A stretch of 24,000 nt of DNA, from contig DASWLD010000099.1 in the NCBI GenBank assembly GCA_036396275.1, positions 1-24,000 of the forward strand, written 5' to 3'. Positions 1 through 24,000 of the stretch are shown here, piece after piece. How positions within the stretch are numbered: position 1 is the stretch's first letter; each line of letters starts with the position of its first letter. Made by a program: the position numbers and the translations under genes. The notes under the pieces were generated by a model. That model ran no database searches, had not been told where the DNA came from, and saw only the letters and a program-made list of their open reading frames with translations. This stretch comes from Burkholderiales bacterium (lineage in GTDB: Bacteria > Pseudomonadota > Gammaproteobacteria > Acidiferrobacterales > Sulfurifustaceae).

Positions 1-41
1 TGCGGAGCCGTTGCAAGACGACCCCGGGTGTAGCGCGATTT

Positions 42-323
42 TCATTTCACCGTCGACGGATAACCCGCGTTGGTCGTTGCCTTGATCAGCGCGTCGACGT
101 TGGTTTTGGCGTCGTCGTAGGTCACGACCGCTTCCTTGCGCTCGTAGCTCACGTCGGTCCGGGACACGCCGGGCACGCGGTTCAACGCCTTCTTCACCGT
201 GATCGGGCAGACCGGACAAGTCATGTTCCTCACCGCGAGCGTCACGGTGTTGGTCGGGGCGGCGGCCGTGCCGGCGAGCGCCACGAGCACCGCGGCGAAT
301 GCAAAGGTTGCGAGTTTCTTCAT
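42..323 (-). CDS. merP: MerP, periplasmic Hg(II)-binding protein
   Basis: ORF 42..329(-). Best start is ATG at 323 with AGGAGA 7 nt upstream (track start 329 is TTG). Signal peptide MKKLATFAFAAVLVALAGTAAA, then TVTLAV-NMTCPVCPITVKKAL...AGYPSTVK, colinear with Tn21/Tn501 MerP including the CxxC site. Confidence 0.93.
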   Translation of the reverse strand: MKKLATFAFAAVLVALAGTAAAPTNTVTLAVRNMTCPVCPITVKKALNRVPGVSRTDVSYERKEAVVTYDDAKTNVDALIKATTNAGYPSTVK

Positions 324-350
324 TGGCAAATCTCCTACGATAATATTCGG

Positions 351-522
351 GGAACCTATAAAAATTACCTAAGACAACCTCTTTCCGCAGATAAACGCGG
401 ATTGGAAACCGGATAAACGCAGATAACTCGTTGGCCATAAACCCGTTTTGAATTCGCGTTCATCTCTATTTCCTATCTGCGTGCATCTGCGGATGCAATG
501 GTTTTGAATTAGTAGAGGTTCC
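351..522 (-). repeat. AT-rich imperfect long palindrome (MITE-like insertion or structured RNA spacer) between merT and merP
   Basis: Outer arms GGAACCTATAAAAATT (351-366) and AATTAGTAGAGGTTCC (507-522) are 13/16 complementary. Nested perfect 8-bp pairs: 385-392/485-492 (CCGCAGAT/ATCTGCGG) and 418-425/474-481 (CGCAGATA/TATCTGCG). Direct repeat GATAAACGC at 390-398 and 412-420. Visibly AT-rich against GC-rich flanks, with no convincing ORF. Confidence 0.5.
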
Positions 523-523
523 T

Positions 524-874
524 TCAATAAAAGAGCGGTGCCATGTAGGGGAAGCCGAACCCCACGACGACCAGCGCCGCCACTATCCAGAAGGTGATCT
601 TGTAAACACGGCGCGTCGCCGGAACGGCGCAGATCTCGCCGGGCTTGCAATCGGCGACGGGGCGGAAGATGCGTCGATAAGCGAAGAATAGGGCAACGAT
701 CGCCGCGCCGAGAAACCACGGTCGGAACGGTTCGAGCGCGGTCAGGTTAACGATCCAGGCACCGCCGAGACCGAGCGACAGAAGCACCAATGGCCCGAGG
801 CAGCAGGCCGATGCCAGGACCGCCGCGAGTCCGCCGGCGGCCAGGGTGCCGGTGCCGATTCTGTCTTGGGACAT
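524..874 (-). CDS. merT: MerT, inner-membrane mercury transporter
   Basis: Internal ATG at 874 of ORF 524..1027(-), with AGGAG upstream, giving 116 aa. TM1 vicinal Cys (LASACCLGPLVL) and second pair (CKPGEIC). Colinear with Tn501 MerT to the C-terminal PLFY. Confidence 0.93.
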   Translation of the reverse strand: MSQDRIGTGTLAAGGLAAVLASACCLGPLVLLSLGLGGAWIVNLTALEPFRPWFLGAAIVALFFAYRRIFRPVADCKPGEICAVPATRRVYKITFWIVAALVVVGFGFPYMAPLFY

Positions 875-908
875 GCCGTCTCCTTTAACGACGTTTGACG
901 ATGCCCTA

Positions 909-939
909 AGCTTAGGTCCGTACTTGAGTGCGGAGTCAA
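909..939 (-). promoter_or_regulatory. merO/P: MerR operator-promoter of merTP
   Basis: Minus strand reads TTGACT (939-934), a 19-nt spacer CCGCACTCAAGTACGGACC, then TAAGCT (914-909). The dyad TCCGCAC-TCAA-GTACGGA closely matches the Tn501 merO TCCGTACATGAGTACGGA. It lies between divergent merR and merT. Confidence 0.85.
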
Positions 940-943
940 GCCG

Positions 944-1372
944 ATGACCACGACGACAGTGGGGTTCACGATCGGACGGCTGGCCGCCGCCGCGGAGGTG
1001 CACGTCGAGACCGTGCGTTACTACCAACGCATCAAGCTGATGCCGGTGCCGAAGCGGGCGCCGGGCGGCACGCGCCGCTACGGCGACGACGAACTAACCC
1101 GGCTTAAGTTTATCAAGACCGCGCAGGCGCTTGGCTTTACGCTCGAGGAGATCGCCGATCTCGTGAAACTCGATGACGGTACGCACTGCACGCAGGCGCG
1201 CGATATCGCCGCGCACAAGCTCACGATCGTGCGCGCAAGACTGCGCGACTTGGAAAATATCGAAAAGACGCTGGCCGGCCTTGTGCGCCAATGCGAAACC
1301 CGCCGTGGCACCGTCCGCTGCCCGCTGATCGACAACCTGACCAAAAACCACCGACACAATCGGCCGCGTTGA
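944..1372 (+). CDS. merR: MerR, Hg(II)-responsive transcriptional regulator
   Basis: 142 aa. N-terminal HTH (TIGRLAAAAEVHVETVRYYQR), then DDGTHC plus C-terminal QCETRRGTVRCPLI, i.e. the three Hg-ligand cysteines of MerR. Divergent from merTP. Confidence 0.93.
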   Translation: MTTTTVGFTIGRLAAAAEVHVETVRYYQRIKLMPVPKRAPGGTRRYGDDELTRLKFIKTAQALGFTLEEIADLVKLDDGTHCTQARDIAAHKLTIVRARLRDLENIEKTLAGLVRQCETRRGTVRCPLIDNLTKNHRHNRPR

Positions 1373-1437
1373 TCGGCGTCGAACCTGAGACACGCAGAGA
1401 CCGTAACAAATGAGAAAGCCGCTCCCTCATCCCATAC

Positions 1438-1451
1438 ATGGACGCCCCCCT
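1438..1451. repeat. 14-bp inverted repeat, left copy (ATGGACGCCCCCCT)
   Basis: Exact reverse complement of 2814-2827. The match stops on both sides. Confidence 0.75.
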
Positions 1452-1705
1452 GTTTGCCAAGCAATCCTTCGGCCATGACAAAGCAGGTAAAGGTTGCAGC
1501 CATACATCCGGCCTTTGGTGTGGCGATGTGCCACGGGCCCTGATGGAATCTGCTGGCCGGCTCCTCTATCAACCTATCGCGCTTTCGCGCATTGGGGTGA
1601 GCGGGCTTTGCCGGTCCTGGTCTGACCTGTTGTGCCATCACGGTTGTGGATTGCCTGTGCAACTCGGGTGAAGTTTTGCCGTTCGATTAGTCGATGTGAT
1701 CTTGA
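1452..1705 (-). ncRNA. Candidate bridge-RNA-bearing non-coding end of the IS (3' of the transposase)
   Basis: 254-nt non-coding stretch with several local hairpins on the minus strand, e.g. GCGC-GAAA-GCGC (1579-1590) and GTGGC-n5-GCCAC (1520-1534). In IS1111-type elements the long end 3' of the recombinase is where bridge RNAs are described. Loops and guides were not resolved by eye. Confidence 0.3.
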
Positions 1706-2743
1706 TCAGGCCACCGCTTTCACGGCGACATACGTGGCCGAATAGGCGCGATCGTGTTTGAGCAGGGCCCAGACGATTCGCGCGTTCTCGTTGGCAAGCG
1801 CCACGGCCGCGATATTCTTGTGTCGTCGCCTCGCCAACTGCGTGAGCCAGCCGTTACCGGGGTCGAGCTTCTTCGTGGCCACGTTGAGCACCGCGCGGGC
1901 CCCGTGGATCAAGAGCGTGCGCAGGTACGCATCGCCGCGTTTGCTGATACCGAGCAACATCGGTTTGCCGCCGCTCGAATGCTGCCGCGGCACGAGCCCG
2001 AGCCACGCGGCGAGTTGCCGGGCGTTGTCGAAGTTTTGGGCATCGCCGATCGAGGCCACGAGCGCGCTCGCCGTGAGCGGACCGATGCCGGGGATGGCGG
2101 CAAGTCGGCGGCTTTTTTCGCTTTGCCGGTGCCAGGCCACAACCTCGGCTTCCAGGGCGCGGACCTGCGCATCGAGCGCTTGCAGGTGCTGGCGCAGGCG
2201 CTCGAGCAATTCCCGCATGCGTGCGGGCAGCGCGCTGTCGGCATCATCGAGAATTCGCGGGAGTCGTTCACGAAGCTTGGCGATGCCTTGGGGAATCACG
2301 ATGCCGAATTCCGCCGCCAACCCGCGAATCTGGTTGGCCTGCGCGGTGCGCGCCTTCACGAACCCGGCGCGTGCGCGATGCAGGGCGAGGAGCGCCTGGG
2401 CATCCGGGGTTTTCACCGGGACGAAGCGCATGCTCGGGCGGGTGAGCGCCTCGCAGATGGCCTCGGCATCGGCGGCATCGTTCTTGTTACTTTTGACGTA
2501 GGGTTTGACGAATTGGGGGGCGATCAATCTGACATCGTGCCCCAAGGCGGCAAACTTCCTCGCCCAATGGTGCGCACTGCCACAGGCTTCCATGCCGACC
2601 CGACAGGGTTCGAGGTTGGCAAAGAAGGTCAACACCTCGGCACGCTTCAGTTGTTTGCGCAACACCGCCTTACCCTGTTCGTTGATGCCGTGGACCTGAA
2701 ACACGTTCTTTGCGAGATCAATGCCTATGGCGGTAAGCTTCAT
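1706..2743 (-). CDS. IS110-family DEDD transposase/recombinase
   Basis: 345 aa. N-terminal IGIDLAKNVFQVH...GMEACGSAHHWAR (RuvC-like DEDD domain). C-terminal IPGIGPLTASALVASIGD..F.NARQLAAWLGLVPRQHSSGGK (Transposase_20-type domain). RBS AAGGGGA upstream. Confidence 0.95.
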   Translation of the reverse strand: MKLTAIGIDLAKNVFQVHGINEQGKAVLRKQLKRAEVLTFFANLEPCRVGMEACGSAHHWARKFAALGHDVRLIAPQFVKPYVKSNKNDAADAEAICEALTRPSMRFVPVKTPDAQALLALHRARAGFVKARTAQANQIRGLAAEFGIVIPQGIAKLRERLPRILDDADSALPARMRELLERLRQHLQALDAQVRALEAEVVAWHRQSEKSRRLAAIPGIGPLTASALVASIGDAQNFDNARQLAAWLGLVPRQHSSGGKPMLLGISKRGDAYLRTLLIHGARAVLNVATKKLDPGNGWLTQLARRRHKNIAAVALANENARIVWALLKHDRAYSATYVAVKAVA

Positions 2744-2813
2744 AGCGGATGTCCCCTTTCGTTAAGTGGTTGGAAAGACACTTCCACTTTGGCACCTTGA
2801 TGCCGTTGATAGG

Positions 2814-2827
2814 AGGGGGGCGTCCAT
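2814..2827. repeat. 14-bp inverted repeat, right copy (AGGGGGGCGTCCAT)
   Basis: Exact reverse complement of 1438-1451. Confidence 0.75.
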
Positions 2828-2836
2828 TCCATTAAC

Positions 2837-2857
2837 CCTTCTCCCTCCGGGAGAAGG
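2837..2857. repeat. REP-like hairpin 1 (CCTTCTCCC-TCC-GGGAGAAGG)
   Basis: Perfect 9-bp stem with a 3-nt loop, followed by the tail GGATGAGGGAG (2865-2875). Confidence 0.65.
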
Positions 2858-2904
2858 ACAGGATGGATGAGGGAGATTTTTGCCGCGGTTTCCCTCACCC
2901 CTAA

Positions 2905-2927
2905 CCCCTCTCCCGGAGGGAGAGGGG
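2905..2927. repeat. REP-like hairpin 2 (CCCCTCTCCC-GGA-GGGAGAGGGG), inverted copy of hairpin 1
   Basis: Perfect 10-bp stem. The loop GGA is the complement of hairpin 1's loop TCC. It is preceded by TCCCTCACC (2891-2899), the complement of a GGTGAGGGA tail, so the two units are tail-to-tail. Confidence 0.65.
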
Positions 2928-2995
2928 AACTGAAGGTATGCCCTATTTAGCTGTCTGCTCAGTAATCAGACCTTCCCTTATATACGCACAAGGCC

Positions 2996-3026
2996 TTGAC
3001 CTGGAGTGAACTCCAAGTCTTAGGCT
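2996..3026 (+). promoter_or_regulatory. MerR-family-type promoter/operator upstream of the first ATPase
   Basis: TTGACC (2996-3001), 19-nt spacer, TAGGCT (3021-3026). The spacer carries the dyad ACCTGGAGT-GA-ACTCCAAGT (2999-3018, 8/9 symmetric). A 19-bp spacer with a centred dyad is the MerR-family hallmark. Confidence 0.65.
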
Positions 3027-3056
3027 TTGGATGTTCTGCCACAGAACCCGGTACCG

Positions 3057-5534
3057 ATGAGTATCCATCGCGGTTTAGATACCGCCCACAAAGCGTTTGC
3101 ACAAACCAGCGACGCCGCGACACCGACGGTCAAGCGCCAATACAAGATCGGCGGCATGGCTTGCTCGTTCTGCGTGGCAAGCATCTCCAAGGCGCTTGGG
3201 CGTTTGGCCGGGGTGCAGCGCGTGAATGTCAACCTCGCGCACGAAGAAGCGCTGGTCGAATTCAATCCGGCGCGGGTGACATCGCGCGAGATCGAGCGCA
3301 CCTTGCGCGATCTCGGCTACACACTGCGCGACCCGGATCGGTTGCGGGCGTTCGAGCAAGAAGCGGCGGAACTGGAGGAAGCGCGCGCCAATCTGTTGCT
3401 CGCCGGTGCGCATACGCTGGTCAGCTTGGGCGCGATGTCGCTCATGTGGTTGGAATGGATGCCGCCCCGAGGGATGGCGGCGATGTACTGGTTGATGCCG
3501 ATCCTCGCGCTCTCGGTCATGTTTGGACCCGGCTGGCACATTCTCGAAATGGCGTGGGCCAGCTTGCGCCGCGGCATCTTGAATCAACACGTGCTGCTCG
3601 AGTTCGGTGCGTTCGCCGGCTTGATCGGCGGCTTTCTCGGCTACGCGTTCGCGAGTTTTCCGCTGCCGGACTTTTTCGGCGTGACCGTCTTCGTCACGAC
3701 CTACCATATTCTGTCCGGCTACGTCTCGTTGCTGGTGCGCACGCGCGCCTCGCAGGCGGTGCGTAAGCTCCTGGCGCTGGTGCCACCGGTCGCGCATGTC
3801 GTGCGCGATGACGGTCGCGAGGAAGACGTGCCGCTCGCCCAGGTTCGCGTTGGGGATCGCGTGCGCGTGCGACCGGGCGAGTCGATACCGGTGGATGGCG
3901 CGGTGATCGACGGCGGCTCGGCCGTCAACGAAAGCCTGGTGACGGGCGAAGCGATTCCGGTGGAAAAGCAGCCGGGCGACGACGTGATCGGCGGCTCGAT
4001 CAACCAGGTGGGCACGCTGCTGATACGCGTCACGAAAGTCGGCGAGGAAAGTTTTCTGAGCCAGGTCGTGCGCCAGGTCGAAGAGGCGCGCGCGCTCAAG
4101 CCCTCGATCCTGATTCTGGTGGATCGTATTCTGCAAGTGTACGTGCCGGCGGTGCTGTCGATTGCCGCCGCCGCGTTTCTCTTTTGGTCGCTTGGTACTT
4201 GGCTGCTTGTCGGCGCGCCGGACTGGACGCGCGCGCTGTTCGCCGCACTCGCGGTGCTGGTGATGGGTTACCCGTGCGCGCTCGGCATGGCGACGCCGCT
4301 CGCCATGATCCGCGGTGGCGGGCTGGCGGCCGAACGCGGCATCTTGATGCGATCGGCCGAGGCGTTTCAGGCGCTCAAGGATGTGCGCACGATCGTGCTC
4401 GACAAGACCGGCACGCTCACGCAAGGCAAACCCGCGGTGGTGCGGATCGTCGTGCTCGATGGCCGCGGCGAGGACGACCTCTTGCGTCTCGCCGCTTCGA
4501 TCGAAAGCGCCTCGGAACATCCGCTCGCGCGCGCGGTCGTGGCGGAGGCCGCGGCGCGCGGATTGACCTTACTCAAGGCCGATGCGTTTCAATCCGAAAC
4601 CGGACGCGGCGTACGTGCACGCATCGGCGGTCGGTTGTGCCTCGTCGGCAATCCACGCTTCATCGAAACCGAGGGCGTCGATCTCTCTCACGCGCACACA
4701 ACCGTGGCCGCGCTGCAAGCGACCGGTAATACCGTTATCGGCGTCGCCGTAGACGACACGCTCGCCGCACTGATCGCCATCGCCGACCCGCTCAAGCCCG
4801 ACGCCGAGGAAACCATTGCGCGGCTGCGCGCGGCGGGACTCCAACCGGTGATGTTGACCGGCGATCACGCGCGCACCGCACGAACGATCGCGGCCAAGCT
4901 CGGCATCGACGACTACCACGCTGACGTACTGCCCGGGCAAAAAGCCGAAACCGTGCGCGCGCTGCAACGCGACGGCACGCGCGTCGCCATGGTCGGCGAC
5001 GGCATCAACGACGCGCCGGCGCTGATGCAAGCCGACGTCGGCATCGCCATCGGCGCCGGCACCGATATCGCCATCGAAGCGGCGGACGTGGTGTTGATCG
5101 GGACGCGCCTACGCGGCGTAGTCGATGCGTACCACATCGGCAGGGCGTCGTATCGCAAGACGGTGCAGAACCTCGCGGCTGCCTTCGCCTTCAACGGCAT
5201 CGGCGTGCCGCTCGCCGCGACCGGCGCCGTGCATCCGGTGTGGGCCATGATCGCGATGGCCGCGAGCGTCAGCACGGTACTCGCAAATTCCTTCGGCGGG
5301 CGGTTGTTGCCGCGGCGACACGGACCGCGCGCCGAGGCGACGTTCAACATCGCCAATATGCATTGTAAGCAGTGCGTCACGACCATCGGCGACGCGGTGC
5401 GTGCTCTGGACGGCGTCGAGCGCTTCAGCGGGGACGTGCCGCGCCGGCGGGTGTCGGTGGCGTATCGCACCGACCGGATCGATCCGGCCACGATTCGCGC
5501 GGCGATACAGGCACGGGACTATGAAGTCGAGTAA
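3057..5534 (+). CDS. P1B-type heavy-metal-translocating ATPase, atypical (TM4 YPC; N- and C-terminal HMA domains)
   Basis: ORF 3027..5534. ATG 3057 is preferred because the TTG at 3027 abuts the -10 box. Motifs: N-terminal [41 protein letters not shown]4 reads VMGYPCALGMATP, TM5 AFAFNGIGVP, TM6 MAASVSTV. C-terminal HMA-like domain NMHCKQC. Confidence 0.93.
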   Translation: MSIHRGLDTAHKAFAQTSDAATPTVKRQYKIGGMACSFCVASISKALGRLAGVQRVNVNLAHEEALVEFNPARVTSREIERTLRDLGYTLRDPDRLRAFEQEAAELEEARANLLLAGAHTLVSLGAMSLMWLEWMPPRGMAAMYWLMPILALSVMFGPGWHILEMAWASLRRGILNQHVLLEFGAFAGLIGGFLGYAFASFPLPDFFGVTVFVTTYHILSGYVSLLVRTRASQAVRKLLALVPPVAHVVRDDGREEDVPLAQVRVGDRVRVRPGESIPVDGAVIDGGSAVNESLVTGEAIPVEKQPGDDVIGGSINQVGTLLIRVTKVGEESFLSQVVRQVEEARALKPSILILVDRILQVYVPAVLSIAAAAFLFWSLGTWLLVGAPDWTRALFAALAVLVMGYPCALGMATPLAMIRGGGLAAERGILMRSAEAFQALKDVRTIVLDKTGTLTQGKPAVVRIVVLDGRGEDDLLRLAASIESASEHPLARAVVAEAAARGLTLLKADAFQSETGRGVRARIGGRLCLVGNPRFIETEGVDLSHAHTTVAALQATGNTVIGVAVDDTLAALIAIADPLKPDAEETIARLRAAGLQPVMLTGDHARTARTIAAKLGIDDYHADVLPGQKAETVRALQRDGTRVAMVGDGINDAPALMQADVGIAIGAGTDIAIEAADVVLIGTRLRGVVDAYHIGRASYRKTVQNLAAAFAFNGIGVPLAATGAVHPVWAMIAMAASVSTVLANSFGGRLLPRRHGPRAEATFNIANMHCKQCVTTIGDAVRALDGVERFSGDVPRRRVSVAYRTDRIDPATIRAAIQARDYEVE

Positions 5535-5576
5535 GCGGCTTGCCGTTTCGAAAGCGGCTTACTTGAGGATACCGAC

Positions 5577-6083
5577 ATGAAACGCAATCTGATCGTGTTG
5601 ATACTGGCATCGGTAATGATCGGCGTGTTCGTCATCGCGACCCGGTTCCTGACCGGCAGCGTGGTGCCGCCGGTGGACGGCTACCTCGAGGGCGAGCACA
5701 TCCGCTTTATCCACACCGAAGCCTCCGATACCAAGATCGTGGCGCTGCTCACCGAGATGAAGGGTTCGCCGGTACTGTTGGTACCGGCGCTCGCGCGGGC
5801 GCCGGTGGAATTGCTCGCAAACGTTTATGTCTTTACCAACGGCATCCAGGGCGACGGACCGCTCAAGTTCCAAAGGGACGTATTCGATCGTCCGCCCGGC
5901 ACGGCGGGCTACAGTCCGTTGCGGCGAATCAATCTGGTAACCTGGAAAAACCCGGGCACTGCACGCCTGCTCAAGACCGCCGCCACCATTGAGGCGGCCA
6001 AGGCCAAGGGCGAGGTAACCATCGAGCAGCCGGGCGTGGTCGTCAACATGCCGCTGCTCACCTGGCCCGGCGGGCATCGGTGA
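5577..6083 (+). CDS. Membrane-anchored periplasmic protein of unknown function
   Basis: 168 aa with GAGGA RBS. N-terminal TM anchor, then VFTNG...GYSPL...LVTW...GEVTIEQPGVVVNMPLL, a pattern I recall from a widespread uncharacterised family. No Cys. Confidence 0.7.
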   Translation: MKRNLIVLILASVMIGVFVIATRFLTGSVVPPVDGYLEGEHIRFIHTEASDTKIVALLTEMKGSPVLLVPALARAPVELLANVYVFTNGIQGDGPLKFQRDVFDRPPGTAGYSPLRRINLVTWKNPGTARLLKTAATIEAAKAKGEVTIEQPGVVVNMPLLTWPGGHR

Positions 6084-6110
6084 ACAACAATAGGATTAGC
6101 CGTCTAACGA

Positions 6111-6389
6111 ATGACTTCCATGCGTATTAACGTCGAAGTGTTCTCATCGCCCGGATGCAGCCGCTGCCAAGCCGCACGCGAGGAATTGCAGACGATCGTC
6201 GCGCAGCTCGGCCACGATCGCGTCGTATGGCGCGAGATCAACGTCGTCGACGAACTCGATTACGCCGTGCGCCTGGGCGTGCTGTCGACCCCGGCGATCG
6301 CGATCAACGGCGAGCTTCGGTTTCGGGCGCTGCCATCGGCGAAGAAACTACGCCGCGTGCTCGAAGAAATCCTCGAATCGTCCGATTAA
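6111..6389 (+). CDS. Small thioredoxin-fold protein (glutaredoxin-like/Thioredoxin_3 type), cytoplasmic
   Basis: 92 aa with no signal peptide. Active site SPGCSRCQ near the N-terminus and a cis-Pro region LSTPAIAING. An alternative start exists at ATG 6120. Confidence 0.8.
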   Translation: MTSMRINVEVFSSPGCSRCQAAREELQTIVAQLGHDRVVWREINVVDELDYAVRLGVLSTPAIAINGELRFRALPSAKKLRRVLEEILESSD

Positions 6390-6397
6390 CGTAAACT

Positions 6398-7090
6398 ATG
6401 GACCTTGAAACACTGCGCCAAGCATTGAGCCAACCGAGCCTCGCGGCGATCGGCGTCGGCTTTCTTGCCGGTTTCGTCTTCAGCTTCAACACCGTCGCGA
6501 TCGCCTCGATCCCGGTCACGCTCGCCTATGTCACCAAGGCGCGCGAACCGCGGCGCGCGGTTTGGCTCGGCGGTGCGTTCATCCTCGGACTGCTCGTGAC
6601 ACACGTCGTGCTCGGCGTCGCCGCGGCGCTCGGGGGCGACTGGGTGACGAACGTCATGGGCCGCGGCTGGGACCTCGTGCTCGGTCCGATTCTGATTTTT
6701 CTCGGACTCCTGTGGCCGGGGTGGATCAAGATTCGGCTACCGTGGTTCGCGCTGCGCGGGCAAGTCGTGTCCGGCGCTTGGGGCGCGTTCCTTCTGGCGA
6801 TTCCGTTCTCGATCGCGATCTGCCCGTTCTGCACGCCGGCGCTGCTCATCATGCTGACCGTGGCGGCCGGCATCGCGTCCGTACCGTTCGGCTTCGCGCT
6901 GCTGCTCGCCTTCGGCCTGGGACGCGCGGTGCCGATCGCACTTGGCGCCGCGAGCGTCGGCTGGCTTGAGTCGTTCAAGGTGTTGACGCGCTGGCAAAAG
7001 ACGTTCGAAATCGCCGGCGCGCTGTTACTTATCGCGAGCGGGATGTATCTCATTAGCGACTACTACGCGCCGATGGTCGGGCCGCAATGA
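6398..7090 (+). CDS. DsbD/CcdA-family transmembrane protein, non-canonical cysteines (CPFC in one helix)
   Basis: 230 aa, polytopic. Aligns with the in-window CcdA (17151), but the TM1 Cys position is Val (FSFNTVAIASIP) and the TM4 region reads IAICPFCTPALL. Confidence 0.85.
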   Translation: MDLETLRQALSQPSLAAIGVGFLAGFVFSFNTVAIASIPVTLAYVTKAREPRRAVWLGGAFILGLLVTHVVLGVAAALGGDWVTNVMGRGWDLVLGPILIFLGLLWPGWIKIRLPWFALRGQVVSGAWGAFLLAIPFSIAICPFCTPALLIMLTVAAGIASVPFGFALLLAFGLGRAVPIALGAASVGWLESFKVLTRWQKTFEIAGALLLIASGMYLISDYYAPMVGPQ

Positions 7091-7123
7091 CGCGCGGATC
7101 GACGTCATGAAACCGAAGCACGG

Positions 7124-7561
7124 ATGAGCGCATACCGCATCGGCCAGGTGACCGCCGCACTCGGATTGAGCGCGGACACGCTACGCTACTACGAGAAAAT
7201 CGGCCTGTTGCCGCGAGTGTCCCGCGCCGGCTCCGGCGTGCGCGTTTACGATGACAACGACCTGTCGCGGTTGCGTTTCATTCAGCGCGCGCAAAAGATG
7301 GATTTCTCGCTCACGGAAATCGGAATGCTGTTGCAAATGCGCGTCGCGCCGCAACGCGCACGGCAAAACGTGCGCGCCCTGGCGGCAAGGAAACTCGCCG
7401 AAATTGAAAGCCGCCTCAAGGATCTGACGCAACTGCGCCGCGAACTCAAGCTGCTGATCGATCTGTGTGCCGGGCTCAAGGGTGGATGCCCCATTATTCG
7501 ACGGATAAACGGCTCGCAATCCCATGGAACAAACGCGGGTCGCGCGCGGGCGGCAAGATAA
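7124..7561 (+). CDS. MerR-family regulator, CueR-like (monovalent-metal type)
   Basis: 145 aa. HTH YRIGQVTAALGLSADTLRYYEKIGLL, a dimerisation helix, and the metal loop DLCAGLKGGCPII (C-x6-C). No Cys at the position of MerR/ZntR Cys79. Confidence 0.9.
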   Translation: MSAYRIGQVTAALGLSADTLRYYEKIGLLPRVSRAGSGVRVYDDNDLSRLRFIQRAQKMDFSLTEIGMLLQMRVAPQRARQNVRALAARKLAEIESRLKDLTQLRRELKLLIDLCAGLKGGCPIIRRINGSQSHGTNAGRARAAR

Positions 7562-7591
7562 GAGCATGACCGCGAGCCGCAAAGCCGTTGC

Positions 7592-7621
7592 TTGTCGCTC
7601 GCAGGGATTGGCGGCTACAAT
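7592..7621 (+). promoter_or_regulatory. Possible sigma70-type promoter (TTGTCG-18 nt-TACAAT)
   Basis: Hexamers at 7592-7597 and 7616-7621, downstream of the regulator gene and upstream of the next + strand genes. Sequence match only. Confidence 0.25.
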
Positions 7622-8032
7622 TCACGACATGAGCGCTGGACGCGAGATTTTCTCTTGAATTGGCTGCGGGCACGCCGGCGTTACATCGTCACCATCGCCG
7701 CACTCGCGATAGTGTCGTTGGCGATGGTTCGCTACGCATGTCCATGGCCGCTCGACGTATCCGACGCGTCGGCCGCCGTGGCGCAAGCGCCCGCGTCGCC
7801 GATGTCCGCAAGTCAGCCCTGCGGCCATGAGAACTGCACGTACACCGACAGCAACCATGCGGCGCCCGATCAAACGCTGCTGACGATATTATTCGCGCCG
7901 TTGTGGGTCGCGGTGTTTTTCTTCGCGGCGGCCGCCATCCCGCTCGCGGCAATGGCGTCATGGCGCGCGCGTACCTTCCCGCGGCTTCCCGGCTATCCCC
8001 CCATCCTCGAGTTCTATCGCCTGCGTATTTGA
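7592..8032 (+). CDS. Small hypothetical Cys/His-containing membrane protein (start uncertain)
   Basis: ORF with GC-rich third positions and two hydrophobic helices. Contains ACPWP and CGHENC, with C-terminus PRLPGYPPILEFYRLRI. The TTG 7592 start has no RBS and overlaps the putative promoter. In-frame alternatives are TTG 7655 and ATG 7724. Confidence 0.35.
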   Translation: MSLAGIGGYNSRHERWTRDFLLNWLRARRRYIVTIAALAIVSLAMVRYACPWPLDVSDASAAVAQAPASPMSASQPCGHENCTYTDSNHAAPDQTLLTILFAPLWVAVFFFAAAAIPLAAMASWRARTFPRLPGYPPILEFYRLRI

Positions 8033-8080
8033 AACCCCCGGTTTGACGTTTCTTTCGATCTGTCAAAACGGAGGTTCCCT

Positions 8081-8791
8081 GTGGTTGTCGCATTTCCTTA
8101 CATGCGTCGCGCGCCCATTGAGGTAGCGCGGTCGCGGTTGCTCCTCGTCGTCGGCCTTGCGCTGGCAGTGTCGGCGCCGCCGCTCGCGGCACATTCGCTG
8201 AAGGACGTGGAGTCCGATCTACATCGCGACGAGCACTACGCGCAGTTCGTCGACATGCCGGCACCGGAATTTCGCCTGATCGATCTCGCCGGCAAGCCGG
8301 CCAGCCTCGGCGATCTCAGGGGGAAAGTCGTCGTGCTGAATTTCATCTACGCGCGCTGCACCGACGTCTGTCCGCTGCACATGAACCTAATTGCCCGCTT
8401 GCAGTCCATGGTTAACGCCGCTCACATGAGCGAACAAGTGCGATTCATCACGATCGCGACCGATACCGAAGACGCGAAAGCCACACGCAAGATCATGGCC
8501 ACCTATGCCAAGACCTACCGTCTCGATACGCGCAACTGGCGGTTCCTGTATCGTGCCGATGCCGCGCGGGCGGACACGACGCAGCGCGTGGCTGAAACCT
8601 ACGGGCTTAAGTTCACCGTCGCCGGCGCCGGTGTGCAGATGCACGGGGTGGTCACCCACGTCATCGACCAGACCGGGCAACTGCGGGCGCGTTTTCACGG
8701 ATTGAAGTTCGAGCCGGTGCACTTGGTGACGTACGTCAGCGCGCTGGTCAAGGACGATCACGGCATGGACTCGGCGAGGCGTGGATCATGA
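8081..8791 (+). CDS. SCO1/SenC-family copper chaperone / thiol-disulfide oxidoreductase
   Basis: GTG 8081 with GGAGG 6 nt upstream. Signal/anchor sequence, CTDVCP (CxxxC) and a downstream His (VVTHVIDQTG). Confidence 0.9.
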   Translation: MVVAFPYMRRAPIEVARSRLLLVVGLALAVSAPPLAAHSLKDVESDLHRDEHYAQFVDMPAPEFRLIDLAGKPASLGDLRGKVVVLNFIYARCTDVCPLHMNLIARLQSMVNAAHMSEQVRFITIATDTEDAKATRKIMATYAKTYRLDTRNWRFLYRADAARADTTQRVAETYGLKFTVAGAGVQMHGVVTHVIDQTGQLRARFHGLKFEPVHLVTYVSALVKDDHGMDSARRGS

Positions 8792-9645
8792 CCGCCGCGT
8801 CGCGATATAAAGTCAGTACTTTCTGGATCGTTATTGCCGCCGCGAGCCTGCTGGCAAATGTCGCGGCGCGCGCGGCGGAACCGATCGTCGCGCTCGCTTC
8901 CGGCGGCGACGTTGACACCGTTTTTATCGCGCGGGCGAATGCACTTTATCGCGGCGATGACGCCGGCCGACGGTGGACGCGCGTCGCGCTGCCCGCCGAG
9001 ATTCGAGACGGCGCTATCGCCACGCTCGCGGCGCCGGCCAAGCGCCAGGGCGTGCTGTATCTGGCCGGTCCCGGGTTCGGCGTGTGGCACAGCGCCGATG
9101 GCGGCCGGAGCTGGGTGGCGCGCAACAACGGGCTGCCGAGCCTCGACGTCGCCGCACTCGCCGCGCATGCGGATCAACCCGATACGCTCTATACCTATGT
9201 CCCGGGCAAGGGCGTCTTCCGCAGCGAAGACGCGGGCGCGCGCTGGAAGTGGATCGACAACGGACCGCGCGGTCCCATCGGACAGTTCATCCATTCGAAC
9301 ATGCCGGGGAGCATGCAGACCGGCTGGCTGTTTGCCGCAACGCCGAAAGGCGTCAGTCGCTCGATGGATTGTTTTTGTCTCTGGCAGGACGCGGGCGGGC
9401 TGGTCGCGGCGGTGACCACTGTCGCCTACGATCCGCGCGAGCCGAAGCATGTCTATGCGGCGACGGCCAAGGGACTGTTGCTCAGCACCGATGGCGGAGA
9501 GGAGTGGACGCTGCTGAGCGCACCCGCTTCTCGCATTACCGCGCTGGCGGTATCGCCGACCGGCACGGTGTTCCTCGGCACCGCCGACGGCGGGTTGTAT
9601 CGCAGTAACGACCAAGCGAAATCCTGGGAGCGGGTCGATGCGTAG
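8788..9645 (+). CDS. BNR/Asp-box repeat beta-propeller protein, secreted
   Basis: ATGA overlap with SCO1. Signal peptide. Asp-boxes SADGGRSW, SEDAGARW, STDGGEEW, SNDQAKSW and GDDAGRRW. Contains an MDCFCLW motif. Confidence 0.85.
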   Translation: MTAASRYKVSTFWIVIAAASLLANVAARAAEPIVALASGGDVDTVFIARANALYRGDDAGRRWTRVALPAEIRDGAIATLAAPAKRQGVLYLAGPGFGVWHSADGGRSWVARNNGLPSLDVAALAAHADQPDTLYTYVPGKGVFRSEDAGARWKWIDNGPRGPIGQFIHSNMPGSMQTGWLFAATPKGVSRSMDCFCLWQDAGGLVAAVTTVAYDPREPKHVYAATAKGLLLSTDGGEEWTLLSAPASRITALAVSPTGTVFLGTADGGLYRSNDQAKSWERVDA

Positions 9646-10096
9646 TCTTGTATCAGTAGCCTGCATCGTACTGGCGGCCGGCGTGGCACCGGCGCATGCC
9701 GGTAACGATACGCCGGTTGCGCCAAACTCCGAGCAGGCCGCATCCGGGCGCGCCATCTATCAAACGTATTGCGCGTCCTGCCACGGCGCGAACGGCGAAG
9801 GGGCGCCCGCGTGGCGCGAGCGCGACGCGCGCGGCGAACTTCCACCGCCGCCGCACGATGCGCAAGGGCACGCCTGGCGGCATTCGGACGCAATGCTCTC
9901 TCGCATGATCCTGCATGGCTGGCGCGACCCGTTCAACAAGACCGAGCGCGTGACCATGCCGGCCTTTACCGGAACGATCGCGCCGCAAGAAGTTCGCTTT
10001 GTTATCGCCTATCTCAAGACGCTGTGGACGCCCGAACAGCGGCAGTTCCAACGGGAAGAGAGTCAACGGCAATCGTTCGCACCCGCGGCGCATTAG
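9638..10096 (+). CDS. Periplasmic c-type cytochrome (monohaem)
   Basis: 8-nt overlap with the previous gene. Signal peptide, CASCH haem motif, distal TMPAF. Confidence 0.88.
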   Translation: MRSLVSVACIVLAAGVAPAHAGNDTPVAPNSEQAASGRAIYQTYCASCHGANGEGAPAWRERDARGELPPPPHDAQGHAWRHSDAMLSRMILHGWRDPFNKTERVTMPAFTGTIAPQEVRFVIAYLKTLWTPEQRQFQREESQRQSFAPAAH

Positions 10097-10129
10097 CAGA
10101 AGAGGATTGTCCAACGAGGTACTGACATT

Positions 10130-11095
10130 ATGAAACCGGAAACCCAGAATAAGTTGGCCATCACGGTCGTGGTCGCCGCGGTCGTCGTGGCGGCCGCCGC
10201 GCTCATCATGGTGATGCGCATGTCATATCCACCCGATGAGGCGCGCGTCATGCGGTTGATCGAGCAGCAGCTGGCGAAACAAGACGGCTCGGCGGCCGTG
10301 CCCGCACTCACTGAAGCGCGCGTGGTGCGACTGATCGAGGAGCGCCTGCCGGCGATGGAATCCGCCGGCAAGGGAATAAGCGAAGCCCGGTTGAAGAAAC
10401 TCATCGATGAACGGCTGGCGGGGAAGAGCGCCTTGCCGGACAAGGAATTCGAAGCGCGTGTGGAAAAAGGCATCGTCGCCTTCATCGAGAAGCAGCGGCG
10501 CGCGGAACAGGAGCGGCCGAACCAACTCGCGCGCAACCTACCGCGACCGAACAAAAGCGATCATATTTACGGGAATCCCACCGCCCCGGTGACGCTCATC
10601 GAGTACTCCGACTTCGAGTGCCCGTTCTGCAAGCGCTTTCACGACAGCGTCAAGCAAGTCGTCGACGCGTCCAAGGGCCAAGTGAAGTGGGTGTATCGCC
10701 ACTTCCCGATCGAGCAGCTTCATCCGGTCAAGGCGCGCAAGGAAGCGGTCGCCGCCGAATGCGCCGGCGAGCTCGGCGGCCACGATGCCTTCTGGAAGTT
10801 CGCCGATCGGTTTTTCGAGTTGACGCCGTCGAACAATCGCACCGACGTCGACACCGTGCTGCCGCAGATCGCCCGAGAAATTGGGCTTGACGAGAAGCAG
10901 TTCGCCTCGTGCGTCGCCAGCGGCAGGCACGACCAGCGCATCGACAAGGACATCCGCGACGCCCAAACTTCCGGCGCGAACGGCACGCCGTGGAGCGTGA
11001 TCGTGTCGAAGGGCGGCAAAACCTACGTGCTCTCGGGCGCGCAGCCGCAGGCGGCGATCAAGCAGCTCACCGAATTGGCGCTACAGGAGAAGTAG
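10130..11095 (+). CDS. DsbA-family thiol:disulfide oxidoreductase, membrane-anchored, with repeat-containing linker
   Basis: 321 aa. N-terminal TM, then EARVMRLIEQQL / EARVVRLIEERL / EARLKKLIDERL / FEARVEKGIVAFIEKQ repeats, then a thioredoxin-fold domain with the active site FECPFCKRF. Confidence 0.9.
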   Translation: MKPETQNKLAITVVVAAVVVAAAALIMVMRMSYPPDEARVMRLIEQQLAKQDGSAAVPALTEARVVRLIEERLPAMESAGKGISEARLKKLIDERLAGKSALPDKEFEARVEKGIVAFIEKQRRAEQERPNQLARNLPRPNKSDHIYGNPTAPVTLIEYSDFECPFCKRFHDSVKQVVDASKGQVKWVYRHFPIEQLHPVKARKEAVAAECAGELGGHDAFWKFADRFFELTPSNNRTDVDTVLPQIAREIGLDEKQFASCVASGRHDQRIDKDIRDAQTSGANGTPWSVIVSKGGKTYVLSGAQPQAAIKQLTELALQEK

Positions 11096-11098
11096 ATC

Positions 11099-11755
11099 GT
11101 GCGCAGCTACGTCAGCGACCTGTACACCGCATTCGCCCGGGTGTTTACCCGCGCCGGGTACATCGTACTGGCGAGCGCGCTGGCGCTGGCGGCGTTTTTG
11201 TTCGCGGTGTGGTTTCCGAACTTCGCTCTGATAGGCGAGGTGTTCGGCACGCCGGACGTGGCGCTCATTGCCAAACTCCGATTCGCTCTGAGCCTACTCG
11301 GCGGCATTGCCACCAATTTTGATCTGCTGTCGGCGGGATACACCGTCGCGATCGCCGTGCTCTTCGGTATCAACACGGCCATGATCGCGTACTTGCTCAC
11401 GCAAAAACGTGTTGTCGCCGCCGGGCAGAACCTTGTCATCGGCTCGGGCGGTATGGCAACCGGCGCACTCGGTATCGGCTGCGCCGCCTGTGGCTCGCTC
11501 GTTTTCACCACGGTGCTGTCCTCGTTCGGCGCCGCGAGTGCCGTCGCTCTGCTGCCGTGGCAAGGCGAGGAGTTCGGAATTCTCGGTGCCGCGCTGCTTC
11601 TGGTATCGGTGTCGCTGATGAGCCGCAAGATCGCCGCGCCGGGCAGTTGTGAAACGCCGGCACGCGGCGTGGGGCGCACCCGCGATCGCATTGCAACACC
11701 AGTAAACGTAAAACGACTCACATTCACTCAACTCGATGAGGTAACGAAACGATGA
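11099..11755 (+). CDS. Polytopic membrane protein with intramembrane GCAAC motif (MerC-like signature)
   Basis: GTG 11099, 3 nt after the DsbA stop, with AGGAGA upstream. Several TM helices. GALGIGCAACGSLVFTTVLSSFGAASAV resembles MerC GCAACFPALASFGAA. Confidence 0.7.
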   Translation: MRSYVSDLYTAFARVFTRAGYIVLASALALAAFLFAVWFPNFALIGEVFGTPDVALIAKLRFALSLLGGIATNFDLLSAGYTVAIAVLFGINTAMIAYLLTQKRVVAAGQNLVIGSGGMATGALGIGCAACGSLVFTTVLSSFGAASAVALLPWQGEEFGILGAALLLVSVSLMSRKIAAPGSCETPARGVGRTRDRIATPVNVKRLTFTQLDEVTKR

Positions 11756-12186
11756 ACCGGCTGAGAACAACCATCCTGATTTTCGCGCTGGGCCTGTCGC
11801 TGCCCGCGTTCGCCGGCGGCATTCCGGCAAAGCTCTACAAGAATCCGAGCTGCGGCTGCTGCGGGGAGTACACGAAATATTTGGAGTCGCACGGATACCA
11901 AGTCGAGGTCATTCCCACGCGCGACATGACCGCGATCAAGAAGACAAACAAAGTGCCGCAGCCGCTCGAAGCCTGTCACACAACGTTGATCAGCGGGTAT
12001 GTGTTCGAGGGCCACGTTCCGGTGGAGACCATCAACCGCGTGCTTAAGGAGCACCCGATCATTCGTGGCGTGTCGGTGCCGGGCATGCCGGCCGGATCGC
12101 CGGGAATGACCGGAGTGAAACGGGGTCCGCTGGACGTGTACTACCTCAGCAACTCGCCCGAGCCGAAAGTGTACGAGTCGCGCTGA
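11752..12186 (+). CDS. copG: CopG-family (DUF411) periplasmic copper-binding protein
   Basis: ATGA overlap with the previous gene. Signal peptide, SCGCCGEY (CxCC), ACHTT and GMPAGSPGM, the DUF411/CopG signatures. Confidence 0.9.
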   Translation: MNRLRTTILIFALGLSLPAFAGGIPAKLYKNPSCGCCGEYTKYLESHGYQVEVIPTRDMTAIKKTNKVPQPLEACHTTLISGYVFEGHVPVETINRVLKEHPIIRGVSVPGMPAGSPGMTGVKRGPLDVYYLSNSPEPKVYESR

Positions 12187-12218
12187 CGCATCGGCGTCAC
12201 CATCACGCGGAGGATCAA

Positions 12219-12482
12219 ATGAACGCGGAGACGGAAACGGCTGTAGTACCCGCCGGGCGGCCCTGGATAAACGGACGCCGGCGTGGGTGGTGGCTCGCGG
12301 GCATTGCAATTCTGGCCGGCGTCGCCCTGGGCAGGGAATGGCTGGCGGCGATCGGGGCGTTGCCGATTTTACTTTCGCTCCTGCCGTGCGCGGCGATGTG
12401 CGCGCTCGGCTTGTGCATGAACCACCAGACCGGCGGCGCGTGCGATCAATCGAAGACGGAAACCACGGAGAAGCCGACATGA
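12219..12482 (+). CDS. Small two-TM Cys-rich protein, DUF2933-like
   Basis: GGAGGA RBS 5 nt upstream, 87 aa. GALPILLSLLPCAAMCALGLCMNH aligns with the in-window DUF2933 protein (GALPFILLALCPLLHIFGHGGHG). Confidence 0.55.
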   Translation: MNAETETAVVPAGRPWINGRRRGWWLAGIAILAGVALGREWLAAIGALPILLSLLPCAAMCALGLCMNHQTGGACDQSKTETTEKPT

Positions 12483-13168
12483 TGTGCAACAAACAGATTC
12501 TCACCTTGGTAGTGGCACTGTTTCTGGTGGCGCCCGCGTTCGGCGCGGGCGATGCCGCGCGTGGGGCAAAAGTTTTCGGCACGTGCATCGCCTGTCATTC
12601 GCTGCGAGTCGGCGAACACCTCACCGGACCGAGTCTGGCTGGCATGGTTGGCCGCCGAGCGGGAACGACCGATGGATTTGCCCGCTACTCGGAAGCGTTG
12701 CGCAAAACCGACGTGATCTGGGACGAGAAGTCGCTCGATGCGTGGATCGCCGACCCGCAGAAGTTCATCCCCGGCAACTTGATGACGTTTCGCGGCCTGC
12801 GCGACGCCGGGCAACGCGCGGATCTCATCGCATTCCTCAAGAATCCGAAGCCGGCGGCGGAGTCCGCGGGCGGTGGCATGGGCGCCATGATGGCGTCGCC
12901 GCGGCTGGAGAGCTTGCGCGCCGTCGAACCGCAAGCGCGCGTGACGGCGATTCGCTACTGCAAGGACAGCTACTTTGTCACGCTCGCCACCGGCAAGACG
13001 TTCCCGTTCTGGGAAGTCAATCTGCGCTTCAAAACGAACGGCACGCCCGACGGCCCGCCGGCCGGCAAGCCCGTGATCTTACGCGGCGGCATGCAGGGCG
13101 ACCGCGCCTCGATTGTGTTCGCGAGTCCCGATGAGATCGGGAAGTTCGTCAAAAAGCGCTGCGAATGA
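12479..13168 (+). CDS. Class I c-type cytochrome fused to an uncharacterised C-terminal domain
   Basis: ATG 12479 (ATGA overlap). The track ORF from 12287 is an upstream extension. Signal peptide, CIACH, LMTF, a Met-rich linker GGGMGAMMASP, then a ~90-aa domain with two Cys (RYC...KRCE). Confidence 0.85.
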   Translation: MMCNKQILTLVVALFLVAPAFGAGDAARGAKVFGTCIACHSLRVGEHLTGPSLAGMVGRRAGTTDGFARYSEALRKTDVIWDEKSLDAWIADPQKFIPGNLMTFRGLRDAGQRADLIAFLKNPKPAAESAGGGMGAMMASPRLESLRAVEPQARVTAIRYCKDSYFVTLATGKTFPFWEVNLRFKTNGTPDGPPAGKPVILRGGMQGDRASIVFASPDEIGKFVKKRCE

Positions 13169-13752
13169 ACAAACCGGTGCAACCCTTGGTGCCGGATCAT
13201 TTGCTACCCGCGACACACAGCCGCGCGTGGCGCGGCTACGTCGTCGCACTGGTCGTGTTTGGCGCAATCGGGATTCTCCTTGCCTACGGTCTCGGTCTCG
13301 ATCCGAAGCGCATTCCCTCGCCGCTAATCGGCAGACCGGTGCCAACGTTCGAGTTGCCGCCCGTGCAAGGCCGCACGCTCGGCCTGTCGAGCGAAAACCT
13401 CACGGGCGAGGTGTCATTGGTAAACGTCTTTGCTTCCTGGTGTGCGGCGTGCTTGGACGAGCACCCGTTATTCATGCGTCTCAAGCGCGACAACGTCGTG
13501 CCCATCCATGGGCTCAACTACAAGGACGCGCCCGATGACGCCGCCGCCTGGCTCGCGCGCCACGGCGATCCCTATACCCGCACCGGCGCCGACCGCGACG
13601 GGCGCGTCGGGATCGACTGGGGCGTCTACGGCGTGCCGGAAACCTTCGTCATCGACCGCGACAGCCGCATCGCGTACAAGTTCATCGGGCCGCTCAGCGA
13701 TAAAGACGTAAACGAAACATTGCTCCCGTTGCTGGAGAAGTTGCGCCAATGA
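13165..13752 (+). CDS. dsbE: DsbE/CcmG-type periplasmic thiol:disulfide oxidoreductase
   Basis: ATGA overlap. N-terminal anchor, WCAAC active site, GVYGVPETFVID. Confidence 0.9.
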   Translation: MNKPVQPLVPDHLLPATHSRAWRGYVVALVVFGAIGILLAYGLGLDPKRIPSPLIGRPVPTFELPPVQGRTLGLSSENLTGEVSLVNVFASWCAACLDEHPLFMRLKRDNVVPIHGLNYKDAPDDAAAWLARHGDPYTRTGADRDGRVGIDWGVYGVPETFVIDRDSRIAYKFIGPLSDKDVNETLLPLLEKLRQ

Positions 13753-14363
13753 GTCTTCGAACGGCGACTTTCATCCGCCGCGCTGCCGCTGTCGCGCTCG
13801 GCTTGATCGCGGCGGTCGCGGTGGCGGTGGTCGCGTACCGCTATGCGACCGGGCAATCAGAAGGCGAGGGCGCCGGCGCCGATGCCACGATCAAGGTCGG
13901 TGGCCGGGACTTCATTCGATGGGACACGCCGCGCACGCTGCCGGCCGTCGTCTTTGCCGACGAGAATGGCCGTGAGGTCACGCTCGAGCAATTCCGCGGC
14001 CGCGTGGTGCTGCTAAACGTTTGGGCCACGTGGTGCGTGCCGTGCCGCAAGGAGATGCCGACGCTCGACCGATTGCAGGCGAAGCTCGGCGGTCCGGACT
14101 TCGAGGTCGTCGCGCTCTCGATCGATCAGGACGGAATCGCCGCCGTGCGCAAGTTCTATCAAGAGGTCGGCATCAAGCATCTGCGGATTTACAACGACCC
14201 GACGGCCGATGCGACTGCGCGCCTCAATATTCTCGGCATACCGGCGACGTTGCTCGTCGATCGCGCGGGCCGCGAGGTTGGGCGCGCCTTGGGGCCGGCG
14301 GAGTGGGATGCGCCGGACGTGATCGAACTCATTCGGGCGCATTGGAACCCGCCGTCAAAATGA
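13749..14363 (+). CDS. tlpA: TlpA-family thiol:disulfide oxidoreductase
   Basis: ATGA overlap. TM anchor, VWATWCVPCRKEMP, GIPATLLVD. Confidence 0.9.
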   Translation: MSLRTATFIRRAAAVALGLIAAVAVAVVAYRYATGQSEGEGAGADATIKVGGRDFIRWDTPRTLPAVVFADENGREVTLEQFRGRVVLLNVWATWCVPCRKEMPTLDRLQAKLGGPDFEVVALSIDQDGIAAVRKFYQEVGIKHLRIYNDPTADATARLNILGIPATLLVDRAGREVGRALGPAEWDAPDVIELIRAHWNPPSK

Positions 14364-14418
14364 TATGCGGTGCTCTTTCGCGCTTACGCCTATTCGTGAT
14401 GAGTAAGGAGCTTCAGAC

Positions 14419-15972
14419 ATGTTGACACGCCGAACCGCGTTAAGGGTGCTAACCGCCGGGGTGGGAATCCTTGCGGCACCGTTGCCGCTGCGGCGCGCGT
14501 TTGCCGGGCGTGAACCCGATTTGGTGCTGAGGCTCACCGCCGCGCCCGACGACGTGCAACTCCGGCCGGGACCCAGGACGCGAGTGCTGCGTTTCATGGG
14601 TGAGGTGTTGCGTGGCCGCACCGACGCCGTTAAACCCGCACCGGGTTACCTTGGACCGACGATTGAATTGCGCCGCGGCGAGCGCGTGCGCATTCAGTTC
14701 CGAAATCGCGCCTTCGGTCCGAGCATCGTCCACTGGCACGGCATGATCGTCCCCGACGTCGCCGACGGACATCCGCGTCACGCCGTCGGACCCGGCGGTG
14801 ATTACCTATACGAATTTACGGTGCAAAATCCGGCGGGGACTTATCTTTATCATCCCCATCCGCACGGACTCACCGGCGCGCAAGTGTACTACGGCTTGGC
14901 CGGGCTGCTCATCGTGCGCGACTCGGAGGAAACCGTGGGCGGACTGCCGGCCGGCGAGCGCGAGCTTGCGCTCGTGATCCAGGACCGGCGGGTCGGGCGC
15001 GACAATCAGTTCAGCTTCAAACGCATGATGATGGACGACATGAACGGCGTGCTCGGCGACACGGCGTTGGTCAATGGCAGACCCGACGCCGCCTTCACGG
15101 TGGTGCCGCGCACTTACCGGTTGCGGCTGGCCAATGTCTCGAACGCGCGCATTTACAAGCTCGCCTGGTCGGACGGCCGGCCGATGCGAGTCATTGCCAC
15201 CGATAACGGTCTTTTTTCCTCCGCCGAGGGCATTCAGACCCGGCCGTACGTGGTGGTCGCGCCGTTCCAACGTCTCGAACTGATCGAGGACTTCGGCGCG
15301 CGGCGCTCGAAAACGGAGATTGCGCTGATGAGCCGGGCGTTCTCGTCGCTATCCATGGATACCATGATGGGCGGCATGATGGGTAACGGCGGCGGAGGAA
15401 TGATGGGTGGAGGTGGAATGATGGGCGGCGGCATGATGGGTGGGATGATGCGGGGCATGATGGGCGCGGACCAAGGCGAGGAGCTTGTAGTGGCGCGCTT
15501 TACCGTCGCATCCGGGACGCGCGTTCGCGACGCGGATGTGCGTCTGCCCGATCCCATACCGTTTCCGGAGAAAACCGACGCCGAGTTATATACGGAGCTT
15601 GCGTTTCGCCATATGCGCGGCTTCCTGAACGGTCGCCGCTTCAACATGCTGGCGGTCGCCGACGAGGAGCGGCTGCCTCTTGGCCGCGCCGCCGTGTGGA
15701 CGTTCGCGAACGACGGGCCGGGAATGGCCATGCCGCACCCCATGCACATTCACGGCGTGCGTTTCCGGATTCTCGAGCGCAGCGGCGGCGCGGCGGCGGG
15801 CGATCTGCGCGAGGGCATCGTCGACGCCGGCTACAAGGACATGTTTCTGATCTTCCCCGGCGAGCGTGTGCGCGTCGGCCTCGTGCCGACCGAGCCCGGC
15901 ATGTTCATGTACCACTGTCACAACCTCGAGCACGAGGACGCCGGCATGATGCGCAACGTTGTCGTGAGTTGA
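14419..15972 (+). CDS. Tat-exported three-domain multicopper oxidase with Met/Gly-rich insert
   Basis: AAGGAG RBS. Twin-arginine leader MLTRRTALRVL. Copper motifs HWHG, HPHPHG, HPMHIHG, HCHNLEHEDAGMM. Insert MDTMMGGMMGNGGGGMMGGGGMMGGGMMGGMMRGMMG. Confidence 0.93.
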   Translation: MLTRRTALRVLTAGVGILAAPLPLRRAFAGREPDLVLRLTAAPDDVQLRPGPRTRVLRFMGEVLRGRTDAVKPAPGYLGPTIELRRGERVRIQFRNRAFGPSIVHWHGMIVPDVADGHPRHAVGPGGDYLYEFTVQNPAGTYLYHPHPHGLTGAQVYYGLAGLLIVRDSEETVGGLPAGERELALVIQDRRVGRDNQFSFKRMMMDDMNGVLGDTALVNGRPDAAFTVVPRTYRLRLANVSNARIYKLAWSDGRPMRVIATDNGLFSSAEGIQTRPYVVVAPFQRLELIEDFGARRSKTEIALMSRAFSSLSMDTMMGGMMGNGGGGMMGGGGMMGGGMMGGMMRGMMGADQGEELVVARFTVASGTRVRDADVRLPDPIPFPEKTDAELYTELAFRHMRGFLNGRRFNMLAVADEERLPLGRAAVWTFANDGPGMAMPHPMHIHGVRFRILERSGGAAAGDLREGIVDAGYKDMFLIFPGERVRVGLVPTEPGMFMYHCHNLEHEDAGMMRNVVVS

Positions 15973-16114
15973 TCCCATCGAGATGCATGCAGCCGTTGGC
16001 CTAGCTCTTATCTCAACCAATCGGTGCCATGGGCGCACTGCATGGCAGCCGTTCTTGGCGACGTGTCACCCGACCCGTTATTGTCGTTAACTTGAAACTG
16101 AAAAGGAGCACATC

Positions 16115-16426
16115 ATGAAAGAGTCGACGCTACTCATACAATCCGCGGTCGCAAGCCTGCTCGTTCTAGGAATGACGGCGGGCGCCGGCTCCGCCTTCGC
16201 TGCAAAAGGCGGAATCGATCGTTGCGCCGGGATTGCCAAAGCCGGTAAGAACGATTGCGGGACGGCGACGGCATCGTGCGCCGGCACGTCCAAGGTGGAC
16301 GGCGACAAAAACGCCTGGATTGCCGTACCGAAGGGGACGTGCGAAAAGATCGTCGGCGGCCAATTGGCCGACGCCGGTGCAATCGCGAAGCACATGAAGG
16401 AAATGGAAATGATGAAAAAGAAGTGA
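16115..16426 (+). CDS. DUF2282-type secreted Cys-containing peptide (bufferin BufA1-like precursor) with Met/Lys-rich tail
   Basis: AAGGAG RBS, 103 aa. Sec signal ending AFA. Core [47 protein letters not shown] (Cys37, 48, 55, 76) matches the DUF2282 pattern [10 protein letters not shown]...C.G....D...W..VP.G.C. Tail [13 protein letters not shown]. Confidence 0.8.
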
Positions 16427-16435
16427 TTCAGATGG

Positions 16436-16461
16436 CCGATCCCGGCGCGCGCCGGGATCGG
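16436..16461 (+). terminator. Perfect 26-nt GC-rich palindrome after the DUF2282 gene (partial terminator/RNA stabiliser candidate)
   Basis: CCGATCCCGGCGC|GCGCCGGGATCGG starts 10 nt after the stop. No clear U-tract follows (TCCTTGG), so the terminator call is weak. Confidence 0.4.
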
Positions 16462-16505
16462 TCCTTGGATCGCGCTGGAATCCATCTTCATTTTCGGAGC
16501 GCTTT

Positions 16506-17108
16506 GTGAATCGACATGTTCTTGCGGCAGTAATGGCGAGCCTTCTCGGCGTCCTGCTTCCTGCCTCTGAGTCCGCGGCGCAGGACGTGGCCGCCAAGCG
16601 CGGCTTTCCTTTCGCTAATCACGGCAACGGCTTCGCGCTGTCGCCGAAGGTTTTGCTCGCGGCGGACGGCGTTTCCGACGGCGGCTTGCGTAAGCAATCG
16701 TCCGCGAGCGTCGATGGCGCGGACGAATTATTGCCGCCGGACCGGGCTTTCACCGTTTCCATTTCCGCCAAGGACGCCGACAACTTGGTGGCGGTGTTCA
16801 CTCCCGCGGAAGGTTATTTCCTGTATCGCGACAAGTTCATATTTCGCGTACAACAACCGCCGGGTATCGAGGTCGCGAACGTTGCGATCCCTCGCGGCGA
16901 AATCAAGGACGATCCGATCTTCGGGAAAACCGAGGTCTTCCATCGGCCGGTGCGGGTACGGGTTCAACTGAAGAGAACGAATTCTTCCGCGCGCAGCTTG
17001 ATGCTCTACGTCAGGTACCAGGGATGCAACGAACCGCTGGCGGTTTGTTATATCCCGATCGAAAAAACTTTGCGCATCACGCTACCGCCGGCGGCTCGCG
17101 GCGGCTGA
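16506..17108 (+). CDS. Stand-alone DsbD alpha (N-terminal periplasmic) domain protein
   Basis: GTG start with GGAG 7 nt upstream. Signal peptide. LLPPDRAF...GYFLYRDK...YQGCNEPLAVCYIP parallels E. coli DsbD-alpha (LPVDQAF...GYYLYR...YQGCADAGFCYPP). Confidence 0.85.
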   Translation: MNRHVLAAVMASLLGVLLPASESAAQDVAAKRGFPFANHGNGFALSPKVLLAADGVSDGGLRKQSSASVDGADELLPPDRAFTVSISAKDADNLVAVFTPAEGYFLYRDKFIFRVQQPPGIEVANVAIPRGEIKDDPIFGKTEVFHRPVRVRVQLKRTNSSARSLMLYVRYQGCNEPLAVCYIPIEKTLRITLPPAARGG

Positions 17109-17150
17109 ATCCGAATATGCATTCCTACGGATGCCAGAGTGACCTAAACA

Positions 17151-17891
17151 ATGTCTGAAATCGCGAACATCGGGTTGTTGACCGCCTTCCTGGCCGGTCT
17201 AATCTCCTTCGTCTCGCCGTGCGTGCTGCCGCTGGTGCCGGGTTATATTTCCTTTATCGCCGGGCGTTCGCTCGATGAGCTGGACGCGCCGACGCATTTC
17301 ACGCGGCTCACCCTGTTCGGGCAAGCGGCATTGTTCGTGCTCGGGTTCTCGACCGTGTTCATCGCGCTCGGCGCGAGCGCCACGGCGCTCGGGCGGCTGC
17401 TGCTCACGTACAAACAGGAAGCGAATCTCATCGGCGGGATAATCGTCGTGGTGTTCGGACTATTCATGACCGGGTTGATCAACCCGCGCTGGCTGCATCT
17501 CGATCTGCGTTTTGTACATCGGATCGAATTGCGCGGCGGGCCGGTGGCGGCGTATGTACTCGGGCTCGCGTTCGCGTTCGGCTGGACGCCATGCATCGGC
17601 CCGATTCTCGGCGCCATTCTCACCGTCAGCGCCTCGACCGCCTCGATCCAAGGCGGCATCGTCTTGCTGTCGGTTTACTCGCTCGGTTTAGGCGTACCCT
17701 TCGTGTTGACCGCGGTGTTTCTCGAACGCTTCCTGGTTCATCAGCCGCGCCTGCGACGTTGGAGTCGACCGCTGCACCTTGCCACCGGCATCATACTTAT
17801 CTTCGCAGGCATCGCGATCGCCACCGGTCAGCTCACGAAACTCTCTTATTGGCTTCTCGAGTTATTCCCGGCGCTGGGCCGTATCGGTTGA
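17151..17891 (+). CDS. ccdA: CcdA / DsbD-beta transmembrane electron transporter
   Basis: 246 aa. Canonical SPCVLPLVPGY (TM1) and WTPCIGPILG (TM4). Confidence 0.92.
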   Translation: MSEIANIGLLTAFLAGLISFVSPCVLPLVPGYISFIAGRSLDELDAPTHFTRLTLFGQAALFVLGFSTVFIALGASATALGRLLLTYKQEANLIGGIIVVVFGLFMTGLINPRWLHLDLRFVHRIELRGGPVAAYVLGLAFAFGWTPCIGPILGAILTVSASTASIQGGIVLLSVYSLGLGVPFVLTAVFLERFLVHQPRLRRWSRPLHLATGIILIFAGIAIATGQLTKLSYWLLELFPALGRIG

Positions 17892-18026
17892 CGTTCCCCG
17901 ACACATTTGTCGGTCTCGGCTGGCGTTAATGCCGCTCCATGAACTGTGGCGCTGCGTTGGAACCCGAGCCTTTTGCGTATTGATCTACATCAACACATAG
18001 CGGCGCGCGTCGGGTATTGTTCACAT

Positions 18027-18428
18027 ATGACCTTAAGTGTGAACCGGATGCAAGACAACAGATTCGCACGAGCGCTGGCGTTCGTCGCTGTTGCGGCGTT
18101 CGTTCTTCTTCTGGGTCCTTACTGCGACATCGTGAGTTCCGCGCGAGCCGAGGCGCCAAGCAACGCAAGCCATCACGCGACCGACGCGCAGGACCACGGA
18201 AAATCCTCGCCGGCCGATCTATGTCCGTCGCTCGATCACACGCCGGCTGTTCCGCCCGATGCCGTTTCTTCGCCGCTGGTTAACGCGACACCGGCGTTTC
18301 CGCCGGTGGGTGCACCTGGCCTCGTCGTGCGCATCCCGAACAGCCGAGGACGAATTACACCGCGAGCGACGCCACCGCCAGGTCAACGCGTGCCGCTCTA
18401 TCTGCGCTACGCCCATCTTCTGACCTAG
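18027..18428 (+). CDS. Small secreted/anchored His-rich hypothetical protein (start uncertain)
   Basis: ATG 18027 or 18048 within ORF 17946..18428. Signal-like ALAFVAVAAFVLLLG, SHHATDAQDHG, CPSLDH, Pro-rich. C-terminus PRATPPPGQRVPLYLRYAHLLT resembles the C-terminus of ORF 7592. Confidence 0.4.
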   Translation: MTLSVNRMQDNRFARALAFVAVAAFVLLLGPYCDIVSSARAEAPSNASHHATDAQDHGKSSPADLCPSLDHTPAVPPDAVSSPLVNATPAFPPVGAPGLVVRIPNSRGRITPRATPPPGQRVPLYLRYAHLLT

Positions 18429-18674
18429 CCCTCCGCCGTCGACGGCGCACGTCGGCGCGCGGGTTCGGCTACGGCAGCAGTAACCGCGAATAAGTCGACC
18501 CGGCAACCGACGTGCCATTCAACGCTCGGAGCTTTCTTGGAGAGTACTATGTTAACAGTTACCGAATTCTCTCGACGCCACGGCAACCTTGAATGCTTGA
18601 CTTACGTGTAGCGCACGCGCGTACAAGGTCCTTCCGGGCGGTCATGCATTACTCCCCACGTTGAGAACCGAAAA

Positions 18675-19259
18675 ATGCCAGTCATCGTAACGTCGAAAGA
18701 ACACCGGTTTCCGTGGTACGTGCACTTGTTCTTTTGGAATCAGCGCCGCAAGTACGGCGCCGTGCTCGAACCGGCGCGCCTGTGGGGACGATCCCCGAAG
18801 GTGTTTATCGCACTGGCGTCGCTGTACGGTGCGCTCGATCGGCGGTCTTCGCCGATCGAAGCGCCGTTACGCTCGCTGATCACGGTGCGGGTGTCGCAGA
18901 TTAACGGGTGCGCGTTCTGCGTCGACATCAATTCGGCGACGGTGTTGAAGCGCGGCGTCGACCAAGGGAAGCTCGCGGCGCTTGCCGACTTCGAAACCAG
19001 CCTGCTTTTCAGCAAGCGCGAGAAGGCGGCGCTCGCCTATGCCGAGGCGGTGACGCATTCGGATCGCCGCGCCACGGCCGAACATTTCACGCGACTGCGC
19101 CGTCATTTCGACGATGACGCGATCATTGAGTTGACCGGGCTGATCGCGTTTCAAAACTTGTCGAGCAAGTTCAACGCGGCGCTCGGCGTGGAGCCACAAG
19201 GCTTCTGTGCGGTGCCGCCGCAGCCGCGACGCGAACGCGCCGGCTCGACGACAAATTGA
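18675..19259 (+). CDS. Carboxymuconolactone decarboxylase (AhpD-like) family protein
   Basis: 194 aa. VSQINGCAFCVD CxxC motif and overall CMD-family layout. Confidence 0.85.
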   Translation: MPVIVTSKEHRFPWYVHLFFWNQRRKYGAVLEPARLWGRSPKVFIALASLYGALDRRSSPIEAPLRSLITVRVSQINGCAFCVDINSATVLKRGVDQGKLAALADFETSLLFSKREKAALAYAEAVTHSDRRATAEHFTRLRRHFDDDAIIELTGLIAFQNLSSKFNAALGVEPQGFCAVPPQPRRERAGSTTN

Positions 19260-19309
19260 GGAGAGCGAGTAATGTATCACGACAAATCAGTCCAAGCGGT
19301 GCCGCCGCA

Positions 19310-19774
19310 ATGACAAAAACAACTTGGGCAAGGCCAATATCCTACGGCACCATGGCCGGGGCGTTGTTGCTAGGGGTGTACTTCGTGCTCCTGACGCTTG
19401 TGTCCGGTTGGGAATTCACGGTCGATCAATTCGCGCAGTACTGGTACTTCGTCGTGGCGCTGGCGGCCGGCTTCGGCGTTCAGATCGCGATGTATCTACG
19501 ATTGCGGCACGTAACGATGCATGGCGACGGTTCGGGGAAAATCGTCGCCGTGTCCGGCGGCACGTCCACGGCAGCGATGATTTCCTGTTGCACGCATTAT
19601 CTGGCGAACGTTCTTCCCGTCCTGGGTGCCACCGGCATCATGGCGCTGGTGGCGCAGTACCAATCCGAGCTGTTCTGGGTCGGCCTGGCGTTCAACGCGG
19701 CCGGTGCCGTCTACGTCGGCCGCAAGTTGTTCCAGGCAACCCGTCACATGGCACAGATGGAGCAAGGGATATGA
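19310..19774 (+). CDS. Membrane protein with vicinal-Cys motif (ISCCTHYLANVLPVLG)
   Basis: ATG 19310 within ORF 19256..19774 (the track start is a TTG overlapping the previous stop). About 4 TM helices. SGGTSTAAMISCCTHY motif. Confidence 0.7.
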   Translation: MTKTTWARPISYGTMAGALLLGVYFVLLTLVSGWEFTVDQFAQYWYFVVALAAGFGVQIAMYLRLRHVTMHGDGSGKIVAVSGGTSTAAMISCCTHYLANVLPVLGATGIMALVAQYQSELFWVGLAFNAAGAVYVGRKLFQATRHMAQMEQGI

Positions 19775-20208
19775 AATCGAAAACGACTGCATCGCGTTTC
19801 GTTGGTTGGTCCGTGGTGTTCGCGTTTATGGCGACGTTCGGCGGTATCGGGCAATCGCCGTCCGCGGTCGCCGCAACAAGTCTCGTCGCGCAAACAAACC
19901 GCGAAGGAAACGTCGAGGTAAAAGTCACGCCGCGAACGCTCGCCGCCGACGCTGCCGTGTGGGAGTTCGAGGTGACGTTCAGCACACATTCGGTGACGCT
20001 CACCGGTGACCCCGCGCAATTTTCGGTATTGGTCGATTCGCGCGGAAACACCCACCCCGCGCTGAAATGGAAGGGCGACCCCGCGGGCAGCCATCACCGC
20101 AAGGGCAGCTTGCAATTCAAACCGCTCGCCGGGGATGCCGCGGTCGAGCTGCGAATTAACGGAGTTGCCGGCGTGGCGTCGCGCAGTTTTCGTTGGCAAC
20201 GGCAATAG
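19771..20208 (+). CDS. Secreted protein of unknown function (beta-rich, GSHHRKGSLQF motif)
   Basis: ATG 19771 (ATGA overlap with the previous gene). Only the C-terminal 145 aa of track ORF 19324..20208 look real. Signal peptide FMATFGGIGQSPSAVA. Confidence 0.7.
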   Translation: MKSKTTASRFVGWSVVFAFMATFGGIGQSPSAVAATSLVAQTNREGNVEVKVTPRTLAADAAVWEFEVTFSTHSVTLTGDPAQFSVLVDSRGNTHPALKWKGDPAGSHHRKGSLQFKPLAGDAAVELRINGVAGVASRSFRWQRQ

Positions 20209-20252
20209 TTTCCATGCATCTCATTAACAACAACCACGCGAGGCGCTAGACA

Positions 20253-22832
20253 ATGGAAAAGAAAGTGGCGGCCACCGATCCCGTCTGCGGGATGTCCGTG
20301 GATCCAATGAAAGCGGCCGGACAAGCGGAGCACGAGGGCGTTCGTTACTACTTCTGCTCGACACACTGTCAGCACAAGTTTTCGGAGGCACCGGACAGGT
20401 TCATTTCGAAGGTCCCGGGGAAGACCGTAAAGGATCCGGTTTGCGGAATGACAGTGCAGCCGGCGGCCGCGGCGGCGCGAGCCGAGCACGGCGGCGCGAC
20501 GTATTACTTTTGTTCGGACCACTGCCAACACAAGTTCACCGCGAATCCGGATCGATACCTCGGCGCGTCCGCAAAGGCGCCGGACGTTTCTGCAAAGAGG
20601 GAAGGCGCCACTTACACCTGCCCGATGCATCCGGAAGTGCGCGAGCCAAAACCAGGCGCTTGCCCGGATTGCGGCATGGCGCTCGAACCGGCGGAAGTGT
20701 CGATGCCGGCGACGAAAGTCGAGTACACCTGCCCGATGCATCCGGAGATCGTGCGCGATGCGCCCGGCAGTTGTCCGATCTGCGGCATGGCGCTCGAACC
20801 GCGCACCGTGGCCGTCGCGGAAGAGGAGAACCCGGAGCTGGTCGACATGACGCGCCGCTTTTGGGTGTCGACCGCGCTCGCGATCCCGGTGTTTCTGAGC
20901 GCGATGCTCGCGGAGTTCGCACCCGATTTCATGAACGCCTTGGTTTCGCACGGTACGCGCCAATGGATCGAGTTGGTGGTCGCCACACCGGTGGTGCTTT
21001 GGGGCGGCTGGCCGTTCTTCGTACGCGGCTGGCGTTCGGTGGTGACGTGGAATCTCAACATGTTCACGTTGATCGGGCTCGGCGTCGCGGTCGCGTGGGG
21101 TTACAGCATTGTCGCGACGTTGGCGCCGGGAATTTTCCCGGATTCGGTCAAAATGCCCGGCGGCCATGTACCCGTGTACTTCGAAGCAGCCGCGGTAATT
21201 ACGGCGCTGGTGCTGCTCGGTCAGGTATTGGAGCTGCGCGCGCGTTCGCGCACCAGCGCCGCAATCAAGATGCTGCTCGGACTCGCGCCGAATACGGCGC
21301 GCATCGTGCGCGCCGACGGGCGCGAGGAAGACATACCGCTCGATCAGGTCAAACCCGGCGATACGTTGCGCGTGCGCCCGGGCGAGAAAGTGCCGGTCGA
21401 TGGGAAAGTCACCGACGGCACGAGCGCCGTGGATGAGTCCATGGTCACCGGAGAGTCGATTCCGGCAACGAAGCAAGCGGGCGACAAGCTCATTGGCGCT
21501 ACCGTCAACGGAACGGGAAGTCTACTGATGCGCGCCGAGCGCGTCGGCACCGATACGCTGCTCGCGCAAATCGTTCGCATGGTCTCGGAAGCGCAGCGCT
21601 CGCGCGCGCCCATTCAGAAGCTGGTCGATATCGTCGCCGGCTATTTCGTGCCGGCGGTCGTAATCGTCGCCGTCATCACGCTGATCGTCTGGGGCTTCTG
21701 GGGTCCCGAGCCGCGTCTGGCGCATGCCGTTATCAACGCGGTGGCGGTGCTCATTATCGCGTGCCCGTGCGCGCTGGGGCTGGCGACGCCGATGTCGATC
21801 ATGGTCGGCACCGGGCGTGGTGCGACCATGGGTGTGCTTATCAAGAATGCCGAAGCGCTCGAAGTGTTGGTCAAGGTAAATACACTTGTCGTCGACAAGA
21901 CCGGAACGCTCACCGAAGGCAAGCCGAAACTCGTGAGCGTCGAAGCCGCACCCGGCTTCGACGAAGCGACGGTACTGCGCCTGGCGGCAAGTCTCGAACG
22001 TGCGAGCGAACATCCGCTGGCGGCGGCGATCGTGCGCGGCGCCGAAGCGCGTGAACTGCGCCTGACATCGCCGACCGAGTTCGATTCGCAAACCGGCCGT
22101 GGCGTTGTCGGTCGAATCGAAAACCGCCGACTGGCGCTGGGCAATCGCAAATTGCTCGACGAGCAAGGCATCGATGCGATGGCGCTGCACACGCGCGCCG
22201 ACGTGTTGCGCGGCGAAGGCCAAACCGTGATGTACCTCGCCGTGGATGGAAAACCCGCAGGTCTGGTGGGCGTTGCCGATCCTATCAAAGAGACGACACG
22301 CGAAGCGCTCGACGTGTTGCACCGCGAAGGCGTGCAAGTCGTTATGCTGACCGGCGACAACGCTACGACCGCGCAAGCGGTGGCGAAGAAGCTCGGTATC
22401 GATCGCGTCCAAGCGGATGTACTTCCGGAGAAGAAGGCGGAGATCGTGAAGCAGCTGCAAGCCGAAGGCCGTATCGTCGCGATGGCGGGCGACGGCATCA
22501 ACGACGCGCCGGCGCTGGCGCAAGCCCAGGTGGGCATTGCGATGGGCACCGGTACCGATGTCGCCATGGAGAGCGCCGGCGTCACGCTAATCAAGGGCGA
22601 TCTGCGCGGCATCGCCCGCGCGCGGCGCCTGTCGCACGCCACCATGCGCAACATCCGCCAGAACTTGTTCTTCGCGTTTATCTACAACACGCTCGGCGTG
22701 CCGATCGCCGCCGGGTTGCTATATCCATTTTTCGGACTGCTGCTTTCGCCGATGATCGCCGCCGCGGCGATGAGCTTCAGCTCGGTATCGGTGGTAACCA
22801 ATGCGCTGCGGCTGCGGCGCGTGCGCCTGTAA
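20253..22832 (+). CDS. copA: Cu(I)-translocating P1B-1 ATPase CopA with 2x YHS/TRASH and 2x CPMHPE-type N-terminal modules
   Basis: 859 aa. N-terminal DPVCGM...YYFCS..C.HKF twice and YTCPMHPE...CP.CGMALEP twice. Core motifs [33 protein letters not shown] (TM5), MSFSSVSV (TM6). Confidence 0.95.
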
Positions 22833-22856
22833 CCGAAACAACGCGGTTATTGCCAA

Positions 22857-23108
22857 ATGAATACACCGGCTAATCCCAAAGCACCATGGTGGCGCTCGCG
22901 CAACGGGCTGGTGCTGCTCGGTTTTCTTGCTATCGCGGCTTTTTTCCTGTGGACCGAACATCAGGCACACCTGCTCGGCGCGCTGCCGTTTATTCTGCTC
23001 GCGCTGTGTCCGCTGCTGCATATCTTCGGCCACGGCGGGCACGGCGGTCACGGTGCCAACGACTCGGACGCCGAGCGGCCGCGACGGGGAGGCGATCATG
23101 AACACTGA
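22857..23108 (+). CDS. DUF2933-family small membrane protein (His-rich tail)
   Basis: 83 aa, two TM helices. LLALCPLLHIFGHGGHGGHG is typical of DUF2933. Confidence 0.75.
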   Translation: MNTPANPKAPWWRSRNGLVLLGFLAIAAFFLWTEHQAHLLGALPFILLALCPLLHIFGHGGHGGHGANDSDAERPRRGGDHEH

Positions 23109-23754
23109 GGCGGCGCCGGCTTATGGGTTGTGGTCGCTGGTCATCATCAACTCGGCGGTTTTCATTCTGTTCGCGTTCAGCTTTTTCAAGCCGCAGACCC
23201 AACGCGACTGGCGCTCCTTCGGTGCGTTCTCGGCGTTCCTGGTGGCGCTCTTCACCGAGATGTACGGTTTTCCGCTGACGATTTACTTGTTGTCGGGCTG
23301 GCTGCAGAGCCGCTTTCCCGACGTGGATTGGTTTTCGCACGACGCGGGCCATCTGCTCGAGATGCTGTTCGGCTGGAAGACGAACCCGCACTTCGGGCCG
23401 TTTCATCTCTTGAGCTTCATCCTTCTCGGCGGCGGATTTATTTTGCTGGCGAATGCGTGGCGGGTGCTCTACGACGCCCAGAAAAACCAAGTGCTCGCCA
23501 GCACGGGGCCGTACGCACGGATCCGTCATCCGCAATATGTCGGGTTCGTGCTGATCATGACGGGTTTTTTGGTGCAATGGCCGACGCTGCTGACGATCGC
23601 GATGTTTCCAGTGCTGGTTTACATGTACGTGCGGCTCGCGCGCCACGAGGAGCGCGAGGTGGAGCGCGAGTTCGGCGAAGAGTATCGCCGTTATGCCGCG
23701 CGCACGCCGGCGTTCGTTCCGCGACTGTCCGTGACGCAGACATCGCGCGGCTGA
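23098..23754 (+). CDS. Isoprenylcysteine carboxyl methyltransferase (ICMT/PEMT)-family membrane protein
   Basis: ATG 23098 inside ORF 22927..23754, with an 11-nt overlap with the DUF2933 gene. GPYARIRHPQYVGFVLIMTGF...EEREVEREFGEEYRRY. Confidence 0.88.
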   Translation: MNTEAAPAYGLWSLVIINSAVFILFAFSFFKPQTQRDWRSFGAFSAFLVALFTEMYGFPLTIYLLSGWLQSRFPDVDWFSHDAGHLLEMLFGWKTNPHFGPFHLLSFILLGGGFILLANAWRVLYDAQKNQVLASTGPYARIRHPQYVGFVLIMTGFLVQWPTLLTIAMFPVLVYMYVRLARHEEREVEREFGEEYRRYAARTPAFVPRLSVTQTSRG

Positions 23755-23825
23755 GGCGGCATGAACGCTTGCAGAAACTTTTGTGGAAGTTATTGCTTTC
23801 ATCAAGCAGTCAAAGGAGGTACGTC

Positions 23826-24000
23826 GTGAGGATAGATCAAACTCGGTGGTCAGTGCGGTTCCTAGTCGTGTTCATGCTGAGCACATTGCCGCTGTTGGCA
23901 GCGGCCCAGCAAGCGGGCGCGCCGCTGACGCCGGAACAAATGCGAGAGCAAATGATGCAGCGCGGTTATGGTCGCGGTTATGGCATGGGCCCGGGCGGCG
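23826..24000 (+). CDS. Partial (5' end) periplasmic CpxP/Spy/ZraP-like protein
   Basis: GTG 23826 with AGGAGG 6 nt upstream. The frame stays open to the window edge. Signal peptide FLVVFMLSTLPLLAAA, then PLTPEQMREQMMQRGYGRGYGMGPGG (LTxxQ-like). Confidence 0.5.
   Translation, partial: MRIDQTRWSVRFLVVFMLSTLPLLAAAQQAGAPLTPEQMREQMMQRGYGRGYGMGPGG

Follow-up and report, generated by a model that had tools for sequence, protein, structure and literature searches.

A YPC-type clade of P1B ATPases with a remodelled ion pathway and a genetically coupled DUF7482 gene

The window, which is the whole 24,000-nucleotide stretch of Burkholderiales DNA that was analysed, possesses a complete cassette made of a promoter, a pump, a partner, a redox pair and a regulator. 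The features of the cassette are as follows.

2996..3026, + strand: predicted MerR-type promoter with -35 TTGACC (2996-3001), -10 TAGGCT (3021-3026) and a 19-bp spacer
3057..5534, + strand: YPC-type P1B ATPase, translation of 825 aa with all catalytic motifs intact
3141..3323, + strand: N-terminal HMA domain of the ATPase (residues 29-89; GMACSFC, C36/C39; Pfam PF00403)
3585..3728, + strand: MB'/M1/M2 segment, Cu(I) entry/exit path remodelled according to the clade-specific position analysis
4269..4277, + strand: TM4 signature Y405-P406-C407 (TAC CCG TGC) in GYPCALGMATP, CPC replaced
5190..5195, + strand: TM5 F712-N713 in AFAFNG, replacing YN (AfCopA Y682-N683)
5247..5273, + strand: TM6 M731-I-A-M734-A-A-S737-V738-S (AMAASVSTVLANS), placed by alignment to AfCopA
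5337..5531, + strand: C-terminal HMA domain of the ATPase (residues 761-825; NMHCKQC, C770/C773)
5577..6083, + strand: DUF7482 partner protein of 168 aa (Pfam PF24298), N-terminal TM helix and a periplasmic domain of ~140 aa
6111..6389, + strand: small thioredoxin-like protein with CxxC (CSRC) and no signal peptide; Thioredoxin_3 and redox_disulf both below cut-off
6398..7090, + strand: DsbD_TM/CcdA-like membrane protein (Pfam PF02683)
7124..7561, + strand: operon-encoded regulator of the MerR family ('MerR2') with a two-Cys C-x6-C-P-I-I loop and with Arg in the Cys79 column

The translation of the ATPase possesses TGE (296), DKTGT (449), SEHP (487) and GDGINDAP (647), and E1-E2 ATPase and HAD domains were found alongside these motifs. 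A preliminary description of this DNA had reported intact catalytic motifs and an HMA domain at each terminus, and both observations were borne out. The N-terminal HMA signature of YPC proteins is GMxCSFC, and CSFC recurs among their representatives. The C-terminal HMA is found in most members, is missing from the forms of ~775 aa and gives its place to DUF7482 in fusion proteins. [quoted passage not shown] 2010, cited in PMC7558416), and the delta-N delta-C constructs of AfCopA also point to a C-terminal domain (PMC9433437). A protein identical to the window ATPase is present in NCBI (P0001) as 'heavy metal translocating P-type ATPase [Burkholderiales bacterium]', and it is recorded from two contigs. 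In public records the labels of YPC members vary between copper-, cadmium- and generic heavy-metal-translocating ATPase.

The window ATPase scored 571 bits with TIGR01525 (cut-off 346) and carries xPx in the TM helix preceding the phosphorylation domain, the criterion for P1B ATPases. It passed the cut-offs of both the copper subfamily of NCBIfam, TIGR01511 (477 bits, cut-off 397), and the cadmium subfamily, TIGR01512 (388 bits, cut-off 313.5), so these matches do not discriminate copper from cadmium. With the CopA equivalog NF007952 it scored 501 bits, below the cut-off of 1316, and it was far under the cut-off of the ZntA equivalog models. Among solved relatives the best matches are Cu(I) pumps (458 bits with AfCopA vs 300 bits with ZntA), and identity to CPC representatives is ~40%. 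On the basis of these sequence comparisons, the YPC ATPase descends from the Cu(I)-pump neighbourhood.

P1B classes and their metals are predicted from the TM4, TM5 and TM6 signatures, and the YPC clade breaks all three. The TM4 signature is CPH in P1B-3, SPC in P1B-4 and PCP in P1B-5, while in the P1B-2 Zn/Cd/Pb ATPases CPC in TM4 goes together with a TM5 Lys and a TM6 Asp, both conserved. This Lys and Asp were absent from NLAAAFAFNG and AMAASVSTVLANS of the window ATPase. The 2014 P1B classification of Smith, Smith and Rosenzweig reportedly does not include YPC among its subgroups. The preliminary description had placed TM4 outside the known signatures, with TAC at 4269-4271, and had noted FN instead of YN in TM5; translation and codon agree with it on each point, YPC being neither CPC, CPH, SPC nor PCP. 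Its reading of MAASVS in place of MxxSS is correct as sequence, but in the alignment the change is only from MxxSS to MxxSV, with the equivalents of AfCopA M711 and S714 retained. Its statement that a canonical CopA in the same window keeps CPC/YN/MSFSS also holds for the second ATPase at 20253-22832 (CPC at 504, YN at 811, MSFSS at 840), so the contrast between YPC and CPC inside one window is real.

Clade-specific positions were derived from 50 YPC and 118 CPC sequences and numbered by alignment to AfCopA, and the roles of the AfCopA entry, exit and site residues were taken from PMC9433437. Y405-P406-C407 aligns to C380-P-C382 (C380Y), and the TM4 column holds Tyr in every scored clade member and Cys in 100% of CPC representatives. 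The TM5 position (Y682F) is F in 92% of the YPC clade and Y in 98% of the CPC clade. In TM6, S715 is replaced by V738 (S715V) and M731 is an additional conserved Met. In the MB'/M1/M2 segment, Q177-H178 stands for M158-D159 (M158Q, D159H), G208 for E189 (E189G) and S224 for E205 (E205S), and H217, in window numbering as is M731, is a new invariant His of the YPC clade. Among the Met (MB'), Glu (M2) and Asp (M3) of the Cu(I) entry set, which correspond to Q177, S224 and D356 in the window, Asp alone is retained. By this alignment, the remodelling of the pathway reaches beyond the TM4/TM5/TM6 changes first noted and into the Cu(I) entry and exit residues. The alignment likewise shows a predicted transmembrane site reduced to Cys407, Asn713 and Met734, along with Met731 and the new His217, flanked by the aromatic Tyr405 and Phe712.

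The YPC motif is highly conserved. It was found in 114/114 motif-matched sequences among the best 120 homologues, the motif pattern having failed to resolve the other 6, in 16/16 YPC-type representatives down to ~41% identity, and in every YPC-type locus recovered from genomes and metagenomes. Across distinct loci the Tyr codon is TAC in 24 and TAT in 20. YPC/FN/MxxSV together occur in every homologue in which the motifs were located (41-100% identity), and the genes are full length with a complete catalytic motif set. In the tree, the 50 YPC sequences formed a single clade separate from the 118 CPC pumps. The hosts include Betaproteobacteria, Chloroflexota, Rokubacteria, Gemmatimonadota, Deinococcus and others, and the clade, spread over many phyla, counts thousands of members from bacteria of soil and groundwater. 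Sporadic occurrence with signs of decay, an outcome envisaged in the preliminary description, is thus contradicted by a motif that is fixed wherever it was located, by full-length genes and by the use of both Tyr codons. YPC in the helix equivalent to TM4, together with an HMA domain at each end, is also reported for CopAL6, a 'CopA-like' gene of metagenomic origin that was made synthetically (Li et al. 2022, PMC11082258). CopAL6 very probably belongs to the clade, as judged from the published description, because this is the architecture of the window ATPase.

The partner gene also showed a regular distribution. DUF7482 lies directly 3' of the YPC ATPase in 9/9 loci from the protein look-up, besides the window, and likewise in 12/12 informative metagenome loci. 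Counting both sets, co-occurrence is strict in 21/21 informative YPC loci that were reached from the ATPase, and in the window as well; after CPC-type ATPases DUF7482 was found in 0 of at least 12 loci. Approached from the other side, a YPC ATPase adjoins DUF7482 in ~41/49 informative DUF7482 loci. The preliminary description had asked whether the YPC/FN/MAASVS homologues form a clade with common accessory genes; they form one clade, and the DUF7482 gene is strictly coupled to it. In-frame ATPase-DUF7482 fusions were found in three Chloroflexota MAGs (L033, L047, L052), where DUF7482 is joined to the C-terminus of the ATPase with the topology expected for an outward-facing domain. Two other apparent fusions, MerA-DUF7482 in L061 and HMA-DUF7482 in L049, were dropped, as the pieces lie in different frames on short contigs. 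DUF7482 without an ATPase occurs in ~8 loci, among them an Indioceanicola plasmid, where it adjoins a mer operon, and L058, where its neighbour is a multicopper oxidase, so it has a role that is not strictly pump-dependent. Judged by adjacency and fusion, the ATPase and DUF7482 are functionally linked, which does not in itself imply a stable complex.

The periplasmic domain of the DUF7482 protein contains no Cys. Alignments showed H46, E48, S50, M61, N88, Q99, D101, R116, W123, N157, M158 and W163 to be invariant. The AF2 model (pLDDT 87) has a predicted alpha/beta fold, for which comparison with the PDB gave no fold match. A profile search with the DUF7482 alignment returned only close relatives and added nothing, and a search of the literature for DUF7482 or PF24298 found no report.

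A spacer of 19-20 bp is the hallmark of MerR-family promoters (PMC3431237). The predicted promoter at 2996-3026 shows the -35 and -10 elements, the 19-bp spacer and a dyad, CCTGGAGT-GA-ACTCCAAG, in line with the MerR-type promoter proposed in the preliminary description, and its half-sites match the E. coli zntA promoter. The same promoter type precedes the homologous operon in at least eight other loci; the architecture was found upstream of the YPC operon in L001, L016, L019, L022, L023, L056, L060, L070 and L071. MerR2 presumably activates the window promoter, and its subtype is also conserved in the L070 and L071 loci. Regulators associated with YPC operons vary by lineage, with 2 Cys in the window lineage and 3-4 Cys elsewhere, and their Cys patterns give conflicting hints about the charge of the ion. 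None of the YPC-associated MerR-family proteins reached any NCBIfam equivalog cut-off. The thioredoxin-like gene is present in 14/61 related loci, directly 3' of DUF7482 in L006, L070 and L071, and the DsbD_TM/CcdA-like protein or a related ~225-aa 2-Cys membrane protein accompanies most YPC operons. Many loci have cytosolic HMA chaperone genes upstream, and many have periplasmic HMA or CusF-like proteins, MacB-type ABC genes and an outer-membrane protein downstream. Both mer genes and copper genes recur around YPC operons, the copper genes of the window being SCO1, CopG/DUF411, a multicopper oxidase and CopA.

Taken as a whole, the YPC ATPase family is a large, conserved and essentially unstudied group of heavy-metal pumps with a rebuilt ion pathway. 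The reading we favour, at a probability only a little above even (about 0.55), is that 3057-5534 and 5577-6083 encode a two-part, metal-induced P1B pump of a distinct and widespread family outside the TM4 signatures listed above. In such a pump DUF7482 would be a physical subunit, its TM helix packing on the ATPase as a ninth helix. A soft, thiophilic metal of low coordination number would be taken from the cytosolic HMA domains or a chaperone, pass over Cys407 and Met734, and be expelled to the periplasm on formation of E2P. The ion may then be received at the outer mouth by the Cys-free periplasmic domain, whose invariant His, two Met and Trp form a putative site, while the thioredoxin-like and DsbD-like pair would supply periplasmic reducing power. 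That transport runs outward is inferred from the P1B family. For the substrate, our tentative first choice is one of the monovalent coinage metals Cu(I), Ag(I) and Au(I); a divalent soft metal such as Hg(II) follows closely, and something else takes the remainder. The single clade, the pathway changes and the partner gene support altered specificity or mechanism, as against a dead gene, as the class of explanation put forward in the preliminary description.

The two-part pump has wider consequences. We know of no P1B ATPase with a described accessory subunit, and if the reading is true DUF7482 would be the first such subunit in the class. Its coupling to the pump offers a handle on the release of ions to the outside by P1B pumps, which is poorly understood, and the natural ATPase-DUF7482 fusions are ready targets for structure determination. 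If the substrate is not Cu(I), thousands of annotations and the metagenome counts of "copper resistance" would be wrong. In a bolder form, which we consider doubtful, the YPC pump would be the first obligately heteromeric P1B family, with an extracytoplasmic subunit of new fold, and would work as a dedicated Hg(II)/Ag(I) pump or as an inward pump handing periplasmic metal to the cytosolic HMA domains. Under this heteromeric form, the low-coordination site of one Cys, Met, Tyr and Phe, and His would point to a job that no described P1B pump has.

A pump dedicated to Hg(II), or to another divalent soft metal, and working with a neighbouring mer system is rather unlikely, even if several features fit it. 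With a single thiolate at Cys407 beside Tyr405 and His217, such a pump would avoid the near-irreversible trapping of Hg(II) by the bis-thiolate of CPC. True mer operons, defined by MerA ending in SCCAG, MerT, MerP and a three-Cys MerR, lie within 10 kb in ~12 of ~27 betaproteobacterial YPC loci; the order merP-merT <-> merR -> YPC operon is common to the window, L070 and L071, and in L009 merR is directly upstream of the pump, the mer genes there being rearranged and partly truncated. The lone DUF7482 gene of the Indioceanicola plasmid follows merT-merF-merA-MerR. Yet the mer genes vary in position and orientation, some merA are truncated and in many loci no mer genes are nearby (L001, L002, L004, L006, L008); the linkage may reflect co-selection and not common function, because this layout is typical of mosaic mobile metal islands. 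Most regulators have Cys at the Cys79 position and C-x8/9-C, and they are closest to ZntR or MerR models, just under the cut-off (131 vs 143; 139.8 vs 150.85), with the L001 and L016 promoters nearly identical to the E. coli zntA promoter, but in the window lineage the regulator has no more than two Cys, and its Cys79 column holds Arg. The Lys and Asp of the divalent P1B-2 pumps are missing, and periplasmic MerP handles Hg(II) through Cys pairs while DUF7482 has no Cys and an invariant His/Met/Met/Trp set resembling Cu(I)/Ag(I) binders.

The same partner and mer neighbours could be read as parts of an ATP-driven importer, in which metal captured by DUF7482 in the periplasm is carried inward by the pump to the cytosolic HMA domains, following the import-to-detoxify logic of mer. 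In its dedicated outward-facing partner the system is reminiscent of importers with their binding proteins; its frequent mer neighbours rely on the import of Hg(II), and the entry residues for cytoplasmic chaperone delivery, M158 and E205, are lost. We know of no P1B ATPase rigorously shown to import, and we hold this reading to be improbable. Uptake driven from a metal-activated MerR promoter would be useful only alongside detoxification in the cytosol, for which the operon has no conserved gene, and the upstream cytosolic HMA chaperones and the downstream periplasmic and outer-membrane export-type genes fit export. A further point for import comes from CopAL6, which, expressed alone, did not rescue E. 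coli delta-copA (Cu being the only metal tested) but made the cells less resistant to Cu and led to the highest Cu accumulation, and its authors read this rise in Cu content and sensitivity as Cu import (PMC11082258). That evidence consists of growth and whole-cell metal for an over-expressed membrane protein with two Cu-binding HMAs and with the partner absent, and toxicity together with binding would explain it.

The failure to complement delta-copA also bears on whether the YPC ATPase is an ordinary Cu(I) efflux pump whose substitutions are tolerated and which functions as the canonical CopA of the window. This has a comparably low probability. Among characterised relatives the nearest are pumps for Cu(I), the copper-subfamily cut-off of TIGR01511 is passed, the equivalents of C382, N683, M711 and S714 are retained, the window is a copper island and the local regulator is CueR-like by its Cys pattern. 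Against this, mutations at C380, YN and MxxSS of AfCopA impair Cu(I) binding (PMC9433437) and three positions are altered here. Throughout a deep clade these substitutions are fixed, along with those at entry and exit and with a dedicated partner, the window already has a canonical CopA, and the cadmium-subfamily cut-off is passed as well as that of TIGR01511, so that the two matches do not discriminate. A sequencing or assembly error (TGC read as TAC, one transition apart) or a decaying pseudogene, as an IS110 element inserted just upstream of the window operon might suggest, was ruled out for practical purposes, since Tyr occurs in all located motifs and >150 homologues from independent assemblies with two synonymous codons, the window ORF is full length with intact motifs, the identical protein comes from two contigs, and the IS110 lies upstream of an intact promoter that L070 has without the IS.

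[quoted passage not shown] It differs from P1B-1 by YPC for CPC, FN for YN and MxxSV for MxxSS, by Gln, Ser and Gly in place of the entry Met/Glu and exit Glu, by the invariant His217 and Met731, and by a clade of its own with an obligate DUF7482 partner, which no scored CPC locus has. CopAL6 was the only published match found for YPC with P1B, and its paper does not recognise the family, the partner gene or the pathway changes (PMC11082258).

P1B-2 (ZntA, CadA) resembles the YPC system in its MerR-family control. In their -35 element, their CTCTGGAGT/ACTCCAG dyad and their spacer of 20 bp, several YPC-operon promoters agree with E. coli PzntA, and many YPC-associated regulators score highest on ZntR models, below every equivalog cut-off. 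As a pump, however, ZntA is the weaker match (300 bits), and the YPC ATPase lacks CPC, the TM5 Lys and the TM6 Asp.

For the partner, the parallels are KdpFABC, the beta subunit of Na,K-ATPase and CDC50 of P4-ATPases, in that the gene of a catalytic subunit is coupled to that of a single-pass membrane protein bearing an extracytoplasmic domain; DUF7482 is not homologous to these, and its association with the pump is inferred from adjacency and fusions. CusF, the periplasmic Cu(I)/Ag(I) acceptor of CopA, is Cys-free like DUF7482 and has a ligand set of the same kind as its invariant His, two Met and Trp, and a CusF_Ec-like gene is present in one YPC cluster. DUF7482 differs from CusF in its predicted alpha/beta fold, its membrane anchor and its gene, which lies right after the pump or is fused to it.

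The reading frame 3057-5534 is unbroken and its translation gives an 825-aa P1B ATPase, the YPC ATPase, with the following motifs and domains (residue positions in brackets).

Catalytic motifs: TGE (296), DKTGT (449), SEHP (487), GDGINDAP (647)
Metal-site motifs: GYPCALGMATP (Y405-P-C407), AFAFNG (F712-N713), AMAASVSTVLANS
Metal-binding domains: N-terminal HMA with GMACSFC; C-terminal HMA with NMHCKQC

The translation bears out the YPC, FN and TM6 motifs, the intact catalytic motifs and the HMA domain per terminus reported in the preliminary description. HMA domains at both termini are not a unique trait, as A. fulgidus CopA (AfCopA) also possesses a C-terminal metal-binding domain according to work in the reference list of PMC7558416, and its delta-N delta-C constructs have been used (PMC9433437). 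The second ATPase of the window (CopA, 20253-22832) is canonical, as had been stated, and retains CPC, YN and MSFSS; its N-terminus carries two YHS and two HMBD domains instead of HMA.

Tyr405 is encoded by TAC at 4269-4271, and a protein identical to the YPC ATPase is already public as a Burkholderiales MAG protein. Among the best 120 homologues (64-100% identity), six fell outside the motif pattern and all the other 114 (114/114) possess YPC; FN and M-x-x-S-[VI] were equally constant in the motif-matched sequences. When representatives at 50% identity were searched exhaustively, all top-scoring clusters down to ~41% identity had YPC, and canonical CPC/YN/MxxSS pumps set in below these, from ~595 bits. 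In 44 distinct DNA loci the Tyr codon was TAC in 24 and TAT in 20, and this mixture is the signature of selection for Tyr. The 50 YPC and 118 CPC sequences compared were reciprocally monophyletic in a neighbour-joining tree (672 well-aligned columns), so the YPC sequences form one clade, a point which had been raised for checking. Sporadic occurrence of YPC with decay, the case named earlier against the proposal, does not agree with 114/114 YPC and the use of both codons; together with the clade, these rule out sequencing error or decay of the gene.

The YPC family is robustly real and widespread, with members in Betaproteobacteria, Chloroflexota, Rokubacteria, Gemmatimonadota, Nitrospinota, Binatia, Tectomicrobia, Armatimonadota and Acidobacteriota. 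Among cultured strains, Aromatoleum toluclasticum and Pelomicrobium sp. possess members, and a Deinococcus peraridilitoris plasmid carries a candidate, the TM4 motif of which lay outside the motif check. Apart from these, more divergent second ATPases (50-53% identity) were observed near the YPC operon in two of the related loci, L042 (12919-15030) and L015 (17205-19811). The L042 copy reads GYPCALGISTP, hinting at paralogous sub-clades within the family.

The nearest solved structures are the Cu(I) pumps AfCopA (458 bits), ATP7B and L. pneumophila CopA, while ZntA scored 300 bits. Residue positions with a conservation of 90% or more among YPC sequences were set against the CPC clade and mapped onto AfCopA by alignment.

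Ion-path positions of AfCopA and their YPC clade counterparts (roles of AfCopA residues as per PMC9433437)
C380, CPC motif: Y405
C382, CPC motif: C407 (kept)
Y682, YN motif: F712
N683, YN motif: N713 (kept)
M711, MxxSS motif: M734 (kept)
S714, MxxSS motif: S737 (kept)
S715, MxxSS motif: V738
M158, entry Met: Q177
D159, adjoining the entry Met: H178
E205, entry: S224
D336, entry: D356 (kept)
E189, exit-side Glu of M2: G208

Along with these replacements, the YPC pumps have new clade-invariant residues, two in M2 (Y216, H217) and a third, M731, one turn ahead of M734. Judged from the alignment, the remodelling reaches beyond TM4-TM6. Mutation of C380, C382, YN or MxxSS residues impairs Cu(I) binding of AfCopA (PMC9433437), and since three Cu(I)-binding positions are altered, by analogy the YPC pump cannot be expected to bind Cu(I) in the canonical mode. 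The ancestry among Cu(I) pumps and the retained Cys, Asn and Met speak for a monovalent coinage metal as substrate.

The next gene (5577-6083) encodes a 168-aa DUF7482 (PF24298) protein, basic at its N-terminus, with a single TM helix and a Cys-free domain of ~140 aa. Its conservation equals that of the pump (64-74% identity in the best-scoring 120 homologues). DUF7482 lies immediately 3' of the ATPase in the window, in 9/9 loci found by protein look-up and in 12/12 YPC loci from metagenomes in which the sequence extends ~480 bp or more past the ATPase, and it followed a CPC-type ATPase in none of at least 12 loci of the same metagenome scan. In the reverse search by DUF7482 in genomes, a GYPCALGMATP ATPase adjoins ~41 of 49 informative loci. 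On the question whether YPC homologues share accessory genes, DUF7482 accompanies the YPC ATPase in all informative loci retrieved through the ATPase. In three Chloroflexota MAGs (L033, L047 and L052) both form a single open reading frame, in which the ATPase end ...ANSFGVRLL is joined by a short basic linker to the TM helix and domain of DUF7482, which takes the place of the absent C-terminal HMA. As the ATPase C-terminus is cytoplasmic, the ninth helix puts the fused domain outside, in agreement with the prediction for the free protein.

The AlphaFold model of DUF7482 is alpha/beta and confident (pLDDT 87), and structure comparison against the PDB gave no fold match. Across 64 diverse sequences, H46, E48, S50, M61, N88, Q99, D101, R116, W123, N157, M158 and W163 are invariant. 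The His, two Met and Trp of DUF7482 would make up a putative ligand set of the kind that CusF and similar periplasmic binders use for Cu(I)/Ag(I); this Cys-free partner with His/Met/Trp again speaks for a monovalent coinage metal. DUF7482 occurs without the ATPase in ~8 loci. On the Indioceanicola profundi plasmid NZ_CP030129.1 (L068, 4362-9429) a stand-alone 197-aa DUF7482 with its own MerR-family regulator directly follows merT-merF-merA and a second flavoprotein oxidoreductase, and no P-type ATPase was found in these surroundings. In L058 the solitary DUF7482 is a lipoprotein and adjoins a multicopper oxidase.

Upstream of the YPC ATPase, the elements of the MerR-type promoter were found as the preliminary description had them.

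2996-3001, -35 element TTGACC
between 3001 and 3021, 19-bp spacer with the dyad CCTGGAGT-GA-ACTCCAAG
3021-3026, -10 element TAGGCT

The same type of promoter immediately precedes the operon in L001, L016, L019, L022, L023, L056, L060, L070 and L071. The L001/L016 version, CTTGACTCTGGAGTGGACTCCAGGGTTTAGCCT, agrees with the E. coli zntA promoter in -35, dyad and spacer (20 bp); the sequence and position of the zntA promoter were verified. The regulators across YPC loci are heterogeneous. The window (7124-7561) and the two loci closest to it, L070 (4399-4803) and L071 (6266-6661), possess a conserved MerR-family subtype with two Cys only (C-x6-C-P-I-I) and Arg at the column occupied by Cys79 in divalent sensors and by Ser77 in CueR; this subtype reached no NCBIfam equivalog cut-off. 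In many betaproteobacterial loci the regulator is of the CC...C-x9-C-P-I-L or C...C-x8-C-P-I-L type and scores slightly below the ZntR/MerR cut-offs, and Chloroflexota loci have a third type nearest to CadR/PbrR. The two-Cys regulator of the window lineage speaks for a monovalent coinage metal, while the Cys79-type regulators of most lineages and the zntA-like promoters point to Hg(II) or another divalent soft metal. In L001 (17022-17813) a MerR-type regulator is fused to a thioredoxin-like domain. GC-rich REP-like hairpins, including CTTCTCCC-tccg-GGGAGAAG and CCCCTCTCCC-ggag-GGGAGAGGGG, were observed at 2820-2930 in the space separating the promoter from the IS/merR side, and similar ones occupy the same place in L070 (110-180).

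Association with mer operons likewise favors Hg(II) or another divalent metal, and the copper genes which surround the operon favor a monovalent one. A true mer operon lies within 10 kb in ~12 of ~27 betaproteobacterial YPC loci including the window, where a classical mer module occupies the left edge, followed by an IS110-family insertion.

42-329, minus strand, merP
524-874, minus strand, merT with CC pair
~910-940, divergent mer operator/promoter TTGACTCCGCACTCAAGTACGGACCTAAGCT, read on the minus strand
944-1372, plus strand, three-Cys merR
1706-2743, minus strand, IS110-family transposase (DEDD_Tnp_IS110 and Transposase_20), between merR and the YPC promoter

The merA of this module (42-1372) is presumably off-window. 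The merT-merP gap (330-523, ~190 bp) is AT-rich and unusual. The window, L070 and L071 have a common order of merP-merT divergent from merR, then promoter, then operon. Since L070 (89% identical) has the same flanks without IS110, the element inserted recently, sparing the promoter. Position and orientation of mer operons vary among the loci, some merA are truncated and L071 adjoins conjugative-transfer genes, which points to mosaic mobile islands.

Genes which recur beside YPC operons encode a small cytosolic HMA chaperone, either a thioredoxin-like protein paired with DsbD_TM or a related ~225-aa membrane protein with two Cys, a periplasmic HMA protein, a MacB-type ABC system and an outer-membrane protein. 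An unannotated ~225-aa membrane protein adjoins the pump in 16 or more loci (e.g. L004 10846-11517; L007 7327-8004) and shows two conserved Cys motifs (FVEPC..., NxPACA...) and a faint ArsG/DsbD_TM-like match. In the window, a long one-strand run of copper and thiol-redox genes (8081-19259) comprises SCO1/SenC, a BNR/Ycf48-like protein, two cytochromes c, a DsbA-like protein, DUF411 (CopG-like), two TlpA-like redoxins, a multicopper oxidase (14419-15972), a CMD/AhpD-like protein and a split DsbD (DsbD_N 16506-17108, DsbD_TM 17151-17891); transcription of the YPC operon may continue into this run. Between regulator and SCO1, ORF 7592-8032 (146 aa, CGHENC motif, membrane-associated in appearance) had no family match and no counterpart in the other loci. 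CopA is followed by DUF2933 (22857-23108) and, overlapping it in another frame, an ICMT/PEMT-type membrane methyltransferase (22927-23754).

The clade is conserved and its ion path rebuilt, with strict DUF7482 pairing, fusion and a MerR-type promoter. On this sequence evidence, the YPC ATPase and DUF7482 most likely constitute a functional, metal-induced, two-part P1B pump. DUF7482 would be a physical subunit taking the ion on the outer side, transport would be outward, and the substrate would be a soft metal, bound at low coordination number by Cys407 and Met734 and aided by aromatic residues or His; it may be either a monovalent coinage metal or Hg(II) or another divalent one. The only experiment in print concerns CopAL6, a YPC protein with the architecture of the YPC ATPase, which when expressed alone did not rescue E. 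coli delta-copA, and Cu content went up (PMC11082258). Its authors read this as Cu import; the phenotype could equally be that of an incomplete pump without its partner.

Full-text search gave no description of a YPC subgroup, DUF7482 or a P1B accessory subunit, although subscription literature may hold earlier notice; the sole match was the incidental mention of CopAL6 (PMC11082258). Family members are inconsistently named in public records, and the family raises directly testable questions on substrate, direction and subunit function. Because Cu and Cd subfamily models both passed, curated HMMs do not discriminate here. To our knowledge the family fits no described P1B subgroup signature. 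The YPC ATPase lacks the TM signatures known for P1B-2, -3, -4 and -5. It passes every P1B ATPase test applied and differs from P1B-1 in each defining transmembrane feature of that subgroup.

Follow-up and report, generated by a model that had tools for sequence, protein, structure and literature searches.

A probable copper-stress transcription unit of thiol-redox proteins, c-type cytochromes and a CueO-type multicopper oxidase in a metal-resistance island

The cop cluster of Cupriavidus metallidurans encodes CopG together with the cytochrome c-like protein CopJ. In the mnxG operon of Pseudomonas putida GB-1, a multicopper oxidase (MCO) is encoded with a beta-propeller, SCO1/SenC protein(s) and a protein with a cytochrome c domain; mcoA is conserved with an adjacent SCO1 gene, and MCO-dependent activity in P. 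putida is affected by cytochrome c maturation genes and by a TlpA-like gene (PMC11409713). CopG is also encoded beside an MCO in cutFOG of Rhodobacter capsulatus, where CopA supplies the copper of the MCO (PMC8456105). The Cu-induced genes cg3286-cg3289 of the Corynebacterium glutamicum CopRS regulon specify CopO, which is an MCO, and a TlpA-like thioredoxin, along with one secreted and one unknown protein (PMC3140484), and Scs of Salmonella, Proteus and Caulobacter is a copper-linked Dsb-like system (PMC10907172). The original prediction had not recognized the locus studied here as a described operon. This holds for the full combination of parts, which was not found in full-text literature searches, and not for partial versions of it, for which mnxG/mcoA, cutFOG, copO-tlpA and Scs are precedents.

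The window, as we call the whole stretch of 24,000 nucleotides analysed, contains ten co-directional open reading frames between positions 8081 and 14363, on the + strand like all other features described below. The prediction was of an envelope operon with translational coupling, set in a metal-resistance island, and both the architecture and the setting were borne out. ATGA overlaps occur at 8788, 11752, 12479, 13165 and 13749, the BNR propeller and cytochrome c genes overlap by 8 nt (9638-9645), a 3-nt gap is found at 11096-11098 and two further gaps measure 33 and 32 nt; gene callers run on the source metagenome contigs gave an identical gene set. The five 4-nt overlaps, together with the 8-nt overlap, indicate translational coupling. 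Every product of the cluster carries a signal peptide, a membrane anchor or a Tat signal. As had been proposed, the set brings together copper proteins, a pair of c-type cytochromes, four proteins of the thioredoxin fold and two membrane proteins that have cysteines within the membrane. IS110, merT/merR and two Cu P-type ATPases are found on the surrounding island. On balance, we regard this island as mobile and its host as an uncultured proteobacterium.

The block begins with a SCO1/SenC copper chaperone (8081..8791; 48.7 bits against a cutoff of 22.8) which displays a CX3CP motif (CTDVCP, at residue 93); its distal His, residue 188, aligns with a solved Sco. It is followed by a secreted BNR/Sortilin-type beta-propeller (8788..9645) and a secreted mono-haem class I cytochrome c with a CASCH motif (cytc1; 9638..10096). 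Further downstream lie CopG (DUF411; 11752..12186; 82.5 bits), with CGCC and MPAGSPGM motifs, and an 87-aa Cys-rich protein with two transmembrane (TM) helices (12219..12482), whose TM2 contains an invariant P-C-x3-C-x4-C motif. The latter had been called DUF2933-like, a label to be abandoned as the protein has no Pfam match at E<=10; all other domain calls were upheld by Pfam, NCBIfam and motif checks.

Between cytc1 and CopG lies a coupled gene pair. The membrane-anchored DsbA-like thioredoxin-fold protein (10130..11095; Thioredoxin_4, BdbD/MdbA type) has a repeat-rich N-terminal stalk and a CPFC motif identical to the active site of the strongly oxidising DsbL (PMC8405906). The solved structures that match it best include those of the oxidative MdbA, BdbD and Wolbachia DsbA1, and none of ScsC. 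Its partner, memb (11099..11755; 218 aa), is an uncharacterised 4-TM protein with CAAC within an invariant G-x-G-C-A-x-C-G in TM3 and a conserved cytoplasmic Cys184. No family matched memb even at E<=10, nor did any known structure or the DsbB, VKOR, DsbD_TM and MerT models, and its own structure model is poor (pLDDT 62.6). The memb family comprises 1,346 clusters at 50% identity; its loci all come from MAGs, many of them from Patescibacteria, and in 69 of 82 loci memb directly adjoins the DsbA gene.

The block contains a second widespread, uncharacterised family, cytc2 (12479..13168), in which a cytochrome c2-like haem domain (CIACH) is joined by a Gly/Met-rich linker to a beta-rich C-terminal domain. 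This domain is conserved, with two cysteines (Cys161 and the C-terminal Cys228) and Met205 invariant, and no known family or structure matched it; the roles suggested below for this domain and for memb are drawn from motifs and neighbours alone. Next come a DsbE/CcmG thiol:disulfide oxidoreductase (13165..13752; WCAAC, GVYGVPET; TIGR00385 157.9 bits, cutoff 123) and a TlpA-like membrane-anchored thioredoxin with WCVPC (13749..14363), recognized by Pfam, NCBIfam and its motif and scoring below the cutoff of the rhizobial equivalog (172 versus 230 bits). DsbE may just mature the two island-encoded cytochromes, which would count against the broader thiol role considered below. Starting 55 nt after TlpA is the gene for a Tat-exported CueO-type MCO (14419..15972; 517 aa), in which the four Cu-ligand His motifs are all present and an insert is rich in Met and Gly. 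No terminator-like site was found in any gap between cluster genes, this one included. The original statement that no oxidase is present overlooked this enzyme, which is probably the eleventh gene and the functional centre of the cluster.

Nor is the cluster self-contained, as had been suggested: a Trx_3, two DsbD_TM genes, a DsbD_N, a regulator and a Cu pump all lie outside 8081-14363, and the first description had left out the CueR-like gene upstream and the flanking DsbD parts as well as the MCO. The first gene of the transcription unit is probably copA, encoding a CopA-type Cu(I) P1B ATPase with two HMA domains (3057..5534; TIGR01511, 477 bits). Upstream of it lies the sole MerR/CueR-type promoter of the window (2996..3026), composed of TTGACC, a 19-nt spacer with the dyad ACCTGGAGT/ACTCCAAGT and TAGGCT, with 0 matches expected by chance; a similar MerR-type site heads the co-oriented gene row of a relative (L004, 1419-1442). 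The distance from this promoter to SCO1 is 5 kb, which counts against the reading we favour below, and internal promoters are possible. Reductant import is probably served by two proteins encoded after copA, the small thioredoxin Trx_3 (6111-6389) and a membrane protein of CcdA-like DsbD_TM type (6398-7090). The CueR-like MerR-family regulator (7124..7561) has a C-terminal C-x6-C-P-I-I loop and scores 107 bits with the CueR model TIGR02044 and 111 bits with the ZntR model PRK09514, both under cutoff. It is followed by an uncharacterised 125-aa two-TM protein (7655..8032) showing no conservation with genes at the same position in relatives. Beyond the MCO are a DUF2282/BufA1-like peptide (16115-16426), DsbD_N (16506-17108) and DsbD_TM (17151-17891), the last two forming a split DsbD that probably feeds TlpA, DsbE and SCO1; L004, too, has these three genes after its MCO. 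Haem attachment to the cytochromes must rely on the Ccm machinery of the host.

Using the window proteins as tblastn queries (E<=1e-5) against short metagenome contigs, we found that the homologues are not scattered at random. When cytc2 served as the anchor, 30 loci had 6 kb or more of flanking sequence; an MCO is present in 19 of these, TlpA/DsbE in 15 and SCO1 in 11 (individual TlpA, DsbE and SCO1 labels being approximate, as thioredoxin-fold families cross-match), a Cu-type P-type ATPase in eight and BNR in seven. The MCO is the commonest neighbour of cytc2 elsewhere and the most constant partner of the gene set. Memb-anchored relatives (52-79% identity) retain most genes, in the same or a rearranged order. 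L004/L005 and L006-L008 keep the order SCO1, DsbA, memb, (CopG, small protein), cytc2, DsbE, TlpA, MCO; the set is rearranged in L047, the sole memb-anchored relative with BNR and cytc1 between SCO1 and DsbA. Of the cytc2-anchored loci, L090 encodes SCO1, BNR, cytc2, DsbE, TlpA, MCO, a homologue of the small protein, DsbA and DsbD_TM, and L091-L095 contain MCO, CopG, cytochrome c, SCO1, TlpA and DsbD in differing orders. CopG, cytc1, BNR and DsbA-memb are each missing from some relative. The gene set thus recurs across loci but its order is only loosely conserved, which describes a flexible neighbourhood and not a fixed ten-gene operon.

From the observed gene content, motifs, coupling, predicted topology and recurrent co-location, we infer copper induction, a single transcript and each of the biochemical steps proposed here. 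The explanation that we favour, with moderate confidence, is an envelope system under CueR control that oxidises Cu(I), metallates the MCO and Sco, and maintains thiols. It seems reasonably likely that the ten genes lie in the middle of a longer copper-stress transcription unit, its drive by CueR being only probable, and that the MCO is the enzymatic endpoint of this unit. CopA would export Cu(I), to be oxidised to Cu(II) by the MCO with O2. A further path for electrons, leading either into the respiratory chain or to the MCO, may run through CopG and both c-type cytochromes, with the C-terminal Cys/Met domain of cytc2 and its Gly/Met-rich linker as candidate Cu(I) site. Periplasmic copper would be bound by SCO1 (and by Cox11 in close relatives), as chaperone or buffer for the apo-MCO. 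The activity of CutO, the R. capsulatus MCO, does not need the housekeeping SenC and PccA (PMC8456105), so that delivery of copper from Sco to an MCO has been tested only in the negative. TlpA reduces ScoI ahead of its metallation (PMC6669012), and copper toxicity has a periplasmic target in c-type cytochrome assembly (PMC4600104). Here TlpA and DsbE, fed by the flanking Trx_3, DsbD_TM and DsbD_N, would hold the CX3CP of SCO1 and the CXXCH of apocytochromes reduced in a periplasm oxidised by copper. A separate thiol relay, for disulfide formation or repair under copper stress, would consist of the DsbA-like protein with its 4-TM CxxC partner; it would most likely be oxidative, as a substitute for DsbB or VKOR.

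The variable order and membership of the related loci mean that a loose toolbox fits as well as an integrated machine. The cluster could be a mosaic of independently useful copper and redox genes on a mobile island with IS110 and a mer fragment, co-transcribed for convenience, in which Sco/TlpA, the cytochromes, DsbA-memb and the MCO are functionally independent; the DsbA-memb pair stands on its own in most loci, and cytc2 is found alone behind a CusCBA-like pump in L089. We nevertheless consider this unlikely, in view of the translational coupling indicated by the six overlaps and of the re-association of the same families, in varied orders and in lineages just 50-55% identical, which is a signature of selection for co-location. 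Moreover, Sco is an established redox partner of TlpA, as TlpA and CcmG are of DsbD (PMC6669012, PMC10907172).

A haem-copper respiratory oxidase assembly operon located in a metal island, with Sco and Cox11 for CuA/CuB insertion accompanied by TlpA, CcmG and cytochromes c, would account for Cox11 ahead of SCO1 in L004 and L006 and for a CuA-like motif near one cytc2 locus (L151), Sco, TlpA and CcmG being classical oxidase/cytochrome biogenesis factors (PMC6669012). It is very improbable, however, as COX1, COX2 and COX3 are absent from all Pfam-annotated contexts, and the subunit I signatures GHPEVY and WAHHMF from 176 sequences (1.85 Mb) of related loci, in a motif scan that leaves cbb3-type genes outside; the constant neighbours are instead the MCO, Cu ATPases, a CueR-like regulator and CopG. 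Alternatively, the system could act on another thiophilic metal (Hg, Ag, Au), or in respiratory oxidation with Mn(II), Fe(II) or Cu(I) as donor via the MCO and cytochromes c, and not in copper detoxification. Indeed, mer genes adjoin the cluster in the window as well as in L004 and L094, and the layout of memb, with a Cys pair in a TM helix and a cytoplasmic Cys after the next helix, is MerT/MerF-like, although the hhalign comparison with MerT is non-significant (P = 0.04-0.1). Among described operons, those of Mn oxidases come nearest in shape (MCO, propeller, SCO1, cytochrome c), ccm genes are needed for Mn oxidation (PMC11409713), and L047 comes from an Acidiferrobacteraceae MAG. This alternative remains doubtful when set against the CueR-type loop of the regulator, the Met-rich insert of a CueO-like MCO, the two Cu-type P1B ATPases and CopG, and the CsoR and cupredoxin genes of patescibacterial DsbA-memb loci.

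Seen as a copper-oxidation and thiol-maintenance system, the locus resembles the mnxG operon in having an MCO co-operonic with a propeller, SCO1 and a cytochrome c protein. However, the mnxG/mcoA enzymes are Mn oxidases and the propeller has YVTN repeats, whereas the MCO here is CueO-like; those operons are chromosomal, without a CueR/CopA link, and lack CopG, DsbE, TlpA and DsbA-memb. CopG is co-operonic with a periplasmic MCO in cutFOG as well, and the need for small Cys-motif accessory proteins is a further parallel; no CutF homologue was identified here, however, and cutFOG lacks Sco, TlpA, DsbE and DsbA genes, CutO being independent of housekeeping SenC. The four-gene copO-tlpA system is Gram-positive, under two-component control and devoid of Sco, cytochromes, CopG and DsbA-memb. 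Scs, an accessory thiol-redox set of the periplasm, shares a DsbD-type importer of electrons in the membrane alongside DsbA/DsbG-like and membrane-anchored TlpA-like proteins; it has no MCO, Sco, CopG or cytochromes, whereas here DsbD is split into DsbD_N and DsbD_TM and the DsbA-like protein is coupled to an unrelated 4-TM protein, so that the resemblance is an analogy of logic and not membership. A gene for a periplasmic CxxC protein beside one for a small polytopic membrane protein, with essential cysteines in or near the membrane, is also seen in the DsbA-DsbB, MdbA-VKOR, BdbD-BdbC and MerP-MerT pairs; memb, which matched none of the DsbB, VKOR, DsbD_TM and MerT models, differs in having just one extracytoplasmic Cys pair and one cytoplasmic Cys. 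Finally, membrane-anchored TlpA (CVPC) and Sco (CX3CP plus His) recall the TlpA-ScoI-CoxB pathway of CuA assembly in Bradyrhizobium (PMC6669012). The target there is CoxB; here, with no CoxB or other haem-copper oxidase target, the likely client of TlpA and Sco is the MCO, or else copper buffering.

The ten genes of the original prediction all lie on the + strand, and an ORF listing together with a direct reading of the junctions reproduced the joins claimed for them. The row comprises SCO1 (8081-8791), a BNR propeller protein (8788-9645), a class I cytochrome c (cytc1, 9638-10096), a DsbA-like protein (10130-11095), a 218-aa membrane protein (memb, 11099-11755), DUF411/CopG (11752-12186), a small 87-aa membrane protein (12219-12482), a cytochrome c fusion (cytc2, 12479-13168), DsbE (13165-13752) and a TlpA-like protein (13749-14363), joined by five ATGA overlaps, one 8-nt overlap, a 3-nt gap and gaps of 33 and 32 nt. 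The same genes appear in independent gene calls on three ENA metagenome contigs carrying the window sequence. Pfam and NCBIfam bore out the family calls except those of the 218-aa and 87-aa proteins, which matched no model in either database, with Pfam searched down to E<=10; the label 'DUF2933-like' previously given to the 87-aa protein is therefore unsupported, and this protein has its own invariant P-C-x3-C-x4-C motif. The active-site motifs were all found, among them CASCH and CIACH in the cytochromes c and CAAC in memb. A signal peptide, membrane anchor or polytopic topology was recognized in all ten products, and the system as a whole is predicted to be extracytoplasmic. A PLSDB megablast with 8081-14363 matched only a 122-bp TlpA fragment and returned no annotated relative.

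The original prediction missed a multicopper oxidase (MCO) and further flanking genes. The MCO gene (14419-15972, 517 aa) starts 55 nt past TlpA and encodes Cu-oxidase_3 and Cu-oxidase_2 domains with the copper-ligand motifs HWH, HPH, HIH and HCH, a twin-arginine (Tat) signal (RRTAL) and a Met/Gly-rich insert with six MMG repeats; CueO was its top-scoring NCBIfam model (239 bits, below the equivalog cutoff of 525). It is followed by a DUF2282/BufA1-like peptide, then DsbD_N, then DsbD_TM (16115-17891). Upstream of SCO1 lie a CopA-type ATPase, DUF7482, a small thioredoxin, DsbD_TM, a CueR-like MerR regulator with a C-x6-C-P-I-I loop and a 125-aa membrane protein gene (7655-8032) with no similarity to the genes at the equal position in relatives. 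These genes all share the + strand and are closely spaced. Within the window, a MerR-type promoter occurs only once, at 2996-3026 just 5' of copA; in it, TTGACC is separated from TAGGCT by a 19-nt spacer containing a perfect dyad. In a related locus, L004, the corresponding row of co-oriented genes is headed by an almost identical element (L-numbers denote loci found via memb or cytc2 homologues). A promoter and terminator scan placed no terminator-like site in the gaps between genes; terminator-like sites totalled 21 (11.6 ± 2.8 expected), those predicted lying inside coding sequence, and promoter-like sites numbered 4 against 3.0 ± 1.7 expected, with one weak sigma-70-like site at 7592-7621. 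The co-oriented flanking genes, the single copA promoter and the terminator-free gaps are most simply explained if the ten genes form the central part of a copper-stress unit of about 13-15 kb.

Some smaller features accompany this unit. An inverted repeat with 15-nt arms, located at 8033-8076 between the 125-aa gene and SCO1, has the SCO1 Shine-Dalgarno sequence in its 3' arm; a hairpin over this ribosome-binding site was considered and dropped, its folding energy (-18.6 kcal/mol, z = -1.56) not being significant. An Rfam scan of 2700-18600 returned no family. The DUF2282/BufA1-type gene, resembling a bufferin precursor, is followed by the split DsbD (DsbD_N, DsbD_TM), three genes that L004 also has behind its MCO; neither MNIO (DUF692) nor DUF2063 was matched among the window ORFs scanned.

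Gene-neighbourhood comparison with two independent anchors, memb and cytc2, indicated that homologues are not scattered without synteny. With memb as anchor, L004 and L005 show the order MerR, unknown, Cox11, SCO1, DsbA, memb, CopG, small protein, cytc2, DsbE, TlpA, MCO, DsbD_TM, DUF2282, DsbD_N, and L006-L008 the order BNR, Cox11, SCO1, DsbA, memb, cytc2, DsbE, TlpA, MCO. L047, from an Acidiferrobacteraceae MAG, runs SCO1, BNR, cytc1, DsbA, memb, CopG, TlpA, small protein, DsbD_TM, with a second SCO1-like gene, DsbE, MCO and cytc2 further downstream. The arrangements reached from cytc2 are SCO1, BNR, cytc2, DsbE, TlpA, MCO, small-protein homologue, DsbA, DsbD_TM (L090); MCO, cytc2, CopG, cytochrome c, SCO1 (L093); MerR, MCO, CopG, two small genes, full-length DsbD, methyltransferase, cytc2, TlpA, SCO1 (L091 and L092); cytc2, DsbE, TlpA, DsbA, memb, small protein, Cys-rich protein, MCO, DsbD_N, SCO1, BNR (L094); and BNR, TlpA-like, PCYCGC-domain protein, SCO1, cytc2, MCO (L095). 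In L089, cytc2 just comes after a CusCBA-like pump. The sub-order cytc2, DsbE, TlpA, MCO is common to the window, L004, L006, L090, L131 and L162.

Using tblastn with the window proteins on 85 cytc2-anchored loci, and counting in the 30 whose flanks reach 6 kb or more, we found an MCO near cytc2 in 19, TlpA/DsbE in 15, SCO1 in 11, a Cu-type P-type ATPase in eight, a BNR protein in seven and a second cytochrome c in six; these loci are short metagenome contigs, and the tblastn labels among thioredoxin-fold proteins are approximate. Such genes are rare among the thousands in a genome, and a rough estimate puts the expectation by chance over 6 kb at ~1% or less; the counts themselves are raw. We read the set as a recurrent but flexible neighbourhood with the MCO as its hub.

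The copper and thioredoxin-fold components could be placed with varying precision. SCO1 scores 48.7 bits against PF02630 (cutoff 22.8; profile positions 2-82 of 134 matched), with CTDVCP at residue 93 and His188 (MHG) aligned to the IHG of the solved Sco 4hde. CopG reaches 82.5 bits for DUF411 (cutoff 27); its N-terminal signal ends in AFA-G, and the CGCC and MPAGSPGM motifs lie at residues 34 and 112. DsbE exceeds the TIGR00385 cutoff (157.9 against 123.15 bits), with WCAAC at residue 92 and GVYGVPET at 153, and is not part of a ccm cluster, no other ccm gene being found among the window ORFs scanned. The TlpA protein scores 172.4 bits against the rhizobial equivalog NF047696, below its cutoff of 230, yet has the CVPC active site (WCVPC) and an N-terminal anchor; we therefore call it TlpA-like and not an equivalog.

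The cytochrome c fusion cytc2 is encoded in at least 569 metagenome loci. It joins a mitochondrial-type cytochrome c domain, similar to solved cytochromes c (E=1e-22), through a Gly/Met-rich linker to a beta-rich domain of ~80 aa (residues ~150-229). This C-terminal domain was modelled confidently (pLDDT 82-92) and had no Pfam match; Foldseek with the whole cytc2 model returned cytochrome c matches only. C161, the C-terminal C228, M205 and the FWExNLRFK and GDR motifs are invariant in an alignment of 30 sequences. A 347-aa homologue (P0148) carries the conserved C-terminal domain in two tandem copies, which therefore marks it as an independent module. Since two cysteines, a methionine and a Met-rich linker adjoin a high-potential haem, it is attractive to suppose that cytc2 could bind Cu(I) and transfer electrons.

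The second orphan family is that of memb. A full HMMER scan of 1.84 billion representatives gave 1,346 clusters at 50% identity, 743 of them at E<=1e-10 and nearly all about 180 aa long. In a genome-collection scan, all 80 genome loci were in MAGs, from Betaproteobacteria/Burkholderiales and many Patescibacteria (Saccharibacteria, Parcubacteria and others). A DsbA-like gene lies immediately 5' of memb in 69 of 82 loci, forming a two-gene cassette (10130-11755 in the window) that also occurs by itself. Its usual surroundings include genes for Cu-type P-type ATPases (31 loci), for CsoR-type repressors (14), and for MCOs and cupredoxins. Among 138 representatives, C128 and C131 are conserved in 100%, C184 in 95%, and P153, G156 and E158 in about 99%. 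The Lys/Arg distribution predicts four TM helices with both termini inside; C184 would then be cytoplasmic, and the CxxC would sit in TM3, in its outer half. One memb homologue (P0337) is naturally fused at its C-terminus to a SAM methyltransferase, as expected if that end faces the cytoplasm. Other methyltransferases were noticed as well, UbiE-like ones beside cytc2 or the MCO (L091 7390-8004, L095 10202-10819) and an ICMT/PEMT-like membrane methyltransferase at the window end (22927-23754).

For this partner of a DsbA-like gene, no match of any kind, DsbB and VKOR included, was found in Pfam, NCBIfam or PDB at E<=10, apart from one chance-level match in a profile search of PDB. No relationship to DsbD_TM/CcdA could be detected (hhalign probability 0.2% against the window DsbD_TM, no Pfam match). 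MerT and MerF resemble memb in layout only: hhalign gave P=0.037 with a 23-sequence profile and P=0.098 with the 138-sequence profile against 5 MerT, with probability <2%, neither being significant. The AlphaFold2 model is poor (pLDDT 62.6, <50 around the CxxC), and its Foldseek matches are therefore meaningless. The DsbA-like partner has a DSBA/Thioredoxin_4 domain (PF13462 83.9 bits, PF01323 67.8 bits, CPFC at residue 164), with solved-structure matches to 4n30, 3gyk, MdbA (4pwp), Wolbachia DsbA1 (3f4r) and BdbD (3eu3). The CPFC dipeptide is the same as in the strongly oxidizing DsbL (PMC8405906), and because of this and the presence of MdbA, BdbD and Wolbachia DsbA1 among the matches, we lean towards an oxidative, DsbB-like role for the pair; a reductive function resembling that of CcdA, or metal transfer in the manner of MerT, are conceivable alternatives.

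A secreted, very Cys-rich protein of ~200 aa (SCCSPM, GPCCC[KR]CWRW, DGCGG) follows the DsbA-memb pair in 22 loci (L009-L079; L094 12341-12958) of Patescibacteria and one proteobacterial contig; it has no Pfam match, is absent from the window and could be a substrate of the pair. An overlapping gene pair at 19352-19774 and 19771-20208, also without Pfam match, encodes a 'MISCC(A/T)HY' membrane protein and a 'GDP-x-G-x-HHR' secreted protein, and recurs near DsbA-memb in 11-12 other loci, Patescibacteria included.

How could these parts work together? Under copper stress, the CueR-like regulator would switch on the copA promoter, CopA would export Cu(I), and the Tat-exported MCO would oxidize it with O2, CopG and the two cytochromes offering a further or alternative electron path for this oxidation. 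SCO1, with Cox11 in relatives, would bind periplasmic copper and either buffer it or pass it to the apo-MCO. Electrons reaching TlpA and DsbE via Trx_3, DsbD_TM and DsbD_N would keep the CX3CP site of SCO1 and the CXXCH sites of apocytochromes reduced, and the DsbA-like protein with memb would form a separate thiol relay. Each link has a published precedent, further ones being given below: ScoI is reduced by TlpA (PMC6669012), copper is known to strike the assembly of cytochromes c (PMC4600104), and CopG has been described with an MCO whose copper is supplied by CopA (PMC8456105). We consider this overall picture rather probable, each single step being less secure than the whole. The main counter-evidence is that the housekeeping SenC and PccA of R. 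capsulatus are dispensable for CutO (PMC8456105), and that membership and order of the neighbourhood vary.

Such variation would also be expected of a functionally unlinked mosaic, a reading that we regard as unlikely; the set recurs around both anchors. That the genes serve another metal, or respiratory metal oxidation, seems less likely still; the window itself holds two Cu-type P1B ATPases. An operon for haem-copper oxidase assembly would be at home with SCO1, and Cox11/CtaG, the CuB chaperone, directly precedes SCO1 in L004 and L006 (7690-8241 in each), two close relatives; in the window, nothing but the non-conserved 125-aa gene separates SCO1 from the CueR-like gene. However, the cluster is not regularly beside cytochrome oxidase genes. 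None of the Pfam-annotated contexts, those with Cox11 included, contained a haem-copper oxidase subunit, and 176 sequences (1.85 Mb), scanned in six frames for GHPEVY, WAHHMF and CuA-like motifs rather than specifically for cbb3-type genes, revealed no subunit I signature; the candidate chaperone SCO1 thus has no such client nearby in the annotated contexts or the motif scan. The sole CuA-type motif in the 1.85 Mb (CNEYCGIGHDYM) lies at ~1738 in L151, ~0.8 kb downstream of a cytc2 gene. We judge assembly very improbable.

Beyond the copper-stress unit preferred here, the island shows further features. In the stretch 524-2927, a mer fragment made up of merT (- strand) and merR (+ strand) comes first. 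Behind it stand a transposase of the IS110 family (- strand, 1706-2743) and, just 5' of the copA promoter, two short hairpins with perfect arms (2837-2857 and 2905-2927), so that a mer module and the copper module may have been joined here by insertion. Several small proteins rich in Cys and His, secreted or membrane-bound and seemingly unrelated, have much the same C-terminal motif, R-P-L/V-x-L-Y-L-x-Y-x-x-L-L (window 17946-18428, L004 7123-7506, L006 5970-6383, L092 2024-2536); the window protein has no more than a very weak DUF2946 match (E=0.24). Downstream, the island extends to a CMD/AhpD-like relative of the 'YciW-related (seleno)protein' (18675-19259; 140 bits, short of the cutoff) and to another Cu P1B ATPase, the island's second, whose N-terminus carries YHS and HMBD domains (20253-22832).

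Two questions are open in bacterial copper homeostasis: where a periplasmic MCO obtains its four copper atoms, and by what means Cu(I) is rendered harmless at low O2. The neighbourhood repeatedly sets Sco (sometimes Cox11), TlpA/CcmG, CopG and the fused cytochrome c beside a CueO-type MCO, and so provides concrete candidates for factors that load the MCO with copper and for an electron outlet independent of O2. Both orphan families are large, and each offers sharp, testable hypotheses. Only tentatively do we take the two for new redox devices, with DsbA-memb as a third kind of membrane thiol relay, which may be unrelated to DsbB/VKOR and DsbD and recruited into proteobacterial copper islands, and cytc2 as a haem-linked cuprous oxidase, which may pass periplasmic Cu(I) electrons to the respiratory chain or the MCO. 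If cytc2 were such an oxidase, copper detoxification would become independent of O2 at the MCO. If DsbA-memb were a disulfide-generating or thiol/metal relay, it would give the Dsb field a new type of membrane partner and account for envelope thiol chemistry in the lineages that carry the pair, many of them Patescibacteria.

The recognizable components all belong to known families and the arrangement is already described in part, so that the system is not categorically new. In full-text searches of a limited literature collection, no paper turned up on the memb family or on the recurrent combination in which an MCO, the fused cytochrome c, Sco and TlpA/CcmG are joined by optional CopG and DsbA-memb. 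A P. putida operon brings together an MCO, a propeller, SCO1 and a cytochrome c-domain protein (PMC11409713), and in C. glutamicum copO and tlpA are copper-induced together (PMC3140484). The Scs system couples copper stress to Dsb-like redox chemistry (PMC10907172); what was seen of it here are functional analogues only, namely a split DsbD_N/DsbD_TM, a DsbA-like and a TlpA-like protein.

Follow-up and report, generated by a model that had tools for sequence, protein, structure and literature searches.

The gene considered here encodes a protein of 103 amino acids (16115..16426, + strand) and lies within the window, by which we mean the whole stretch of 24,000 nucleotides that was analysed (approximately contig positions 1917-25916). 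Its ATG start codon stands 6 nt behind a Shine-Dalgarno sequence, AAGGAG, read from the sequence (16103..16108, + strand), and its product can be divided into a predicted signal peptide (aa 1-29, nt 16115-16201), a core with the four cysteines C37, C48, C55 and C76 (aa 30-82, nt 16202-16360) and a His/Met/Lys tail (aa 83-103, nt 16361-16423), all on the + strand. By inspection, the signal peptide comprises an n-region, MKES, a hydrophobic stretch at residues 6-25 and an AFA|A cleavage motif, with predicted cleavage at AFA|AK. A first-pass annotation of this DNA had described a 103-residue ORF with a Sec signal peptide and had listed precisely these four cysteine positions, and our analysis agrees with it on both counts.

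The protein belongs to the DUF2282/BufA1 family and shows all the features of that family for which it was checked. It matches the Pfam model PF10048 (DUF2282/BufA1) with 83.1 bits (E 1.4e-23) over profile positions 2-53 of 53, where the gathering cut-off is 22.4 bits; the first-pass annotation had thus named the right family, and its proposed DUF2282 HMM search is passed, although the accession that it gave, PF09913, has to be replaced by PF10048. The four cysteines are in register with CysI-CysIV of the family and correspond to invariant columns in an alignment of 40 sequences, all 18 invariant family columns are retained, and the length of 103 residues falls within the family range of 80-120. 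The model for BufA2 (Buf_6/12Cys, NCBIfam NF050166) yields 21.6 bits, below its cut-off of 60, and the protein has four cysteines, not six. A sequence search of the PDB returned no relative, and an AlphaFold2 model, which contains a helix at residues 5-25, has a low mean pLDDT of 62.6. The exact protein is recorded as P0001, a 'DUF2282 domain-containing protein' of a Burkholderiales MAG, and since the identical gene occurs in the identical context in two independent assemblies (L002, ERZ27256989; L180, JGI 3300030606), the locus is not an assembly artefact.

As the first-pass annotation had stated, the gene is located between a multicopper oxidase (MCO) with a twin-arginine signal and a split DsbD, and Pfam searches bear out these neighbours. 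The MCO (14419..15972, + strand; Pfam Cu-oxidase_3 and Cu-oxidase_2) starts with MLTRRTALRV, carries a long Met/Gly-rich insert of the MGGM type and resembles CueO and CopA at scores below the equivalog cut-offs (NCBIfam CueO, 239 bits vs 525). On the other side follow two separate genes for the alpha and beta parts of DsbD, without a gamma thioredoxin domain. The first encodes a stand-alone periplasmic DsbD-alpha (16506..17108, + strand; Pfam DsbD_N, 93 bits; NCBIfam DsbD residues 22-139), which starts either at GTG 16506 or at ATG 16533 and carries the redox cysteine pair in the motif YQGCNEPLAVCY (YQGC-x6-CY). The second encodes a DsbD-beta/CcdA-like membrane electron conduit (17151..17891, + strand; Pfam DsbD_TM, 68 bits; NCBIfam DsbD residues 171-388).

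Upstream, the same tightly packed gene row extends over 8081..14363 (+ strand), with start and stop codons that overlap or nearly abut. According to Pfam and NCBIfam matches, it encodes, in this order, a SCO1/SenC-like protein, a BNR protein, a cytochrome c, a DsbA/DsbG-like protein, a membrane protein of 218 residues, a DUF411 (CopG-like) protein, a small ORF, a further cytochrome c, a DsbE-like redoxin and a TlpA-like redoxin; this gene order is also present in L185 and L188. At the head of the row stands a MerR-family (CueR-type) regulator (7124..7561, + strand; Pfam MerR_1 and MerR-DNA-bind), a candidate metal sensor for the operon. An HMA-type ATPase (3027-5534, Pfam) and a P1B-type ATPase with YHS and HMBD metal-binding domains (20253..22832, + strand, Pfam) mark the region, on the evidence of its gene content, as a copper/heavy-metal island; the latter ATPase lies further downstream, as does a CMD/AhpD-like gene. 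The island looks mosaic and seemingly mobile, given that it contains an IS110 transposase and the MerT/MerR remnant of a truncated mer module. No plasmid matched positions 14400-18500 in a megablast search, no Rfam family was found in the window, and a scan for sigma-70 promoters and terminators found no more sites than in shuffled sequence.

Conservation of the operon and selection on bufA1

Operons that carry BufA1 in this setting were found in five lineages: the window, L187 (92% BufA1 identity), L185 (88%), L003 (87%) and L008 (57%). L187 and L185/L186 were retrieved by a reciprocal search with the DsbD_N protein and by context look-ups. The backbone follows one of two orders across the five, MCO-BufA-alpha-beta or MCO-beta-BufA-x-alpha. 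L187 has the order of the window (MCO - BufA1 - DsbD_N - DsbD_TM), while L003-L007, which encode the BufA1 protein P0003, show MCO - x - BufA1 - 79-aa ORF - DsbD_N, and L008, which encodes P0006, shows MCO - Rieske - BufA1 - DsbD_N - ICMT. In L185/L186, a row of genes for a DsbA-like protein, a 215-aa protein, DUF411, cytochrome c and two redoxins leads to an intact Tat-MCO, after which come DsbD_TM, BufA1, a Met/Gly-rich membrane protein of 77 residues and DsbD_N. The orthologous MCOs are 83% (L003/L185) and 41% (L008) identical to that of the window. Thus, BufA1 precedes the stand-alone DsbD-alpha in all five lineages, irrespective of the varying position of DsbD_TM. The first-pass annotation had allowed that Met-tailed orphans next to an MCO might prove to be a one-off with no conserved synteny; instead, five diverged lineages have a BufA1 with a homologous tail upstream of DsbD_N.

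The nearest outgroups by DsbD_N (52-58% identity) possess the same operon without BufA1, namely L092-L096, with MCO - DsbD_TM - DsbD_N, and L188, which ends in MCO - DsbD_N - DUF3105 - P-II - DsbD_TM. From this, it follows that BufA1 is an accessory gene that entered an existing copper operon with an MCO and a split DsbD and was then retained. It also means that the MCO and DsbD are not dedicated to BufA1, an idea that we considered and rejected on these grounds, and that the redox link between BufA1 and DsbD-alpha/beta may be positional only.

Selection on the individual genes was estimated by the Nei-Gojobori method in comparison with L003, L185 and L187. Of the genes compared, bufA1 has a dN/dS of 0.11-0.12 (0.09 for the core and likewise 0.09 for the tail, which offers few sites), the MCO 0.13-0.14, DsbD_N 0.18-0.23 and the redoxins 0.23-0.36. 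Its dN of 0.04-0.06 is the lowest in the operon, and its dS of 0.38-0.51, though somewhat below the 0.6-1.6 of its neighbours, has the same order of magnitude, in keeping with co-divergence. The low dN/dS against its orthologues identifies bufA1 as a real, selected gene; it is the most conserved gene of the operon and is under strong purifying selection.

These values bear on the possibility that the gene has no current function, being a neutral passenger or the decaying remains of a former buf operon that a mosaic metal island has taken up. Such a history would suit an island with an IS110 element and a truncated mer module, and it would suit the decay around the gene in some relatives, where the L003 MCO lacks its signal h-region, DsbD_TM and MCO fragments occur in L003, and the L008 DsbD_N is truncated before its cysteine pair. 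We consider it very improbable, because the gene itself does not share this decay: in addition to a dN/dS of 0.11 at a dS of 0.4-0.5, the reading frame, the ribosome-binding site and all four cysteines are intact in five lineages, and the flanks hold no remnants of MNIO, DUF2063 or DoxX genes.

The DNA behind the gene is conserved as well. A perfect 13-bp G+C-rich hairpin, GGCCGAUCCCGGC-GCGC-GCCGGGAUCGGUC (16434..16463, + strand), follows 8 nt after the bufA stop codon; it has no U-tract and is not called by the terminator scan. Its predicted RNA fold reaches -43.3 kcal/mol for 87 nt (z = -3.7), and none of 200 shuffled sequences was as stable. The same stem sequence is found 3' of bufA in L187, L185 (with one mismatch) and L003, while L008 has two other strong hairpins. 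Stem-loops often follow RiPP precursor genes. We infer that this one is a transcript-stabilising or attenuating element, which probably raises the abundance of the bufA transcript over that of the downstream genes. Alignment of the regions in front of the orphan bufA genes, by comparison, revealed no common element, and these regions are not conserved among themselves; a tentative 'GTCAC...CGTT' resemblance between the window and L008 was dropped.

Altogether, BufA1 has been fixed, in one Burkholderiales-type lineage of copper-resistance islands, as an accessory gene within a large copper/thiol-redox operon for the periplasm. Its family membership, its status as a functional gene and its conserved place in the operon are, in our view, practically certain.

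Missing maturation genes and orphan BufA1 loci

Canonical BufA1 precursors are encoded with BufB, an MNIO (DUF692, PF05114), BufC, which contains DUF2063 (PF09836, an RRE-like domain partner), and in part BufD (DoxX). When every substantial ORF of the window was scanned against Pfam, no DUF692/MbnB_TglH_ChrH, DUF2063/HvfC_N or DoxX domain came up, and HMMs built locally from canonical loci found none of the three on six-frame ORFs. Likewise, tblastn with 90 MNIO, DUF2063 and DoxX proteins detected neither a gene nor a remnant, its only matches being artefacts on bufA itself. The first-pass annotation had reported no such ORF within 8 kb; the statement can now be extended to a range from 16 kb upstream of bufA to 17.6 kb downstream, which is free of MNIO, DUF2063 and DoxX genes and of their remnants, and the bufBC pair that it had envisaged just outside the window in the same transcription unit does not appear in this range. 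In total, the 33.8 kb read (positions 1917-35670 of the 59.8 kb contig) contain no MNIO or DUF2063 gene. DUF2063 is equally absent from L179 and from the orthologous loci, and there is no MNIO beside any of the five BufA1 orthologues.

The regulatory genes of canonical buf operons are missing, too. A search around the gene for an ECF sigma/anti-sigma pair (SigF-NrsF, or the ECF-DUF3379 of betaproteobacteria) yielded no ECF or DUF3379 gene. An ECF-type promoter motif, GTAAGGTTT-N14-CGGTCT, lies upstream of canonical bufA in L009, L011, L013 and L015, with related variants in L174, L177 and L181, but is absent upstream of the orphan bufA genes, so that there is no sign of their being regulated together with a buf operon of the host. 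A bufferin system is recognized by the conversion of CysII and CysIII to 5-thiooxazoles, with a mass change of -4.03 Da each. As MNIO, DUF2063 and ECF features were looked for and not found, the locus falls outside the definition of the bufABC(D) gene cluster, and its product should be called a BufA1-family protein, not a bufferin.

To see how unusual this arrangement is, we surveyed the 80 closest BufA1 loci, taking one genome per GTDB species and classifying the loci with local HMMs. BufA1 is immediately beside an MNIO gene in 51 of them, and in 15 more the MNIO gene is 0.6-3.9 kb away in the same locus, so that 66 of the 80 have an MNIO gene somewhere in the locus. Ten have none within 3-10 kb on both sides, eight of these with an adjacent DoxX gene, and in four the contig is too short to tell. 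An MCO or DsbD_N adjoins BufA1 in none of the 80. In the literature, MNIO-unlinked Buf1 precursors are described as a 'sizeable proportion', for which the authors allow both alternatives, 'modified by an MNIO at another locus, or not modified', while 21 of 4072 complete genomes with DUF2282 have no MNIO gene at all and 4051 have one; stand-alone Buf1 precursors are reported as single-gene units or with non-conserved flanks (PMC12452194, Fig. 3d and Co-occurrence section). Given this published proportion and the ten unlinked loci of our survey, orphan status alone is not new. DsbD, thioredoxin, multicopper oxidase and GMC, however, go unmentioned in the texts of PMC12452194 and PMC11626156.

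The closest non-orphan relatives, P0005 (71% identity, BLAST) and P0007 (about 67%), belong to canonical bufABC(D)-ECF operons: P0005 is encoded in a bufABC-ECF-DUF3379 operon, and P0007 between two MNIO-DUF2063 pairs. P0012 from Undibacterium arcticum is encoded in a bufABCD-ECF-DUF3379 operon. On plasmids, tblastn with BufA1 found canonical or unrelated contexts only. A Legionella plasmid with DUF692-DUF2063-DUF2282, followed by Trx-CcdA-CMD, was examined as a possible instance of the same module and rejected, its CcdA being 26% identical to the DsbD_TM of the window. In Rhodanobacter, bufABC is found inside a mer operon.

There is also a second arrangement without an MNIO gene, in which a BufA1 of 84 residues (63-65% identity) precedes genes for a thioredoxin-like protein, a Gluconate_2-dh3 subunit and a GMC oxidoreductase, with DoxX, an ECF sigma factor and DUF3379 coming next; many samples contain it (L177, L178, L181-L184). 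This shows that redox enzymes other than MNIOs also occur in association with BufA1 proteins. One could imagine that an enzyme other than an MNIO modifies the central cysteines after export, by a chemistry other than thiooxazole formation, with an oxidoreductase of the operon or host as the agent, be it the multicopper oxidase, one of the cytochromes c or some other redox enzyme of the periplasm. The operon of the window is indeed rich in uncharacterised periplasmic redox proteins, and in the GMC-type operon, otherwise canonical, redox genes take the place of the MNIO-DUF2063 pair. Nevertheless, we regard this as improbable: the window and the GMC-type operon have no enzyme in common, no chemistry is known for such a route, and the occurrence of the MCO/DsbD operon without BufA1 implies that none of its enzymes is dedicated to it.

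Possible maturation and copper binding

The explanation that we prefer, with confidence evenly poised, is that the gene encodes a functional copper-buffering BufA1 protein of the periplasm, which works within the MCO/DsbD-alpha-beta operon, acquires its thiooxazoles from BufB and BufC of the host and is kept reduced by the DsbD relay. Here, modification state, copper binding and the link to DsbD are inferred. The closest experimental counterpart is Buf1 of Caulobacter, in which CysI and CysIV form a disulfide, CysII and CysIII are converted to thiooxazoles, and copper binding requires these heterocycles; BufA1 without BufB or BufC confers no copper protection, while DoxX is dispensable, and BufBC recognizes the core peptide instead of the signal peptide (PMC11626156). 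Both the need for thiooxazoles and the mode of recognition make maturation in trans plausible, as do the canonical operons of P0005 and P0007, the MNIO genes in 66 of the 80 closest loci and the scarcity of DUF2282 genomes without an MNIO (21/4072; PMC12452194). Against it stands the result that no MNIO or DUF2063 gene lies on the 33.8 kb or beside the five orthologues, so that the host BufBC is an assumption.

According to this scheme of trans maturation, CysII and CysIII would most probably be converted to 5-thiooxazoles in the cytoplasm by BufB and BufC encoded elsewhere in the host, before the precursor is exported by the Sec pathway and cleaved after AFA29. CysI and CysIV would form a structural disulfide, by homology with Caulobacter Buf1, and CysII and CysIII would supply the copper site. 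In the periplasm, the protein would buffer Cu(I)/Cu(II) while the multicopper oxidase would remove Cu(I), and the DsbD-alpha/beta relay would keep metal-binding sulfurs reduced under copper-catalysed oxidation, including those of the other thiol proteins of the operon. The His/Met/Lys C-terminal helix may, speculatively, add a low-affinity site for Cu(I) capture. That BufA1 needs a reductant is plausible, and copper tolerance is known to involve transporters of the DsbD/ScsB type (PMC10907172, PMC3322552). On an island that looks mobile, reliance on an enzyme of the host would be precarious, and still the gene shows strong conservation.

This last point leads to a different view, in which the protein is a metalloprotein independent of any MNIO and this branch of BufA1 has left the RiPP pathway altogether. 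The unmodified BufA1 fold would then hold a CysI-CysIV disulfide and bind Cu(I) through a dithiol site at CysII/CysIII (C48-x6-C55). DsbA would oxidise this dithiol unless the adjacent DsbD-alpha, here a dedicated partner, kept it reduced, and the His/Met tail would assist in Cu(I) capture or in hand-over to the adjacent oxidase, with which the buffer would work. We entertain this view tentatively, as the chief alternative to maturation in trans. A need to keep the dithiol reduced in an oxidising periplasm fits the persistent adjacency of DsbD-alpha, downstream of BufA1 in five lineages even as DsbD_TM changes position, and strong purifying selection within a mobile island argues for self-sufficiency. 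The lack of an MNIO near any of the five orthologues and the loss of the canonical ECF promoter point in the same direction, as does the GMC-type operon, where BufA1 likewise lacks an MNIO and has a thioredoxin-like protein as a partner, and the wording 'not modified' is left open in the published survey (PMC12452194). On the other hand, in the sole system tested, BufA1 without BufB/BufC is unprotective and binding requires thiooxazoles (PMC11626156), and the core shows no relaxation at family-invariant positions in comparison with MNIO-linked relatives. Moreover, bufA persists in L008 although its DsbD-alpha is truncated before the cysteine pair, and the outgroup operons retain DsbD-alpha/beta without BufA1.

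The tail has to be weighed in the same context. The first-pass annotation had pointed to an extra Met/Lys tail of 13 residues, and it is present as claimed. Its segment HMKEMEMM has His and Met spaced i, i+3/4 on a helix predicted by AlphaFold2 with low confidence. A homologous tail is common to the five orphans (GG[QR]LA[DSN]......K.ME.M..KK), and its homology and selection within the subclade speak for a function in the unmodified protein. Similar Met/Lys-rich tails in canonical, MNIO-linked proteins, such as P0005 (...MKDSKAEMKK) and the very Met-rich P0012, speak against this; in the family at large, the C-terminal tails vary and are charged, and Met-rich ones are sporadic. We have accordingly rejected the Met/Lys tail as a mark of MNIO-less precursors: its occurrence in canonical relatives means that it predates, or is independent of, the loss of MNIO linkage.

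Either outcome would connect metallophore buffering with thiol repair of the Scs/DsbD type, two defences against copper that have been separate subjects of study until now. If the protein is matured in trans, as we favour, mobile copper islands recruit RiPP machinery of their hosts; otherwise, the fold of a RiPP precursor has found a new use in a plain thiol metalloprotein that is serviced by the envelope disulfide-reduction pathway. In the event of an unmodified branch, and together with the GMC/thioredoxin operon, the DUF2282 fold would be a metal-thiol module of general use in the periplasm, with several redox partners that can replace one another, the MNIO being just one of them. The locus thus offers a concrete, conserved and strongly selected test case for orphan bufferin precursors, with defined partners in the MCO and DsbD-alpha/beta.

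Comparison with known systems

RiPP precursors encoded away from their modifying enzyme are exemplified by the prochlorosins, where one ProcM serves the ProcA peptides. The BufA1 gene of the window resembles this system in that it is remote from its presumed tailoring enzyme and would be matured in trans by a substrate-tolerant one, but unlike ProcA, it has a conserved neighbourhood of non-biosynthetic genes. As for the tail, Met/His-rich Cu(I) motifs are known from several periplasmic proteins, namely the Met-rich loops of CopA/PcoA, CusF and PcoE/SilE. Both the His/Met spacing on the predicted helix of BufA1 and the MGGM-type insert of the adjoining MCO are reminiscent of them; in contrast to these examples, the putative motif of BufA1 has about 12 residues and is of a kind that MNIO-linked BufA1 proteins carry as well.

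A close likeness exists to BufA1 of Caulobacter vibrioides and to GigP of the Cupriavidus and Legionella gig operons, with which the protein shares the Pfam family, the Sec signal, four cysteines in the same register, a length of 80-120 residues and a copper-stress gene context (PMC11626156, PMC5413113); its core is 57-71% identical to that of betaproteobacterial members in bufABCD operons. It differs in its surroundings, which comprise an MCO and a split DsbD instead of adjacent BufB (MNIO), BufC (DUF2063) and BufD (DoxX) and which lack the ECF sigma/anti-sigma pair and its promoter motif. The operon as a whole recalls the Scs/ScsB-DsbD systems, which are likewise linked to copper and have an alpha + beta conduit without a gamma domain (PMC10907172, PMC3322552), and like them it includes periplasmic thiol oxidoreductases, here of the DsbA/DsbG and TlpA/DsbE types. 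Unlike in Scs, however, alpha and beta are separate genes and the unit includes an MCO and a BufA1 protein; none of the window proteins matched an NCBIfam Scs model. Finally, the gene is akin to the published stand-alone Buf1 genes in being a DUF2282 precursor gene unlinked to an MNIO (PMC12452194), but it stands apart from them in that its flanking MCO and DsbD-alpha genes are conserved in five lineages and its tail is specific to the subclade.

Composition of the island around the window operon

The metal island of the window is a mosaic. At its left end (369-2743) lie a MerT/MerR remnant and a transposase of the IS110 family, and about 12 kb past the right end of the window, the extended source contig carries a second Thioredoxin_3-MerC-MerR module (L179:18667-20099). 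This contig also harbors LTXXQ/Metal_resist, DsbA, SHOCT, a LolA-like protein and ABC genes of the MacB type.

One gene of the window (11099-11755, forward strand) encodes a protein of 218 aa that crosses the membrane several times, carries the intramembrane motif GIGCAACGS and has no match in Pfam or NCBIfam. The gene lies directly 3' of a DsbA/DsbG-like gene, a position that is kept in the sister locus L185 (215 aa), and its product may be a redox partner similar to DsbB/VKOR, from a family not yet described. Between bufA and DsbD_N, the L185/L003 lineage encodes a protein of 77-79 aa (L185:6765-6998; L003:2885-3124) that is missing from the window. It belongs to no Pfam family and, with its Met/Gly-rich loop GMGLTMGGMMTGMGMGSMMGG between two predicted transmembrane helices, looks like a putative small membrane Cu(I)-binding protein. 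Finally, the 784 bp that separate DsbD_TM from the CMD gene (window 17892-18674) are devoid of gene calls in the source contig, and the sole ORF there (17946-18428, 160 aa) has no family match; in the corresponding gap of the sister contig L180, a 133-aa gene is called.

Two of the sister islands show signs of decay (L003:125-1588, 2072-2239 and 3832-3990; L008:4520-4957). In L003, a 30-aa deletion relative to the window copy and L185 has removed the hydrophobic portion of the Tat signal from the multicopper oxidase (MCO), and bufA is flanked by fragments of DsbD_TM and MCO. In L008, DsbD_N stops ahead of the redox Cys pair.

BufA1 genes in other genomic contexts

In Reyranella and relatives (L028, L037, L058, L063 and L067), BufA1 is followed by DoxX and by a second, far longer DoxX-containing ORF; none of these five loci contains an MNIO gene. 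An 889-aa fusion of DoxX with NDH2, a pyridine nucleotide-disulfide oxidoreductase, is encoded at L049:5872-8541, near an orphan BufA1. A full DUF2282-DUF692-DUF2063 set is encoded on the Rhodanobacter denitrificans plasmid NZ_CP088981.1 (L173:5148-7040), inside a mer operon between merR and merTPCA-D-E, and apparently constitutes a bufferin cluster recruited to mercury resistance. In Undibacterium arcticum (L009/L010/L012:7275-9062), a second, 96-aa BufA1 gene is located 2.7 kb upstream of the canonical bufABCD operon and is followed by a gene for a 469-aa protein with a guanylate/adenylate cyclase domain.

ECF-type promoters and an operon of the GMC type

Canonical betaproteobacterial bufA genes have kept the 5' motif GTAAGGTTT-N14-CGGTCT (L009:9917-9950; L011:1320-1352 and 3289-3320; L013:5514-5546; L015:2158-2190), which in L011 is also found upstream of the ECF sigma gene and is presumably the promoter read by the ECF sigma/DUF3379 pair that the operon itself encodes.

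A second type of BufA1 operon without MNIO (L177:8001-12890; L178; L181:3961-8668; L182-L184) is likewise preceded by an ECF-type promoter, TGTCAGGA-N15-CGGTCT. In the index, 143 blocks of contigs contain its protein P0083; the bufferin papers PMC12452194 and PMC11626156 do not mention this operon. It encodes, in this order, an 84-aa BufA1 with the C-terminus GGKVVTK, a Thioredoxin_7/DsbH-like protein, the Tat small subunit Gluconate_2-dh3, a GMC flavoprotein oxidoreductase, DoxX, an ECF sigma factor and a DUF3379 anti-sigma factor. In this otherwise canonical operon, the MNIO-DUF2063 pair appears to have been swapped out.
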